Shown: one piece after another, positions 1 to 64,000 of the stretch
How positions within the stretch are numbered: the first letter of the stretch is position 1
Layout: every line of letters begins with the position of its first letter
NCBI GenBank assembly: GCA_040385525.1
Contig: JAZKHE010000004.1
Coordinates: 256,787 to 320,786, forward strand
Direction of reading: 5' to 3'
Source of the DNA: Bacteroidota bacterium
Lineage (GTDB): Bacteria; Bacteroidota; Bacteroidia; UBA4408
Length of the DNA: 64,000 bases
The notes under the pieces: model-generated
The model's input: the letters and a program-made list of their open reading frames with translations, nothing else
The model's database searches: none
Told to the model about the DNA's origin: nothing
Made by a program: the position numbers and the translations under genes

Positions 1-104
1 GTTGCCCACCAACGATTTAAATCGTGTGAAATAGTTCCGGTACCAACTTTACCCAATCTATATTGCTTACCTAAATTCTCAACTTTTATTACTACATCAG
101 CCAT
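1..104 (-). CDS. wzt: ABC transporter ATP-binding protein (polysaccharide/O-antigen export, Wzt/TagH-like), N-terminal fragment running off the window edge
   Basis: The reverse complement of 1-104 translates to MADVVIKVENLGKQYRLGKVGTGTISHDLNRWWA. This is the highly conserved N-terminus of Wzt/TagH/KpsT-type ABC ATPases. Its ATG (complement of 102-104) lies 2 nt after the stop of the upstream permease gene. Confidence 0.7.
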   Translation of the reverse strand, partial: MADVVIKVENLGKQYRLGKVGTGTISHDLNRWWA

Positions 105-106
105 GT

Positions 107-958
107 TTAAACGGTATCCATAAAGGACTTTTCTACTTTATTGAAAATAATAACTGAACAAAATACTAAAACTATCATGAATATAAAACTATAAAAAATG
201 CCTAAACCATTAAAAAAACCAGTACCTAAAAATATAAACCGAAAGGCTTCGATAATTGAGGTTAAAGGATTTAAAAGCATTATTGATTTTATTTTATCAG
301 ACATTGATGATACTGGAATTACAACAGAGCTTCCATACATTAACAATTGAACTCCAAAAGTTACCAAAAAATTTAAATCTCTATATTTTGTAGTTAATGA
401 TGAAATTAAAATTCCAAAGCCTAAACCCAAACCAGCTAGTATAAATACTAGTAAAGGCAAAATCCACATGTAACTCCAATTAGGATGAATATTGTTATCT
501 GTTTGATTTAAATAATAAATCCAAAAAACAAAAAAAATTGTGAGTTGAAGCCCCAGTTTAATAAGATTAGATACTAAAACCGATAGGGGCATTATTAGAC
601 GTGGAAAATAAACTTTTCCAAACACACCTGCATTGGCAATAAAAGTGTTTGATGTTTTAGTGAGGCAATCAGAAAAATACGTCCAAAATGTAATACCTGC
701 CATATAAAACAACATAGGCGGATTACCATCTGTACTTATTTTTGCAATTCGTCCAAAAATAAAAGTAAATGTTATTGATGTTATTAGTGGTTGTATAAAA
801 AACCACAATGGTCCTAAAACAGTTTGTTTATAAAGCGCAACGAAGTCTCTACGAACAAGTAAAAATAGTAAATCTTTATATTTCCAAATAGATTGTAAAT
901 CTACTTGATACCACTTTATTTTTGGTTTTATTATTAAATCCCAATTTTCTTCTTTCAT
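107..958 (-). CDS. wzm: ABC-2 family polysaccharide export permease (Wzm/KpsM/TagG-like)
   Basis: 283-aa protein with 6 predicted TM helices. It has the ABC-2 permease topology and is immediately followed by a Wzt-like ATPase gene. Confidence 0.8.
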   Translation of the reverse strand: MKEENWDLIIKPKIKWYQVDLQSIWKYKDLLFLLVRRDFVALYKQTVLGPLWFFIQPLITSITFTFIFGRIAKISTDGNPPMLFYMAGITFWTYFSDCLTKTSNTFIANAGVFGKVYFPRLIMPLSVLVSNLIKLGLQLTIFFVFWIYYLNQTDNNIHPNWSYMWILPLLVFILAGLGLGFGILISSLTTKYRDLNFLVTFGVQLLMYGSSVVIPVSSMSDKIKSIMLLNPLTSIIEAFRFIFLGTGFFNGLGIFYSFIFMIVLVFCSVIIFNKVEKSFMDTV

Positions 959-985
959 ATAAAATTTAACTCACTTAGGATTTAA

Positions 986-3346
986 CTATTTTTTTGATCT
1001 ATAGCCATAACCATAATTTTTTCCGTAGCCATAGCCGTAGCCATAAGCATATTTATTGTAATAATATTTTGAACTTTTTCTTTTTACTCCATTTAGTAAA
1101 AAGCCAAAATTTTCTATTTTATTATTTTCTATTACTTCCGTAACATCTTTAACAATTTCTTTAGTTGCTAATTTAGGATTTAAAACAAACATAACTATAT
1201 CAGCATGTTTCATTAAAATTAATGAGTCAGAAATTAATCCCAAAGGAGGCGTATCAATTATTACATAATCATAGTTAGAAACACCATATTCTATAATTTT
1301 TTGTAATTCAACAGACAAAATTAAATCGGATGGATTAGGCGGTATTGGACCAGATAATATTACATCTAAATTTTCAATATGTGTAGCTAAAATACAATCC
1401 GCTATATTTTCTTTTCCAGCTAACAACAAACTTAGTCCTTTATCGCTTTTCATATTTAATGCGATTTGAACTTTGGGTTTATGCAAATCAAACTCTAAAA
1501 CCAAAACTTTTTTATTTCCTTTTGCCAAAATAGCAGCTAAATTAACGGAACAAAAGGTTTTACCTTCACCTGGACTGTTAGATGTAACTAATACAACTTT
1601 TCCTTTACTTTCGTGATGAGATGCAACGTAATCCAAATTAGTTCGAACAGTTCTAAACGATTCAGTTAAAGGAGATTTTAAATCTTCTTCAATAACAATG
1701 TAATTTGATTTCCCAAAATCAGAGTACAAAATTTCACCCCAAATTGGGTATTCTGAAATTGCTTTTAACTCATTATACGACTCAATTCTAGAGAAAAACA
1801 AAGTACGTATTGCTATAATTACTGCTGAAAACAAAAAACCTACAATTAAATACATATTGTAAATTTTGCTCTTTTGGGGTTTTACAACACCAATAGATCT
1901 TGGTGATTCTATTACTTTTTTATCAGAAATTATGTTTGCTCTTGCAATAATTGCTGTCGCTCTTTTTTCTAACAAAAACATATACATTTTTTCGTTTACT
2001 TGCTGTTTACGAGTAATATTTAATAAAGCTCTTTGCTTTTTAGGCAGTGTTCTTAACGAATTATAATACTGACCATATTTATCTTTTAATCCGACAATTT
2101 TTTGCTTGATAGCAATTCTTAAATTACTTAAATAAACTAATAAATTCCCTTTTAATTTTTCAATTTGAGAGTCAATTCTATCAATAGCCAAATTCTCTTC
2201 TTTCGAATCATATAAAGCAGAATTTCTATTCATTTGTAAGTTATATAATTCAGAAACGGCGCTTCTTAAAAAAGCATCTGTTGAGTTTACATAAATTGAT
2301 GGAGGCAATAATTCGGGATCCTTTTTTTCAATAATATAATTTTCTAAATCATTTAAAGCTCCAATTTGTAAATCGTATAAATTAATTTCTGAATCATAAG
2401 AATCCAATTTCGAATAATAATTTCCCTCTTCTCTACCTAAGTTTAGAATAGCTTTATCGTCTTTAAAATTCTCTAAATAAGTTTCAATTGAATCTAAAAT
2501 GTAAATAATTTCATCAAGCTGTTTGTCAATATATTTAACCGTATTATCGTTAATTGCAATTTGACTTTGCAATGAATATTCTATGTAATCTTTACACAAA
2601 GTATCTAAAAAAGCTACTGCTCGTTCAGGAATTTCATCATCAATACGAAGGGCTAATATATTGGTATATTCTTCATTAGTTACTACTAAATCGCGAGAGT
2701 ATTTAGACACGAGTTTAGTAGGATTAATAATTTTGAAAAAATAATCCAATTCCTTGGTTTTATCAATTGTTAAATCATTTATTATTCCTGTCGATTGAAC
2801 ATTCAGTTTGAAATCATTTGTAATTAAATCTTTATCAAAAAAACCCTCAATTTCTTTTTGTTTACCATTTACATCATAACTTATTTTATATTTTTTTGTG
2901 CTTAATATTTTAAATTTTATTGGTAAACCATAGAGAGATGTAGATGAATTTAAAACTTTAATTCTAAACGGAACTCCTTTGTATACCTCAGTTGTTTTTA
3001 ATCGTCCTACTAAAAAATAGGAAACATCCATATCTAATTTACTAACTACGGTTTTAATTAAATTGGCCGATTTAATTACCTTCATTTGATTAGAAGTTTC
3101 CTGAAATTGACCATAATCAAACCCAATTACAGATTTAACCTGATAAGTTTCGTTGCTTTTTAATAAAATTTGAGCCGAAGCTCCATAAATATCAACGAGT
3201 TTGCTTACGTAAACATAAGCTACTCCAAACGATAATGTACAAAAAATGATAGGTAAATACCAATTTTTTGTAACAATTTTCCAAACCATTTGTATATCGT
3301 TTGGGTTTATTAAGGCTTTAGATTTTGATTTTAACTGTTTTTGCAT
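986..3346 (-). CDS. wzc: Polysaccharide biosynthesis tyrosine autokinase (PCP-2a / Wzc family; chain-length determinant + BY-kinase)
   Basis: 786 aa with an N-terminal TM, a long periplasmic Wzz-like region and a second TM. The cytoplasmic P-loop domain carries Walker A SNSPGEGKTFCSVNLAAILA. The C-terminal tyrosine cluster is YYYNKYAYGYGYGYGKNYGYGY. Confidence 0.85.
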   Translation of the reverse strand: MQKQLKSKSKALINPNDIQMVWKIVTKNWYLPIIFCTLSFGVAYVYVSKLVDIYGASAQILLKSNETYQVKSVIGFDYGQFQETSNQMKVIKSANLIKTVVSKLDMDVSYFLVGRLKTTEVYKGVPFRIKVLNSSTSLYGLPIKFKILSTKKYKISYDVNGKQKEIEGFFDKDLITNDFKLNVQSTGIINDLTIDKTKELDYFFKIINPTKLVSKYSRDLVVTNEEYTNILALRIDDEIPERAVAFLDTLCKDYIEYSLQSQIAINDNTVKYIDKQLDEIIYILDSIETYLENFKDDKAILNLGREEGNYYSKLDSYDSEINLYDLQIGALNDLENYIIEKKDPELLPPSIYVNSTDAFLRSAVSELYNLQMNRNSALYDSKEENLAIDRIDSQIEKLKGNLLVYLSNLRIAIKQKIVGLKDKYGQYYNSLRTLPKKQRALLNITRKQQVNEKMYMFLLEKRATAIIARANIISDKKVIESPRSIGVVKPQKSKIYNMYLIVGFLFSAVIIAIRTLFFSRIESYNELKAISEYPIWGEILYSDFGKSNYIVIEEDLKSPLTESFRTVRTNLDYVASHHESKGKVVLVTSNSPGEGKTFCSVNLAAILAKGNKKVLVLEFDLHKPKVQIALNMKSDKGLSLLLAGKENIADCILATHIENLDVILSGPIPPNPSDLILSVELQKIIEYGVSNYDYVIIDTPPLGLISDSLILMKHADIVMFVLNPKLATKEIVKDVTEVIENNKIENFGFLLNGVKRKSSKYYYNKYAYGYGYGYGKNYGYGYRSKK

Positions 3347-3476
3347 ACTTTTACTTTCACAAGCAAATTTAAGTTATTTATTGTTTATATCTTTAAAAAA
3401 ATAAATTTGATTTCTGTCAAACTTTAACTAAATTTGCTATTATACATATTTCTGCATGTTAACTAAATAATTTAAA

Positions 3477-6400
3477 ATGAGAAAAATTATATTCTTTTTT
3501 GTTTCAGTTTTGAAATTTAGTTGGCTAATGGCGCAAACAGGTCCTGGTGGAGTTGGTAATAATACCACCAACAGAATTTGGTTTGATGCACAACAACAAA
3601 ACCTAGTAAATAATGCATCAGTAGCTTCTATTGTAGATTTTTCAGGTAATAATAATAACGCTGGAGCACCAACTGCTGCTAAGAGACCTAAATTCATTAC
3701 AAACCAATCTAACGCTCAACCTACATTTCGTTTTGATGGCACTGATGATATTGTTAGAACTGGAGCTATTTCAAATTTAAACACTAGTACAATTAGTTGG
3801 TTTACTGTAATGAAATCTCCAACGGTAACTTATACAGGCACAGTAATGTCTAATGTTTATACAGGAGGTGCTGGTGTTGGAAGTGCTGCTTTATGGGGAA
3901 CTTACATTAATACTAGTAATAGTCAATACAATTCAAGTACACGCAGTGGTACTGGAACATCAATTAACAACTCGTTAGGTTATAATTCCAATTTTAATTT
4001 TTCAGAAAATATTTGGAATGGAGCTACAGATAATTTTACTAGTTTCTTAAATGGAAATTTTATCGCCTCAAAAGGAGGCGCTTCAGCACTCCCAAGTGGC
4101 CATACTGTAACTGCAATTGGAGGAAGAACTAATTCTACTCCAGCTTATAATTTTAATGGAGATATAGCTGAGATTATAGTATTTACTTCTGTAGTTAATA
4201 CTACTGAGCGAAGAATAATTGAAAATTATTTAGGCAATAAATACAACATTACTTTCTCAGGTGATTTATATGCTTATGAAGCTACTCATCAATATGGAAT
4301 TGCAGGAATTGGCCAAACAAGTGCGGCGGATAATCATTTAGATTCTAGAGGTACATCAACAGTTCGAATTTCTAACCCATCTTCAATTAACGATGGTGAA
4401 TTTATGTTTTGGGGACATAACAATGGCGCTGTTTCAATATCTAATTCAGAAGTTCCTCCTACTATCGTTACAAGATATCCTAGAGAATGGAGGGTTACTA
4501 AAACAGGTGATGCTGGAACAGTAACAATTGAATTTGATGTGACAACTTTTCCATTACCTGATGCAGGAAGATATCTTTTAATGGTAGACGCTGATGGAGA
4601 TTTTACAAACGCTACTTTAAGTTCTGAAGTTGCTGCAGTTGGAGGGATGGTTACTTTTACAAATGTAACTTTAAACGATGGTGATTTTTTTACTTTAGGT
4701 AATAAAGGTGATATTGAAAGTATAACAGATGGCTCATGGCAAACACCAGCTACGTGGAATTGTACTTGTATCCCTGCACTTACTTCAAACGTAACTATTA
4801 AAAATCCGCACACTGTTACAATTGATGGTATCTCTTTTTCGAGAAATTTAACCATTGAAAACGGAGCAACTTTAACATTTAATACCTCAGATATTTTATC
4901 AATTACAGGTAGTTTTGTTAACAGCGGAACATTTAATGCTGGTATTGGTATAACTGAATTTGCAGGCTCAAATAATCAAACAATTGGAGGAACAACAATA
5001 ACAACATTTTCAACAATACATATAAATAATGGAAATGCACTTCAATTATTAACGAATTCAGCAATAACAAACCAACTTTTATTTACTAGCGGTAATTTTG
5101 ATGCTGGAGTTGTTGATATGACTTTAATTTCTAACGCAAGTGGAACTGCACAAATAGGTATAGTACCTGGCGCTTCTACAATTAGTGGTAACTTTATTAT
5201 ACAACGATTTGTGCCAGGCGGAAATGCTTATTGGGATTATTTAGCAAGCCCAGTTCAATCTACAACACTTGTTGATTGGGATAACGAATTAATAATGAGT
5301 GTACCTAATGGTGCTGATGGAACAGCTTGGGGAACAAATACAACATTAAATAATTCGGTAAAAACATATAACGAAGCTACAAATACTAGCGTAGGAATTG
5401 CTTCTGTTAACTCAACATTACTTCCAACTCAAGGTTTCCAAGTTTTTTTAGGTGATAATCTTAACACCTTCGCATCAAGAACTTTTGATACTAGAGGAAT
5501 ACCTTCTCATGGAAACATCCCAAAAGCATTGAATTTTACCGATGCAGCACATGGTTATAATTTAATTGGTAATCCATATGCAAGTGATGTTAGCTGGGCA
5601 AGTCTTTTTGCTGCTTCAACTAATATTCAAAATCAGTATTTTATTTACGATAAAACTATTAAAAACTTTAAAACATTTGTTGGTGCTGGCACAATACCTT
5701 CATCTCAAGGTTTTATGATAAGAGCTACAGCACCCGGAGCACAAGTAAACTTTAGCGAATTAACTAAAGTTTCTGGGAGCGCAACTTGGACTCGCCCAAC
5801 AAATCCTAATTTTTCTTTAAATTTAAGAGTTACAGAAAAAGATAATGTTTATGGTGGTTTTGTCGCTGTTAAATCTGATATTAACTCTATTGATGAATTA
5901 GACGAATTAGATGGTGGATACATTGAAAATGATTTTGATGAAGACTCACCAAACATTTATACTCAAATTGAAAACGAAAAACTTCAAATCAATTCAATAC
6001 GTGAAGATGATTTTTCAAAACAAATAGGTGTTTTTGTTAAAGCTAACCGGAACGGAACTTTAATCATCACTTCAGATATAATTAACAATAGCACTGATTA
6101 TTCTAACATTTATTTAGAAGATGTTGAGAACAACAAAATTGTTGACTTAAAAAATAATAACGCTTACGAATTTGAGATTACCGATAAAGAAACAAGAAAA
6201 CAATTTGTTTTACATTTAAATAAAAATAATACTGTAAATCCTTTATCATCTAAAAATCAATCAATAGGAAACAATATAATTTTTATTAATAGTTCAGATA
6301 ATTGCGGTTTAATAGTAAGTAGCGAAAAACCTGCTTTAGCTACAATTGTTGTAACTAATATGTTAGGTCAGGAAGTTATTAAAACAGAAACAAGAGAAAT

Positions 6401-6503
6401 TTTAGAACCAACTAAAGTTTTATTAAATTTGCCAAACAATTCAATGTACTTAGTTAAAGTTACTATTGGTGATTCAGTTTACACAAATAAAGTGATTAGA
6501 TAA
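3477..6503 (+). CDS. Secreted T9SS cargo protein with LamG/ConA-like N-terminal region and Por-secretion-system C-terminal sorting domain
   Basis: Signal peptide MRKIIFFFVSVLKFSWLMAQ. The protein is 1008 aa and Asn/Thr/Gly-rich, typical of beta-rich surface proteins. The C-terminal ~80 aa ends ...SMYLVKVTIGDSVYTNKVIR, the usual T9SS type-A CTD pattern. Confidence 0.6.
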   Translation: MRKIIFFFVSVLKFSWLMAQTGPGGVGNNTTNRIWFDAQQQNLVNNASVASIVDFSGNNNNAGAPTAAKRPKFITNQSNAQPTFRFDGTDDIVRTGAISNLNTSTISWFTVMKSPTVTYTGTVMSNVYTGGAGVGSAALWGTYINTSNSQYNSSTRSGTGTSINNSLGYNSNFNFSENIWNGATDNFTSFLNGNFIASKGGASALPSGHTVTAIGGRTNSTPAYNFNGDIAEIIVFTSVVNTTERRIIENYLGNKYNITFSGDLYAYEATHQYGIAGIGQTSAADNHLDSRGTSTVRISNPSSINDGEFMFWGHNNGAVSISNSEVPPTIVTRYPREWRVTKTGDAGTVTIEFDVTTFPLPDAGRYLLMVDADGDFTNATLSSEVAAVGGMVTFTNVTLNDGDFFTLGNKGDIESITDGSWQTPATWNCTCIPALTSNVTIKNPHTVTIDGISFSRNLTIENGATLTFNTSDILSITGSFVNSGTFNAGIGITEFAGSNNQTIGGTTITTFSTIHINNGNALQLLTNSAITNQLLFTSGNFDAGVVDMTLISNASGTAQIGIVPGASTISGNFIIQRFVPGGNAYWDYLASPVQSTTLVDWDNELIMSVPNGADGTAWGTNTTLNNSVKTYNEATNTSVGIASVNSTLLPTQGFQVFLGDNLNTFASRTFDTRGIPSHGNIPKALNFTDAAHGYNLIGNPYASDVSWASLFAASTNIQNQYFIYDKTIKNFKTFVGAGTIPSSQGFMIRATAPGAQVNFSELTKVSGSATWTRPTNPNFSLNLRVTEKDNVYGGFVAVKSDINSIDELDELDGGYIENDFDEDSPNIYTQIENEKLQINSIREDDFSKQIGVFVKANRNGTLIITSDIINNSTDYSNIYLEDVENNKIVDLKNNNAYEFEITDKETRKQFVLHLNKNNTVNPLSSKNQSIGNNIIFINSSDNCGLIVSSEKPALATIVVTNMLGQEVIKTETREILEPTKVLLNLPNNSMYLVKVTIGDSVYTNKVIR

Positions 6504-6510
6504 TACAATT

Positions 6511-6726
6511 ATGTTTAAAAAAGTTTTTTATACTGCCGTTTTAATTTTAGGAGCAAAGTTAAGTTTCGCCCAACCCCCACTTCCAGATCCAATTTCTGGG
6601 TGTTGGCCTCCACCATGTGTCCCAATTGATGGTGGAATTTCGTTTTTACTTATTGCAGGTGCTGCATATGGCGGAAAAAAAATATACGAAAACAGAAAAA
6701 AAAATACCAGTATTAATAACGATTAA
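6511..6726 (+). CDS. Small PID-CTERM-type exosortase-F substrate (signal peptide + sorting tripartite tail only)
   Basis: 71 aa. A signal peptide (MFKKVFYTAVLILGAKLSFAQ) is followed by a Pro/Cys-rich spacer and the motif CVPIDGG. A hydrophobic helix ISFLLIAGAAYGG and a basic cluster KKIYENRKKN follow. This is the PEP-CTERM-like tripartite architecture (motif-TM-basic) and matches a PID-type signal. The XrtF gene starts 4 nt downstream. Confidence 0.5.
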   Translation: MFKKVFYTAVLILGAKLSFAQPPLPDPISGCWPPPCVPIDGGISFLLIAGAAYGGKKIYENRKKNTSINND

Positions 6727-6729
6727 ATA

Positions 6730-7257
6730 GTGTTTACTATTCATAAAAATCCAACGATTGCCTTTTTTATAAAGGCAATCGTTTTTTATATAAGTTGGTT
6801 TTTAGTATACGAACTTTGGCTACATCCAAAAGGTATTTTTGATGCAGCAGTTATTAATAACTTAGTAGATTCGAGTTCAACACTATTAAAATGGTTTGGA
6901 TTTAACCTTATGCCCGAACCCGATAGTGATAACATAAGAACAATTGGAATCGATGGCACACATGGGGTTTGGATAGGTGACCCTTGCAACGGTCTGACCT
7001 TATTTGCGCTTTTTGTTGGTTTTATAATTTCTTTTCCTGGCCCTATAAAACATAAGCTATGGTACATTCCTGCTGGAATTATTTTAATACATTTTTTAAA
7101 TATTTTAAGAATTGTTGCACTTTCTATAATATCGTTTAAAGCTCCTGAACTACTATCATTCAATCATACCTACACTTTTACAATTATTGTTTACGGAATT
7201 GTTTTTGTTCTTTGGATGGTGTGGGTAAATAAATTTTCGAAACTTGAAAAAAAATAA
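6730..7257 (+). CDS. xrtF: Exosortase family protein XrtF
   Basis: 175-aa polytopic membrane protein. It carries the exosortase catalytic-Cys motif (GDPCNGLTLF, compare ACSGLRS in EpsH/XrtA) and the conserved Asn-x-x-Arg motif (NILRIVALS). The size matches the short XrtF subfamily found in Flavobacteriia. Confidence 0.6.
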   Translation: MFTIHKNPTIAFFIKAIVFYISWFLVYELWLHPKGIFDAAVINNLVDSSSTLLKWFGFNLMPEPDSDNIRTIGIDGTHGVWIGDPCNGLTLFALFVGFIISFPGPIKHKLWYIPAGIILIHFLNILRIVALSIISFKAPELLSFNHTYTFTIIVYGIVFVLWMVWVNKFSKLEKK

Positions 7258-7723
7258 AATTCAACTACTTTTATTTTCCTTACTACTTATTTTCATTGGT
7301 TTTTTAAGAGAATACCTATTTGTAAGTATTAATTTAAGAATTCAGCAGATTTATTATAACAGTAATGAAAATGTAAATTTAATACCTGATTGGATTCAAT
7401 ACATTTCTCATTTAAACTATAGTGAATTACTCATTTTAAAATGGGTATTAACATTTATTTTCATCGTAGCCTTTTGGCTTGTTGCAATTTTGATTTTCAA
7501 AAAATTTTCTTTCGATAAAAAAGACATTAAACTCTTTTCAATAGTCTTAGTTACATTGCTAATAGCATCACTTTTATTCTATTGGATTGGAGATTCTTTA
7601 TTTAATAAAGAGTACTTTGGCTACAAAATTGCGAGATCAATTACTGGATTTCTTCAATCACCATTACCTATCTTAATTTATATTGCTTTTGTTTATTCAA
7701 TAAAAAAACAAAGCAAACACTAA
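7244..7723 (+). CDS. Exosortase F system-associated membrane protein
   Basis: 159-aa membrane protein with 4 TM helices. It overlaps the xrtF stop by 14 nt. The position and size match the conserved XrtF partner gene of Flavobacteriia. Confidence 0.45.
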   Translation: MKKNKIQLLLFSLLLIFIGFLREYLFVSINLRIQQIYYNSNENVNLIPDWIQYISHLNYSELLILKWVLTFIFIVAFWLVAILIFKKFSFDKKDIKLFSIVLVTLLIASLLFYWIGDSLFNKEYFGYKIARSITGFLQSPLPILIYIAFVYSIKKQSKH

Positions 7724-7764
7724 ATATATTGAAGATATATTTTCTAGTTAAAGTCTATAATTAG

Positions 7765-7772
7765 TATATTTG
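7765..7772 (+). promoter_or_regulatory. Bacteroidota sigma-A -7 box (TAtaTTTG) upstream of glyA
   Basis: Matches the TAnnTTTG consensus. It lies 34 nt upstream of the glyA ATG in an AT-rich intergenic region. Confidence 0.3.
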
Positions 7773-7806
7773 AACACTAAATAAACACCCTCAATATTTA
7801 TTTCTT

Positions 7807-9081
7807 ATGATAAAAGACACTACTATTTTTAATTTAATTAACGAAGAAAAACATCGTCAAGTAAATGGTTTAGAGTTAATCGCTTCCGAAAATTTTGTAA
7901 GCGATCAAGTTATGCAAGCAATGGGTTCTGTTTTAACAAACAAATATGCTGAGGGTTTACCAAACAAAAGATATTACGGTGGTTGCGAAGTTGTTGATAA
8001 AGTAGAACAATTAGCAATAGATAGAGTTAAACAATTATTTGGTGCAGCGTGGGCAAATGTTCAACCTCACTCGGGTGCGCAAGCAAATGCAGCTGTAATG
8101 CTTGCCGTTTTAAAACCAGGCGATACAATTTTAGGATTTGATTTATCACATGGTGGTCACTTAACACATGGATCTCCTGTTAATTTTTCAGGTAAATTAT
8201 ACAGAGCTACTTTTTATGGTGTAGAAAAAGAAACGGGTAGAATTGATTACAATAAAGTAGAAGAAACTGCACAAAAAGAAAAGCCAAAATTATTAATTTG
8301 CGGCGCATCATCTTATTCTAGAGATTGGGATTACGAACGTTTAAGAAAAATTGCAGATAGTGTTGGTGCTTTATTAATGGCAGATGTATCACATCCAGCA
8401 GGCTTAATAGCAAAAGGTTTATTAAACAATCCAATGCCACATTGCCACATTGTTACAACAACAACGCACAAAACATTACGCGGACCAAGAGGTGGTTTAA
8501 TTATGATGGGAAAAGATTTTCCAAATCCATTTGGAATAACAACTCCTAAAGGAGAAGTTAGAATGATGTCTTCTTTATTAGATTCAGGCGTGTTTCCTGG
8601 TACACAAGGCGGACCATTAGAACATGTAATTGCAGCAAAAGCTGTTGCATTTGGCGAAGCATTAGAAGATTCTTTTAAAGATTACGGCGTTCAGGTAATG
8701 AAAAATGCAAAAGTAATGGCACAAGCATTTGTTGATAAAGGGTACGGAGTAATTTCAGGAGGAACAGAAAACCACTGTATGCTTATTGATTTGCGTTCTA
8801 AAAATATTTCGGGTAAAGAAGCTGAGAATTTATTAGTAAAAGCAGATATAACAGTAAACAAAAATATGGTTCCTTTTGATGATAAATCTCCAATGGTTAC
8901 ATCAGGTATTAGATTAGGAACAGCTGCTATTACAACAAGAGGTATTAAAGAAGATAAAATTAATTACATAGTTGAATTAATTGACGAAGTAATTATGAAT
9001 AGAGAAAATGCAACTATAGTAGAGTCTGTTAAAAACAAAGTAAATGCATTAATGAAAGATTTGCCTTTATTTGGTTGGTAG
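7807..9081 (+). CDS. glyA: Serine hydroxymethyltransferase
   Basis: 424 aa. Canonical SHMT sequence throughout, for example [10 protein letters not shown] and the PLP-lysine region [14 protein letters not shown]. Confidence 0.95.
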
Positions 9082-9092
9082 AAGTTAATGGT

Positions 9093-10964
9093 ATGCTAAA
9101 CAGGCTTCTTCAAAATAAAGTATCTTCAAAAATATTAGGCTTCTTCAGAATTTTATTCTTCTTAAACTTCTTTTTTGAGGTATTAAGTTTATTCAATTTT
9201 AGACATCTTATATTTGATAAGGTATCCTATTTTGAGCCCTCTGAGATATCATTTACATATGTTTTTTTTGTTTGGTTTTTTGTTATTGGTTTTATTATCA
9301 TTGGACTAAAACCAAGAATTGCTTTTTTACTAAATTTTTTAATCAGTCTATTTGTTATTGGATCGATAAAAAGCTATGAATATCATATGTTTTACGCATA
9401 TATGAGCGTAAATTTTTTATCCCTATTTATTCCACTTACAAAATCTTATTCTATTGATAACTTATTTAAAAAATTAAACTACTCAACAATTGAAAAAGAA
9501 TATAGTAATGATGAATTAGTGCCCGAATTCTATTATTTTATTTATGTTTTTGCAGGTATAGGTCTATTTTATTTAGATTCTACTTTTTACAAGTTATCTT
9601 CTGAAATGTGGCTTAACGGACTTGGCATGTGGCTGCCATCTTCAATACCTTTAGCAGTTAAAACCTATAGTTTATTTATATTGAATAACGAATATCTATC
9701 AAAATTTTTGGGGTATTTTACTATGTTATTTGAATTAGTTTTTATTTTCTTGTTTTGGAAAAAAAGATTTAAAATCCCTTTCTTTTTAATTGGAGTTATT
9801 TTTCATATTGGAATTTTTATACTTTGGCCAATTCCCTATTTTGCAATAGGTGTTATTATTATTTACACTTTATTATTGCAAGCTGACCTATTTGAAAAAA
9901 TATCATTAAAAAGTAAAACTCAAAAGCTCACAATTATTTATAATAATAAACATCCATTAAGTGTACGAAAAAAAATAATAATTCAGCATTTTGATTTATT
10001 TAATAAAATAAAATTCACTACAATCGAAGATGCAGATAAATCATTAAACAAAATTGACATTAGTAAAATTAATGAACACGATTTAACATTTGGTTATTAC
10101 TCAATAAAAAATGGAATTATTATAAAAGGAATTGATACAATTATTGCTTTGTTATTTTCGTTAGTATTTTTTAGTCCAATTGCTTTAGTTTTACAAATCC
10201 CAGGCATATACCACCTTACAAAATATTTATTTAATAAATATTTAAAAGATTATTCAGATAATACTAATGATATTACTAGTTATTCAATTGGTTTCTCTCC
10301 GAAAGAAAATCGTATTGATAACAACAAAATAAAAATATTCAAAAACCTAAGTTCTATTCAAATTGAAAAATATGGTTTTAAACTATTATTCTACTTGTTA
10401 ATTATTCTTCAGTTTAACGCTAGTTTAAAATCTCCATTGTTTAGGAATAAGCTAAGATACTATAGTTTTTACGATAAATATAATGAAGCAACTAAGTCAA
10501 TAACTAGTTTTTCCAAAGAATTTTTAGGAGTAACTAATCATTCTGTATTTATAGATTCTCATTTTAAGGGATACAATCACATTATTAAAGTAGAATACCT
10601 ATTACCAAATGGAAAAAAAACAATTTTACCAATTATTGATGAACTTGGAATGCCAGGAAAATATTTAATAGGCGGAACATGGGCAAAGTGGACATTTAGA
10701 GTTTCAATGCCTAAAATAAACCAAGACAAATTAAGCAAAGGCATTAGAGATTTTACTGCTTATTGGCTACATAATTCTTCAATTATAAACGATCCTTACG
10801 CAAATTACAAATTTATTATATCTGTAAAAAAAATTGATTCTACAAAAAAATGGGAAAAGAATTTTTTAATTAAACAATATCAAAAACCATGGATTGAAGC
10901 TGGTTTTGTTACTTGGGAAAATGGAACTTTTGTTTCTAAAATAAAAAGAATAGAATCTATTTAG
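9093..10964 (+). CDS. HTTM (vitamin-K-dependent gamma-carboxylase-like) polytopic membrane domain fused to a DCC/DUF393-like domain (CxxC degenerate) and a ~230-aa conserved C-terminal domain of unknown function
   Basis: N-terminal LGFFRILFFLNFFFEV... is the hallmark start of HTTM domains and is followed by ~8 TM helices. The middle region aligns with the DCC thiol-disulfide oxidoreductase of paralog 10985-12856. Here the CPLC motif is replaced by HPLS (IIYNNKHPLSVRKK). The C-terminal domain (FTAYWLHN...KPWIEAG) is conserved between the two paralogs. The start was chosen at the second Met by alignment with the paralog; an alternative ATG at 9075 overlaps glyA. Confidence 0.6.
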   Translation: MLNRLLQNKVSSKILGFFRILFFLNFFFEVLSLFNFRHLIFDKVSYFEPSEISFTYVFFVWFFVIGFIIIGLKPRIAFLLNFLISLFVIGSIKSYEYHMFYAYMSVNFLSLFIPLTKSYSIDNLFKKLNYSTIEKEYSNDELVPEFYYFIYVFAGIGLFYLDSTFYKLSSEMWLNGLGMWLPSSIPLAVKTYSLFILNNEYLSKFLGYFTMLFELVFIFLFWKKRFKIPFFLIGVIFHIGIFILWPIPYFAIGVIIIYTLLLQADLFEKISLKSKTQKLTIIYNNKHPLSVRKKIIIQHFDLFNKIKFTTIEDADKSLNKIDISKINEHDLTFGYYSIKNGIIIKGIDTIIALLFSLVFFSPIALVLQIPGIYHLTKYLFNKYLKDYSDNTNDITSYSIGFSPKENRIDNNKIKIFKNLSSIQIEKYGFKLLFYLLIILQFNASLKSPLFRNKLRYYSFYDKYNEATKSITSFSKEFLGVTNHSVFIDSHFKGYNHIIKVEYLLPNGKKTILPIIDELGMPGKYLIGGTWAKWTFRVSMPKINQDKLSKGIRDFTAYWLHNSSIINDPYANYKFIISVKKIDSTKKWEKNFLIKQYQKPWIEAGFVTWENGTFVSKIKRIESI

Positions 10965-10984
10965 AATTTCAAAATAGTTAAATA

Positions 10985-12856
10985 ATGATATTGAACAAAA
11001 AACTAAATACACTTTTTTTAACCAAAATTTCTTCAAAAACACTTGCTGTATTTAGAATTGCTTTTTTTTCAGTATTACTTTTCGAAGTAATTAGAATTTA
11101 TAGATTTAGAAATTTAATTTATGACAAAATCCCTTATTTTGAACCAGCAGAGATTACTTACGATTCAATTCTAATTATTTGGGGAATAGTAGTTACTTTT
11201 TTAATAATAGGTTTTAAAAATAAAACATTTAGTATAATAAATTTTGTAATTAGTCTGTTTTTAATTGGTACTTTAAGATCCTATGAGTATCATATGTTCT
11301 ACGCATACATGGGAGTAAATTTTATGTCTATTTTTATTCCAATATCTAAATCATACTCTATAGACAATTTAATTGAAAAATTAAATCATTCAACATTAAA
11401 AAAAGAACATAAACCTAACGAGCTTGTACCCGAATTTTATTATTACATAATAATTTTCATGGGAATTGGTGTTGTCTATTTTGACTCCATATTTTTTAAG
11501 TTGATTTCTCCGTTATGGCTAGCTGGTTTAGGAACATGGTATCCTGCTTCGATGCCGTTTGCAGTAAATATAGATAGTAGCATAATATTGAATAATGAAT
11601 TTTTGATAAAATACTTTGGTTATCTAACAATTGTGTTTGAAATAGTTTTCATTTTTTTATTTTGGAACAAAAAATTTAAACTACCTTTTTTTATAATAGG
11701 TTTAGGTCTACATATTGGTATATATATTTTGTTCCCTATTCCTTTATTTGCACTTGGGGTTATCGCAATATATTTGCTTTTACTCCCACCAAATTTTATT
11801 GAAAAAATAAAATTTCATTTTATAAAAAAGCAATTAATATTCTTTTATGACAACGAATGTCCGTTATGTTTGCGTACAAAAATTGTTATAGAACATTTTG
11901 ACTTATTTAAAGCCGTTAAGTTTGTCTCAATTCAAGAAAATTACAATCAATATCCTGAGTTAGAAAAAATAGGCTATGCAAATGCGTTAGACAATATTTA
12001 TTCAATTTCTAATAAAAAAGTATATGAAGGAGTTGACACTTATATAGCTGTTTTGTTTAAAATGATTTACACAGCTCCTTTTGCATTATTATTAAAAATA
12101 CCAGGCATTTATCACATAGCAAAAAAAGTTTATTCAATTGTTGCGAAAAATAGAAATACTGAACGTTGTACTGAAGATTCTTGTGAAATAGGATTTAATC
12201 CCACTCCTAATTTTTCGAACGAAAAAAATGTTAAAGTGTTTATAAATTTGACAATAGAAGATTTAAAAAAATTAGGCTTCAAAGCATTGTTCTTCACTTT
12301 AATTAGCTTTCAAATTTTAGTGAGTTTGAAATCTCCATTGATTAGTCGTTTTTTAAATAACGAAGAAGCATCAAATAGTGGACTTCAAACCTTACGTGAT
12401 TTTTCAAAATCTGCATTTGGAATCACAAATCATGAAGTTTTTATGGACTATCATTTTAATTACTACAATCATATTATCAAAATAGAATATGTAACATCAA
12501 AAAACACTAAAATTCTTTTACCTATAATTGATAATAATGGTATGCCTGCAGAATATTTAAAAGGATTTAATTGGGTTAAATGGACTTTTAGAGTTATGGG
12601 TTCTAAAGTTTATGGACATAGATTAAATGAAGGTATCAGAGACTTTACAGCATACTGGCTTCATAACAATCTTATTTCTGGCGATCCAACTAAAAATCAT
12701 ACATTCATAATATCAGTTAAAAAAATTGATAGCCCAAAGGGCTGGCAAAAAGATTTTTTAAAGCATCAACTAAACAAGCCGTGGATTGAAGCAGGAACAG
12801 CTACATGGGATAAGAAAAAATTCACATTAAATTTATTGAATATTGAATCCATCTAA
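10985..12856 (+). CDS. HTTM domain - DCC (DUF393) thiol-disulfide oxidoreductase fusion protein with conserved C-terminal domain
   Basis: 623 aa, a paralog of 9093-10964 with roughly 45-50% identity by eye. It has an HTTM N-terminus (LAVFRIAFFSVLLFEV) and an intact DCC-type redox motif FFYDNECPLCLRTKIVIEHFD. The C-terminal module is shared with the upstream paralog. Confidence 0.65.
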   Translation: MILNKKLNTLFLTKISSKTLAVFRIAFFSVLLFEVIRIYRFRNLIYDKIPYFEPAEITYDSILIIWGIVVTFLIIGFKNKTFSIINFVISLFLIGTLRSYEYHMFYAYMGVNFMSIFIPISKSYSIDNLIEKLNHSTLKKEHKPNELVPEFYYYIIIFMGIGVVYFDSIFFKLISPLWLAGLGTWYPASMPFAVNIDSSIILNNEFLIKYFGYLTIVFEIVFIFLFWNKKFKLPFFIIGLGLHIGIYILFPIPLFALGVIAIYLLLLPPNFIEKIKFHFIKKQLIFFYDNECPLCLRTKIVIEHFDLFKAVKFVSIQENYNQYPELEKIGYANALDNIYSISNKKVYEGVDTYIAVLFKMIYTAPFALLLKIPGIYHIAKKVYSIVAKNRNTERCTEDSCEIGFNPTPNFSNEKNVKVFINLTIEDLKKLGFKALFFTLISFQILVSLKSPLISRFLNNEEASNSGLQTLRDFSKSAFGITNHEVFMDYHFNYYNHIIKIEYVTSKNTKILLPIIDNNGMPAEYLKGFNWVKWTFRVMGSKVYGHRLNEGIRDFTAYWLHNNLISGDPTKNHTFIISVKKIDSPKGWQKDFLKHQLNKPWIEAGTATWDKKKFTLNLLNIESI

Positions 12857-13952
12857 TTCTACTAAAATTTCATTTAGTGGTTTAAATGAAATAAGAGCAA
12901 TTGCAGCATTCTTAGTTGTTTTTCATCATTTAGAATCATTAAAAAAAAGCGAATGGCTTACATCTATATACGATATTAAATTTCTTTTTGATTTTGTGAA
13001 AAATATTGGTCATAATGGTGTAATACTTTTTTTCACACTATCTGGCTTTCTAATAACATATCTCTTACTTTTTGAAAAGAAAAAATTTGGATTTATCGAT
13101 ATAAAATCATTTTATGTTAGGCGAATACTTAGAATTTGGCCCTTATATTTTCTTATTATTATTATAGGCTTCTTTATTTTACCACTGATTAATGAATTTA
13201 GTCTTTTTGATAATCAAAAATATTATACAAGTTTAATACGGAAAATTGATTACACTACTTTACCACTATATATTTTATTCTTATCAAACTTTGCTTTAGG
13301 CTTCTATAAACCAATTGTTGGAGCTTCACAATCTTGGTCAGTATCTGTTGAAGAACAATTTTACCTTCTTTGGCCGTGGCTAGTAAATAAAATAACTAAT
13401 ACTAAATTATTATTTTTCTTAATTCTTTCAATAGCTGTTTTAAAGCCCATAATTGAAATACTAATTACTAACAACAATCTTAAAATGATTATCCATGTTG
13501 TACAAATAGAATATATGTGCACAGGATCTCTTTTTGCAATATTACTTTATACTGATAAAATTCCAATTGTATTCACAAAACATCGCATTCTGATTTTATC
13601 AATAACAATTGTTGCAATATTATTTCAGTTTGTATTTCACATAAATAATATGCTAATATCACTTTTTTTTGGCGTTTTTATTTTAATTATTTCTCAATCT
13701 AAATTTAAAAATAAACCATTATTTTATTTTGGAAAAATATCATACGGAATTTACATGTATCATCCGTTTATTATGTTTATTTGTTTTTCATTAGCTAAAC
13801 ATCTAGCAAAAAACGAACTGCTTTTTAATGCAATATACTATAGTAGTACCCTACTATTTACAATATTAATAAGCCATTTATCGTATTATTATTTTGAGAG
13901 TAAATTCTTAAATTTCAAACACAAATTCACTAAAATAGAATCAGGTGCATAA
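12843..13952 (+). CDS. Acyltransferase family 3 (OafA/YrhL-like O-acyltransferase), integral membrane
   Basis: 369 aa with about 10 TM helices. The N-terminus LNEIRAIAAFLVVFHHLE is the acyltransferase_3 signature. Confidence 0.75.
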   Translation: MNPSNSTKISFSGLNEIRAIAAFLVVFHHLESLKKSEWLTSIYDIKFLFDFVKNIGHNGVILFFTLSGFLITYLLLFEKKKFGFIDIKSFYVRRILRIWPLYFLIIIIGFFILPLINEFSLFDNQKYYTSLIRKIDYTTLPLYILFLSNFALGFYKPIVGASQSWSVSVEEQFYLLWPWLVNKITNTKLLFFLILSIAVLKPIIEILITNNNLKMIIHVVQIEYMCTGSLFAILLYTDKIPIVFTKHRILILSITIVAILFQFVFHINNMLISLFFGVFILIISQSKFKNKPLFYFGKISYGIYMYHPFIMFICFSLAKHLAKNELLFNAIYYSSTLLFTILISHLSYYYFESKFLNFKHKFTKIESGA

Positions 13953-14802
13953 ACAAATTCTTATAGTTGGTTCAAACAGTATTTTATCTAAACAACTTGT
14001 TAGCGATTTAGAAAGTGAATACCTTATTGATATTGCTTATTCTGGAAATAATCCAGGAATAGAAAGTGATGCTAACTCAATCAATTTAATTAAATTAGAT
14101 TCAGTATTTTCGAGCAATAAAAAATACGATTTTGTTATTATAATTAGTGCTTTTATTCCAGCAAATAATGAGGGAAATAACAAAAAATTATATGAAGTTA
14201 ATGTTGAATTGGTTGAGCGATTAATTAGTAAAAACAAAGATTCAAAAATTATTTTTTGTTCAACAGTTTCTGTATTTACACCGAATAATAATGAAATTAT
14301 TTCTAAAAAAAGTACCGTAAATCCTATAAATGAATATGGAATATCTAAGCTTTGGGCAGAGAAAATAATCCAAAAAAATGCCAAATCTTATGCGATTTTG
14401 AGAATTTCATCTCTTATGGGTGTTGGAATGAAATCAAATACATTTTTACCTCTAATTATTGAAAATGCTATAAAAAACAAAAAAATCACACTATTTGGCG
14501 AAGGCAAAAGGCTTCAGAATTATATAGATGTGTCAATTTTGAGTAAAATGGTAAAAAAATGCTTGAAATATGAAAAAAACGAAGTATTTTTAGCTGTTGG
14601 CGAAAAGTCTTTTACAAATAAAGAAATTGCCGAAATGGTAAAAAGTAAAACTAATTGTGAAATCGTTTTTGAAGGTATTGACAATTCTATATCAATTGAA
14701 TACGATAACTCGTTTACAAAAAAAGAATTGAATATTATATATGAAAAAAGTATTGAGCAAAGTATTGATGAATTAATTGAATGGAAAAGAAAACAGTTTT
14801 AG
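13945..14802 (+). CDS. NAD-dependent epimerase/dehydratase (extended SDR) family protein
   Basis: 285 aa with an N-terminal Rossmann-like start ILIVGSNSILSKQL. The catalytic YxxxK is present (NEYGISKLWAEK). The gene sits inside the sugar-biosynthesis cluster. Confidence 0.55.
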   Translation: MHKQILIVGSNSILSKQLVSDLESEYLIDIAYSGNNPGIESDANSINLIKLDSVFSSNKKYDFVIIISAFIPANNEGNNKKLYEVNVELVERLISKNKDSKIIFCSTVSVFTPNNNEIISKKSTVNPINEYGISKLWAEKIIQKNAKSYAILRISSLMGVGMKSNTFLPLIIENAIKNKKITLFGEGKRLQNYIDVSILSKMVKKCLKYEKNEVFLAVGEKSFTNKEIAEMVKSKTNCEIVFEGIDNSISIEYDNSFTKKELNIIYEKSIEQSIDELIEWKRKQF

Positions 14803-15764
14803 TTACCGGTATTGGTGGTAATGTTGGACAAGGTATTATAAGAAACATTTTAGAAACAAAATTTCCAATTACAATTGTTGGATGTAATATAGCTAGTTTT
14901 AGTGCAGGAAATTATTTATGTGATGCTTTTGAATTAGTTCCATACGCTTATGACACAAATTATATTCCTAAAATAAATGAAATTGTAAAAAAATACAATG
15001 TTGATTTAATAATTCCGAGTACTGATTACGAAATTTATTATTTAGCAAAAAACAAACATTTGTTAAGTTGTGAAGTGGCTTGTTCATCTGAATCGGCAGC
15101 AAACACCTACTTAGATAAATGGTTAACTTGGCTACACCACCAACAAAATAATATTCCTTTTGCGGCTTCATGTTTGCCAAGCAATTTTACAAATCAATTT
15201 AAAGAACATATTACCAAGCCTAAAAAAGGTCGCGGTTCTAGAGGCCTTCACTTTAACCATACCGATCCAAAATCATTTACAGATGATGAGTATATGTTGC
15301 AAGAACTGGCTGTTGGAAACGAAATTACTACAGCGTTTTATGTTACTAAAAAAGGAACATTACACGGACTAATTACTATGGAACGTACATTAGAAAATGG
15401 CGCGACAAATTTTTCTAAAGTAATTACTCAATATGACGAAGAAATAACTAAAAGTATTTTGGAACCAATGATTGCTAATACAGAAATTAGAGGTTCAATT
15501 AATGTGCAGTCTATTGTAACAGAAGACAATAAAATTATTCCGTTTGAAGTAAATTGCAGAATATCGGGTACAAATTCAATCCGTACCAATTTTGGTTTTA
15601 AAGATGTAAAATATACATTACAAGAATATTTATATCATCAAGAACCCGAAAAACCAGCAGTTATAAATGGAATTGCCGTTAGAGTTTTATTAGATGTTAT
15701 TTACCCAAATGCAACATCAGTAGAATCAATTTTAACAAACAAATCCGAAAATTATATTTTTTAA
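14781..15764 (+). CDS. ATP-grasp domain protein (carboxylate-amine ligase-like)
   Basis: 327 aa. The N-terminus VLVTGIGGNVGQGIIRNI resembles the pre-ATP-grasp/CPSase-like domain. The central and C-terminal regions have the alternating beta pattern of ATP-grasp enzymes. The call rests on these motifs and on synteny only. Confidence 0.45.
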   Translation: MEKKTVLVTGIGGNVGQGIIRNILETKFPITIVGCNIASFSAGNYLCDAFELVPYAYDTNYIPKINEIVKKYNVDLIIPSTDYEIYYLAKNKHLLSCEVACSSESAANTYLDKWLTWLHHQQNNIPFAASCLPSNFTNQFKEHITKPKKGRGSRGLHFNHTDPKSFTDDEYMLQELAVGNEITTAFYVTKKGTLHGLITMERTLENGATNFSKVITQYDEEITKSILEPMIANTEIRGSINVQSIVTEDNKIIPFEVNCRISGTNSIRTNFGFKDVKYTLQEYLYHQEPEKPAVINGIAVRVLLDVIYPNATSVESILTNKSENYIF

Positions 15765-15765
15765 A

Positions 15766-16413
15766 ATGGCGGCAAAAATTAAACATTTATTATTTGACGC
15801 TGCGAATACCTTAATTCACAAGCCACAGCTATGGATTAAGATTCAAGAAGTTTTAAAAGAATCTGGTTATAATATTACTGATGAAAAATTAATGTATAAC
15901 CATAAATTAATCAGTGAATTAATTAATTTTCCAGACAGAACTAATAAAGACTTTTATCACCATTTTAATTCAGAGTTGCTATTATCATTAGGAATTAATC
16001 CCAACGATAAAATGCTTAATTTACTTTTTGAAAAATGTTCTTATTTACCGTGGGAATCATTTGCAGATTGTGGTGAGCTAAAATCAATTGATTTACCAAA
16101 ATCAATTCTATCTAATTTTAATTCAACTTTATCAAACACAATTAGCGAAAAAGTAAACTTACAATTCAATACAATTATTAATTCAGAAATAGAAGGTGTT
16201 AGAAAACCTAATATAGAATTTTATAATCTAGCAGTAAGCAAATTAAATTGTGCTGCCAACGAAATTTTATATATCGGAGATTCTTTAAATCTAGATTATT
16301 GTCCAGCCAAAGAAGTTGGAATGAATAGTTTAGTAATTGATAGAATTAATTTTTTTCCAAAACACGATTTCATCATAAATAGTTTCTCAGAAATAAAAAC
16401 TCATTTAGCTTAA
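15766..16413 (+). CDS. HAD-superfamily hydrolase (haloacid-dehalogenase-like phosphatase)
   Basis: 215 aa. Motif I-like LLFDAANTLI lies near the N-terminus and the motif IV-like IGDSLNLD near the C-terminus. Confidence 0.55.
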   Translation: MAAKIKHLLFDAANTLIHKPQLWIKIQEVLKESGYNITDEKLMYNHKLISELINFPDRTNKDFYHHFNSELLLSLGINPNDKMLNLLFEKCSYLPWESFADCGELKSIDLPKSILSNFNSTLSNTISEKVNLQFNTIINSEIEGVRKPNIEFYNLAVSKLNCAANEILYIGDSLNLDYCPAKEVGMNSLVIDRINFFPKHDFIINSFSEIKTHLA

Positions 16414-16416
16414 GCA

Positions 16417-17355
16417 ATGAACGAAACTAGAAAAAAACTCTCACTAATTGTTCCTGTTTATTTTGAAGAGGAATGTATTACTCAGTTTATTAAAGAAACC
16501 ACAGAAGTTTTAGAAACACTACCAATTGATTACGAGATTGTTTTTACAGATGATGGCAGTACCGACAATACAACATCAATAATTAAAGAACACGCCGAAA
16601 AAAACAACAGATTGAAACTAATTGAGCTATCGTATAATCACGGTAAACAAGCCGCTGTAACAGCAGGAATAACCTACTCTACTGGCGATTATTGCTTATA
16701 CATGGATCCAGATTTGCAAGATCCGCCAAAAGAAATACCTCGCTTTTTAGAAGAAATAAGTAAAGGTTACAATTTAGTTTTTGGCGTTAGAAAAGAAAAA
16801 ATTGATGGTGCTCTAAACAAGTTATTCTCTCGTTTATTTTGGTATACTCTTGAAAGATTTACAGGATTAAAACTTCCAAAAGGATTAGCTGTGATGCGAA
16901 TTTTTGATAGAAAATTTGCAAATAAATTTTTAGAATATGGCGAACAAAATAGATTTATAGAAGGTATATTTATGCACATTGGCATGAAGAAAACAACTAT
17001 AGAAATTGAACAAAGAGAGCGCTTTGCGGGTGTAAGCAAATTTAATTTTAAAAGAAAAATGAAATTGGCTTTTGATGCCATATTCGATTTTTCCGAAATA
17101 CCATTAAAACTAGCGGTTAAATTGGGTATTTATTTATTAGTAATTGGCTTTATATTTTTGTTTACTATTATTGTTTTAAAATTTACGGTAGTTGATTTTC
17201 AAGCGGGTTGGGCATCGTTAATTTGTGCCATTGTATTAGGTTTTGGTTTACAACTTTTTTTTATTGGAATAGCCGCAATTTATATTGGTCGTTCTTATAA
17301 AGAAGTTAAAAAAAGACCTTTGTTTTCTGTTAAAGAACTTACAAATTTAAATTAA
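16417..17355 (+). CDS. GT2 polyprenyl-phosphate glycosyltransferase (ArnC/GtrB/DPM1-like)
   Basis: 312 aa. The GT-A catalytic domain carries LSLIVPVYFEE, DDGSTDNT and the DxD motif MDPDLQD. Two C-terminal TM helices follow. This is the architecture of Und-P sugar transferases. Confidence 0.85.
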   Translation: MNETRKKLSLIVPVYFEEECITQFIKETTEVLETLPIDYEIVFTDDGSTDNTTSIIKEHAEKNNRLKLIELSYNHGKQAAVTAGITYSTGDYCLYMDPDLQDPPKEIPRFLEEISKGYNLVFGVRKEKIDGALNKLFSRLFWYTLERFTGLKLPKGLAVMRIFDRKFANKFLEYGEQNRFIEGIFMHIGMKKTTIEIEQRERFAGVSKFNFKRKMKLAFDAIFDFSEIPLKLAVKLGIYLLVIGFIFLFTIIVLKFTVVDFQAGWASLICAIVLGFGLQLFFIGIAAIYIGRSYKEVKKRPLFSVKELTNLN

Positions 17356-18002
17356 TGAAAACGATAGCTATTATTGGAGCAAAGGATTTAGGACAGCTTA
17401 TTGCGTATCATGCAATAACCGATAATCATTTTGATTCAGTAGTGTTTTTTGATGACTTTCTAGAAAAAGATTCACTTGTAGATGGACATAAAATAATTGG
17501 TAAAATTTCTGAGATTGAAGATTGTTTTAAACAAAAAAAATTCGACTCCATAATTATTGCAATTGGTTACAATCATTTAAATTTCAAGAAAAAACTATTT
17601 GCAGAATTAGATTCAAAAAATATTCCATTTGCAACAATAATTCATTCATCAAGCTATGTTGATAAAAGTTGCAAAATAGGCAAGGGAGTGTTTATTTTAC
17701 CTGGTTGCACATTAGATAGAAATGTAATTATAGGTAACAATACCGTGCTTAATACAGCTTGTGCTATAGCCCACGATACTGAAATTGAGAGTACTTGTTT
17801 TTTGTCTCCAAGAGTTGCTATTGCTGGTTTTACAAAAATAAATGAACTTTGTGTAATTGGTATAAATGCCACAATTATTGACAATATAACTATCTGTGCT
17901 AAAAGCCAAGTTGGTGGCGGAGCAGTTGTAACAAAATCTATAGATGAAGCTGGATTATATGTTGGTATACCAGCTAAAAAAATTAAAAAATTAGACTTAT
18001 GA
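17355..18002 (+). CDS. Sugar N-acetyltransferase, NeuD/PglD/PglB family (left-handed beta-helix hexapeptide)
   Basis: 215 aa. The N-terminus MKTIAIIGAKDLGQLIAYHA is the NeuD/PglD Rossmann-like start. The C-terminal half contains hexapeptide repeats. Confidence 0.8.
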   Translation: MKTIAIIGAKDLGQLIAYHAITDNHFDSVVFFDDFLEKDSLVDGHKIIGKISEIEDCFKQKKFDSIIIAIGYNHLNFKKKLFAELDSKNIPFATIIHSSSYVDKSCKIGKGVFILPGCTLDRNVIIGNNTVLNTACAIAHDTEIESTCFLSPRVAIAGFTKINELCVIGINATIIDNITICAKSQVGGGAVVTKSIDEAGLYVGIPAKKIKKLDL

Positions 18003-19129
18003 TAACTTTTAACAAACCCTATTTTACAGGAAAAGAAACAGATTATATTAAAGACGCAGTAGCTTCTTTAAAAATATCTGGTGATGGAATGTTCACAAAA
18101 AAATGTCATGAATTTTTTGAGAAAAAATACAACTTCAAAAAAGTATTACTAACAACTTCTTGCACTGATGCGCTCGAAATGGCAGCAATACTTATTGATA
18201 TAAAAGAAGGCGATGAAGTTATAGCTCCATCTTACACTTTCGTATCAACTGTTAATGCATTTGTATTAAGAGGCGCTAAAATAATTTTTATTGATAGCAC
18301 ACCTGAAAATCCAAATATGGATGTTTCAAAAATTGAAAGTTTAATTACTCCAAAAACAAAAGCAATCGTTCCTGTGCATTATGCAGGTATTGCATGCGAT
18401 ATGGATGCAATTATGGCAATAGCAAATAAGCACAACATATTTGTTATAGAAGATGCAGCTCAAGCAATTGATAGTTTTTATAAAGGAAAACCATTGGGTA
18501 GTATTGGGCATTTAGCAGCATTTTCTTTTCACGAAACAAAAAATATTATTTCTGGTGAAGGAGGAATGCTAGTAATTAATGATGAACTCTTTGTTAAAAG
18601 AGCAGAAATTATTCGCGAAAAAGGAACCAATCGTTCTTCGTTTTTTAGAGGAGAAGTTGATAAATATGGTTGGGTAGATATTGGTTCATCTTTTTTACCA
18701 TCAGATATTATTGCAGCATTTTTGTTTGCTCAACTTGAAAACTTAGATCAAATACAAGCAAAAAGAAAACAAATTTGGAATTTATATAAAGAGAATTTAA
18801 CGGAATTAGAAACACAAAATAAAATTCAACTTCCTCTAATACCTGATTATGCTACTAATAACGCACACATGTTTTACATTGTTTGCAAAAACTTAAATGA
18901 ACGTTCTGCTTTAATTGAACATTTGAAAGCAAATAAAATAAACGCTGTGTTTCATTATTTATCATTGCATAAGAGTCCGTTTTACGAAAAAATTCATGGC
19001 GATAAACAAATGCCTTTATCAGATATGTATACCGATTGCCTTGTTCGTTTGCCATTTTATTATGAACTAACAACAGAAGATGTAAATTTGATTTGTAAAA
19101 CTATTTTAGATTTTTATAAAAGTCGCTAA
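17999..19129 (+). CDS. DegT/DnrJ/EryC1/StrS-family PLP-dependent sugar aminotransferase (ArnB/WecE/PglE-like)
   Basis: 376 aa. MITFNKPYFTGKETDYIKDAV is the typical family start. A PLP-lysine region (SFHETKNI) is present. Confidence 0.9.
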   Translation: MITFNKPYFTGKETDYIKDAVASLKISGDGMFTKKCHEFFEKKYNFKKVLLTTSCTDALEMAAILIDIKEGDEVIAPSYTFVSTVNAFVLRGAKIIFIDSTPENPNMDVSKIESLITPKTKAIVPVHYAGIACDMDAIMAIANKHNIFVIEDAAQAIDSFYKGKPLGSIGHLAAFSFHETKNIISGEGGMLVINDELFVKRAEIIREKGTNRSSFFRGEVDKYGWVDIGSSFLPSDIIAAFLFAQLENLDQIQAKRKQIWNLYKENLTELETQNKIQLPLIPDYATNNAHMFYIVCKNLNERSALIEHLKANKINAVFHYLSLHKSPFYEKIHGDKQMPLSDMYTDCLVRLPFYYELTTEDVNLICKTILDFYKSR

Positions 19130-19137
19130 TAAATAGG

Positions 19138-20823
19138 ATGAATCTTAAAGTTGACTACAAAAAATATCCTTTACTAATAAGTTTAGTGATAGTAGTTAGT
19201 CAATTTACAATTATTCAATTACTTTTCAATACACGGTTTAATACTAATGATGATGTAATGATGATGTTTCTTTCGAGAGGCGTTGTATTTACAAATGAAC
19301 CGACTCCCTTATTATTATATAGTAATGTAATTTATGGAAAATATTTAGTGTTTTTCACTCAATTATTTTCAAAAATAAATTTTTACACTATCAATAATTT
19401 TATATTATTAATATTTTCTTTAACTGCAATCAGTTACAACATTCTATTAAATTCAAATTACAAAACACTTTTATTGTTCAATTTAGTTATATTTCCATTT
19501 ACATTTAATCTTTTTATTGTAATTCAGTTCACTATACTTTCTAGCGTGCTATTTTTATCGGGAATAATTTCATTTTTTAATTATTTCAAATATCCCAAAA
19601 AAAAACTGCTTTACTATAGTTTTTTTTCAATAGTTCTGGCTAGTCTAATTCGATTTGAACAAACTATATTATTGTTGCTATTTACTGCTCCTATTGTTAT
19701 TGTCTTTATTTATAAAATAAAAGCAAATATTAAGCGAATTATAGTTGTTTTATCGCTAATAGCGGCTACATGCGTACTACTTTCTATATATAGTAAAAAC
19801 TATTATACTAGTAAAGCAAATTATGATTTTGAAAATTACAATGTTAAAATTGCCTCATTATTTTACGACTACAATTTAATTGAAAAAATAAGTCATGAAA
19901 CAAAATCAGTATTTTTAAAAAAACTTAACATTTCAACTAACGATACTAAACTCTATGACTCTTGGTATTTAACTCCATTATTAATTAATAATGCCAGATT
20001 TTGGGATGACTCAGAAATAAATAAATTATTCTCAAAAATTGAAAACTCATTTTTTAATTTCAAAATATTAAAAGAAGAATCTAAAGGATTTCTAAGTATT
20101 TACTTAACATTACTAATTGTTGTATTATCGATTATTTATTACATTTCTACAAAAAAAATAAATTTACTTCTACTTTTTTTTTCATCTCTACTATTTGCAA
20201 TAATAATCTCACAAACAATAAATTATTTCTTAAAAGAAATGCCATACAGATTATTAATGCCAGTAATTTTTTCCATATTTAGTCTACTTCTATTTTACTT
20301 TATAACCTATCACAAAATTAAAATCAACAGTGTATTTAAATATTCAATTGTAATTATTTTATGCCTATCTAATATTAAATACGTGAAAAGCTTTAATGAA
20401 ATGAGAAAAGATTTAGATAAATTTAATTACAATGAATTAAAATCAATATACACTGAATTAGACAGTACAAAAACTTATATTTTTCACCCTTATTTGCGTT
20501 TATTTACTAAAATAAACAAATACGATACCTTTAATTGGACTAACAATAAATTAGTTGGTATAAGTACTAGCTTACTAACACAACATCCTTCAGTAGTAAG
20601 CAATTATAAAAATTTTAAATATGGTTTTGATTTTGAAATTTTATTAAACAAAAACATTAGATTTGTAGCATCAAAAAAAATTGAAAATTCATTTTTTCCT
20701 TCTATAAAAAAATATTATCAAGAACATTATAATTTAAAAATTGACATTATTCAAGATAAAAAAATATATAGCAATGATTACTATAGTTACAAGTATATCT
20801 ATTTAGGGAAATACAAAAATTAA
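19138..20823 (+). CDS. Polytopic membrane protein, putative GT-C-fold (ArnT/PMT-like) glycosyltransferase or Wzy-like polymerase
   Basis: 561 aa with about 11-12 TM helices followed by a ~150-aa hydrophilic C-terminal domain. An Asp pair (NTNDDVMMM) sits in the first extracytoplasmic loop after TM1, as in GT-C enzymes. Its paralog lies immediately downstream. Confidence 0.4.
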   Translation: MNLKVDYKKYPLLISLVIVVSQFTIIQLLFNTRFNTNDDVMMMFLSRGVVFTNEPTPLLLYSNVIYGKYLVFFTQLFSKINFYTINNFILLIFSLTAISYNILLNSNYKTLLLFNLVIFPFTFNLFIVIQFTILSSVLFLSGIISFFNYFKYPKKKLLYYSFFSIVLASLIRFEQTILLLLFTAPIVIVFIYKIKANIKRIIVVLSLIAATCVLLSIYSKNYYTSKANYDFENYNVKIASLFYDYNLIEKISHETKSVFLKKLNISTNDTKLYDSWYLTPLLINNARFWDDSEINKLFSKIENSFFNFKILKEESKGFLSIYLTLLIVVLSIIYYISTKKINLLLLFFSSLLFAIIISQTINYFLKEMPYRLLMPVIFSIFSLLLFYFITYHKIKINSVFKYSIVIILCLSNIKYVKSFNEMRKDLDKFNYNELKSIYTELDSTKTYIFHPYLRLFTKINKYDTFNWTNNKLVGISTSLLTQHPSVVSNYKNFKYGFDFEILLNKNIRFVASKKIENSFFPSIKKYYQEHYNLKIDIIQDKKIYSNDYYSYKYIYLGKYKN

Positions 20824-20971
20824 TAAAGAGTTTTGAAGAAAACATCATTTTACTCGAAATATTTAGAATTATTAATGAAGCAACCTTTGTTGTGTTGTTC
20901 TATAATTATTATTGCACAGTTTTTAATAATACTTTTTTAACTCAAGATTCAATACAAATGATGACATTGCA

Positions 20972-22531
20972 ATGATGTTTTTGTCAAGAGGAGTAATCTT
21001 TTCAAATGACCCAACTGCATTATTACATTTTTCAAATATTATATACGGTAACTATTTAGTGTTCTTTACGAAACTATTTTATAGTATTAATTTTTACACA
21101 GTAAATAACTTTGCGCTTATAATAATCTCATTAATAACAATAAGCTATAATATTTTACTAAATTCTAATTATAAAACTCTCATTTTATTCTTAATAATAT
21201 TACTTCCATTTACATTTAACTTATTTACAACAATACAATTTACAATACTTTCAAGCGTGCTCTTTATTTCAGGGGTAATATCAATATTTAGTTATGTAAA
21301 ACTTAAACATACACTTTTACTATATTATGGAATAATTTCAATAATTTTTTCAAGTTTAATTAGGTTTGAGCAAACAATAATTATTGCTTCGTTTATATTG
21401 CCAGTTGCATTTTTTATAATATACAAACTAAAAGAGAGTAGAAAAAAAACTATTTTAATATTTAGTTCAGTTTTTATTGTTTGTTTTCTTTTATCACTTT
21501 ACAACAAGAATTATTATAAAAATGTAGCCAACTACGATTTTAATGAATACAATGTAAGGATAGCATCACTATTCTACGATTTTAAACTGCTCGACAAAAT
21601 TAGTAGTGTAGATAAAAAAATAGCTCTTGAGACTTTTAGTATTTCGGAAAATGATGCAAAACTTTATAATGCTTTTTATTTAACACCATTATTAATTAAT
21701 AAAGCCAAAACATGGAATGATAAAGAAATTGCCAGCTTATATAAAAAAATATCAAACCATTTTTTTAATATAACGACTTTTCTTACTCAGACTAAATATT
21801 TTGAAAACATTTATGTTTTTTTTATCATACTAGCATTTTTAATAAACCATTACATTTCAAAAAAAAGAATAAATATTTTTTTATTCTTTGGCATTAGTCT
21901 AATCTACTTTTTTTTAGTAAGTCTTTCTATTAATTATTTTTTAAAACCAATGCCATTTAGAACTATATTATCTGTTACATTTTGTATATTATCCTTATCA
22001 ATTTTTTACTTCGTAATTATCACAGAAAAAAAACATGAAAACATTTATATATATTCCCTAGCATGTCTACTATTAATTTTTAATAGCATTCAAATCAAAA
22101 AATCAATTTCGATAAGAAAAGAGTTTGACTTTTTTAATTACAATGGATTGAAATCGGTTTATTCAAAATTTGATACAACAAAAAAATATGTATTCTATCC
22201 TCCAATAAAACTTCTTTCATATATAAGTGTTTACGATACTTTTGATTGGGCAAAATCAACTACTATTTACCGAAACAGCTTAATGTCACAGCATCCAATA
22301 ATTTTGCAAAATTATACTAATCTTAAATATGCTTTTGATAGCCAAATGTTTTCCGATAAAAACATCAGGTATATTACTACAAAAAATTCAGAAAAAACAT
22401 TATTTCCAAACATTAAAAAATACTACCAAGAACATTACAATTGCAATATTGATATTCTCAAAGATGAAAAAATTTATGGCAACGAATACTATAGTTATAA
22501 ATTTATCTACTTAGGGAAATACAAAAATTAA
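20972..22531 (+). CDS. Paralog of 19138-20823 (polytopic membrane, GT-C-like). The ORF as called lacks the N-terminal TM because of an upstream frameshift; the likely true start is 20875
   Basis: 519 aa, alignable to residues 41-561 of the upstream paralog. The missing N-terminus (MKQPLLCCSIIIIAQFLIILF) is encoded in another frame from ATG 20875. It joins at a T6 homopolymer at 20933-20938. Confidence 0.45.
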   Translation: MMFLSRGVIFSNDPTALLHFSNIIYGNYLVFFTKLFYSINFYTVNNFALIIISLITISYNILLNSNYKTLILFLIILLPFTFNLFTTIQFTILSSVLFISGVISIFSYVKLKHTLLLYYGIISIIFSSLIRFEQTIIIASFILPVAFFIIYKLKESRKKTILIFSSVFIVCFLLSLYNKNYYKNVANYDFNEYNVRIASLFYDFKLLDKISSVDKKIALETFSISENDAKLYNAFYLTPLLINKAKTWNDKEIASLYKKISNHFFNITTFLTQTKYFENIYVFFIILAFLINHYISKKRINIFLFFGISLIYFFLVSLSINYFLKPMPFRTILSVTFCILSLSIFYFVIITEKKHENIYIYSLACLLLIFNSIQIKKSISIRKEFDFFNYNGLKSVYSKFDTTKKYVFYPPIKLLSYISVYDTFDWAKSTTIYRNSLMSQHPIILQNYTNLKYAFDSQMFSDKNIRYITTKNSEKTLFPNIKKYYQEHYNCNIDILKDEKIYGNEYYSYKFIYLGKYKN

Positions 22532-22550
22532 TTTTAAAGAAAAAAACAAT

Positions 22551-23819
22551 ATGATAAAAGCTAACAACCCTCAACTAAAAAGTTGGATTGAAGTTCCAAA
22601 AAATTCAGATTTCCCAATTCAAAATATACCATTTGGAGTTATTAAAACCATCAGCGGAACAACTATAGCTTCGCGAATTGGAGATACAGTAATATCAATT
22701 TCAGCCCTATACAAATTTGGTTATTTAAACGATTTAGGTTTAACTGAGCAAACTATAAACTCATCTGTTTTAAATGATTTTATTGCGCTAGGAAAAAAAG
22801 TCACAAATGCTGTTAGAGAAAAAATATCAGAACTATTTGTAGATACAAATTCTACATTAAAAAATAATGACGCACACAAAGCAGAAATTTTATTTTCAAT
22901 AACTGAAATAAAAAATGCTTTACCTGTTAGAATTGAAAATTATACTGATTTCTATTCTAGTAAAGAGCATGCAACTAATGTTGGAACTATGTTTAGAGAC
23001 CCTAAAAATGCATTGTTGCCCAACTGGTTACACATTCCAATAGGCTATCATGGTAGAGCATCTTCAATTGTAATTTCGGGCACTTCTATTCATCGTCCTA
23101 AAGGTCAAACTAAAGCACCAGATGCAGAATTACCTAGTTTTGGGCCAAGCAAACAACTTGATTTTGAATTGGAATTAGCTTTTGTAGTTGGAAAAGAAAC
23201 TCAACTCGGTGATTCTATTCCAATTGATAAAGCAGAAGAATTTATTTTCGGTTTAGTTTTATTCAACGACTGGAGCGCACGAGATATACAAGCATGGGAA
23301 TATGTTCCACTAGGTCCATTTTTAGCTAAAAACTTTGCCTCTACTATCTCTCCGTGGATTGTTACTTTGGAAGCTTTAGAACCTTTTAGAGTTGCAGGCC
23401 CAACTCAAGAGCCAAAAGTTTTACCTTACTTAGATTATAAAGGCGCTAAAAATTATGATATTAATTTAGATGTAATTATTAAACCAAAAGGTGCCGAAGA
23501 AACGGTTGTTTCTAAATCAAATTTTAAATACATGTATTGGAACATGGCACAACAACTTACACACCACACTGTAAATGGTTGTAACATGAAAGTTGGCGAC
23601 ATGTATGCTTCAGGCACAATTAGCGGGCCAACAGAAGATTCGTACGGTTCTATGTTAGAGATAACATGGAGAGGAACAAAACCTCTTAAAATGAAAAACG
23701 GCACCGAACGTAAATTTATTGATGATGGTGATACTGTTATTATTAAAGGATATTGCGAAAAAGATGGTGTAAGAATTGGATTTGGAGAATCTGCCTCTGA
23801 AGTTTTACCAACAAAATAA
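22551..23819 (+). CDS. fahA: Fumarylacetoacetase (fumarylacetoacetate hydrolase)
   Basis: 422 aa with the FAH N-terminal domain (IPFGVIKT) and C-terminal FAA-hydrolase fold motifs. Confidence 0.85.
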   Translation: MIKANNPQLKSWIEVPKNSDFPIQNIPFGVIKTISGTTIASRIGDTVISISALYKFGYLNDLGLTEQTINSSVLNDFIALGKKVTNAVREKISELFVDTNSTLKNNDAHKAEILFSITEIKNALPVRIENYTDFYSSKEHATNVGTMFRDPKNALLPNWLHIPIGYHGRASSIVISGTSIHRPKGQTKAPDAELPSFGPSKQLDFELELAFVVGKETQLGDSIPIDKAEEFIFGLVLFNDWSARDIQAWEYVPLGPFLAKNFASTISPWIVTLEALEPFRVAGPTQEPKVLPYLDYKGAKNYDINLDVIIKPKGAEETVVSKSNFKYMYWNMAQQLTHHTVNGCNMKVGDMYASGTISGPTEDSYGSMLEITWRGTKPLKMKNGTERKFIDDGDTVIIKGYCEKDGVRIGFGESASEVLPTK

Positions 23820-23829
23820 TTCAAAATGT

Positions 23830-23869
23830 AAGATTCAAGGTTCAAGCTAATATTGAACTTTGAATCTTT
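23830..23869. terminator. Bidirectional stem-loop terminator between convergent fahA and HD-7TM genes
   Basis: AAGATTCAAGGTTCAAG-loop-TTGAACTTTGAATCTT is an imperfect 16-bp inverted repeat. Heptamer GAAACTT-like units follow it. Confidence 0.5.
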
Positions 23870-23886
23870 AACTTTAAACCTTAAAC

Positions 23887-25953
23887 CTATTTAGGGTATT
23901 CAATTCTAAGGTGGTAGATATTCATTAATTTCTTTTTCAGAATTTTTTTGATTATCGTAATATCCTTAAACGTTATATCTGAGTTTACAAATTGATTTTC
24001 TTCTACTTGCCTTCCTATTACGCGTTCTACAATAGAATCGATTGATTCTGCATCGTATTTTTTAATGCTACGCGATGCTGCTTCAACAGAATCGGCCATC
24101 ATTAAAATTGCTGTTTCTTTAGAAAATGGTAGCGGTCCTGGATATTGAAAAGCTTTAACATCTATAACTTCATCAGGATAATTTTTTAAATGCGAACGAT
24201 AAAAATATTCTGCTTTAGTTTCGCCATGATGCGTGCGAATAAAATCAATAATTTGATCGGGTAAATTATTTTTTTTCGCAATTTCAATTCCTTTTGCAAC
24301 GTGCCCAATAATTACGGAAGCACTTTCTTCAAAAGTTAATTCATCGTGCGGATTAACTCCTGTAAATTGATTTTCGATAAAATACATTGGGTTTTCCATT
24401 TTACCAATATCGTGATAAAGCGCTCCTACCCTAACCAACAAAGCAGAGCCACCTACTTTGATAGCTGCTTCCTCAGCCAAATTTGCAACTTGTAACGAAT
24501 GTTGAAATGTACCTGGAGCTTTAATAGATAACTCTCTAAGCAATGGTGTATTTATATCTGACAATTCCATTAACGAAACGTCTGAAATAAATCCGAATAA
24601 TTTTTCGAAAACATAAATAAGTGGATATACAAAGAGCGTTAGTGTAGAACTTACAAAAAACCACTGAATAATATACCAGTCGAATGTTTTTAAAGAACCC
24701 TCTCTAATAACATAAAAACCTAAATACGTTAAACAATACACTGCAAAAATAATTGCTACCGAAACAAAAACTTGTTTTCGGTTTCGCATATTTATAATAC
24801 TAAAAATTGTAAAAATTCCACCAATTAATTGAAGCAAAACAAACTCAAAAGGATTAGGCACAACCAAACCCAAAATCAACATAGATGCTATGTGCATAAA
24901 CAAGGCAACTCGCGTATCAAAAAAGGCACGCGTAAGCATTGGCATTATCGAAAATGGTAAAATATAAACGCTCGCTATGTTAAGTTTTATAGCAACATTC
25001 GTCATTAAAGAAATTAAAAAGAATTCCAATAAAATAAATGTAACTTTTTGGTTGTTTAAAAATATATCTCTTCTAAAAAGATATAAAAACATAAACACCA
25101 TTGCAATGCAAATGGATACTAAAACAATTTGACCAGCAACTATAAAATAGAATTTTGAAGAACCTCCATATTGCGTTAAATACTCTTTTTTTAATGATTC
25201 TAAAACTTGATAATCATTCTCATCAATTAAATCTCCTCTCGATATAATGCGCTCTCCTTTTTGTTTCATATCTCTATTTAAAGAAATATTATCCAACAAA
25301 TCGTTAAGCGCTTTTGAACTGGTATTCGCATCAAAAAACACATTTTGTTTGAGTGAGTTTTCAATTATTTTTTTTATGAAATTTTGATCGATTCTAGAAT
25401 TCTTTTCAATGTTTTCGTTTACAAAATTTTGTACTGTAACAATCGTAAAAAGCTCTTTTAATTCAACTTCTTCTGCTAAATTATTTTCAACTAAAAAAAT
25501 AGTGTAATCATCTGCTTTCCCTTCTAATACTTCATTATACTGAATAATACCAATTTTATAAATTTCAGATAATATTCGTTTTGTTTCATCAAGACTTTTT
25601 TCTTGCGCAAACTTATCTTTACTTAATACACTTTTAAACCAATTATCATTAAAATCACTAATTACACTTGCAATTACCTCATTGTAAACTTTAGGATTAA
25701 CTTTAAAATATTGTTTGGATTTTTGTTTAATGTCCAATTTTTCTTTCGCTAATTCTTCATCCGATTTATAAATTGCAAAGTCAAAAGGCGCTATCAAATC
25801 TTCGTGTAGCCAAGGTTTTCCTTTTTGATATTCGTATCTAAATTTACCTTCTTTAGGAATAAAATAAACTATTCCCAAAACGCACACAATCATTAAAATT
25901 ATTTTGTAAATAACTTCGTGTTTGTGCCCAATTGTATATACAAAATTTTTCAT
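23887..25953 (-). CDS. 7TM-receptor extracellular-domain / HD (HDIG) phosphohydrolase membrane protein (7TMR-HD family)
   Basis: 688 aa. It has an N-terminal TM, a large extracytoplasmic domain and a 7-TM block. The cytoplasmic HD domain carries HDIGK. Confidence 0.85.
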   Translation of the reverse strand: MKNFVYTIGHKHEVIYKIILMIVCVLGIVYFIPKEGKFRYEYQKGKPWLHEDLIAPFDFAIYKSDEELAKEKLDIKQKSKQYFKVNPKVYNEVIASVISDFNDNWFKSVLSKDKFAQEKSLDETKRILSEIYKIGIIQYNEVLEGKADDYTIFLVENNLAEEVELKELFTIVTVQNFVNENIEKNSRIDQNFIKKIIENSLKQNVFFDANTSSKALNDLLDNISLNRDMKQKGERIISRGDLIDENDYQVLESLKKEYLTQYGGSSKFYFIVAGQIVLVSICIAMVFMFLYLFRRDIFLNNQKVTFILLEFFLISLMTNVAIKLNIASVYILPFSIMPMLTRAFFDTRVALFMHIASMLILGLVVPNPFEFVLLQLIGGIFTIFSIINMRNRKQVFVSVAIIFAVYCLTYLGFYVIREGSLKTFDWYIIQWFFVSSTLTLFVYPLIYVFEKLFGFISDVSLMELSDINTPLLRELSIKAPGTFQHSLQVANLAEEAAIKVGGSALLVRVGALYHDIGKMENPMYFIENQFTGVNPHDELTFEESASVIIGHVAKGIEIAKKNNLPDQIIDFIRTHHGETKAEYFYRSHLKNYPDEVIDVKAFQYPGPLPFSKETAILMMADSVEAASRSIKKYDAESIDSIVERVIGRQVEENQFVNSDITFKDITIIKKILKKKLMNIYHLRIEYPK

Positions 25954-26102
25954 ATTTATCTTATTTATTGATGCTTTTGATGCGTTTAACTATCCATAAC
26001 AAGTATTTATCTTATTAAGCGCTTAGCATTTCAAAATTAAATTATTAATCTTTATCTTTAGACTGTTATTCAATAAATTTCAACTAAATAATCAAAATAA
26101 TA

Positions 26103-27284
26103 ATGAAAGAAGTATATGTTATTTCTGCGGTTAGAACTGCAATGGGAACATTTGGAGGCTCTTTAGCAGGTATTTCTGCGCCAAAATTAGGTGCAGCAGC
26201 AATTAAAGGTGCAATTGAAAAAGCTGGTATTTCGGCTAGCGAAGTGCAAGATGTAATTATGGGAAACGTTTTACAGGCTAACTTAGGTCAGGCTCCAGCT
26301 CGACAAGCAGCTAAATTTGCGGGTTTAGCAGATAATGTAAACGCAACTACTGTAAATAAAGTTTGTGCAAGTGGTATGAAAGCCGTTTCGTTAGCAACTC
26401 AATCTATTTTATTGGGCGATGCCGATGTAGTAGTAGCTGGTGGCATGGAAAATATGAGTCAAGTTCCATATTATGTTGAAACCAACCGTTGGGGAAATAA
26501 ATACGGAAACGTAACCATGATTGATGGTTTGGCTAAAGACGGATTAACCGATGTTTACGGCAATGTTGCAATGGGTAACTGCGCTGATATGTGCTCTAAA
26601 GAAAATAATATTACAAGAGAAGATCAAGATAAATTTGCAATTGAATCTTACACTCGCTCGCAAAAAGCTTGGGCAGATGGTAAATTTGCTAACGAAATTG
26701 TTCCTGTTGAAATTCCTCAACGTAAAGGAGATGCTATTCTTTTTAAAGAAGACGAAGAATATAAAAATGTGAAATTTGATAAAATTCCTGAGTTAAAACC
26801 AGCATTTACAAAAGACGGAACTGCAACTGCCGCAAACTCTTCAACAATGAATGATGGTGCAGCTGCTTTAGTTTTAATGAGCAAAGAAAAAGCAGAAAAA
26901 TTAGGCGTTAAACCAATTGCAATTATTCGTGGCTATGCTGATGCAGAACAAGCACCAGAATGGTTTACAACAACTCCATCTATTGCTGTTCCTAAAGCTG
27001 TTGAAAAAGCAGGATTAAAAATGAGCGACATTCAATATTTTGAATTAAACGAAGCATTTGCTACTGTTGGTTTAGTAAACACAAAAAAAATGAATTTAGA
27101 TCCATCAAAAGTTAACGTTAACGGTGGTGCTGTTTCATTAGGACATCCACTTGGCTGTTCTGGCGCAAGAGTTATTGTAACGTTAATTAATGTTTTAAAA
27201 CAAAACAACGCTAAATATGGTGCTGCTGGAATTTGTAATGGTGGTGGTGGAGCTTCTGCTATAGTAATCGAAAATGTTAGTTAG
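26103..27284 (+). CDS. Acetyl-CoA C-acetyltransferase (thiolase II)
   Basis: 393 aa. The active-site regions VNKVCASGMKA and NVNGGAVSLGHPLGCSGARV are present, with a C-terminal CNGGGGASA. Confidence 0.95.
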   Translation: MKEVYVISAVRTAMGTFGGSLAGISAPKLGAAAIKGAIEKAGISASEVQDVIMGNVLQANLGQAPARQAAKFAGLADNVNATTVNKVCASGMKAVSLATQSILLGDADVVVAGGMENMSQVPYYVETNRWGNKYGNVTMIDGLAKDGLTDVYGNVAMGNCADMCSKENNITREDQDKFAIESYTRSQKAWADGKFANEIVPVEIPQRKGDAILFKEDEEYKNVKFDKIPELKPAFTKDGTATAANSSTMNDGAAALVLMSKEKAEKLGVKPIAIIRGYADAEQAPEWFTTTPSIAVPKAVEKAGLKMSDIQYFELNEAFATVGLVNTKKMNLDPSKVNVNGGAVSLGHPLGCSGARVIVTLINVLKQNNAKYGAAGICNGGGGASAIVIENVS

Positions 27285-27316
27285 TTTCAAGTTTTGAGTT
27301 AAAAGTTTCAAGTTTA
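27284..27316 (+). repeat. Left inverted-repeat arm flanking the four-helix-bundle gene cassette
   Basis: GTTTCAAGTTTTGAGTTAAAAGTTTCAAGTTT. It is reverse-complementary (imperfectly) to 27727-27761. Confidence 0.55.
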
Positions 27317-27317
27317 A

Positions 27318-27716
27318 ATGGCTACGATTAACAGTTTTGAAGAATTAGAAGTTTGGAAAAAATCGAGGTTGCTATGTAATGAGATTTATTTAGTTACCAA
27401 TACTGGAACTTTTGAAAAAGACTTTAAACTTCGCGACCAAATAAACGGTTCAAGTGGTTCAGTTATGGATAACATTTCTGAAGGATTTGAAAGAGATGGC
27501 AAAGCAGAATTTAGACAATTTTTGAGTATCTCTAAAGGCTCTTGTGGAGAAGTTAGATCGCAACTCTACAGAGCGTTAGATAGAAAACATATTAACGAAG
27601 AACAGTTTAATAAACTTAAAAATCAGGCAGAAGAAATTAGTAAACAATTAAATAGTTTTATAAAATATTTAAATAGCACAGAAATTAAAGGCACGAAGTT
27701 TAAAACAACCAAATAA
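27318..27716 (+). CDS. Four-helix-bundle protein (TIGR02436-type, '23S rRNA intervening-sequence protein' / Avd-like)
   Basis: 132 aa. The N-terminal motif FEELEVWKKSRLLCNEIY and the later SISKGSCGEVRSQLYRALD are characteristic of this family. Confidence 0.8.
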   Translation: MATINSFEELEVWKKSRLLCNEIYLVTNTGTFEKDFKLRDQINGSSGSVMDNISEGFERDGKAEFRQFLSISKGSCGEVRSQLYRALDRKHINEEQFNKLKNQAEEISKQLNSFIKYLNSTEIKGTKFKTTK

Positions 27717-27726
27717 ACGTGAAACC

Positions 27727-27761
27727 AAAACTTTGAACCTGAAACTTTGAACTTGAAACTT
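27727..27761 (+). repeat. Right inverted-repeat arm (tandem GAAACTT-like heptamers) flanking the four-helix-bundle cassette
   Basis: AAAACTTTGAACCTGAAACTTTGAACTTGAAACTT. Its reverse complement, AAGTTTCAAGTT..., matches the left arm core AGTTTCAAGTT. Confidence 0.55.
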
Positions 27762-27765
27762 AATT

Positions 27766-28554
27766 ATGTTTGGAATTTGTAACTTATCCGTTGTTCCTTG
27801 TCGACTAGAACCTTCTGATAGAAGCGAAATGGTAACGCAATTGCTTTTTGGCGAGAGTTTCGACATTATTGAAACAACTGAAAAATGGGCGAAAATAAAA
27901 ACGCACTACGATGGTTACGAATGTTGGATTGATAAAAAACAATTTCTTATTGCTGACGAAAAACAAATAGCAACATCAAAAAACAATAAATTTTTAAGTA
28001 CAGATTTATTACAAATCATTACCAATAAAGCCACACAAACTGTTTTCCCTATTATGTTAGGCTCCACTTTGCCTTCGTTTTTAAGCAACGAATGTAAAAT
28101 TGGAAATCAAACTTTTGTTTTTGATGGACCAACAGTTCCTGAAATACAAAAAAACAAATCGAAAAAATACACACGCGAAAGCATTTGCGAAACTGCAATG
28201 TTACTAGTTAACGCTCCATACCTATGGGGTGGCAGAACAGCTTTAGGAATTGACTGTTCAGGCTTTTCTCAATTAATATACAAACTTAATGGCATAATGC
28301 TTTTACGCGATGCATACCAACAAGCACAACAAGGTACAACACTAAGTTTTATTGAAGAAGCAGAGCCAGGCGATTTAGCTTTTTTTGATAACGAAGATGG
28401 TAAAATAATTCACGTTGGCATTATGCTAAACGAGCAGCAAATTATACACGCTTCGGGTTGTGTAAGAATTGATAAACTCGATCATTTTGGAATATTTAAT
28501 GAGCAAACTCAAAAATATTCGCACCGTTTGCGAATAATTAAGAGCTTAATTTAA
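27766..28554 (+). CDS. NlpC/P60 (C40) family peptidase with N-terminal SH3-like domain (gamma-D-glutamyl-L-diamino acid endopeptidase-like)
   Basis: 262 aa. The catalytic Cys is in the context DCSGFSQLIYK. A downstream His is present (IIHVGIM). Confidence 0.8.
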   Translation: MFGICNLSVVPCRLEPSDRSEMVTQLLFGESFDIIETTEKWAKIKTHYDGYECWIDKKQFLIADEKQIATSKNNKFLSTDLLQIITNKATQTVFPIMLGSTLPSFLSNECKIGNQTFVFDGPTVPEIQKNKSKKYTRESICETAMLLVNAPYLWGGRTALGIDCSGFSQLIYKLNGIMLLRDAYQQAQQGTTLSFIEEAEPGDLAFFDNEDGKIIHVGIMLNEQQIIHASGCVRIDKLDHFGIFNEQTQKYSHRLRIIKSLI

Positions 28555-29166
28555 GTGGACTCCACTTCGTTTTTTCTTGTAAAAACTAAAGCCGAAGGTC
28601 TGTTTAAAGATAAAGGCAGTAAGTTTTTTGGTTATATTTTTCCTGTAAAAACCGAAGAAGAAATTAAACAACATTTACAAGATTTAAAAAAAGAACATTT
28701 TTCTGCACGCCATTTTTGCTATGCTTACCGAATTGGAACTGTAAACCTAAAATATAGAGCTAACGATGATGGCGAACCGAGTAATTCGGCAGGAAAACCA
28801 ATACTCGGACAAATTCAATCGCATAACTTAACCAATTGTTTAATTGTAGTTGTGCGTTATTTTGGAGGCACATTATTAGGCGTAAGCGGTTTAATAAATG
28901 CCTACAAAAACGGAGCCATCGAAGCACTAAATGTAGCTCAATTAATTGAACATCAGGTAGAAAATTATTACTTGGTAAAATTTGGTTTTACACAAATTAA
29001 TGATGTAATGCGCGTATTAAAAAACCACAATGCAAGAATCATAAGTCAAAACACCAATTTAGGTTACGAGTTAAACATAGCTATTTTAACAAATAAAACG
29101 GAAGAAACACTCGCTAATCTTAATAAATTACTTAACTTAGATATTGAGTTATTGTATTCTGAATGA
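28555..29166 (+). CDS. yigZ: YigZ/IMPACT family protein
   Basis: 203 aa with the UPF0029 N-domain motifs KGSKFFGYIFPV and DDGEPSNSAGKPIL. Confidence 0.85.
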   Translation: MDSTSFFLVKTKAEGLFKDKGSKFFGYIFPVKTEEEIKQHLQDLKKEHFSARHFCYAYRIGTVNLKYRANDDGEPSNSAGKPILGQIQSHNLTNCLIVVVRYFGGTLLGVSGLINAYKNGAIEALNVAQLIEHQVENYYLVKFGFTQINDVMRVLKNHNARIISQNTNLGYELNIAILTNKTEETLANLNKLLNLDIELLYSE

Positions 29167-30977
29167 AGCTTTTAAAAGCAATTTTATTTTTTCAAATCGT
29201 ATCGTTTCTATTTATAGAGTTTGCAAGCGCACAAAAAAATGTGAGCTTCGAAAAATTTTATGCAATAGATACATTAAAAGCTAAAAGCATAAATTCTACA
29301 ATTGTTTTTGATAGCAATAGAAAAAACCAAATGCTCTCTGAATTAACCAATCAATACAATAGCAATATTGATTTTGTTCTCGATACTTTAGTAAATAGTA
29401 AAACAGCATCACATTATTTATTCAATACATTTTATAAAAAAAATAAAATATACAATTCAACGCTAAAATTAAGTGTGTCGGCCAACGGTAAAATTAATAG
29501 TTGCTATTACAATTCTTATCCTTTACCTGAAAATACTGAGTTTCCTAACTATGATAATTATACTAAAATTATTCCTGCTTTAGATTCTATTCAAAAAATT
29601 AGTGAAGAAAAAGTCTATTTTTTTGATGGACAAACAACAATTCCTGCACTAAAACTTAATGTATTAGAAAAAAACTGGAACAATTTTGAATTAGTAATTA
29701 ACGAACAAAATGAAGTTTTGTATCAAAAAAATTGTAATGCTTACAACCACTCTCCTATCGATTCTTTGGTAAAAGCCTATGTTTTTTTTCCAGACCCATT
29801 AACTTCTTCTCAAAAAAATTATGGAACTCCATATAGTGATCAAAACGATATAGATGTTGCAGAACTAAACGCAGAACGTAAGTTAGTTGATATGCGTGTA
29901 ACCTTTGAAAACGATACGTTTTGGCTGTATAACGATTTTGTAAAAATTGCTGAATTCTCTATTCCCGATGTTGGACCAATTGCTGTAACAACGCTTACAA
30001 CATTTAATTACACAAGAGCTCAAAACGAATTTGAAGATGTAAATGTGTATTATCATTTAAACGAATACAATAAATATTTAAAAAGTTTAGGCTTTACCGA
30101 TTTAGTAAACTATCAAATTCCAGTAGATACACATGGTTTAAATGGACAGGATAATTCTATGTTTTCGCCAGCAACTAACCCTCCGCGTCTATTTTTTGGC
30201 GAGGGTGGTGTTGATGATGCCGAAGATGCCGATGTAATTGTGCACGAATATGCACACGCTATTTCTCACAGCGCTGCACCCAATACAAACAACGGAACTG
30301 AAAGAAAAACACTAGACGAAGCCAATGGCGATTACTTTGCGGCATCTTACTCTAAAAATTTAAATAATTTTAGATGGAACAAAGTGTATTCATGGGACGG
30401 ACACAACGAATATTGGAGTGGCAGATTTGCTTCAAGCAATAAAGTTTATAGCGATTTAACTTTCTTTTCTATTTATAGCCATACCGATATTTGGAGCGCT
30501 ACACTCATGCAAATAGAAAATACAATTGGTAGAAATCGTACACAAGAAATTGTGTTAGAAAGTATGCATCAATACGCATCAAACATTAGCATGGTAGATG
30601 CTGCTTGGCTACTTGTAAAAGCAGATAGTACATTAAACAATGGTGCAAATTACAATTCAATTTGTCCGATAATAAAAGGCAGGGGATTTACAAGTACTTG
30701 TCCGTTAATTGATGGAATTGATGAATTAAAAAACAATACTGATATTATATTGTTAAATACCAATGGCTTTACAAACAATGACGAATGTTTAACCATTCAA
30801 TCTAAAAAAAACAGCATAAAACAAATTGAAATTATTGATGTACAAGGAACTCAATTGCTTTTAAAAAATACAAATACAAGCGCTTACAAGCTTTGCGCAG
30901 AAACATTTTCAAAAGGAATTTACATTTTAAAAATAACAACTAATCAAACCACTTACATTAAAAAAATAATAAAATAA
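29163..30977 (+). CDS. Secreted zinc metalloprotease-like T9SS cargo (HExxH...E gluzincin motif, Por C-terminal domain)
   Basis: Signal peptide ending FASAQ. HEYAHAISH is followed by DEANGDYF, a thermolysin-like third ligand Glu. The C-terminus KGIYILKITTNQTTYIKKIIK is a T9SS CTD. Confidence 0.6.
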   Translation: MKLLKAILFFQIVSFLFIEFASAQKNVSFEKFYAIDTLKAKSINSTIVFDSNRKNQMLSELTNQYNSNIDFVLDTLVNSKTASHYLFNTFYKKNKIYNSTLKLSVSANGKINSCYYNSYPLPENTEFPNYDNYTKIIPALDSIQKISEEKVYFFDGQTTIPALKLNVLEKNWNNFELVINEQNEVLYQKNCNAYNHSPIDSLVKAYVFFPDPLTSSQKNYGTPYSDQNDIDVAELNAERKLVDMRVTFENDTFWLYNDFVKIAEFSIPDVGPIAVTTLTTFNYTRAQNEFEDVNVYYHLNEYNKYLKSLGFTDLVNYQIPVDTHGLNGQDNSMFSPATNPPRLFFGEGGVDDAEDADVIVHEYAHAISHSAAPNTNNGTERKTLDEANGDYFAASYSKNLNNFRWNKVYSWDGHNEYWSGRFASSNKVYSDLTFFSIYSHTDIWSATLMQIENTIGRNRTQEIVLESMHQYASNISMVDAAWLLVKADSTLNNGANYNSICPIIKGRGFTSTCPLIDGIDELKNNTDIILLNTNGFTNNDECLTIQSKKNSIKQIEIIDVQGTQLLLKNTNTSAYKLCAETFSKGIYILKITTNQTTYIKKIIK

Positions 30978-30981
30978 ATTT

Positions 30982-33348
30982 ATGTTTAAAAAATTATCAT
31001 TGTCCTTTTTATTCGCAGTTTACGTTCAGTTTTCATTCGCGCAATTAAATATTACACTTCAAAGTCATTTAGCTTTTCCTACTAAAAAACTATCAAATAT
31101 TGGTGGTTTTAAAGATGCATCAAACAACGAATACGCTTTAGTGGGAACTTCTACAGGTCTTAGTATTGTTGATGTTACCAATCCAACTTCGCCAACAATA
31201 AGGCAAAATGTACCAGGAGATGTTTCTGATTGGCGAGAAGTAAAAACATGGGGCAATTATGCGTATGTTACCACAGAAGGTGGCGGAGGCTTATGTATAA
31301 TTGATTTATCTGTTTTACCTACTTTTCCTGCAACTTACAAATTTTGGGAACCAACAGTTTTGGGCGACCAATTAAACACAATACATGCATTGCATATTGA
31401 AAATGGTTTTGCTTATTTGTATGGTTCTAATATTGGCGAAGGTGGAATTGTAATTGCAGATTTAACCGACCCTTGGAATCCAACTGTAGCAGGAGTTTAT
31501 GACACACGTTATGTACACGACGGATATGTGCGGAACGATACTGTTTATGCTTGCCACATTTTCGACGGATTTTTTTCTATAATTGATGTAATTAATAAAG
31601 CTACACCTGTTGAACATGCTCAGCAAGAAACACCCAATAAATTTTCGCACAATAGTTGGTTAAGCGAAAGCTCACAATATTTATTTACTACCGACGAAGT
31701 TGATAATACCTATTTAACAGCTTACGATGTTTCGGATATTACAAACATTAGAGAAGTAGATCGCATTCAATCGCAACACCCCGGAGAGCAAGCAATAGTG
31801 CACAACACACACATTGTAAAAAAAGTAGGTAGAGAATACGCAGTAACATCTTGGTACAAAGATGGCGTTGTAATAACGGATGTAACGCGTCCGCAAAATT
31901 TAGTTAACGTTGGTTACATTGACGAAAACCCACTATCAGGAGGCGGGTTTGATGGCATTTGGGGAGTTTATCCTTACTTGCCATCGGGTAATTTAGTTTG
32001 TTCGGATATTAATGAGGGTTTATATGTTTATGCACCAACTTATGTGCCCGCTTGTTATTTAGAAGGAAATATTACAGATAACGTTTGCGGAACTGGCGTA
32101 AATAGAGTTAAAATAGAAATCAATGCGATAGCACTTGTTGATAGCACCAACTTTAATGGTGAATTTAAAACTGGCACAACATTACCCGGAACTTATTCTG
32201 TAAGTATTTCAAAACCTGGTTATGTAACACAAGTTATAACTAACGTAGTATTAACAGCTACACAAGTTACTACACTTAATATACAATTAGTTGCATCAGG
32301 AACTATTGCTTTTGCAGGAAACATAGAAGATAATGATGGAAATAAAGTGGCCGGCGTACCTGTTATAATATCGAGTGCAAACAACGATTATAGCTTTACA
32401 AGCAATAGCAATGGCGATTTTAGTAAATGTGGTTTTGTTGGCGATAATTATTCGGTGCAAGCAACAAAATGGGGTTACGATATGCTTTGCTTAACAAGCT
32501 ACACTATAAATAGTACTGCACCAACACATAATTTTACTTTAGCAAAAAAATACAAAGACGATTTTACATTTAATTTAGGTTGGACAACTTCTGCTACAGC
32601 AAGCGCAGGCTTTTGGACAAGAGCAATTCCTAATGGAACATTTGATGGCGGAACACCATCAAACCCGGGTAATGATGTAGGCAACGATTGCTCTAATATG
32701 GCATTTGTTACTGGTAATACTAACTCAACTTCTATTGGTGAAGACGATGTAGATAACGGAAACGTAACACTTACTTCACCCATTTTTGATGTGTCACAAT
32801 ACGGCGAAGCCGAAGTTTATTACTCGCGTTGGTTTTACAATTGCTGTGGAAATGGAGGGCCTTTTAACGATTCGTTAGCAGTTAAAATTAACAACGGAAC
32901 AGAAACTGTTACATTAGAAAGAGTTACCGAAAGCGATTTAGAATTAGCAACATGGGCAGATAAATCGTTTATTTTAAAAGATTATATTACAATTACTCCT
33001 ACTATGAAATTAATTATAACGGCTTACGATGCAACACCAGGACACATTGTAGAAGCAGGTTTCGATAACTTTTTTATAAACGATAATCACCCAGAATTAG
33101 CAAGTATTAAAAAAGAAAATAAAAACAATTCATTAATTTACCCAAACCCAAGTGCGCAAAATTTTACTTTGCAAGCAGTAGAAAAAACACTAGTACAAAT
33201 TGTAGATGTGCAAGGTAGAGTTAAAGAAGAATTTACAATAAATGCTAACGAACAAAAAACATTTGGTAGCAATTATGCCAAAGGAATTTATTTTGTAAAA
33301 ACAATTTCGGCTAACAATATCAACACACAAAAAGTGGTGAAGCAGTAA
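30982..33348 (+). CDS. LVIVD-repeat beta-propeller protein with carboxypeptidase-regulatory-like domains and T9SS C-terminal sorting domain
   Basis: Signal peptide FSFAQ. Repeated motifs YAYVTTEGGGGLCIIDLS, GIVIADLTDP and GVVITDVTRP correspond to LVIVD repeats. The C-terminus KGIYFVKTISANNINTQKVVKQ is a T9SS CTD. Confidence 0.6.
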   Translation: MFKKLSLSFLFAVYVQFSFAQLNITLQSHLAFPTKKLSNIGGFKDASNNEYALVGTSTGLSIVDVTNPTSPTIRQNVPGDVSDWREVKTWGNYAYVTTEGGGGLCIIDLSVLPTFPATYKFWEPTVLGDQLNTIHALHIENGFAYLYGSNIGEGGIVIADLTDPWNPTVAGVYDTRYVHDGYVRNDTVYACHIFDGFFSIIDVINKATPVEHAQQETPNKFSHNSWLSESSQYLFTTDEVDNTYLTAYDVSDITNIREVDRIQSQHPGEQAIVHNTHIVKKVGREYAVTSWYKDGVVITDVTRPQNLVNVGYIDENPLSGGGFDGIWGVYPYLPSGNLVCSDINEGLYVYAPTYVPACYLEGNITDNVCGTGVNRVKIEINAIALVDSTNFNGEFKTGTTLPGTYSVSISKPGYVTQVITNVVLTATQVTTLNIQLVASGTIAFAGNIEDNDGNKVAGVPVIISSANNDYSFTSNSNGDFSKCGFVGDNYSVQATKWGYDMLCLTSYTINSTAPTHNFTLAKKYKDDFTFNLGWTTSATASAGFWTRAIPNGTFDGGTPSNPGNDVGNDCSNMAFVTGNTNSTSIGEDDVDNGNVTLTSPIFDVSQYGEAEVYYSRWFYNCCGNGGPFNDSLAVKINNGTETVTLERVTESDLELATWADKSFILKDYITITPTMKLIITAYDATPGHIVEAGFDNFFINDNHPELASIKKENKNNSLIYPNPSAQNFTLQAVEKTLVQIVDVQGRVKEEFTINANEQKTFGSNYAKGIYFVKTISANNINTQKVVKQ

Positions 33349-33370
33349 GTTTTAAAAATAATTCTATATA

Positions 33371-33398
33371 AAAACTCCGCCATGAGCGGAGTTTATTT
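33371..33398 (+). terminator. Rho-independent terminator after the T9SS cargo gene
   Basis: AAAACTCCGC-catga-GCGGAGTTTATTTG: a GC-rich stem, a 5-nt loop and a U-rich tail. Confidence 0.7.
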
Positions 33399-33505
33399 GC
33401 TTAGGCAAAATTAAATTTGATACATTGCTAAAAAATACTACTTTAGTATAATAATACTTTTACTATCTCATCATTAGTTATATAAAAAAACTCTTAAATA
33501 TTAAA

Positions 33506-34426
33506 ATGACTAGTAAAATAGCGAAACCATTTTTAAAATGGGCTGGTGGAAAAACTCAGTTAATTAATGAAATTGAAAGGTCTTTGCCTTTTGAAATTAC
33601 TAATAATAAGTTTACTTATGTCGAGCCTTTTGTAGGTAGCGGAGCTGTTTTGTTTTGGATGTTAAGTAAATTCCCAAACTTGGAAAAAGCAATAATAAAC
33701 GACATTAATGCTGATTTAATAAACACTTATAATGTTATTGCTGAAAAACCAAAAAAAATAATTAAGGAACTAAAACAATTACATGAAAAATATCATTTAC
33801 TTAAAAATAATGAAACTAAACAATTAGAGTATTATTTAGAAAAAAGAAAATTATATAACACAAGAAATGAAAATAAAATAATGCAAGCTGCTTTATTTAT
33901 TTTTCTCAATAAATCTTGTTTTAATGGTATCTATAGAGTTAATAGCAAAAATGAATTTAATGTACCAAAAGGAAGCTCAGTCACACCACCAATTTGTGAT
34001 GAAGAAAATATACTTGCTGTGAGCCAAGCATTAAAAAAAGTTACGATTTTATCAGGTGATTATCAAAACACATTAGATCATACATCAGAAAACACTTTCT
34101 TTTATTTCGATCCTCCATATAAGCCATTAAGTAAAACCTCTAGTTTTAATTCTTATACAAAAGAAAATTTTGATGATGCAGAGCAAATACGTTTAAAAGA
34201 ATTTTGTGTTAAAGTTGAACAATTAGGGCATAAATGGATGATGAGTAATTCTGATGTTAAAGGAAAAGATAATTCTGACGATTTTTTTGATGAATTATAC
34301 GCTAAATTTAAAATAGAACGTGTTCAAGCAAAAAGAAGTTTAAACGCACATGGTGATAAAAGAGGAAAACTAAGTGAATTATTAATTACAAATTATAATT
34401 ATGAACAAGCTTTGCAAACTGCTTAA
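33506..34426 (+). CDS. DNA adenine methyltransferase, alpha class (Dam / M.DpnII(DpnM) / M.MboIA-like)
   Basis: 306 aa. The N-terminus KPFLKWAGGKTQLINEI is followed by motif I (VEPFVGSGAVLFW). The TRD comes next, then motif IV (FFYFDPPY). Confidence 0.9.
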   Translation: MTSKIAKPFLKWAGGKTQLINEIERSLPFEITNNKFTYVEPFVGSGAVLFWMLSKFPNLEKAIINDINADLINTYNVIAEKPKKIIKELKQLHEKYHLLKNNETKQLEYYLEKRKLYNTRNENKIMQAALFIFLNKSCFNGIYRVNSKNEFNVPKGSSVTPPICDEENILAVSQALKKVTILSGDYQNTLDHTSENTFFYFDPPYKPLSKTSSFNSYTKENFDDAEQIRLKEFCVKVEQLGHKWMMSNSDVKGKDNSDDFFDELYAKFKIERVQAKRSLNAHGDKRGKLSELLITNYNYEQALQTA

Positions 34427-34432
34427 TCTGCA

Positions 34433-34966
34433 TTATATCTCAAGAATACCATTATAAAATTTAGCTCTTCCACTTGCATGCCAATAAGTAACATCCTGTT
34501 CAATGAAAAGCCATTTAATTAATTTTAAAACAAGCTCTATTGGAAATCCAATTGTAAAATTAAGTGATGTCATTTCTTCATCTGTAACATTTTGACAGTT
34601 ATAAATTTTATCTATTACGTTTTTAACTTTTGCATATTCGTTTATGTTTTCTTCTTTTTTTGCTTTTAAGTCAGAGATAATAGTAACATGCTTGGGCCTT
34701 GATCGAACTTTAACATAAACATTTTCTGTTCTAAAATTAAAGTTTTTTGCATGTATTTCAAAATCCATTCCTTTGTTTAATGGGGCTGGTCTTTTTAAAT
34801 AAATTTCAATACCACAAGCTGTTTTTTCAACATTATAAAAATATCTTGCAGTTAATTCACCAATTCCTGTACCAGGATTTTCTTGTAAAAAAAGATTAAT
34901 GATGTTTTTTCTTATGGAAATTCTATCGTTTCCTATTGCTGTTGTGGTTAAATATGTTTCTGCCAT
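34433..34966 (-). CDS. Hypothetical protein, second gene of putative restriction-endonuclease bicistron (translationally coupled: TAAaATG)
   Basis: 177 aa counted from the ATG at 34964-34966; the six-frame track ORF instead runs 34433..34978 (181 aa) from an upstream TTG. It has no recognisable motifs. Its start lies 1 nt after the stop of the PD-(D/E)xK ORF. It sits within the R-M island, co-oriented with the C-protein gene. Confidence 0.35.
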   Translation of the reverse strand: MAETYLTTTAIGNDRISIRKNIINLFLQENPGTGIGELTARYFYNVEKTACGIEIYLKRPAPLNKGMDFEIHAKNFNFRTENVYVKVRSRPKHVTIISDLKAKKEENINEYAKVKNVIDKIYNCQNVTDEEMTSLNFTIGFPIELVLKLIKWLFIEQDVTYWHASGRAKFYNGILEI

Positions 34967-34967
34967 T

Positions 34968-35489
34968 TTATAATCCAATCTCTTCTAATGGCAATATCTC
35001 AATGAAATATTTACATCCAATACTTTTAATGTATTCAAAAACATCTCTATTAGATTCCTGTTCAAACCATCTGTTTAAGACATAATAAAATTCAACATTT
35101 ATACCTATGGGATTAAATAACTTTTGGTATTGTTTCTTTTTGAAATCGCAAGTCTGTAATTTTTCATCAACAGATCCCGCACCTGCTTGGTATTTCTTTT
35201 CAATTATAAAAAGTGTATCTCCCACCAATAATGCCCCATCGGGCAATAATTTTTTGCTTAATACTGTTTTATAGTTTATACCCTTAGGCTCCAACAGTTT
35301 TTTATATAGTCCGTTTTTTTCAAAATATTCAGCAACTACTAAATTGCCCTTAACGACTTCATCATTTTCATTTAACTGATAAATTGGATGTTGTCTTATT
35401 GCTTCTCTTAAATCAGTTCTTCCTTCAAATTGAAGTCCGTTTATATTAGTTCTTGCTCCTCCTCCAACCGTGTTAGGTATTTTTGCCAT
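34968..35489 (-). CDS. Putative Type II restriction endonuclease (PD-(D/E)xK-like)
   Basis: 173 aa. The candidate catalytic motif is PDGALLVGD...LFIIEKK, i.e. PD...(D/E)xK spacing. It lies directly downstream of an XRE-HTH controller gene and between two DNA MTase genes. Confidence 0.45.
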   Translation of the reverse strand: MAKIPNTVGGGARTNINGLQFEGRTDLREAIRQHPIYQLNENDEVVKGNLVVAEYFEKNGLYKKLLEPKGINYKTVLSKKLLPDGALLVGDTLFIIEKKYQAGAGSVDEKLQTCDFKKKQYQKLFNPIGINVEFYYVLNRWFEQESNRDVFEYIKSIGCKYFIEILPLEEIGL

Positions 35490-35492
35490 GAT

Positions 35493-35747
35493 TTAGAATT
35501 TTAATAAATCGGAGATTGTTAACCCAAAAGAACTAGCAAAGATTTCAATATTTTTCAAAGACAAATTTCTTTCTCCTCGTTCAATCATACCAATATAGGT
35601 TCTGTGAAATCCAGTTTGGTCTGCTAATTCTTCTTGCGACCATTTATTTTGAAGTCTTAGCTCTCTAACTTTTTCACCAAACTTTTTAACTATATCTTTT
35701 TTCACGAAACAAATTTGAGTAAATGAACACAAAAAGTCTACATACAA
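35493..35747 (-). CDS. R-M controller (C) protein, XRE-family helix-turn-helix
   Basis: HTH region KKFGEKVRELRLQNKWSQEELADQTGFHRTYIGMIERGERNLSLKNIEIFASSFG is typical of C.PvuII/C.EcoRV-type controller proteins. It is first in the operon ahead of the nuclease. The exact start is uncertain (TTG at 35747 or an internal GTG). Confidence 0.7.
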   Translation of the reverse strand: MYVDFLCSFTQICFVKKDIVKKFGEKVRELRLQNKWSQEELADQTGFHRTYIGMIERGERNLSLKNIEIFASSFGLTISDLLKF

Positions 35748-36051
35748 TTAGTATCATTTTGAATTTTTTTGTACTTTTGTTTCTAGAATCTATACATCTT
35801 AAAATGAAATTTGATACAAAAGGGAGCAAAAGCTTAAATTATAGCATCTCCAAACTAGAGCTCTACCTAAAAAATGTGTCTAGTGATGCAAAATGGCTTT
35901 ATAGTGGTTTAATCGTTGAAATTGATCCAACTATTGATTATTCTAATTCGAATGTTTTAATACGTTGGACTGATATTGATGAAGAGTTTAATGATAAAAT
36001 AATCATAAATTCGCTTAAACAATTTAAAACAAATTTTAGAATTATTAATTA

Positions 36052-37356
36052 GTGCTGAATCCTTATTTTAAATCCAAAGACAAAAATTTTTATCTTTTAA
36101 AAGGAGATACAATGGATATTTTGCCAAAGTTTGATCATAAGTTTGATATGGTTTTTGCTGATCCGCCTTACTTTTTATCTAATAATGGTCTATCTATTCA
36201 AAGTGGAAAAATTGTTAGTGTAAACAAAGGCAAATGGGATAAATCTGAAGGATTTGACTATGTAAACAATTTTAACAGAAAATGGCTTTCATTAGTTAGA
36301 GATAAAATGAAAGATGATGCTACAATTTGGATTAGCGGTACGCTGCATAATATATTTTCAGTTGGTCAAATTTTAACAGAATTAGATTTTAAAATTCTGA
36401 ATGTAATTACTTGGGAAAAAAATAACCCGCCGCCTAATTTTTCTTGTCGTTTTTTTACACATTCAACCGAACAAATAATTTGGGCTAGGAAAAGTGAAAA
36501 GGTTCCTCATTATTACAATTACGAATTAATGAAACAATTGAATGACGACAAGCAAATGAAAGATGTTTGGAAATTACCTGCAATTGCCCCTTGGGAGAAA
36601 AGTTGTGGTAAACATCCAACTCAAAAACCACTTTCGGTTTTAACTCGTTTAATTTTAGCGTCAACAAAACCAAACGCATGGATACTTGATCCTTTTACAG
36701 GAAGTAGTACAACAGGTATTGCTGCTAATTTGGCAAACAGACGTTTTTTAGGAATTGACCAAGAAGAAGACTTTTTAAAAATAAGTAAAAACAGAAAATT
36801 AGAAATTGAAAACTCAATTAAAGCCGAATCATATAGAAACAAAATTTCGGGTTTTATTGATAAAAAACAATTTTCACTATTTGTTGAAAATGAAAAACCA
36901 ACAACAGAAGTAAAAGTTGCACTTGCTTTTTGCCGTTCTAAAGAACTTAAAACATTAAAGACAAGTAAAACATTTTATTTTCATGCAATTGAAAGTAATA
37001 ATGTTGTTAAAGACTTTCCATCAGGTATTCTTGATGCTACAAGACTTTTAATTTATTCGGGAGGAAGAAGTAAACCTATAAATTTGACAGGCCATTATTC
37101 TGAAATAAAATCTATTGAATTAAAACACAAATCAAAAATTAAAGGCAAAGAAAAATCTGAAACAGAATTTTATTATGAAATAATTTTAGAGGATTGCTTC
37201 AAAGAATCGTCAGAATTGAAGTTTACAATTAATCCAAAAAAATTATTTGAAAAATCAGATGACAAAAATTTTAAACTGCTACAACAATATTTACCAGCAT
37301 TAACAACGTGGGATAGAGTAAATAAATCAATAGATAAGTCTAACGTCAAAACTTAG
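36052..37356 (+). CDS. DNA methyltransferase, beta class (N6-adenine/N4-cytosine; DpnA/M.MboIC/M.HinfI-like) with ~170-aa C-terminal extension
   Basis: Motif IV comes first (LLKGDTMDILPKF...FDMVFADPPYFLSNNG). Motif I follows later (WILDPFTGSSTTGIAA). This is the circularly permuted beta-class order. The start is GTG at 36052. Confidence 0.85.
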   Translation: MLNPYFKSKDKNFYLLKGDTMDILPKFDHKFDMVFADPPYFLSNNGLSIQSGKIVSVNKGKWDKSEGFDYVNNFNRKWLSLVRDKMKDDATIWISGTLHNIFSVGQILTELDFKILNVITWEKNNPPPNFSCRFFTHSTEQIIWARKSEKVPHYYNYELMKQLNDDKQMKDVWKLPAIAPWEKSCGKHPTQKPLSVLTRLILASTKPNAWILDPFTGSSTTGIAANLANRRFLGIDQEEDFLKISKNRKLEIENSIKAESYRNKISGFIDKKQFSLFVENEKPTTEVKVALAFCRSKELKTLKTSKTFYFHAIESNNVVKDFPSGILDATRLLIYSGGRSKPINLTGHYSEIKSIELKHKSKIKGKEKSETEFYYEIILEDCFKESSELKFTINPKKLFEKSDDKNFKLLQQYLPALTTWDRVNKSIDKSNVKT

Positions 37357-37465
37357 CGTTTGCGTTTTCAACGCGGACGAAATATAAAAGCCTTTATAAC
37401 GCTTAAAATAAACTCAAAAAAACATTCAGTTTTTTTTTCTCAAAAATTTAAAATACATTTGTAAC

Positions 37466-37560
37466 GATTCTTATGGGGTGCTGTTTCTCTTTTTACCGAA
37501 ACGGCTGAGATTATACCCATTGAACCTGATTCGGGTAATGCCGGCGAAGGGAATGGAAGG
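37466..37560 (+). promoter_or_regulatory. TPP (thiamine pyrophosphate) riboswitch, THI element
   Basis: GGGGTGC...CTGAGATTATACCCATTGAACCTGATTCGGGTAATGCCGGCGAAGGGAA matches the THI-box core (CUGAGA...ACCC...AACCUGAUCUGGAUAAUGCCAGCGUAGGGAA) nearly position for position. A TAcaTTTG -7 box at 37454-37461 sits immediately upstream. A downstream hairpin TAGCAACCCCAGTTGCTA may be the expression platform. Confidence 0.85.
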
Positions 37561-37632
37561 TGAAACTTAAGATAAAGTTAGTAGCAACCCCAGTTGCTAA
37601 CCAAGTTTAACCAAATGTAAGAAATCGATACA

Positions 37633-40005
37633 ATGAAAAAACAAATTAAAAGCTTAGCAATCGTTTTGCTACTGCCCTTTGCTAGTTTTGCGCAATACAA
37701 AATTAGCGGGAAAATTACCGACGCACAATCGCAAGAGCCTTTGCTAGGTGCAGTTGTACAAGTACAACAATCTTACAAAAACACAATTTCGGGTAGCGAT
37801 GGTAGTTTTAGTTTAACACAAATTAAATCTGGAAAAATTGTTTTAATCACCAATTTTATTGGCTACCTAAACGACACAACTCCGCTAGAAATTACTGCTG
37901 ATAAAGAAATTACAATTCAACTAAAACGCAATGTAATTTATACCGACGAAGTTATTATTTCGTCAACACGCGCCAACGAAAAATCGGGAGCAACTTTTAA
38001 CATCATTAGCAAACAAGATATTGAAAAACAAAATTTAGGCGTAGATATGCCTTATTTGCTTAACTACACGCCATCGGTTGTGGTTAACTCCGATGCGGGT
38101 GCTGGCGTTGGTTACACAGGTATTCGTGTGCGTGGTAGCGACGGAACTCGTATAAACACAACTATTAACGGAATTCCTGTAAACGATGCAGAATCGCACG
38201 GAACATTTTGGGTTAATCTACCCGATTTAGCAAGTTCGGTAAACAGTATTCAGTTGCAGCGAGGTGTGGGCACATCTAGCAATGGTGCGGGTGCTTTTGG
38301 TGGTAGTTTAAATATTGAAACCAATCCATTAAAAAAAGAAGCAAATGCCGAAGTAAATACTTCGTATGGTTCGTTTAACACTTTTAAACGCAACATTAAA
38401 GTTGGCTCCGGGCTTATTGATAACAAATGGACTGTTGATGGAAGATTGTCGCAGATAACCTCTGATGGCTATATTGACAGAGCAAGTTCAAATTTAAAAT
38501 CATATTACATAAGCACAGCGCGTTATGGAGAGAAAAATATATTTAAACTAACGCACTTTTCAGGAAGCGAAAAAACGTTTCAAGCTTGGGCAGGTGTTCC
38601 GCAAGATACTTTAAAAACAAATCGTACTTACAATCCATACACCTACAACGACGAAACCGATAATTACAAACAAGATTATTATCAAGCACATTTTTCGCAA
38701 GAAATAAATGCAAACTGGAGTTTTAACACTGCGCTATTTTTAACTAAAGGAAAAGGTTTTTACGAGCAATTTCGACAAGATGATGATTTAGCCAACTACA
38801 ACATTAATGCAATTACAGCCAACAACGATACTATTTTAACCAGCGATTTAATTCGTAGAAGATGGTTAGATAATAATTATTACGGCGGAATTTATTCTAT
38901 AAATTACAACTCGTTAAACAAGTTACAAGTTACACTTGGCGGAGGTTTTAACCAATATGACGGCAAACATTTTGGCGAAGTAATTTGGGCGCGTTATGCG
39001 GGCGATAGTTTTATTCGTCAACGTTATTACGAAAACAAAGCATTAAAAAATGATTTGAATACTTATTTAAAAGTTCAATACGACATTACCAATAAATTGT
39101 ATGCCTTTGTTGATGTGCAAAGTAGAAATGTTCAGTATTCGTTTTTAGGTTTTGATAATCAGTTAAACAATGTTACACAAAATGTAACCATGAATTTTAT
39201 TAATCCTAAACTAGGTTTAACTTTTGATGTAAATAATAATAATCAAGTATATGCTTCATTTAGTGTTGCAAACAGGGAGCCTAACCGCGACGATTTTACA
39301 CAAAGTACACCTACAAGCCGACCAAAACCAGAAAACTTAAAAAATTTAGAAGCGGGTTGGAAATTTAAACGCGATAAATTTTATATGGTTAGCAATTATT
39401 ATTTAATGCTTTACACAAACGAATTGGTGCTTACTGGCGCAATAAACGATGTGGGTGCTTATGTTAGAACTAATATTGATAAAAGCTACCGCTCAGGTTT
39501 TGAGTTGCAAGCAGGCTACAAACCAACTGCAAAAATTGAGTTAAAAGGAAATGTAACATTGAGCCAAAATAAAGTAATTACTTACAACGAATATTTAGAC
39601 GATTACGATAATGGCGGACAAGTAGTAAATACTTACAAAAACACCAACTTAGCGTTTTCGCCCAATATTATTAGCGGAACAGAGTTAAACTTTAATTTAT
39701 TTAAAAACTTTTATGCAGCCTATTTAATAAAATATGTAGGCAAACAATACATGGATAATACATCAAACGAAAACAGAACACTTAACGCCTATATGCTAAA
39801 CGATATACGTTTAAACTACAGTGTAAAAACCAAATGGATTCGTCAGATAGATTTTACATTTATGGCAAACAATATTTTAAATAAATTATACGAAGCAAAT
39901 GGTTATACGTATAGTTACATTTATGGTGGACAAACAGTAACCGAAAACTTTTATTATCCGCAAGCTGGCTTTAATTGGCTTGGCGGTGTAAGTTTTAAAT
40001 TTTAA
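37633..40005 (+). CDS. TonB-dependent outer-membrane receptor with N-terminal carboxypeptidase-regulatory-like domain; candidate thiamine/TPP-precursor transporter
   Basis: 790 aa. Signal peptide ASFAQ. A CarbopepD_reg-like N-domain and the TonB-box/plug region (DEVIISSTRANEK) are present. The 22-strand barrel ends with the terminal ...VSFKF aromatic. A TPP riboswitch precedes it. Confidence 0.9.
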   Translation: MKKQIKSLAIVLLLPFASFAQYKISGKITDAQSQEPLLGAVVQVQQSYKNTISGSDGSFSLTQIKSGKIVLITNFIGYLNDTTPLEITADKEITIQLKRNVIYTDEVIISSTRANEKSGATFNIISKQDIEKQNLGVDMPYLLNYTPSVVVNSDAGAGVGYTGIRVRGSDGTRINTTINGIPVNDAESHGTFWVNLPDLASSVNSIQLQRGVGTSSNGAGAFGGSLNIETNPLKKEANAEVNTSYGSFNTFKRNIKVGSGLIDNKWTVDGRLSQITSDGYIDRASSNLKSYYISTARYGEKNIFKLTHFSGSEKTFQAWAGVPQDTLKTNRTYNPYTYNDETDNYKQDYYQAHFSQEINANWSFNTALFLTKGKGFYEQFRQDDDLANYNINAITANNDTILTSDLIRRRWLDNNYYGGIYSINYNSLNKLQVTLGGGFNQYDGKHFGEVIWARYAGDSFIRQRYYENKALKNDLNTYLKVQYDITNKLYAFVDVQSRNVQYSFLGFDNQLNNVTQNVTMNFINPKLGLTFDVNNNNQVYASFSVANREPNRDDFTQSTPTSRPKPENLKNLEAGWKFKRDKFYMVSNYYLMLYTNELVLTGAINDVGAYVRTNIDKSYRSGFELQAGYKPTAKIELKGNVTLSQNKVITYNEYLDDYDNGGQVVNTYKNTNLAFSPNIISGTELNFNLFKNFYAAYLIKYVGKQYMDNTSNENRTLNAYMLNDIRLNYSVKTKWIRQIDFTFMANNILNKLYEANGYTYSYIYGGQTVTENFYYPQAGFNWLGGVSFKF

Positions 40006-40117
40006 TATATTATACCATTAGAAAAAAACTATTGAAGCTATGCTTCAATACTATTGTGTAGCTCTAGTTAGTGCTGTATATTTTTTTCTATGTTTCTATG
40101 TGGTAAAAAAACCTCCA

Positions 40118-40150
40118 AAAGTCTCAATATTATTGAGACTTTTTTTTTAT
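40118..40150 (+). terminator. Rho-independent terminator downstream of the TonB-dependent receptor
   Basis: AAGTCTCAATA-tta-TTGAGACTT followed by T9. Confidence 0.65.
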
Positions 40151-40194
40151 TCCAATAAATTTTATATATTTATTACAAATTAAAAAAAAATCAC

Positions 40195-40893
40195 ATGAAA
40201 AAATCAGCACTATTATTATTTGGTTTAGTTATGGCATTTGCCAAAACAAACGCTCAGACAATAAATTCGGATAAAGCTTACATTGAAGTAACCGGTATTG
40301 CAGAAAAAGAAATTGTGCCTGATGAAATTTTTATTGCCATCACTTTAAAAGAAAAATACGTTAATAAAGAAAAAATGAGCATTGAAGCACAAGAAGAAAA
40401 ATTAAAAAGTGCTTTAAAAGAATTGAATATCGACTTAAACAATTTGTATTTAAGCGATGCCAATGCAGATTATATTAAAGTGAAATTTAACACAAAAGAT
40501 GTAATTACAAAAAAAGAATATACACTTAAAGTTACTACTGCTAAAGAAGTTGGCAGCGTATATCAACAATTAGAAAAAATAGAAATTAACGATGCTTACA
40601 TCGCTAAAGTAAATCATTCTAAAATAGAATTATTTAAAAAAGAAACTCGTATTGATGCAATAAAAGCTGCAAAAGACAAAGCCAATTACTTATTAATGGC
40701 TATTGATGCGCAATTGGGTAAACCACTAGCTATTAAAGAAGAAAATTTACCTAACAGAGGTTTGCAACAATACCAAGCCAATTATGCAAGTAATGTTCGT
40801 AGCTCTCGCTCAGAAGATTTTAATGATGGCGAAATTCAGTTTGATAAAATAAAAATACAATCATCCGTTTACGCTAAGTTTGAAATAAAATAA
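40195..40893 (+). CDS. SIMPL (DUF541) domain periplasmic/secreted protein
   Basis: 232 aa. Signal peptide AKTNAQ. AYIEVTGIAEKEIVPDEIFIAITL matches the SIMPL N-terminal pattern. Confidence 0.55.
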   Translation: MKKSALLLFGLVMAFAKTNAQTINSDKAYIEVTGIAEKEIVPDEIFIAITLKEKYVNKEKMSIEAQEEKLKSALKELNIDLNNLYLSDANADYIKVKFNTKDVITKKEYTLKVTTAKEVGSVYQQLEKIEINDAYIAKVNHSKIELFKKETRIDAIKAAKDKANYLLMAIDAQLGKPLAIKEENLPNRGLQQYQANYASNVRSSRSEDFNDGEIQFDKIKIQSSVYAKFEIK

Positions 40894-40899
40894 TTTTTT

Positions 40900-42309
40900 A
40901 TGCGCATTCGTTTTAATAGTTCACTACTTGTTTTAACACTTGGTATGCTTGCTTTTTGTGCATGTGGTAACCGCGCACAAAATGATATTGATTATAAAAA
41001 ACTAGCTAAAGAAAAAAAAAGAGACGAAGCAAAAGAAAAAATTAATGCAGAATTGTGTGCGCTTATCACCTCTAAAGAATTTGTATTTAGCGAAGAAATA
41101 AAAAACACTGTAGATAGCTTATTGCACGTTGGTGCTAATATTAATTGCGATTGCGAAATTACCAACAGTTACATTAGTAAGGCAATTGGAAGTGGTTATT
41201 ACTTTAGAAAATTTTTTAATCGTCCGCAAAAAACTACTGTAGAAGTAATTCGTAATCCATTACCCCACTTTGCCTATTACACCAAAGACAAAAATTTAAT
41301 CGATTTTATTAAACTATTTAAAGCCGATTTTAATATAAAAAATGAAGAAGGAGAAACACTTTTAGATGAAGCCATTAAACAAGAAGACACAAAATCTATT
41401 ACAGAATTAATTGATTTAGGTTGCAAAATAAAAGACATAAAAAGTATAAAAACTGACAACATAAAAATCATTGACTTTGTAATAGGTAAAGGCGCTACAG
41501 CCCAAATGATAGATTACAATTATTTACTAAAAAACACTGATTTGTTAGACGAAGGCAAAACTGCACAAGTTATTCGTAAATACAATCCATCGCTAAAAAA
41601 CAAAGAAATAAATTTGAATGACATGTTTTTTTGGGACGAAGAAATTGTTTTAGAATTAGTAAAACATGGCATGGATGTAAATACCAATTATAATGACATG
41701 AGTATTTTAGCAAAAGCTATTTCTGAAAGAAATCCTCAGTTAATTGACTATATTTTAGCTAACGGATTTAAACCAAAACTAGACGAAGAAAACCGCTACA
41801 CCGCTTTGTTTGCAGCGGTAGAAAATGGCGATAAAAAAACAATAGAAAAACTAATTAGCCTGGGTTGCAACGTAAAACAAACTACAAAAAATGGAAATGT
41901 AATACACATGTGCGCACTCAACAAAAAAAATGGTGTAGAACTAGCCGAAATTTTTTATGCTCAAAAAGTTCCTATTGATTATTGTGCGAGCAACGGAACT
42001 CCTTTAGCGAATGCGGTAGAAGAAGAAAATATTAAATTTATTGAATGGTTATTTCAAAAAAAATTATCTCCAAATATTGATTGTGGCGTTAGTTCAGAAA
42101 ACCCCGTTTTTAATGCTATTTTAACAAAAGACGAAACGCTGATTAAACTTTTAATTAAAAATGGTTTAGACTTAACTATTAAAAACGACAGAGGCGAAAC
42201 GCCTTACGAATGCGCCATTGGTTATATGGAATTTAACATGAAGTCAAAATCAAGAAACGAATGGGCAATGCAATACAAACGAATTGCAGAATTATTAAAA
42301 ACAAAGTAA
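40900..42309 (+). CDS. Ankyrin-repeat lipoprotein
   Basis: Lipobox LAFCAC. Multiple ankyrin-like repeats are present (TALFAAVENGDKKTIEKLISLGCNV, GNVIHMCALNKKNGVELAE, GTPLANAVEEENIKFIEWL, RGETPYECAIG). Confidence 0.65.
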   Translation: MRIRFNSSLLVLTLGMLAFCACGNRAQNDIDYKKLAKEKKRDEAKEKINAELCALITSKEFVFSEEIKNTVDSLLHVGANINCDCEITNSYISKAIGSGYYFRKFFNRPQKTTVEVIRNPLPHFAYYTKDKNLIDFIKLFKADFNIKNEEGETLLDEAIKQEDTKSITELIDLGCKIKDIKSIKTDNIKIIDFVIGKGATAQMIDYNYLLKNTDLLDEGKTAQVIRKYNPSLKNKEINLNDMFFWDEEIVLELVKHGMDVNTNYNDMSILAKAISERNPQLIDYILANGFKPKLDEENRYTALFAAVENGDKKTIEKLISLGCNVKQTTKNGNVIHMCALNKKNGVELAEIFYAQKVPIDYCASNGTPLANAVEEENIKFIEWLFQKKLSPNIDCGVSSENPVFNAILTKDETLIKLLIKNGLDLTIKNDRGETPYECAIGYMEFNMKSKSRNEWAMQYKRIAELLKTK

Positions 42310-43545
42310 TTATTGTTTTGTAATTTCTACTCCCAAACGACTTAAGTGCATCCAAAAATTTGGATATGATTTTGAAACCACTTCAGGATTTTCAATAACA
42401 ATTTTTTTATAATGAATTACCAAAGGCGCTAAACACATTGCCATTCGGTGATCTTGATAAGTTGAAAAAGATAAATCTTTACTAAATCTTTCATTATTGA
42501 ACTCAATTTTAAACGAAGTTATATCTATTTCAATAATATTCACACCAATTTTTTCCAATTCAATTTTTAAAGCTTCTACCCTATTTGTTTCTTTAACTCT
42601 AAGCGTAGAAACGCCATTTAAAATAACTGGCAAATTTAAAACAGATGCTGTAGCAGCAACAGTTTGTGCTAAATCAGGCGAGTCAGAAAAATCAAAAATT
42701 AACTGGTCAACTGGTAAATAATTTTTAAAAATAGTTACTCCATCAGAATTAAATTCGGTGGTTACTCCAAAAAAAGTAAATATATCTTTTAGTACAACAT
42801 CGCCTTGCAAACTATTTTCAAAAAGTCCAGGTAATTTTATTTTTGCTTTTTTACTCAAGGCTACGAACTCATACCAGTAGGATGCAGAAGTCCAATCGCG
42901 TTCTGCTTTTACAGGCATAACACTTTTGTATGTCCCAGCTTTTACAACTACTTTATCTTCAAACAAATCTAAATCAACTCCTAATCGTTTCATTATAGAA
43001 GCAGTTAAAACTAAATACGAAAACGATACGGGTTTATTTTTAAATTCAATTTGCAAACCATTTTCTAAGTATGGTGCAATAAGCATTAATGCAGAAACAA
43101 ACTGGCTACTAATTCCAGCTTCTACTTGTAATGATTTTCCTTGTAATTTTTTTCCCGTAATTTTTAATGGAGCAAAATTTTCTTTTTCTAAATATTCTAT
43201 ATCTGCTCCTAAATCTTTTAATGCGTTTACTAATGGAGCAATTGGTCTTTCTTTTAATCGGTTACTACCCGTAATAATTCTTGTGCCAGGCGTAATAGCA
43301 AACAATGCCGTTAAAAACCGAAACGCTGTCCCAGCGTGATGCACATCAAAAGTAGTTACTTCGTCAATTTCGTTTAAACATTTTTTTAACACTTGCGAAT
43401 CGTCAGAATCAGAAATTTCATCAATTAAAAATTGATAACCAGAAAGGTATTGCGCAACCAATAAACGATTGCATTCGCTTTTTGAAACAGGCAACAAAAT
43501 AGTTTCTACAACTTCTTGTTCGCTATATTCGAGTATATAATTCAT
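42310..43545 (-). CDS. aroA: 3-phosphoshikimate 1-carboxyvinyltransferase (EPSP synthase)
   Basis: 411 aa. LPVSKSECNRLL is at the N-terminus. The EPSPS signature region VHHAGTAFRFLTALFA is present. It is co-oriented with aroB upstream. Confidence 0.8.
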   Translation of the reverse strand: MNYILEYSEQEVVETILLPVSKSECNRLLVAQYLSGYQFLIDEISDSDDSQVLKKCLNEIDEVTTFDVHHAGTAFRFLTALFAITPGTRIITGSNRLKERPIAPLVNALKDLGADIEYLEKENFAPLKITGKKLQGKSLQVEAGISSQFVSALMLIAPYLENGLQIEFKNKPVSFSYLVLTASIMKRLGVDLDLFEDKVVVKAGTYKSVMPVKAERDWTSASYWYEFVALSKKAKIKLPGLFENSLQGDVVLKDIFTFFGVTTEFNSDGVTIFKNYLPVDQLIFDFSDSPDLAQTVAATASVLNLPVILNGVSTLRVKETNRVEALKIELEKIGVNIIEIDITSFKIEFNNERFSKDLSFSTYQDHRMAMCLAPLVIHYKKIVIENPEVVSKSYPNFWMHLSRLGVEITKQ

Positions 43546-43547
43546 AA

Positions 43548-44621
43548 TTAAGCAAGCAAATAATTTTGTAACGCTTCGTGTATTTCTTCCTTAGTACATT
43601 CCACTTTTTCATTACAAGAACCAATAGCGGAGATGAGCGCTAAATTTATAGATGAAGAATTGTTTTTTTTATCGTGAAGCATAAAATTAATTATCGTTGA
43701 AATATCACTTAATTTGTAGTTAAGAGCATTGTAGTATTTGCGCAATTCTTTTTTAATTGTTTCAGCCTCTTTTTTGCCCAAAATTCCTTTTTTAACAGCA
43801 ATTGTGTTTTCAATTAGTATGCCTTCTATTACTGCTTCGCCGTGCAATACACTTTTACCATTCTGCAGAAAAAAGGCTTCTAAAGCATGACCAACTGTGT
43901 GCCCATAATTAAGCGTTTTTCTTAATCCTGTTTCGTTTAAATCTTGCTTAACAATTAAAGATTTTATAGCAACCGATGTGTCTACAATATTCGCTAACTC
44001 TTCAGTACTTAGTTTTTCAATATTGCATTTTACAAGTATATTCCAATAAGCAGAATCAGCAATAAGTGCATGTTTAAACACTTCTGCCATGCCATTCATA
44101 AATTCTCGTTTCGATAACGTTTTTAAAAAATCAGGAAAAACGCAAACCAACTGAGGCAAGTTAATTGTTCCAACTACATTTTTTATTCCGTTTAAATCTA
44201 TTCCATTTTTGCCGCCAATACTTGCATCAACCATTGCTAATAAAGTGGTAGGAATATTTACAAAATCAATTCCTCTTTTGTAAGTAGAAGCTATAAAACC
44301 ACCCATATCGCTAACAACACCACCTCCCAAATTAATTAGCAATGCATTTCTGTCGCAATTTAAATCGCTTAGCGATATCCATAACTGCTCTGAAATAGAA
44401 AGTATTTTATTTTCCTCGCCAATAGGCATTTCAAGAATTTCAAAATGTTTTAAATTACTTAGTTCATTTAAAAAAACAGGCAAACAATGTTGATGTGTAT
44501 TTTCATCTACCAAAATAAAAATTTTACTGTAGTTTTTTTTCAATAACCAAGCGTCGAACCGAGCTAAACTAGTAGGTCCAGAATAAATACTGCTTTTGGA
44601 ATTCAACTTAATATTCAACAT
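43548..44621 (-). CDS. aroB: 3-dehydroquinate synthase
   Basis: 357 aa. The NAD-binding and metal-binding regions GGGVVSDMGGFIA and AMVDASIGGKNGIDL are present. Confidence 0.9.
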   Translation of the reverse strand: MLNIKLNSKSSIYSGPTSLARFDAWLLKKNYSKIFILVDENTHQHCLPVFLNELSNLKHFEILEMPIGEENKILSISEQLWISLSDLNCDRNALLINLGGGVVSDMGGFIASTYKRGIDFVNIPTTLLAMVDASIGGKNGIDLNGIKNVVGTINLPQLVCVFPDFLKTLSKREFMNGMAEVFKHALIADSAYWNILVKCNIEKLSTEELANIVDTSVAIKSLIVKQDLNETGLRKTLNYGHTVGHALEAFFLQNGKSVLHGEAVIEGILIENTIAVKKGILGKKEAETIKKELRKYYNALNYKLSDISTIINFMLHDKKNNSSSINLALISAIGSCNEKVECTKEEIHEALQNYLLA

Positions 44622-44744
44622 CTTTTTGGGCTGCGCAACTTAAGCGCAACTATTTTTTAATAATTTTTATGCAATTTGGCTAAATAAACAAAATCATTAG
44701 CATATTTGTATATTAATTAGTTAACACGTAACTGTTATTAAGCC

Positions 44745-45917
44745 ATGTCTTTATCATTCGACAATACCCAAATAGCTTTTGAAAGCAAAACCAACAAAGA
44801 TTTAAATCGTTCATATTGGTTGTTTAAAATGGTTGGAAATCCTTCGTTAGTAATTGTTGGCGAAAAACTAACGCACTTTGCTTTAGCTACACATTTACCA
44901 ATAAATGGTATGATTAAAGCCACCATTTTTAAACAATTTTGCGGTGGCGAAAACATTAGCGAATGCGAAACTGCCATTAACCAGTTGGCAAAATATAAAA
45001 TAGGAACCATTTTAGATTATTCTGTTGAAGGAAAAGAAAGCGAAACCGACTTTGACGCAACAATGAACGAAACAATTGCAACTGTTTTAAAAGCAAAAGG
45101 AAACAAAGCAATTCCGTTTAGTGTTTTTAAAGTTACAGGCTTGGCACGATTTGCTTTGTTAGAAAAAGTAAACGCTAAACAAACACTTACTGATGCAGAA
45201 CAACAAGAGTTTACTCGAATTAAAAACAGAGTAGAAAAAATTTGCCGTACAGCTTTTGAAAACGATGTGCGTATTTTTATTGATGCCGAAGAAAGTTGGA
45301 TACAAGATGCAATTGATGATTTAGCAAACGATATGATGCGTTTGTTTAATAAAAACAAAGCAATAGTTTACAACACCTATCAGCTGTATCGCCACGATAG
45401 ATTAGCTTATTTAAAGCACTCAGTTGAAAATGCAATTGCCAATAATTTTTATTTAGGTGCTAAATTGGTTCGTGGCGCATATATGGAAAAAGAAAGAGCT
45501 AGAGCCGTAGAAAAAAATTATCCATCGCCCATTCAATCCGATAAACAAGCTACCGATAGAGATTATGATTTAGCTTGCGAATACTGTATTGAAAACAATA
45601 CACGTGTTGCTTTTTGCGCAGGTACACACAACGAACTTAGCTCAAAAAAATTAGCCGATTTAATGCTGCAAAAAAACGTATCGAAAGATAATGAAAACGT
45701 TTTCTTTTCGCAATTATTAGGCATGAGCGACCACATCAGCTACAACTTATCTAAAGCGGGCTACAACGTGGCAAAATATGTTCCATACGGACCAGTAAAA
45801 GAAGTTTTACCATACTTAATTCGCAGAGCAAAAGAAAACACGTCTGTAAAAGGTCAAACTGGCCGAGAGCTTGGCTTAATAATGAAAGAAAAAGCAAGAA
45901 GAGAAGCGGAGAAATAG
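44745..45917 (+). CDS. Proline dehydrogenase (PRODH family, monofunctional)
   Basis: 390 aa with Pro_dh domain motifs throughout and a C-terminal LPYLIRRAKENTSV. Confidence 0.8.
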   Translation: MSLSFDNTQIAFESKTNKDLNRSYWLFKMVGNPSLVIVGEKLTHFALATHLPINGMIKATIFKQFCGGENISECETAINQLAKYKIGTILDYSVEGKESETDFDATMNETIATVLKAKGNKAIPFSVFKVTGLARFALLEKVNAKQTLTDAEQQEFTRIKNRVEKICRTAFENDVRIFIDAEESWIQDAIDDLANDMMRLFNKNKAIVYNTYQLYRHDRLAYLKHSVENAIANNFYLGAKLVRGAYMEKERARAVEKNYPSPIQSDKQATDRDYDLACEYCIENNTRVAFCAGTHNELSSKKLADLMLQKNVSKDNENVFFSQLLGMSDHISYNLSKAGYNVAKYVPYGPVKEVLPYLIRRAKENTSVKGQTGRELGLIMKEKARREAEK

Positions 45918-46168
45918 TTATGAGTTTTGAATTATGAGTTATGAGTTTGGGATTTAGGAAATTGGCGGATTATTGAGTTTGTTCAATTACTGTTTGAAGT
46001 TTAAATTTTTAACACAAAATTTAAGCTTGATTAAGTTAACAATCATTATAGATTTTAAGCAAATACAAAAATTAAAATTCTCTTTTATTTAATTCTTCTC
46101 ATTAGAATAGTAATCGTTTAATTATTTTTATATATTTATCTATTAATTTCAGTTAAGATTTTTGATAA

Positions 46169-49100
46169 ATGAAAAATATTTACCTTCTTTTAGCATTGTT
46201 TTTTTTCATAGGTTTTAAAAGTTATGCGCAACCAGGTGGAGCTACTTGTGCAGCGGCTTTAGCAAATAGAGTGGTTTTGCCATTTAGCCAATCTGGTTTA
46301 AGTAATTGTGGCGCAAATAATATAAGCAGCACTAATGTTACTACTTGTAATGCTTCGTGGGATTATCAATATTTGAATGGCGACGATAGAATGTATGTTT
46401 TTATTGTTCCCAACTACGTTTCAACTATTAGTATAGATTTTACCTCAAGCTCTCAAAATGTTGGTTTATTTTTGTATCAAGGTTGTCCAAACACCGCAAC
46501 AGCTTGCACTATGGCAAGCACTGGAGCTAGTGGTAATCGTTCCTTGGTTTCAAGCGTAGTACCAGGGCAAACGTATTATTTAATTGTAAGTTCAAATCCA
46601 AATGCCACTAGTCCAACGTATCAATGTCATTCTAATTATACCTTAAGTATAACACCAGTAGTTAATGTTACTCCCACTTCGCAAGACTGTTTAGGAGCAA
46701 TAAACCTTTGTCAATCAATGGGATACTATAGCTTTCCAAGCCCAATGGGAGGAAGTACGGGTAGTTTTCCAGCGGAACTTAATACTGGTTCAACATGTTT
46801 ACTTAGTTCTGAGGTAAATAGTACCTGGTTTAAATATGTTGCTCAAGCAAATACTGAGTTTAGTTTTACTATAACTCCTGATGTTCCTCAAGATTATGAT
46901 TATGTAGTAATTGATATTACTAATTCTTCTTGTTACGATATTTATAATAGTACGTCTCAGTTAGTAGATTGTAATTATAGTGCATCTAATGGTGCAATTG
47001 GCGCAAATGGTATGTTGGGATTTCATCCTCCTGTGAGTGTTATAGCTAATCATACTTATATGATTTGTGCAAACAATTATTCTGATACACCTAGTCAAGT
47101 AAATTTTGATTGGTCAACAGCTATTCCTTTTGGCTCAAGCCCTACAATTACTTCGGTTGTAACACCAACTCAATGTAGTGTAAACTCTATTGATGTTAAT
47201 TTTTCAAAGGCAGTTAGATGTAATTCATTTGATTATACCAAGTTTGTAGTAACTGATGGAACCAGTACATACACCATTGACACATCGCCAGGATTAAATA
47301 GTTGTGTGCCTGCTGATTTGGCAATTACTAGCAAAACATTAACTTTTAATACTCCTTTAACTCTTGCTTCTACCTACACATTGTATACCTATCAAAATGC
47401 TTTTATTGATGTTTGCGGAACACCAAACTTTTCAACGAGTGTTTTAACTTTTACTGTTTCTGGTGTAGCAGATCCTATTCTAACTTCAATAAATTCACCT
47501 ATTCAATGTGGAGAAAATTCAATTGTAGTTAATTTTGCGAAACCAATTGTTTGTGATCAAATCGATTTAAGTAAATTTTTGTTATCAGATGGAACAAGCA
47601 CATACACAATTAATACATCTGCCGGTTTAAATGCTTGCATGCCAAGTGATTTATTAGTTACAAGCAAAACATTAACTTTCTTTAGTCCTTTAACTGATGG
47701 TATCTATACATTATACGCTTATCCAAATGCTTTTTTTGATTTTTGTGGCAACACAAACCTTTCAACAAATATTTTAACATTTAGTATTTCAAGTGGAGCA
47801 GTACCAGCAGTTACTTCAATAAACACTCCTATTCAATGTGGCGCAAATTCTTTTGGTATTAATTTTGTAAAACCTATTGTTTGCGATGAAATAGATTTAA
47901 GTAAATTTTTATTATCAGACGGAACAAGTACATATACAATAAATACATCTGGCGCTTTAAATAGTTGCACACCAAGTAATTTAGCTATTACAAGTAAAAC
48001 AATAACCTTTAATACAAATTTAACTAGTTTGGTAACTTATACTTTACAAGTTTTTCCAGGTGCAATTAAAGATGAATGCGGAAATGGAAATTCAACAACA
48101 AACATTTTAACATTTACTCTAAATCCATATATTTTTATTGTTAACGGCAATACCAATATTTATAATGGTTTCAGTACTTCATTAACTGCAACTGGACCTG
48201 GCACTTTTACATGGAATAACGGTTATGTAGGCAATACACAAAATTATTCGCCAGCACAAACTACAACAGTAAGTGTTACAGGTATTAATACGGGAGGTTG
48301 TTCCTATTCCGTTCAAAAAACTATATCGATTATTCAAAATTCTGCTGGCAACTCTGCATGTAATACAGCTGAAAATAACCAAGTTACGTTGCCATATTTT
48401 GAAACTAATTTAAACAATTGTGGCTCCAATGTTTTTAGTGCTACAAATACGTTTGCCTGTGGTAATGCCGATTATTTGGGTGGCGATGATAGACTTCATG
48501 TATTTACGTCATCAATAAGTGGTTTTGTTATTTGTTCGCTTACAACTGTTTCTACAACAACTAATATAGGTTTAATGCTTTATGAAGATTGTCCTACCAA
48601 CGGAAATTGTGTTGCAAATAGTTATGGAAACGGAGGAACAAGATTTTTACAAGGAGAAGTAACAGCTGGACAAACTTATTTTTTATTGGTAAGTACCAAG
48701 CCAACACCAAATTGTATTACAAGTTATACACTATCAATTTCTGAGCCAGGCGCACCATTACTGGGAACACCTAAGGTAGATTGTATAGCTGCTACTCCTG
48801 TTTGTTCTAATTATTATTATGAAAATATTGCCCCTACTAACGAAGGTTTACCTCCATTTAATAATGAAATTAATCCGAATTTTAGTTGTCTTAATACAGG
48901 TGAAAGAAAAGGAGTTTGGTATTCAATAAATACAACAAGCCCTGGTAGTTTTACATTTGAAATAGATCCTAGTAATAATTCTGATGATTATGATTGGGCT
49001 TTGTTTGATATCACAAATTATTCTTGCTCGGATATATTTAATAATTCTTCTTTAGAAATAAGCTGTAATTATAGTGGAGCTTCAGGAAATACAGGTATTT

Positions 49101-50800
49101 CTTCAATTCTTACTGGTCAACAATGGGAATCAGCAATAAATCTAGCTTCGAATAGACATTTAATGTTGTATATTTCAAACTATACACAATCAACAGATGG
49201 TTATGCAATTAGTTTAGGAGGTTCTGCTACATATACAGATACCGAAGGCCCAACTGTTAGTGGTATTACAACTCCAACCTGTGGTGATTCTACTTTAATA
49301 GTAAACTTTACCGAGCCTGTAATATGTGTAGAAATTGATCCCACAAATTTTATTTTAGAAGGTCCTGGAGGCCCTTATACTATAGCCCAAACATACATTA
49401 GTCCTAATTGTGGTGGCGCATCATTATACACAACTGTATCTAACTATACAATTAAATTTAATCCGCCTTTAACAACATCTGGTGTTTATACCTTTTCGTC
49501 AATTTCAGGAGTTCAAGCTGTACAAGACAAATGTGGCAATTCTAATTTAACAAATCCAAGTCAGCCATCATTATTTACAACATTTACAATTTCTTCATTA
49601 AGCGCTACTGCATCTGTTTTATCTAATGTAAATTGTGTTGGAGGCAATGATGGTTTAGCTACTGTAAATGTACCAACTAGTAACGCATCATATACTTATT
49701 TGTGGAACTCTATTCCTGCACAAACAACCCAAACAGCCAGTGGCTTGAGCGTAGGAACTTATTCAGTAACCGTAACATCGCCAAATGGCTGTTCATCAGT
49801 TGCTGCAACTGCAACAATAACACACCAAAACTTATTTACTTCTGCATCTGTTATAACTAATGCGGTTTGTTTTGGTAGCAATAACGGATCTGCGACGGCA
49901 GTTGTACCATCTAATACAATAACTTACACATATCTTTGGAGTACAACACCAGCGCAAAGTAATAAAGTAGCAACAGCTTTGGTAGCAGGAACCTACACAG
50001 TTACTATAACGCATCCCTCAGGTTGCGGAACAAGTATTTCTACTGTAACAATAACACAACCACCAGAAGTACCAAAGCCAGCAATACCAGTAAAAGAATT
50101 TGTTTATTGTAAAGATTTTGTGGCACCAATATTAGTAGCTACTTATACTGGTCCAGATGTAGGTCAAATAAGATGGTATACAACACGAGTTGGCGGTATT
50201 CCTTCATTTACAGCACCAACTCCTTCCACAAATACCCTAGGAAGAAAAACATATTATGTAAATCAAACAAAATTTGGTTGCCAAAGCCTCAGAGATTCAA
50301 TAATTGTTGATGTAATACCCAATGCAGATGCATCAATAACTTTAAATGAAAATACTGCAACAGCTAATGTAACAAATGCAACATACCAATGGATTACTTG
50401 TGATGGTAATATAATTAGTGGTGCTACTTCTCAGTCATTTCAACCACTTACTAATGGAAGCTATGCAGTTACTGTTACTCAAAATGCTTGCACAGATACA
50501 TCTGATTGTTTTCAAGTAACAACTGTTGGCTTAAGTGAAATAAATAAAAACCAAAATCTATATATCTATCCCAACCCTAATAATGGTGAGTTTAGTTTAG
50601 AACTTAATAATATAACAAAAGGGATTTATACTATACAAATAACTAATGCATTGCAGCAAATTATTTCGCACCAAAACATTATAGTTGAAGGACAAAATTT
50701 AAAACAAAATATAAACCTAAAGCAATCTAGTAAAGGTGTGTACTTTATTAAAATTAATGGAGAAAGATTTAATGAAATACGCAAAGTTATAGTTGAGTAA
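46169..50800 (+). CDS. Large SprB-repeat / Ig-like repeat surface adhesin, T9SS cargo
   Basis: 1543 aa. Signal peptide KSYAQ. Two homologous N-proximal modules are present (aa ~20-320 and ~725-1010). Three ~110-aa tandem repeats lie in between. C-proximal SprB-type repeats follow (NCVGGNDGLATVNV...YTYLWNS...). The T9SS CTD is KGVYFIKINGERFNEIRKVIVE. Confidence 0.7.
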   Translation: MKNIYLLLALFFFIGFKSYAQPGGATCAAALANRVVLPFSQSGLSNCGANNISSTNVTTCNASWDYQYLNGDDRMYVFIVPNYVSTISIDFTSSSQNVGLFLYQGCPNTATACTMASTGASGNRSLVSSVVPGQTYYLIVSSNPNATSPTYQCHSNYTLSITPVVNVTPTSQDCLGAINLCQSMGYYSFPSPMGGSTGSFPAELNTGSTCLLSSEVNSTWFKYVAQANTEFSFTITPDVPQDYDYVVIDITNSSCYDIYNSTSQLVDCNYSASNGAIGANGMLGFHPPVSVIANHTYMICANNYSDTPSQVNFDWSTAIPFGSSPTITSVVTPTQCSVNSIDVNFSKAVRCNSFDYTKFVVTDGTSTYTIDTSPGLNSCVPADLAITSKTLTFNTPLTLASTYTLYTYQNAFIDVCGTPNFSTSVLTFTVSGVADPILTSINSPIQCGENSIVVNFAKPIVCDQIDLSKFLLSDGTSTYTINTSAGLNACMPSDLLVTSKTLTFFSPLTDGIYTLYAYPNAFFDFCGNTNLSTNILTFSISSGAVPAVTSINTPIQCGANSFGINFVKPIVCDEIDLSKFLLSDGTSTYTINTSGALNSCTPSNLAITSKTITFNTNLTSLVTYTLQVFPGAIKDECGNGNSTTNILTFTLNPYIFIVNGNTNIYNGFSTSLTATGPGTFTWNNGYVGNTQNYSPAQTTTVSVTGINTGGCSYSVQKTISIIQNSAGNSACNTAENNQVTLPYFETNLNNCGSNVFSATNTFACGNADYLGGDDRLHVFTSSISGFVICSLTTVSTTTNIGLMLYEDCPTNGNCVANSYGNGGTRFLQGEVTAGQTYFLLVSTKPTPNCITSYTLSISEPGAPLLGTPKVDCIAATPVCSNYYYENIAPTNEGLPPFNNEINPNFSCLNTGERKGVWYSINTTSPGSFTFEIDPSNNSDDYDWALFDITNYSCSDIFNNSSLEISCNYSGASGNTGISSILTGQQWESAINLASNRHLMLYISNYTQSTDGYAISLGGSATYTDTEGPTVSGITTPTCGDSTLIVNFTEPVICVEIDPTNFILEGPGGPYTIAQTYISPNCGGASLYTTVSNYTIKFNPPLTTSGVYTFSSISGVQAVQDKCGNSNLTNPSQPSLFTTFTISSLSATASVLSNVNCVGGNDGLATVNVPTSNASYTYLWNSIPAQTTQTASGLSVGTYSVTVTSPNGCSSVAATATITHQNLFTSASVITNAVCFGSNNGSATAVVPSNTITYTYLWSTTPAQSNKVATALVAGTYTVTITHPSGCGTSISTVTITQPPEVPKPAIPVKEFVYCKDFVAPILVATYTGPDVGQIRWYTTRVGGIPSFTAPTPSTNTLGRKTYYVNQTKFGCQSLRDSIIVDVIPNADASITLNENTATANVTNATYQWITCDGNIISGATSQSFQPLTNGSYAVTVTQNACTDTSDCFQVTTVGLSEINKNQNLYIYPNPNNGEFSLELNNITKGIYTIQITNALQQIISHQNIIVEGQNLKQNINLKQSSKGVYFIKINGERFNEIRKVIVE
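47130..48120 (+). repeat. 3 x ~330-bp in-frame tandem DNA repeat inside the SprB-repeat adhesin gene
   Basis: Copies 2 and 3 share long identical runs, for example TTCAATAAA..CCTATTCAATGTGG and GATTTAAGTAAATTTTT.TTATCAGA.GGAACAAG.ACATA.ACAAT.AATACATCTG. These encode SINSPIQCG...SKFLLSDGTSTYTINTS. Confidence 0.8.
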
Positions 50801-50897
50801 GCAATTTTATTGTTTTTGAATTTTCAGTAAATTATTGATTTGTTTTGAAAAAAAACTTGAGTCCCTAAACCATCAACCAAAAACCGTCAACCAAAAA

Positions 50898-51320
50898 CTA
50901 ATCACAAGCGCAAGTATCTTTTTCTAAACCTAAATCTATTGCTGTAATAATTTTAGTTTCTAAATCGCAAAGACCGCAAATAATTCTAACGTTCTGCCCA
51001 TCTGCTGTTTTGCCTTCTAAAGCATATTTTTTACAAGGTTTTTCGTGTACCTCGCTTTTATCGTAGTTTACAGAGCCATTAATAAAAAGTTGTTTTATTT
51101 CTTGTTCAGTAATTCCTCTGCATTCCATTCGGCAAGCACCATGTTTTGTTAAAACAAATGCTCTGCTTTTAAGTTGATCTTTAATAGTTTGCTCTGGTGT
51201 TTTAAAGTACGATTTATCTTTAAAAACCATAAAATACATGGCTAAAGAACCTATCAATGCACCAAAAACAAAAAGACTTACACGCTTAACATTTTTCGTT
51301 TTTTTTTCTCCAATTATCAT
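50898..51320 (-). CDS. Membrane-anchored DUF4258-like hypothetical protein
   Basis: 140 aa. An N-terminal TM (VSLFVFGALIGSLAMYFMVF) is followed by HGACRMECRGITEQEIKQ, which resembles the DUF4258 H-A-x-x-R-M-x-x-R-G-I core. Confidence 0.35.
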   Translation of the reverse strand: MIIGEKKTKNVKRVSLFVFGALIGSLAMYFMVFKDKSYFKTPEQTIKDQLKSRAFVLTKHGACRMECRGITEQEIKQLFINGSVNYDKSEVHEKPCKKYALEGKTADGQNVRIICGLCDLETKIITAIDLGLEKDTCACD

Positions 51321-51323
51321 AAT

Positions 51324-52544
51324 CTAAATCACTGCCATTATTAAATCAATGTCTTTGTAAGGTAAATTAAATGTCTCACCTAAAAACTGATTAGTTAAAA
51401 TTCCGTTGTAAATATAAACGCCATGTCTAACGCCTTTGTCTTTGCGTAGCATCGATTCCATTCCGCCACGCTCTCCCATATCTAAAATTATTGGAGAAAG
51501 AACGTTGCTTAACGCTAAAGATGCAGTTCTTGAAACACGCGATGCAATATTAGGAACACAATAATGTGTTACACCATATTTGCGGAACGTTGGTTTAGTA
51601 TGGTTGGTAACTTGCGATGTTGCAAAACAACCACCTTGATCAATACTAATATCAATAATTACCGATCCAAATTTCATATCGCTTACCATTTCTTCAGAAA
51701 CTACACAAGGTGTTCTTCCTTCTGGAGCACGAATAGCACCAATAACAACATCGGCTGTAGTTAGCGCTTTTGCTAAAACGTGAGGCTGAATTACAGAAGT
51801 ATAAATTCTACTTCCAATATTACTTTGTAATCTTCTTAAGCGCGATAATTTATCATCAAATACTTTTACGTTGGCACCCAAACCTATTGCTGCTCTTGCT
51901 GCAAATTCGCCTGCAGTTCCAGCCCCAATAATTACAACTTCTGTGGGGGCAATTCCTGTTATACCTCCAAAAATACTACCTTGTCCGTTATTAATATTAC
52001 TTAAATTTTCTGCCGCAATTAAAACAGATGCAGTGCCCGCTATTTCGCTCATAGAACGAATTACAGGGTAAACACCTTCATCATCTCTAATAAAGTCGAA
52101 AGCAATTGCATTTACTTTTTTCTCCATCAACTTCTTCACATAATTTTCGGGCTGAATTGTAAATTGCAAAGCAGAAATTAATGTTTGCTTACGTTGCAAA
52201 AATTCAATTTCTTCTAACGAAGGTGGAGCAACTTTTAAAATAATATCTGCTTTATAAACTTCTTCCGTACTATAAGCTATTCTTGCACCAGCTTCGCTAT
52301 AATCTTTATCGTCGTAGTTGGCTTCTTTACCAGCATTGGTTTCAACAACAATTTGATGACCATTTGCAGTTAATAAAGCAACAGCATCAGGCACAAGAGC
52401 AATTCTGTGTTCTTGAAAAGATGTTTCTTTAGGAATTCCAATATATAAATCACCTTTTTTATGAGGAACCTCAAGCATTTCTTCTTGTGGCATTAATCCG
52501 CCTTGATGTTTCATCGAAAGCAAAATATCTTTAGAACCAAGCAT
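51324..52544 (-). CDS. ald: Alanine dehydrogenase (AlaDH/PNT family)
   Basis: 406 aa. The N-domain has GIPKETSFQEHRIALVP. The NAD-binding motif is VVIIGAGTAGEFAARAAIGLGANVKVFD. There are no C-terminal TM helices, so PntA is excluded. Confidence 0.7.
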   Translation of the reverse strand: MLGSKDILLSMKHQGGLMPQEEMLEVPHKKGDLYIGIPKETSFQEHRIALVPDAVALLTANGHQIVVETNAGKEANYDDKDYSEAGARIAYSTEEVYKADIILKVAPPSLEEIEFLQRKQTLISALQFTIQPENYVKKLMEKKVNAIAFDFIRDDEGVYPVIRSMSEIAGTASVLIAAENLSNINNGQGSIFGGITGIAPTEVVIIGAGTAGEFAARAAIGLGANVKVFDDKLSRLRRLQSNIGSRIYTSVIQPHVLAKALTTADVVIGAIRAPEGRTPCVVSEEMVSDMKFGSVIIDISIDQGGCFATSQVTNHTKPTFRKYGVTHYCVPNIASRVSRTASLALSNVLSPIILDMGERGGMESMLRKDKGVRHGVYIYNGILTNQFLGETFNLPYKDIDLIMAVI

Positions 52545-52640
52545 AGGTTATTTCAATAAGTTGTTCAAAGTTACGATTTATAAAAGTCTATTTCAATTAA
52601 TTAAAAATGTTTACTAATAGCAAATTGTTAGAAACAAGAA

Positions 52641-52661
52641 AGAGGCGGAAACTCCGCCTCT
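52641..52661. terminator. GC-rich hairpin between giant adhesin gene and ald (both minus strand)
   Basis: AGAGGCGG-aaact-CCGCCTCT, flanked by T-runs on both strands. Confidence 0.55.
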
Positions 52662-52685
52662 TTTTCACATTATTTTAGCAATTTA

Positions 52686-55600
52686 TTAGAAAGTAATTAC
52701 TCGTTTAGTTACTGTGTTATTAGCACCAGTTACTTTAACAAAGTAAACACCTTTTGGTTGTTTGCTTAAATCAATTTCATGATTTAACTCTAAACCATTG
52801 TTTACAATTTCAGTTTCGCTAATAACTTGACCAGCTAAACTTACTACACTCACTTTTACTTTAGTGCTTGTAACATCAGTTACTTTAACTATAGCAATGC
52901 CATGAGTTGGATTTGGATAAACCTCAACTTTAGTAGTGTTAGCTAATTCATCAATTCCTGTTGAAACAGAGTAAACTACAGTATAAGTTGCAGTTGAACC
53001 ATCTTGTGCAGTTACAACTATTGTAGCTGTGTTTGCAGGTGCTGAACCAGCAACATCTGTAGCTGATACATTAGATGAAACTGTTGATAAAGTTGTAGCT
53101 AAAGTTGGAGTTAAAACTCCAGTACCAGTAGACCCTGCTGGCAATGTTACTGTATAAGCAAATGTTCCAGCAGCAAAAGCAGGGCTTAAAGCACCTTGAC
53201 TAGACGTTAAGTTACTTAATGTAGCATCAGCATTACCAGCTGCAACTGAATAAGTTACAGTATAAGTCATAGTTGCACCATTTTCGGCAGTAACCACAAC
53301 TGTAGCTACGTTTGTACCTGCGGTACCAGCAACATTACTTGCATTTGTAACTGAAGTTAATGTAGCTAAAGCGTATGTTTTAATTGCAGTTACAGTTGCA
53401 CCACCAGTAGTTCCAAATGGTAAACTAACAGTATAAGCAGTTATTGACGAAACAAACGAAGGAGCTAACGTTCCAATACTTGTTGTTAAACTACTTAACG
53501 TAGCATCAGAACTAACTGAAGTAGCAACGCTGTAAGTTACAGTATAAGTAGAAGTACTTCCATTTTGCGCAGTTACAACTACTGTTGCAACATTTGCTCC
53601 AGCAGTACCAGCAACGTTAGTTGCAGGGGTATTTGATGTAACTGTAGCAAAAGCATCTGCTAAAGTCGGTGTTAAATTAGCAGCTCCTGATGAACTCATT
53701 GGTAATAAAACTGTATAGTTAAATGTACCACTAGTAAATGCAGGGTTTAATGAACCTTGACTTGAAGTTAAGTCAGCTAAACTTGAGTTTGTACTTGCTG
53801 GAGTAATGTTATAAACTACAGTATAAGTAGATGTAGTAATACCGTCTTGAGCAGTTACAACTATTGTAACCGTGTTTGCAGGAGCAGTTCCAGCTACATC
53901 CGAAGCGGGAGTTACAACAGCATTAGCACCAGCATTATTAGTAACAACTACCGCTGTTTCAGAACCAGTTGTACCAAATGGTAAAGTAACCGTGTAATTT
54001 GTAACAGACGATACAAATGTAGGACTTAACGTTCCGTTACTTGGTGTAATTGAATTTAATGTTGCATCGTTAGCTAGAGCAACAGCAACGTTAAACGTAA
54101 CTGTATAAGTAGCAGTTGTTGTACCATTTTGAGCAGTTACAATTACTGTAGCCACATTATTTGGTGCAGTAGTTACATCTGTTGCATTTGTATTAGATGT
54201 AACAGTAGCAGTTGCATCAGCTAATGTAGGAGTTACAGAGGCAGAGCCTGTAGTTCCTGATGGTAAAGTAACTGTGTAACTATTAGTACCTGAAGCAAAA
54301 GCAGGAGATAACACACCAGCACTTGGAACCAAGTTGCTTAAGTTAGCATTTGAACTTCCTGGATCAACACTGTAAGTTACAGTGTAAGTACTAGTTGCGC
54401 CACTTTGTGCAGTTACAACTACTGTTGCAACGTTTGCTCCAGCACTACCTGCTACGTTAGTTGCAGAAGTATTTGAAGAAACAGTTGAAAGTGTTGAAGA
54501 CAATGTAGGAGTTAAATTAGCTCCACCTGTTGTTCCAAATGGTAAACTAACGGTGTAATTTAATGTTCCGCTTGCAAATACTGGACTTAAAGTACCAACA
54601 CTTGTTGTTAAAGCACTTAAGCTAGAGTTTGTGTTAGCTGGAGTAACATTGTAAGTTACAGTATAAGTCATCGTTGTTATTCCATCTTGAGCTGTAACTA
54701 CAACGGTTGCAGTATTTGCTGGAGAAGTTCCTCCTACGTTAGTTGCACTTGTAATCATAGTTGTAGCAGAAGCGTTAGTAGTTGCAGGAACTAATGTAGC
54801 TCCACCTGTTGTACCAAATGGCAAAGTAACTGTATAGTTAGATGTACCAGAAGCAAAAGCAGGGTTTAAACTACCAGCACTTGATGATAAAGAGGCAAGC
54901 GTTGCATCATTATTAACTGCTGCTGCAACGTTAAATGTAACTGTATAAGTAGCAGTTGTTGTTCCATTTTGAGCAGTTACAATTACAGTAGCAACATTAT
55001 TTGGTGCTGTAGTAACATCTGTTGCGTTTGTGTTAGATGTTACAGTTGCTGTTGCATCTGCCAATGTTGGAGTTACAGAAGCTGAACCGGTTGTGCCTGA
55101 TGGTAAAGTTACTGTGTAGCTATGTGTACCTGAAGCAAAAGCAGGAGATAAAGAACCTGCACTTGGCACCAAATTACTTAAATCAGCATTAGAATTACCA
55201 GCAGCTACGTTATAAGTAACTGTGTAAGTACTTGTTGAACCATTTTGTGCAGTAACAATTACTGTAGCAACATTTGCACCTGCTGTTCCGGCAACGTTTG
55301 ATGCACCTGTATTAGAGCTAATAGTAGATAATGTAGTTGATCTAGTTGGTGTTACCGTTGCCCCTCCAGTTGAGCCAAATGGTAAGTTAACTGTGTAGTT
55401 TAATGTACCTGATGCAAAAACCGGAGAAAGTGTTCCAACGCTTGTTGTTAAAGCACTTAAGCTAGAGTTTGAGTTAGCTGGAGTAACATTATAAGTTACT
55501 GTATAAGTTGAAGTTGTAACTCCATCTTCAGCAGTTACAGCTACAGTCGCCTGGTTTGCAGGAGCTGTGCCTCCAACATTTGTTGCGCTAGTTATAATAG

Positions 55601-58600
55601 TTGTTGCTCCTGCATTAGCAGTTGTTGGCACTAAATTAGCACCACCAGTTGATCCAAATGGCAGAGTAACATTGTAATTAGTTGTAGTAGAAGCGAATGT
55701 TGGACTTAAACTGCCTACACTTGAAGTTAAATTACTTAATGAAGCATTGTTACTTAATGGTTCACCTATTCTAATATTGTCAATATCAAAATAATAATCG
55801 GTAACACCACCTGATTCAGCATAAAAACCTAACAATACATCTTGTCCAACATATGGAGCCAAATTGTACGATGCAGTTGTAAAACTTGTTGTTGGAGAAT
55901 GACTCACATCATCAAAAGTTCCTAAAATTGTAAAATTCTGACCACAATCTGTTGAAATACCTATCAAAGCATAATCTGTTGCAGTAAAAGTAGTTGCGTT
56001 ACTAGGGTAACCAGAATAGTTTACAAATCTATAATCAACTGTAAAAATAGTTGTAGAAGTTACAGCACCAACTTTAAACATTGTTGAAGAACCTCCACTT
56101 GGATTTGTGTTATACACATTTATATTATACCCTTTTGATCCACCTTTACCATGGTTATTTAATACTTCCCATGATGAACCTTCCCATGTTGGCGGAATTG
56201 TACTTGTTGCATACGATTCAAAATTCTCAGTATATGCCATTGCTACCGTTGGTAAAGTAGTTCTGTCATTTGAGTTAAAATTATTATTTCCTGTAAGTAC
56301 CTCAGTAGCAATAAATGCATTACCACTAAAAGTATAAGAACCAACAGCTGACATATTAACTGTACCAACTGTATATGTTCCAAAGGCACCTGGAGCCAAA
56401 GTTCCAGTATTTATTACACTAGTTAAAGTAGTTACAATTGTTCCTCCTACAGTAACTGTAAGTGTCATATTATTAGTTGCAAAATTAACAGAAGATGCAC
56501 CAACATTTTCAATAGATATTGATACACTTTCTGAAGCTGTAAAACATGCGTCTTCTATTGGTGTTACAACATCAACAGCTCTAATATCTAAAGCTGGAAT
56601 TACGTCTAAATTAAAAGCATCTACACCTAAACCATAAGATGCACCTGCACCAGCTGTAGTACCTTGAGTTATTAAATAAAAATTTGTTCCATTAGCGTAA
56701 GATGCAGGTACAGTTGCAGAATATAAATACCAACCATCAGCTCCTACCGTTGGCGCTGTAGTTGATAATCTAAATACTTCTAAAATTTGTAAGGCTCCTG
56801 TTAAACTTTTATTTGTATTAACATGCAAACGTATTCTGTCAGAAACATCACTCGATGCATCTCTATACACCCAAATATCAACCTTCATTGCAGCACCACC
56901 GCTTATATTAAAAGCTGGACTAAACAACAAAGCATCTGAGTTATTATACACTTTACTCATACATCCTGATCCTTCAGCAGTACCAGCAACTTCGCCAGAA
57001 GCGTTTATACCCCAGTTGGTAGTGCCCGATAATAGCTGTGTTGACCAACATGGATTTGGAGTATTAAAACCTTCAAAATAAGGTAAAGATGTTATTGCAT
57101 TACATTGTGTAGTAAATGTAGTTATAGCACTCCAAGTACTTTGTGTACCTCCACAATTTGCTCTTACTTTAAACGTATAAGCAGTGCTTGCATTTAACGA
57201 TGTTAAAGTTGCAACATTAGTTGTATAAGATGCAGTTGGAGTTCCTGTAAATGTATAAGGAATGCCACCGTATTCAATATCCCAAGCAGTTTCTGAACCA
57301 CCTTGTGTCCAAGTAATAACAGCCGTAGTAGGCGTTAGGTTAGTTACCATAATATTGCTTACTGGTGAGCAAGCTGGAGCTTCGCTAACTTCAAAATCAT
57401 CTATGTTAAAACCTCTTCCATAACCAGAAATACCTTCTAATGCAATGTAATATGATGCTGACGGGTTTGGTAAAGTAACATTATATTCAGTCCATGCTAA
57501 ATTTTCATTTGAGATTGATGTTCCAATTCTTGTCCAAGTTCCAGCAGGAGTTGTTTTATAGTAAATACCCAAACTATCTAAGTCACCTGTCCAATTTACG
57601 TTTGCATAATAGAACTTTAGTTTTGGTGTAGTTAATGATGTTAAATTTAATGGAGGTGTAATCAGTTTAGTTTTAGGACCAGATGAATTGGTTCTAAACT
57701 CTGCCATTCTTGAACCAGTTCTTGGAGATATGGATCCATCGCCATTAGCAGTTACAGAAGCCCAATTTATTGCTCCGCTAACATATTGTTGAGTCCAACA
57801 AGTTGGTAAAGAAACCGATTCAAAACCTTCTACAAAAGGAAAAGAACCAATTGAAGCACAAGGTGTTGTGAAATTAACCGTTGAACTCCATGCGCTTTGC
57901 GCTCCACCACAATTTGCTCTTACTTTAACTGAATAATTTGTATTACCCAATAAACCAGATAATGCAGCTGGATTAGCACTAAAAGAAGTGGTTGGTGTAC
58001 CTGTAAACGTATAAGGGGCAACACCGTACTCAACATCCCACATGGTTTCACCGCTACCATTTGTCCAACTTAAAGCTGCAGTTGATGCAGTAATGTTATA
58101 CGCAGCTAATGCTGAAATTGCAGCACAAGCAGGCGCGGCATAAGTATATTCATCCGCTCCAATATCACCTGGATTATTTCTTGCTTGACCATCAATATCA
58201 GTTGTTACCCAAGCTAAAGTTAATGTAGTAACTCCATCTAAACCAACAGAATTGCTGTGTAAATCTATAGGCGCATCAGCAAAAGCTGGTGCTATAGCAA
58301 CTGAGTTTAAATCGTTATCTGTTGGAGTTGTAATAGCTGTATTAAAAGCGGCTATTGTAGCTTGGCTTACAGTATTTGTTATAGCTACAAAACCATTAGT
58401 CGTATTTGCTATGTGGTAATTATTATAATTAACCTCAGATGAAGCTGCACCAAGTAAAGTTCCACTTGTTGTTCTAATTCCACAATGAACAGCAACACCA
58501 GCTTGCGCTCCTGTGCTATTTGAAAAAATATTGTTTCTAATATTGTTTGCAGGATTTGAACCACCTAACTCCAAACATACTGAACTTAAATTTGGAGAAC

Positions 58601-60386
58601 TAGAACCATCAATTGCAATTGAATTATTATCTATATCATAAGACGAACCAACACCACCTGAACCTAATAAAATCCCTTTAATAGCTCTTGTAGCAGTAGC
58701 TGTACCTGTATGAGCTGAAGTAATATCAGAAATAAAATTGTTGTAAGCCTTTAAATTAGCAGTTGTTGAAGCTGCTAAATTTATCAATTCCATTCCATGA
58801 ATACCGCTTGTAGAAGTTGTACTCGTATTTCTAATTCCTCTTACTTTATTGTTGTATACTAAAGAATTACCAACTACTGCATCTAAAAAAATACCTCTTG
58901 TTGAAACAGCAGCAGTTGTAGTAATATTTTGCACTATACAATTAAAAATTTTTACGCCAGATTGGTTGAATGCTCTTATACCATAAGTTGTATTAGCACC
59001 AGCACCAATATCACCAGTTGGTGTACCAGCATAATCAGCACCAATTTTAGTTACACCACTTGCTTCAGTTCCTATTTCGTTACCAAACTCAAGGAAAGTG
59101 GCATTACCATTTAAAAAAATACCACTGTAAGTATTGCTAATAGTTAAATTGTAATATCTGTTGTTTGCGTTGGCTCCTGTTGAATTGGTTGGTGTTACAC
59201 CTCCACCAGTTGTACTTGCAGTTTGCAAAATACCAATAGTATTTGTGTTTACTCTATTTAAACTAATTGCACAATTTTTAATAATATTGTCTATTGCACC
59301 ATCAGTAGCGGTTCTATTCTTTAGTAAATAACCATATTCCATACGGGTATTACCAGTTGTATTGGCAGCATCATCTCGTACATCAATACCGTCAAATCTT
59401 AAATAATCGCCACCATTAATAGCAATTACAGCATCAGTAGTTCCTAGACCATTAACACCCGAAACAATTGGATTTGCTCCAGCTCCACTTTTTTGAAAAG
59501 TAATAGTATTAGCACCTGTACCAGTAGCGTTAATAGTTAAAGGTGTATTTGTAAATACTTGTCCCGCAGAAACATTAAAAACTATTGAATTGGGCAATGG
59601 ACTACAAACAACGGTATTATTTAACCAATTAACTGCATCAGTAAAATTATTAAAATTTGAACCTGTGGTAGCTAAAGTATTATTTATGGTAAATGTGCCA
59701 ACTGAAGCTAATGGCGATACTGCAGAAGTAAGCAAAACATCATCGAGAGCTACAGGCGCACCAGTTCCACCTGAATTATCATTTTTCCATGTAAAAATTA
59801 TTCTTACAGTTGATGAAGAAGCACAATTATTTATAAAAGATTGTGGAATTGCAATATTAATATTTTGAACAGGTGTAGTAGCTGAATATCTACCAAGCAA
59901 ATTTGCACTTGCAATAGCAGTTCCCGAATTAGATGGAGTTCCAACTACAGGAGTAACCGTATTTGGAGCAACATAAACTAATAATTCATCCCAAGTTGCA
60001 TCATTTGTATTACAAATTAAGTTAAAACTTAAATTTACATTAGTTTCGCCAGATGGCACAGTAACATCTCTGTAAAAGTGAACAGTTGATGAACTTCCGA
60101 TTGTATAAGTATGTACTCCTCCATTAGTAATGTAAGCCGAGTTAGTCATAAAGGCTGATGCCCCAACGCCTACAGACCAAGTATTTACAGCTGCACCATT
60201 TACAACAGTCCAACCATTACTAGCGAAATCACCGCCCAATTCAAAGTTACCACCATTCGCAGTACCTATAATTGTTGTTTGTGCTTTTAAACCGCTTGAA
60301 AAAGCAATAATAGCAACTAAAACAAGAGTAAATTTACTTAGCCAATTTAGCCCTGTAAATTTGTTTTTTGAGTAATTGTGTTTCAT
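52686..60386 (-). CDS. Giant (2566 aa) T9SS-secreted adhesin with MAM-like and FN3-like domains and ~11 cadherin-like beta-sandwich repeats
   Basis: Signal peptide GLKAQ. FN3-like units are present (PCAAISALAAYNITASTAALSWTNGSGETMWDVEYG, seen twice). MAM-like PFVEGFESVSLPTCWTQ is present. About 11 repeats of LSxLTxSxGxLSPxFxSGTxxYTVxLPxGTTG...YTVTY occur. The T9SS CTD is KGVYFVKVTGANNTVTKRVITF. Confidence 0.8.
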   Translation of the reverse strand: MKHNYSKNKFTGLNWLSKFTLVLVAIIAFSSGLKAQTTIIGTANGGNFELGGDFASNGWTVVNGAAVNTWSVGVGASAFMTNSAYITNGGVHTYTIGSSSTVHFYRDVTVPSGETNVNLSFNLICNTNDATWDELLVYVAPNTVTPVVGTPSNSGTAIASANLLGRYSATTPVQNINIAIPQSFINNCASSSTVRIIFTWKNDNSGGTGAPVALDDVLLTSAVSPLASVGTFTINNTLATTGSNFNNFTDAVNWLNNTVVCSPLPNSIVFNVSAGQVFTNTPLTINATGTGANTITFQKSGAGANPIVSGVNGLGTTDAVIAINGGDYLRFDGIDVRDDAANTTGNTRMEYGYLLKNRTATDGAIDNIIKNCAISLNRVNTNTIGILQTASTTGGGVTPTNSTGANANNRYYNLTISNTYSGIFLNGNATFLEFGNEIGTEASGVTKIGADYAGTPTGDIGAGANTTYGIRAFNQSGVKIFNCIVQNITTTAAVSTRGIFLDAVVGNSLVYNNKVRGIRNTSTTSTSGIHGMELINLAASTTANLKAYNNFISDITSAHTGTATATRAIKGILLGSGGVGSSYDIDNNSIAIDGSSSPNLSSVCLELGGSNPANNIRNNIFSNSTGAQAGVAVHCGIRTTSGTLLGAASSEVNYNNYHIANTTNGFVAITNTVSQATIAAFNTAITTPTDNDLNSVAIAPAFADAPIDLHSNSVGLDGVTTLTLAWVTTDIDGQARNNPGDIGADEYTYAAPACAAISALAAYNITASTAALSWTNGSGETMWDVEYGVAPYTFTGTPTTSFSANPAALSGLLGNTNYSVKVRANCGGAQSAWSSTVNFTTPCASIGSFPFVEGFESVSLPTCWTQQYVSGAINWASVTANGDGSISPRTGSRMAEFRTNSSGPKTKLITPPLNLTSLTTPKLKFYYANVNWTGDLDSLGIYYKTTPAGTWTRIGTSISNENLAWTEYNVTLPNPSASYYIALEGISGYGRGFNIDDFEVSEAPACSPVSNIMVTNLTPTTAVITWTQGGSETAWDIEYGGIPYTFTGTPTASYTTNVATLTSLNASTAYTFKVRANCGGTQSTWSAITTFTTQCNAITSLPYFEGFNTPNPCWSTQLLSGTTNWGINASGEVAGTAEGSGCMSKVYNNSDALLFSPAFNISGGAAMKVDIWVYRDASSDVSDRIRLHVNTNKSLTGALQILEVFRLSTTAPTVGADGWYLYSATVPASYANGTNFYLITQGTTAGAGASYGLGVDAFNLDVIPALDIRAVDVVTPIEDACFTASESVSISIENVGASSVNFATNNMTLTVTVGGTIVTTLTSVINTGTLAPGAFGTYTVGTVNMSAVGSYTFSGNAFIATEVLTGNNNFNSNDRTTLPTVAMAYTENFESYATSTIPPTWEGSSWEVLNNHGKGGSKGYNINVYNTNPSGGSSTMFKVGAVTSTTIFTVDYRFVNYSGYPSNATTFTATDYALIGISTDCGQNFTILGTFDDVSHSPTTSFTTASYNLAPYVGQDVLLGFYAESGGVTDYYFDIDNIRIGEPLSNNASLSNLTSSVGSLSPTFASTTTNYNVTLPFGSTGGANLVPTTANAGATTIITSATNVGGTAPANQATVAVTAEDGVTTSTYTVTYNVTPANSNSSLSALTTSVGTLSPVFASGTLNYTVNLPFGSTGGATVTPTRSTTLSTISSNTGASNVAGTAGANVATVIVTAQNGSTSTYTVTYNVAAGNSNADLSNLVPSAGSLSPAFASGTHSYTVTLPSGTTGSASVTPTLADATATVTSNTNATDVTTAPNNVATVIVTAQNGTTTATYTVTFNVAAAVNNDATLASLSSSAGSLNPAFASGTSNYTVTLPFGTTGGATLVPATTNASATTMITSATNVGGTSPANTATVVVTAQDGITTMTYTVTYNVTPANTNSSLSALTTSVGTLSPVFASGTLNYTVSLPFGTTGGANLTPTLSSTLSTVSSNTSATNVAGSAGANVATVVVTAQSGATSTYTVTYSVDPGSSNANLSNLVPSAGVLSPAFASGTNSYTVTLPSGTTGSASVTPTLADATATVTSNTNATDVTTAPNNVATVIVTAQNGTTTATYTVTFNVAVALANDATLNSITPSNGTLSPTFVSSVTNYTVTLPFGTTGSETAVVVTNNAGANAVVTPASDVAGTAPANTVTIVVTAQDGITTSTYTVVYNITPASTNSSLADLTSSQGSLNPAFTSGTFNYTVLLPMSSSGAANLTPTLADAFATVTSNTPATNVAGTAGANVATVVVTAQNGSTSTYTVTYSVATSVSSDATLSSLTTSIGTLAPSFVSSITAYTVSLPFGTTGGATVTAIKTYALATLTSVTNASNVAGTAGTNVATVVVTAENGATMTYTVTYSVAAGNADATLSNLTSSQGALSPAFAAGTFAYTVTLPAGSTGTGVLTPTLATTLSTVSSNVSATDVAGSAPANTATIVVTAQDGSTATYTVVYSVSTGIDELANTTKVEVYPNPTHGIAIVKVTDVTSTKVKVSVVSLAGQVISETEIVNNGLELNHEIDLSKQPKGVYFVKVTGANNTVTKRVITF
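52950..55770 (-). repeat. About 11 x ~255-bp in-frame tandem DNA repeats (cadherin-like domain array) within the giant adhesin gene
   Basis: Recurring near-identical blocks such as GTAAGTTACAGTATAAGT..GTTGTACCATTTTGAGCAGTTACAA and CCAAATGGTAAAGTAAC are seen. Confidence 0.75.
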
Positions 60387-60602
60387 ATATATTTATTTAT
60401 TTATTAAAGTTTTTTATTAAAAAGCTAAATTAACAAATGATTGTGAATAAAAACAAACACACAACAAACTTTAACATTACAATGTTTTCAACAAGTTTTC
60501 AAGATGCTAAAAAACAGTATTTTATGTTAAAAATTGTAAATAATACTGCCAAAATTTAATATTGGTTCAACTTTTGCGTTACTTTAATTAAAATATAATA
60601 AA

Positions 60603-60752
60603 ATGAGAACAGCAGCAAAAAAAAGCAGAACAGAATTTAGCGAAAATTATAAGTTAAAAATAGACGCAAAAACAGTTATTACACTTAAAACTAAAGAAGC
60701 CGTTAAAGCTTGGTTAGAAAGATACCCAAAGGCAGTGCTTATTGAGCAATAA
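60603..60752 (+). CDS. Possible small protein (49 aa), unannotated ORF
   Basis: ATG 60603 to TAA 60750 encodes MRTAAKKSRTEFSENYKLKIDAKTVITLKTKEAVKAWLERYPKAVLIEQ. It is basic and not low-complexity. It lies in the divergent intergenic region between the giant adhesin and ubiE. The call rests on the open frame alone; no homology or ribosome-binding evidence supports it. Confidence 0.2.
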   Translation: MRTAAKKSRTEFSENYKLKIDAKTVITLKTKEAVKAWLERYPKAVLIEQ

Positions 60753-60830
60753 TTATTATTACTCTAAAATAAGTATAGCCATTAAGTTTGAACATTTTAC
60801 TTACTTTTGCGTTCCTACTTTAAAACAAAT

Positions 60831-61550
60831 ATGACTGTAACTCCTTATAAAAACGATAAAAGTAAGCGCGAACAAGTGGAAACAATGTTTGATAACATTG
60901 CTCCTAAATATGATTTTTTAAACCGTGTTTTATCTTTAGGAATTGATATTATTTGGCGAAAAAAAGCCATTAAAAAACTTAAAGCAGATTCTCCAAAATT
61001 AATTTTAGATATTGCTACAGGCACTGGAGATTTTGCTTTAGAAGCACTTTCGCTTAATCCGGATAAAATTATTGGCGTTGATATTTCGGAAGGAATGCTA
61101 GAAATGGGCAGAAAAAAAATGGCTGCCAAAAATCTTTCGCACAAAATTGAATTAGTAAAAGGCGATTCAGAAAAATTAAACTTTAACGACAATACATTTG
61201 ATGCTGTTACTGTAGCTTTTGGCGTACGTAACTTTGAAAATTTAGAAAAAGGTTTAGCCGATATTTACAGAGTTTTAAAACCAAACGGTAAACTTGTTGT
61301 GTTAGAATTTTCTAATCCAAAAAAATTCCCAATAAAACAATTCTACAAATTTTATTCGAGTAAAATTTTACCTAAAATTGGAAATTCAATTTCTAAAGAT
61401 AAATCGGCTTACACTTATTTACCCGAGTCTGTAGAGGCTTTTCCAGATGGAGCAAATTTTACAAACGTAATGCAAAAAGTAAGTTTTACAGCAACTAGTG
61501 TTACTTCGCTTAGCGGAGGCATTGCTTCTATTTACACAGGCAAGAAATAA
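60831..61550 (+). CDS. ubiE: Demethylmenaquinone / ubiquinone-menaquinone biosynthesis C-methyltransferase
   Basis: MTVTPYKNDKSKREQVETMFDNIAPKYDFLNRVLSLGIDIIWRKKAI is the canonical UbiE/MenG N-terminus, followed by the SAM motif LDIATGTGDF. The start was chosen at ATG 60831, 22 nt after a TActTTTG -7 box at 60802-60809; the track ORF begins at 60807. Confidence 0.9.
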   Translation: MTVTPYKNDKSKREQVETMFDNIAPKYDFLNRVLSLGIDIIWRKKAIKKLKADSPKLILDIATGTGDFALEALSLNPDKIIGVDISEGMLEMGRKKMAAKNLSHKIELVKGDSEKLNFNDNTFDAVTVAFGVRNFENLEKGLADIYRVLKPNGKLVVLEFSNPKKFPIKQFYKFYSSKILPKIGNSISKDKSAYTYLPESVEAFPDGANFTNVMQKVSFTATSVTSLSGGIASIYTGKK

Positions 61551-61577
61551 TAATACCTTTGTTGCGTTATACTAGCT

Positions 61578-62282
61578 GTGCAAACTAAAAACTACACTTT
61601 AATTGTTTTATTTATTTTTTCTTTTTCCAATTTATTTGGACAAAAAGAGAAAATGAAAAACATGCAATTTTACGATGAAGATATTATTCATTTTGGGTTT
61701 GCATTAGGTGTAAATAAAACTGATTTTGCCATTCAACATGCTGATAATTTTTACTCTTTTGATAGTCTTTATAGTGTTGAAAACATTGGCTTATCTGGTT
61801 TTAACATAGGTATAGTTTCTGACTTAAGAATGGGCAATTATTTAAATTTACGTTTTGTGCCAACAATATCTTTTGCAACCCGACAAATTACGTATCAGTT
61901 TGTTTCTAAAACACAATCTTTTAGTTCTACAAAAGAAATAGAGTCTACATTTATTTATTTACCATTTGCAATCAAGTACAAATCGCAACGCCATAATAAT
62001 TACAGAGTTTATGTACATTCTGGAGTAAATTGGGGCTGGGATATCGCTTCAAAAAAAGATGCCGTAGAAGACTTAAACCATCCTATTCGCTTAAAGAAAA
62101 ATGACTTTATGTATGAGTTTGGAGCTGGCTTTGATATTTATTTTGAATACTTTAAATTTTCGCCAGAAGTTAAATATTCATTAGGTTTAAGAAATATGCT
62201 TGAGCCCTCAAAAAACGTTTATAGTAATTCTTTAAAAGGTTTAAATTCTAGAGTTTTAATGCTTAGTTTTACTTTTGAATAA
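61578..62282 (+). CDS. PorT-family-like outer-membrane beta-barrel protein (T9SS-associated)
   Basis: 234 aa. Signal peptide FSNLFGQ. Alternating amphipathic beta-strands with aromatic girdles are present, for example FGFALGVN, VYVHSGVNWGWDI and YEFGAGFDIYF. The size and pattern resemble PorT/SprT. Confidence 0.45.
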   Translation: MQTKNYTLIVLFIFSFSNLFGQKEKMKNMQFYDEDIIHFGFALGVNKTDFAIQHADNFYSFDSLYSVENIGLSGFNIGIVSDLRMGNYLNLRFVPTISFATRQITYQFVSKTQSFSSTKEIESTFIYLPFAIKYKSQRHNNYRVYVHSGVNWGWDIASKKDAVEDLNHPIRLKKNDFMYEFGAGFDIYFEYFKFSPEVKYSLGLRNMLEPSKNVYSNSLKGLNSRVLMLSFTFE

Positions 62283-62451
62283 TTTAGAGAAAAGTTATAA
62301 AGTTTAAAGGTTGGAAAGTTTTAATTTGGTGAATTATGGAGTTGATGAATTGTTGAATTGATAAAGCAGAAAACAATTCACCGCAAACTGAAAACCATAA
62401 ACTAAAAACTGCAAACCGTAAACAAAAAAAGTAGCTGAAAATAAAAAAACA

Positions 62452-64000
62452 ATGATTCACTTACTTCAATATACAACCACACCTTACATTGCTGAAGATA
62501 ACACACAATTTATTAATGAAATTGCTTCTAAACTCAACATTAAAGTTTCTGAAATAAAACACGTTCAACTATTAAATAAATCGATAGATGCGCGTTCGTT
62601 CAACATTAAAGTAAACATTAAATGCAATGTGTATGTTAACGAAGAATTTGTTGAAAAACCAATTGCATTTAGTTTCAATAAACTTAACATTAATTCTAAA
62701 AAAGTAATAATTGTAGGCGCTGGTCCTGCTGGTTTATTTGCTGCTCTAAAACTTATTGAAAACGGAATTAAACCTATTGTGATTGAACGTGGAAAAACCG
62801 TTCGCGACAGAAGACGAGATTTAGCAGCAATTAACAAAGAACACATTGTAAATCCTGATTCAAATTATTGTTTTGGCGAAGGTGGCGCAGGAACGTATAG
62901 CGACGGAAAGTTATATACACGTTCTACCAAACGAGGCGATGTTACAAAAGTGTTAGAAAACTTAGTTTTTCATGGTGCTAAGCCCGAAATTTTATACGAA
63001 GCACATCCACATGTTGGCACCAACAAACTGCCAAAAATTATAGAAAACATTCGCGAAACTATTTTAAATTTTGGTGGCGAAATTCATTTTAATTCGCGCG
63101 TAAGCGATTTTATTATTAAAAATAACGAAGTAAAAGGTGCTATTGTAAGCAATACAAAAACGAATGTTACCACCGAATTTATTGCTGATGCTGTTATTTT
63201 AGCAACAGGACACAGCGCTAGAGATATTTACGAATGGTTTTATAACAACAATTTTTTAATTGAAGCCAAACCTTTTGCAATGGGTGTTAGAGTTGAGCAC
63301 CAACAAGAACTTATAGATAATATTCAATACCACTGCAAAACACACGAAGAATGGGAAGAAAAAAGAGAATTTCTCCCTCCTGCGCCATACAGCTGGGTTC
63401 AGCAAATAAATAACAGAGGAGTTTATTCTTTTTGTATGTGTCCGGGTGGAATAATTGCGCCATGTGCAACAAGCCCTGGAGAGGTAGTAACCAATGGTTG
63501 GTCGCCATCCAAACGAAACAATCCTTATTCTAATTCAGGAATTGTAGTAGCTATTGGCTTAAACGATTTAGATAAATACAAGCAATTTGGTGCATTAGCT
63601 GGTTTACAATTTCAAAAAGAGTTAGAGCAAATGGCTTGGCAAAAAGGTAATAAAGATCAAACCGCACCTGCACAGCGATTACTAGATTTTACTCAAAATA
63701 AATTATCATCAACTTTACCTGTTTGCTCCTATCAGCCTGGCGTTAAATCTTCGCCATTGCACGAATGGTTACCTCCAATAATTGGAAAAAGTTTGCAACA
63801 AGCTTTTATGGAAACTGGTAAAAAAATGCGTGGTTATTTAACTAACGAAGCTTTAATTGTTGGGGTAGAATCTAGAACATCTACACCAGTTCGTATACCT
63901 AGAGATAAAGATAGTTTGCAACACCCCGAAATAAAAAACTTATATCCATGTGGCGAAGGTGCTGGTTATGCCGGCGGAATTATTTCGGCTGCCATAGATG
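62452..64000 (+). CDS. FAD-dependent oxidoreductase (COG2509-type NAD(FAD)-utilizing dehydrogenase), 3' end beyond window
   Basis: The ORF is open from ATG 62452 to the window end. The dinucleotide-binding motif is KVIIVGAGPAGLFAALKL. The family's conserved CMCPGGIIAPC motif is present. Confidence 0.75.
   Translation, partial: MIHLLQYTTTPYIAEDNTQFINEIASKLNIKVSEIKHVQLLNKSIDARSFNIKVNIKCNVYVNEEFVEKPIAFSFNKLNINSKKVIIVGAGPAGLFAALKLIENGIKPIVIERGKTVRDRRRDLAAINKEHIVNPDSNYCFGEGGAGTYSDGKLYTRSTKRGDVTKVLENLVFHGAKPEILYEAHPHVGTNKLPKIIENIRETILNFGGEIHFNSRVSDFIIKNNEVKGAIVSNTKTNVTTEFIADAVILATGHSARDIYEWFYNNNFLIEAKPFAMGVRVEHQQELIDNIQYHCKTHEEWEEKREFLPPAPYSWVQQINNRGVYSFCMCPGGIIAPCATSPGEVVTNGWSPSKRNNPYSNSGIVVAIGLNDLDKYKQFGALAGLQFQKELEQMAWQKGNKDQTAPAQRLLDFTQNKLSSTLPVCSYQPGVKSSPLHEWLPPIIGKSLQQAFMETGKKMRGYLTNEALIVGVESRTSTPVRIPRDKDSLQHPEIKNLYPCGEGAGYAGGIISAAID

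Follow-up and report, generated by a model that had tools for sequence, protein, structure and literature searches.

The three-gene membrane sorting cassette described here, from a 64-kb stretch of DNA analysed as a whole (the window), is probably a canonical XrtX/PID-CTERM system in which one dedicated enzyme has a single mini-protein as its sole substrate. All three genes match NCBIfam models (NF046080, NF046081 and NF046082) in the same gene order, and the enzyme and substrate clear their curated cutoffs, which bears out the proposal in an earlier note that an exosortase is encoded together with its PID-CTERM substrate and a small partner protein of the membrane. That note's further reading of the cassette as an undescribed parallel to XrtA does not stand, because the system is already defined by these models and by PF28310; it is catalogued in NCBIfam and Pfam, unpublished, and of no new kind. 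Literature searches returned no paper naming XrtX or PID-CTERM, and no experiment on XrtX, PID-CTERM or any exosortase acceptor. The universally tiny substrate, a Cys box beyond the 25 positions that the NCBIfam model covers, the linkage to wzc and the terminator were found documented in none of the sources searched.

Four plus-strand ORFs of 1008, 71, 175 and 159 aa are present in this part of the window:

3477..6503, plus strand: accessory T9SS cargo gene, 1008 aa, DUF8202 and type A C-terminal sorting domain (TIGR04183, PF26628)
6511..6726, plus strand: mini-substrate gene, 71 aa (NF046080 PID_CTERM, PF28310, synteny)
6730..7257, plus strand: xrtX, exosortase X, 175 aa, GTG start (NF046081, 213.7 bits)
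7244..7723, plus strand: XrtX-associated membrane protein, 159 aa, TTG start (NF046082, synteny)

The genes are as closely linked as previously described, with the spacings amended to 7 nt (from 8 bp) between the 1008-aa gene and the mini-gene and to 3 nt (from 4 nt) from the stop codon of the mini-gene to the GTG of xrtX; the last 14 nt of xrtX are shared with the partner gene. Conservation was surveyed in 80 related loci, with ~12 kb scanned per genome and 79 loci informative for an adjacent mini-gene; because these loci share ancestry, the p-values for synteny and for terminators overstate significance.

The 71-aa ORF scores 48.5 bits against PID_CTERM (NF046080; cutoff 26, E = 5e-13) over residues 37-61 and carries a precomputed match to Pfam PF28310. 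The CVPIDGG motif, hydrophobic stretch and KK..RKK cluster first noticed by inspection are genuine; like the other features of the locus they greatly exceed what chance would give. The protein is laid out as follows:

6511-6570, plus strand: predicted signal peptide of the mini-protein, aa 1-20, predicted cleavage between SFA and Q
6571-6630, plus strand: exported stub QPPLPDPISGCWPPPCVPID, aa 21-40
6601-6618, plus strand: Cys box C31-x4-C36 in the stub
6622-6630, plus strand: P38-I-D40 in the stub
6631-6675, plus strand: TM helix of the mini-protein, aa 41-55
6676-6702, plus strand: basic cluster KKIYENRKK of the mini-protein

Precisely one PID-tail gene adjoins XrtX in 75 of the 79 informative loci, always 67-86 aa long, and the exported part is a Pro/Gly-rich stub of 13-34 residues that usually ends CWPPPC[IV]PID. 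Both the conservation of the ORF in relatives and the description of a substrate with virtually no cargo are upheld by these counts. Four informative loci have no adjacent mini-gene, and one locus (L083) encodes a PID protein without a neighbouring exosortase. Tail homologues in public data number 1,600, of which the best 120 are all 66-72 aa, and the proteins bearing the 137 real C-terminal PID tails recovered by exhaustive search have a median of 76 aa and reach at most 180 aa; among the 5.8 and 1.8 billion proteins searched, none of >180 aa carried a PID tail. Long matches in the exhaustive search were FG-GAP/VCBS-like repeats, not real PID tails. The Cys box is missing in 47 of the 137 representatives and is therefore non-essential to sorting. 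Within the whole window there is one PID-tail ORF, beside XrtX. The earlier note had counted a lack of other PID-tail proteins against its own reading, but in a one-enzyme, one-substrate system a lone PID protein is the expected state, and consecutive enzyme and target genes are, according to Haft, the signature of one-to-one systems.

The 175-aa ORF is an exosortase that matches the superfamily signature (TIGR04178, 55.2; cutoff 23) and scores under threshold for the Pfam EpsH model (17.3 bits; threshold 25.7) and the ArtA model (26 bits; cutoff 75). Neither CAAX nor any other family outscores exosortase, a check the earlier note had proposed, and the D84-P-C86-N-G-L and N124-I-L-R127 motifs of the ORF are real. 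Three residues are invariant across 20 homologues of 52-62% identity:

6985-6987, plus strand: putative catalytic Cys86
7108-7110, plus strand: putative catalytic Arg127
7165-7167, plus strand: putative catalytic His146

They correspond to the Cys/Arg/His catalytic triad proposed for the superfamily (bioRxiv 10.1101/2023.06.07.544157), and Cys-173 of ArtA is an active-site residue (PMC7157517). An AlphaFold model of XrtX (pLDDT 89.2, pTM 0.82) contains five helices, with a beta-hairpin loop ahead of Cys86.

The 159-aa partner, which has four hydrophobic segments by eye, is a divergent XrtX-associated membrane protein. It matches NF046082 with E = 8e-10 at 38.6 bits, under the cutoff of 75, and none of the XrtF-associated models at E <= 1, so its former designation as an XrtF-associated protein has been replaced. 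In 72 of the 80 loci the gene immediately 3' of XrtX encodes 115-184 aa; 69 of these 72 downstream proteins match the window partner by phmmer, and a profile built from the downstream relatives scores it at 110.7 bits.

Candidate expression signals lie near the start of xrtX and in the intergenic region ahead of the operon:

6753..6793, plus strand: terminator-like hairpin, perfect 13-bp stem and 5-nt loop at 6753-6783, then TTTTATATAA (RNA fold, cross-locus enrichment)
3347..3476, unstranded: divergent intergenic region between wzc and the plus-strand operon, 130 nt (promoter-motif matches)
3364-3371, minus strand: -7 motif match TAnnTTTG (Bacteroidetes promoter motif)
3402-3409, plus strand: -7 motif match TAnnTTTG (Bacteroidetes promoter motif)
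3429-3436, plus strand: -7 motif match TAnnTTTG (Bacteroidetes promoter motif)

The hairpin sits within xrtX codons 8-18, 27 nt past the mini-gene stop, and the predicted RNA fold of 6720-6800 has an energy of -21.1 kcal/mol (z = -5.18), a stability reached by 0 of 200 shuffles. Of 76 loci, 31 (40.8%) have a terminator-like site after the mini-gene; the corresponding figures are 2.4% for random windows, 3.2% for TM-coding control tiles and 14.5% for the opposite strand. The sites comprise at least eight unrelated stem sequences. Such an element after the mini-gene suggests that the cell produces more substrate than enzyme, if the hairpin, which lies in coding sequence, acts as the terminator it resembles. 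The three TAnnTTTG matches are only suggestive as candidate promoters, because the window as a whole shows no enrichment of the motif (109 found against 133 expected).

Divergent from the cassette lie genes for polysaccharide export:

986..3346, minus strand: wzc-type polysaccharide co-polymerase / tyrosine autokinase, 786 aa (TIGR01007, 158.3 bits; cutoff 108)
107..958, minus strand: wzm-type ABC-2 polysaccharide exporter permease, 283 aa (PF01061 ABC2_membrane, 72.8 bits)
1..104, minus strand: wzt-type ABC ATPase, first ~34 codons, remainder beyond the left window edge

The wzc product carries the Pfam domains AAA_31, GNVR and Wzz, and the wzm product has weak matches to Wzm/KpsM equivalog models. 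Of the wzc-wzm-wzt operon claimed earlier, wzc and wzm are thus confirmed; wzt is real (source contig L001, 3-617, minus strand; PF00005 ABC_tran, 80.5 bits), but the window holds only its beginning. The linkage to Wzc-type EPS export is conserved: a wzc homologue lies upstream and divergent in 55 of the 80 loci, and a more distant cassette (L082) adjoins wzc, wza and a Bac_transf gene. Homologues of wzm occur in 24 of the 80. Glycan genes are also present at 12.8-19 kb in the window. The 1008-aa gene is probably co-transcribed with the mini-gene, and its product matches the T9SS type A C-terminal domain (TIGR04183, 29.6 bits; cutoff 23) and, in precomputed annotation, DUF8202 (PF26628); searches for a PDB relative or literature on it returned none. 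Its tight linkage, as first described, holds for this locus but is confined to one clade, with 30 of the 80 loci carrying a homologue at that position between wzc and the mini-gene, and this genome has many T9SS cargo genes (5 in 64 kb).

To the family memberships, conserved residues, gene order, universally small substrate, EPS linkage and terminator enrichment observed here can be added a proposed mechanism, for which ArtA was taken as template. The 71-aa precursor would be exported by Sec and its signal peptide cut after SFA20, exposing Gln21, which may then be cyclised to pyroglutamate, as is normal in Bacteroidota (the Bacteroidetes Q-rule; PMC5837995, PMC10653852). The C-terminal helix and basic cluster would anchor the precursor in the inner membrane, leaving the 20-residue Pro-rich stub, with its CWPPPC-VPID end, in the periplasm. 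Most likely, XrtX cleaves at PID and passes the ~20-residue peptide on to a lipid or glycan: with help from Arg127 and His146, Cys86 would attack the motif, the helix would be discarded, and the resulting thioacyl intermediate would be resolved by an acceptor amine. Such transpeptidation is unproven even in ArtA, for which archaetidylethanolamine has been proposed as acceptor; for rhombosortase, the proposal is a glycerophosphoethanolamine-containing moiety. The XrtX reaction would yield a short two-Cys peptide with both ends blocked, attached covalently to a membrane lipid or to the polysaccharide of the adjacent Wzc/Wzm/Wzt machinery. A leaky terminator after the mini-gene would keep precursor mRNA far above enzyme mRNA, as expected of a bulk product.

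The helix that would be discarded is strongly conserved, which is as compatible with a stable subunit as with a substrate. Mean column identity is 57% for the PID tail and 59% for the enzyme, indicating that the two evolve about equally slowly, and the tail, including the TM helix and juxtamembrane GGKKxYD, is the most conserved part of a protein with a low-complexity exported spacer of 3 to 24 aa. The mini-protein could accordingly be a subunit, pseudo-substrate or regulator that occupies or gates the active site or bridges XrtX to its partner or Wzc, in which case XrtX would have some other real substrate, possibly not a protein that bears a recognisable tail. The lack of large cargo among public tail homologues and in the exhaustive protein search agrees with this alternative, which we nevertheless regard as unlikely: the motif, helix and basic cluster reproduce the layout of known cleaved sorting signals, the terminator-like element predicts an excess over enzyme ill suited to a 1:1 subunit, and slow tail evolution is also expected of a single substrate co-evolving with its enzyme.

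Bacteriocin and lantibiotic operons likewise combine a small precursor gene, leaky terminator, processing enzyme and membrane partner, and cleavage here would yield a protease-resistant, Pro-rich, two-Cys peptide. That XrtX is solely a maturation protease, releasing a signal or RiPP-type antimicrobial with nothing anchored, is improbable, as the cassette is without a conserved exporter, immunity gene or modification enzyme, its conserved neighbour is wzc and not a peptide transporter, the exported sequence is low-complexity and length-variable, unlike a bioactive core peptide, its Cys residues are missing in a third of the family, and substrates of studied relatives are anchored. There is very little chance that the original label, XrtF with an XrtF-associated protein, is right beyond its identification of an exosortase: the ORF does exceed the XrtF cutoff (TIGR04128, 107 bits; cutoff 90) and many public records, including that of an identical protein (P0001), call such proteins XrtF, but NF046081 scores twice as high (213.7 bits; cutoff 170, E = 1.5e-63), the partner belongs with the XrtX-associated model, the substrate of XrtF is not known (PMC10936215, PMC12188702) whereas this enzyme adjoins a PID-CTERM gene, and newer NCBI records say 'exosortase X' (P0102).

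Among known systems, the catalogued XrtX/PID-CTERM/XrtX-associated set is thus the same system as the preferred one-enzyme, one-substrate cassette, the window partner being a divergent member (38.6 bits against a cutoff of 75). XrtF and the exosortase F system-associated protein of Flavobacterium johnsoniae (Fjoh_1448, Fjoh_1449), both needed for biofilm formation and surface colonisation (PMC10936215), likewise pair a short Bacteroidota exosortase with a small membrane partner downstream; the window enzyme falls in another subfamily by score, the partner families differ, and a substrate for XrtX is evident in the neighbouring gene. XrtA (EpsH)/PEP-CTERM shares the enzyme superfamily and a tripartite C-terminal signal, often occurs together with a tyrosine kinase in EPS loci and is tied to floc and biofilm formation. 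In contrast to XrtX, XrtA is much larger and serves dozens of sizeable, often glycosylated substrates with a PEP rather than PID motif. ArtA/PGF-CTERM of Haloferax volcanii is homologous to XrtX and has an active-site Cys; the C-terminal helix is removed and the substrate lipid-anchored, with a proposed thioacyl intermediate resolved by lipid ethanolamine (PMC7157517), but this is an archaeal system with large substrates such as the S-layer glycoprotein. A second C-terminal sorting system, the T9SS sortase PorU with its C-terminal-domain cargo, operates in the same organism; its enzyme and signal are unrelated to those of XrtX and it acts at the outer membrane. PorU cuts the C-terminal signal and joins cargo to surface glycan. 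MYXO-CTERM and other Cys-containing signals (myxosortases) are also tripartite, with one or two conserved Cys just ahead of the helix. These signals are processed by glutamic-type CPBP/Rce1-like proteases instead of exosortases, and their Cys belongs to the signal itself, whereas in XrtX substrates the Cys pair precedes the PID motif and a third of the family lacks it.

The cassette is, judged by its profile matches, a real and correctly recognised exosortase system, but one of exosortase X (XrtX) with a PID-CTERM substrate, not of XrtF; the activity of XrtX on the substrate tail is predicted. Three NCBIfam models and Pfam PF28310 already cover this kind of system, and the cassette is a further member, not a new kind. 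In the literature searched, no paper names PID-CTERM, XrtX or DUF8202, and many public records of XrtX proteins still carry the name XrtF. The DNA comes from an uncultured Bacteroidota with a genome of ~30% GC, and the features that enter the argument are as follows.

107-958, minus strand: wzm, with NCBIfam and Pfam profile matches
986-3346, minus strand: wzc, with NCBIfam and Pfam profile matches
3477-6503, plus strand: T9SS cargo gene, 1008 aa
6511-6726, plus strand: mini-gene, encoding the 71-aa PID-CTERM mini-protein
6730-7257, plus strand: xrtX, 175 aa, GTG start
6753-6783 (with T-run to 6793), plus strand: terminator-like hairpin, a perfect 13-bp inverted repeat and T-run inside xrtX codons 8-18
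7244-7723, plus strand: partner gene, 159 aa, TTG start
29163-30977, strand not given: further T9SS type A cargo gene, 604 aa
30982-33348, strand not given: further T9SS type A cargo gene, 788 aa
46169-50800, strand not given: further T9SS type A cargo gene, 1543 aa
52686-60386, strand not given: further T9SS type A cargo gene, 2566 aa

The four plus-strand ORFs from 3477 to 7723 lie exactly where the earlier note had placed them, with a gap of 7 nt between the T9SS cargo gene and the mini-gene, 3 nt between the mini-gene and xrtX, and an overlap of 14 nt (7244-7257) between xrtX and the partner gene. The same note had described the divergent genes as a wzc-wzm-wzt operon; wzt is a genuine gene, an ABC ATPase on the source contig (L001), but only ~34 of its codons fall within the window.

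The mini-protein matches the PID_CTERM model NF046080 at 48.5 bits (cutoff 26) over residues 37-61 of 71 and has a precomputed PF28310 match, with the motif, TM helix and basic cluster at its extreme C-terminus. By inspection, its N-terminus reads as a putative signal peptide, with an n-region (KK), a hydrophobic core and an SFA/Q junction, and a crude rule finds a similar layout in 181 homologues. Comparison was made across 80 loci with XrtX homologues from species-representative genomes, all from uncultured Flavobacteriales, Salibacteraceae, Crocinitomicaceae, Cryomorphaceae and similar groups. XrtX adjoins a PID-CTERM gene in 75 of the 79 informative loci, the arrangement expected of a dedicated one-to-one system. 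When window and loci (936 kb) were scanned with a tail HMM, exactly one PID-tail ORF was found in the 64-kb window and in each of 75 of the 80 loci, always adjoining XrtX; one of the five exceptions is cut by a contig end, and the other four have a different upstream gene. A regex scan for a second PID tail within the window returned only the 71-aa ORF. With sensible start codons, the mini-proteins next to XrtX are 67-86 aa long (median 72) and share one order of parts: predicted signal peptide, spacer, Cys box, GG, TM helix and Lys/Arg cluster. The spacer has 3-24 residues (43% Pro, 22% Gly), the Cys box CWPPPC[IV]PID is present in 161 of 181 sequences, and the exported part, which begins at the predicted signal-peptidase site and ends with the Asp of PID, has 13-34 residues (median 23). 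That of the window mini-protein is QPPLPDPISGCWPPPCVPID.

Searches with the tail alone extend this picture beyond the XrtX loci. Among 5.8 billion proteins, a tail-only profile matched 1,600, and the top 120 of these are all 66-72 aa long; the 41-aa tail of the window protein, searched exhaustively against 1.84 billion cluster representatives, gave 266 hits. Among the best 150 of these 266, 137 have the motif in their last 45 residues, with a median length of 76 aa and a maximum of 180 aa. The few long proteins in the exhaustive search are false positives with internal FG-GAP/VCBS-like repeats; the long hits P0241, P0279, P0311 and P0325 were rejected as internal DxDGDGDxDL-type or unrelated segments and not C-terminal tails. 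Because these surveys gave no real large cargo, the description of the substrate as having virtually no cargo applies to the whole class, and this locus is no exception in that respect. The 25-position NF046080 model, whose match starts at Val37, does not take in the Cys box, which is present in 86 of the 137 representatives and absent from 47; the box marks a subclass and is not required for sorting. A lipoprotein reading was rejected, as the lipobox-like ISG/C of the window protein is replaced in homologues by GPP/C or GPG/C and the Cys is located far beyond the hydrophobic core. Of the real members found, the longest is a 180-aa PID-CTERM protein that lacks the Cys box (L083, 2495-3037; also in L084 and L085); its gene comes directly after two T9SS cargo genes with no exosortase adjoining, which makes it a second, independent instance of T9SS cargo and PID-CTERM genes side by side.

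The junction between the mini-gene and xrtX bears on how the small protein is used. RNA of 6720-6800 folds at -21.1 kcal/mol (z = -5.2), a stability reached by 0 of 200 shuffles. Under a rule that calls for a stem of ≥6 pairs with ≥3 G-C, a loop of 3-8 nt and ≥5 T in 8 nt, terminator-like sites occur at 31 of 76 junctions (40.8%; -15 to +110 of the mini-gene stop), as against 176 of 7,381 random windows of the same loci (2.4%), 17 of 529 TM-coding tiles of xrtX and the partner gene (3.2%) and 11 of 76 junctions read on the opposite strand (14.5%). The comparison with TM-coding tiles gives a Fisher p = 2e-19, a value overstated by the relatedness of the loci; the junction hairpins nevertheless comprise at least 8 unrelated stem sequences. 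Some (L048, L071, L009, L006 and L067) are canonical terminators that stop just short of the xrtX ATG, and others are embedded in N-terminal xrtX codons. Where a leaky terminator separates a precursor gene from the processing genes, as in pilin and lantibiotic operons, the precursor is made in excess, and the enrichment favours a similar role for the junction hairpin as a candidate leaky terminator. A role as stable subunit or pseudo-substrate is decidedly unlikely for the mini-protein: a 1:1 subunit fits poorly with a hairpin that favours mini-protein excess, and the enrichment points instead to a bulk substrate. Function as a released peptide is very unlikely.

The 175-aa ORF matches the XrtX model NF046081 at 213.7 bits (cutoff 170) over 167 of 168 model positions, the best score among the exosortase and archaeosortase subfamily models of NCBIfam, ahead of XrtF (107) and XrtY (67), and it carries the superfamily signature TIGR04178 (55.2 bits, cutoff 23). 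In an alignment of 20 homologues with 52-62% identity, C86, R127 and H146 are invariant; Cys, Arg and His form the proposed catalytic triad of exosortases and archaeosortases (bioRxiv 10.1101/2023.06.07.544157), and the active-site Cys of ArtA has experimental support (PMC7157517). The AlphaFold model is confident (pLDDT 89, pTM 0.82). Foldseek found no fold relative of this model in the PDB (best E-value 2.2), which rules out a better-scoring known fold and says nothing on function, and no PDB sequence relative was found for XrtX or the 1008-aa T9SS protein. Membership in the XrtA/PEP-CTERM system was considered and rejected, with Pfam PF09721 EpsH below threshold (17.3 bits against 25.7) and a substrate motif of P-I-D, not PEP. 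The earlier note had recognised an exosortase cassette and named a better match to a CAAX-type protease as grounds for abandoning it. The NCBIfam search upholds the cassette, as XrtX, and no CAAX/CPBP protease match appears in NCBIfam or Pfam at E ≤ 1. The XrtF label it had attached does not hold: an XrtF system is highly improbable, for although TIGR04128 passes its own cutoff (107 against 90), it reaches half the XrtX score, and the 159-aa protein, called XrtF-associated, matches no XrtF-associated model in NCBIfam at E ≤ 1.

The partner protein is better accommodated by the XrtX system. Its only NCBIfam matches at E ≤ 1 are a weak EcfS match and the XrtX-associated model NF046082, the latter at 38.6 bits, below the cutoff of 75, with E = 8e-10 over 143 of 147 model positions. 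A gene for a protein of 115-184 aa lies directly downstream of XrtX in 72 of the 80 related loci; 69 of these 72 match the window partner by phmmer (best E = 4e-21), and against a profile of their sequences the partner scores 110.7 bits. Since it is homologous to the genes that follow XrtX elsewhere, the partner is placed, from these sequence comparisons, as a real, divergent member of the XrtX-associated family. The xrtX stop and the partner TTG start overlap (7244-7257) in a stretch rich in A (TTGAAAAAAAATAAAA). Called from the first upstream start codon, the partner ORF of other loci starts between 72 nt ahead of the xrtX stop and 7 nt past it.

Gene order beyond the cassette ties the system to exopolysaccharide (EPS) export. 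Of the 80 loci, 55 have a divergent wzc homologue upstream, in many cases directly beside the mini-gene, so that the EPS linkage recurs in related loci. It is found again in a distant cassette (L082, 4001-5310) that encodes a 117-aa Cys-less PID-CTERM protein, a 205-aa XrtX-like enzyme (115 bits, below cutoff) and a 134-aa protein of no family. This cassette, which may represent an undescribed sister subfamily, is divergent from wzc, wza and a Bac_transf priming transferase gene, and its position beside wzc and wza lends independent support to the EPS link. The association with T9SS cargo is looser. The 1008-aa protein has a TIGR04183 domain (29.6 bits, cutoff 23) at residues 942-1007 of 1008 and is a real neighbour in the window, as had been claimed, but a homologue stands between wzc and the mini-gene in only 30 of the 80 loci. 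As T9SS cargo is also frequent in the genome, with five such genes in the window, the 1008-aa gene is regarded as a clade-specific accessory, not part of the core; among the other four, the 788-aa protein belongs to the choice-of-anchor B family. Within the 3' end of the 1008-aa gene, 80 nt upstream of the mini-gene ATG, TAAATTTG at 6424-6431 matches the Bacteroidetes -7 promoter motif and could be an internal promoter kept from an ancestral adjacency of wzc and mini-gene. The motif TAnnTTTG is not enriched window-wide, and a sigma-70 promoter scan of the window was uninformative (19 sites found, 23.6 expected).

Downstream, glyA follows the cassette with conserved synteny in 43 of the 80 loci, which is read as inherited gene order and not as function. 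A run of glycan-modification genes at 12843-19129 encodes Acyl_transf_3, RmlD/epimerase-like, PylC-like ATP-grasp, HAD hydrolase, GT2, PglD-like hexapeptide acetyltransferase and DegT aminotransferase proteins, and an amino-sugar pathway could supply an amine acceptor. Two ORFs (19138-20823, 561 aa; 20972-22531, 519 aa) that directly follow the run gave no Pfam match at E ≤ 1e-4. Two paralogous membrane proteins, each of ~625 aa and encoded in tandem at 9075-10964 and 10985-12856, have a central DCC1-like thiol-disulfide oxidoreductase domain, weak in the first and scoring 64.8 bits in the second. Such a domain is of interest beside a peptide with a Cys pair, and the two were considered as dedicated disulfide partners, but they were set aside as conserved components: just 8 of 80 loci have homologues, which match another region of the protein. 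Two further genes are unrelated to the cassette, one for a CcrM-like adenine DNA methyltransferase (36052-37356; 225 bits, below the equivalog cutoff) and one for an ankyrin-repeat protein (40900-42309) that matches Legionella Ank effector models weakly. No annotated XrtX or XrtF locus was found on plasmids.

Alongside the observed family memberships, conserved residues, gene order, substrate size, EPS linkage and hairpin enrichment, a processing scheme can be proposed. The mini-protein would be exported by Sec and cleaved after SFA20, and Gln21 would then cyclise to pyroglutamate, as happens to N-terminal Gln in most Bacteroidota signal peptidase I substrates (PMC5837995, PMC10653852). With the tail holding the protein in the membrane, Cys86 of XrtX would attack at PID, and the resulting thioacyl intermediate would be resolved by an amine, by analogy with the proposed acceptors archaetidylethanolamine for ArtA and glycerophosphoethanolamine for rhombosortase (PMC7157517). 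Either a lipid or the polysaccharide that the neighbouring genes export could serve as acceptor, and the processed peptide would be pGlu-PPLPDPISGCWPPPCVP(ID) with a C-terminal adduct.

Taken furthest, this scheme predicts a new envelope molecule, an unlikely outcome on present evidence: a hinge-like Pro/Gly peptide of ~20 residues, bearing pyroGlu and an exosortase-made amide, would be covalently joined to lipid or to polysaccharide exported by Wzc/Wzm/Wzt, and, in the Cys-box subclass, interchain disulfides of its CWPPPC pair would staple glycan chains or surface proteins into the matrix. The CWPPPC sequence is reminiscent of the CPPC motif of the antibody hinge. Were this reading true, the missing XrtF substrates might be similarly tiny unannotated ORFs, and XrtX would be the first exosortase system with an acceptor directly readable by mass spectrometry, because the substrate is so small. 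Uncultured Flavobacteriales from water and soil commonly carry the XrtX system, so its product probably matters ecologically as a component of the cell surface. Exosortases occur widely and are linked to the formation of biofilms and flocs (bioRxiv 10.1101/2023.06.07.544157). For the question of what they attach their substrates to, XrtX offers the simplest test case, with one enzyme and one substrate of ~20 exported residues, whose C-terminal adduct could be identified directly by mass spectrometry; as the smallest imaginable exosortase substrate, the mini-protein provides a tractable route to exosortase acceptor chemistry, and the system also hints at where the substrates of XrtF (PMC10936215, PMC12188702) should be sought.
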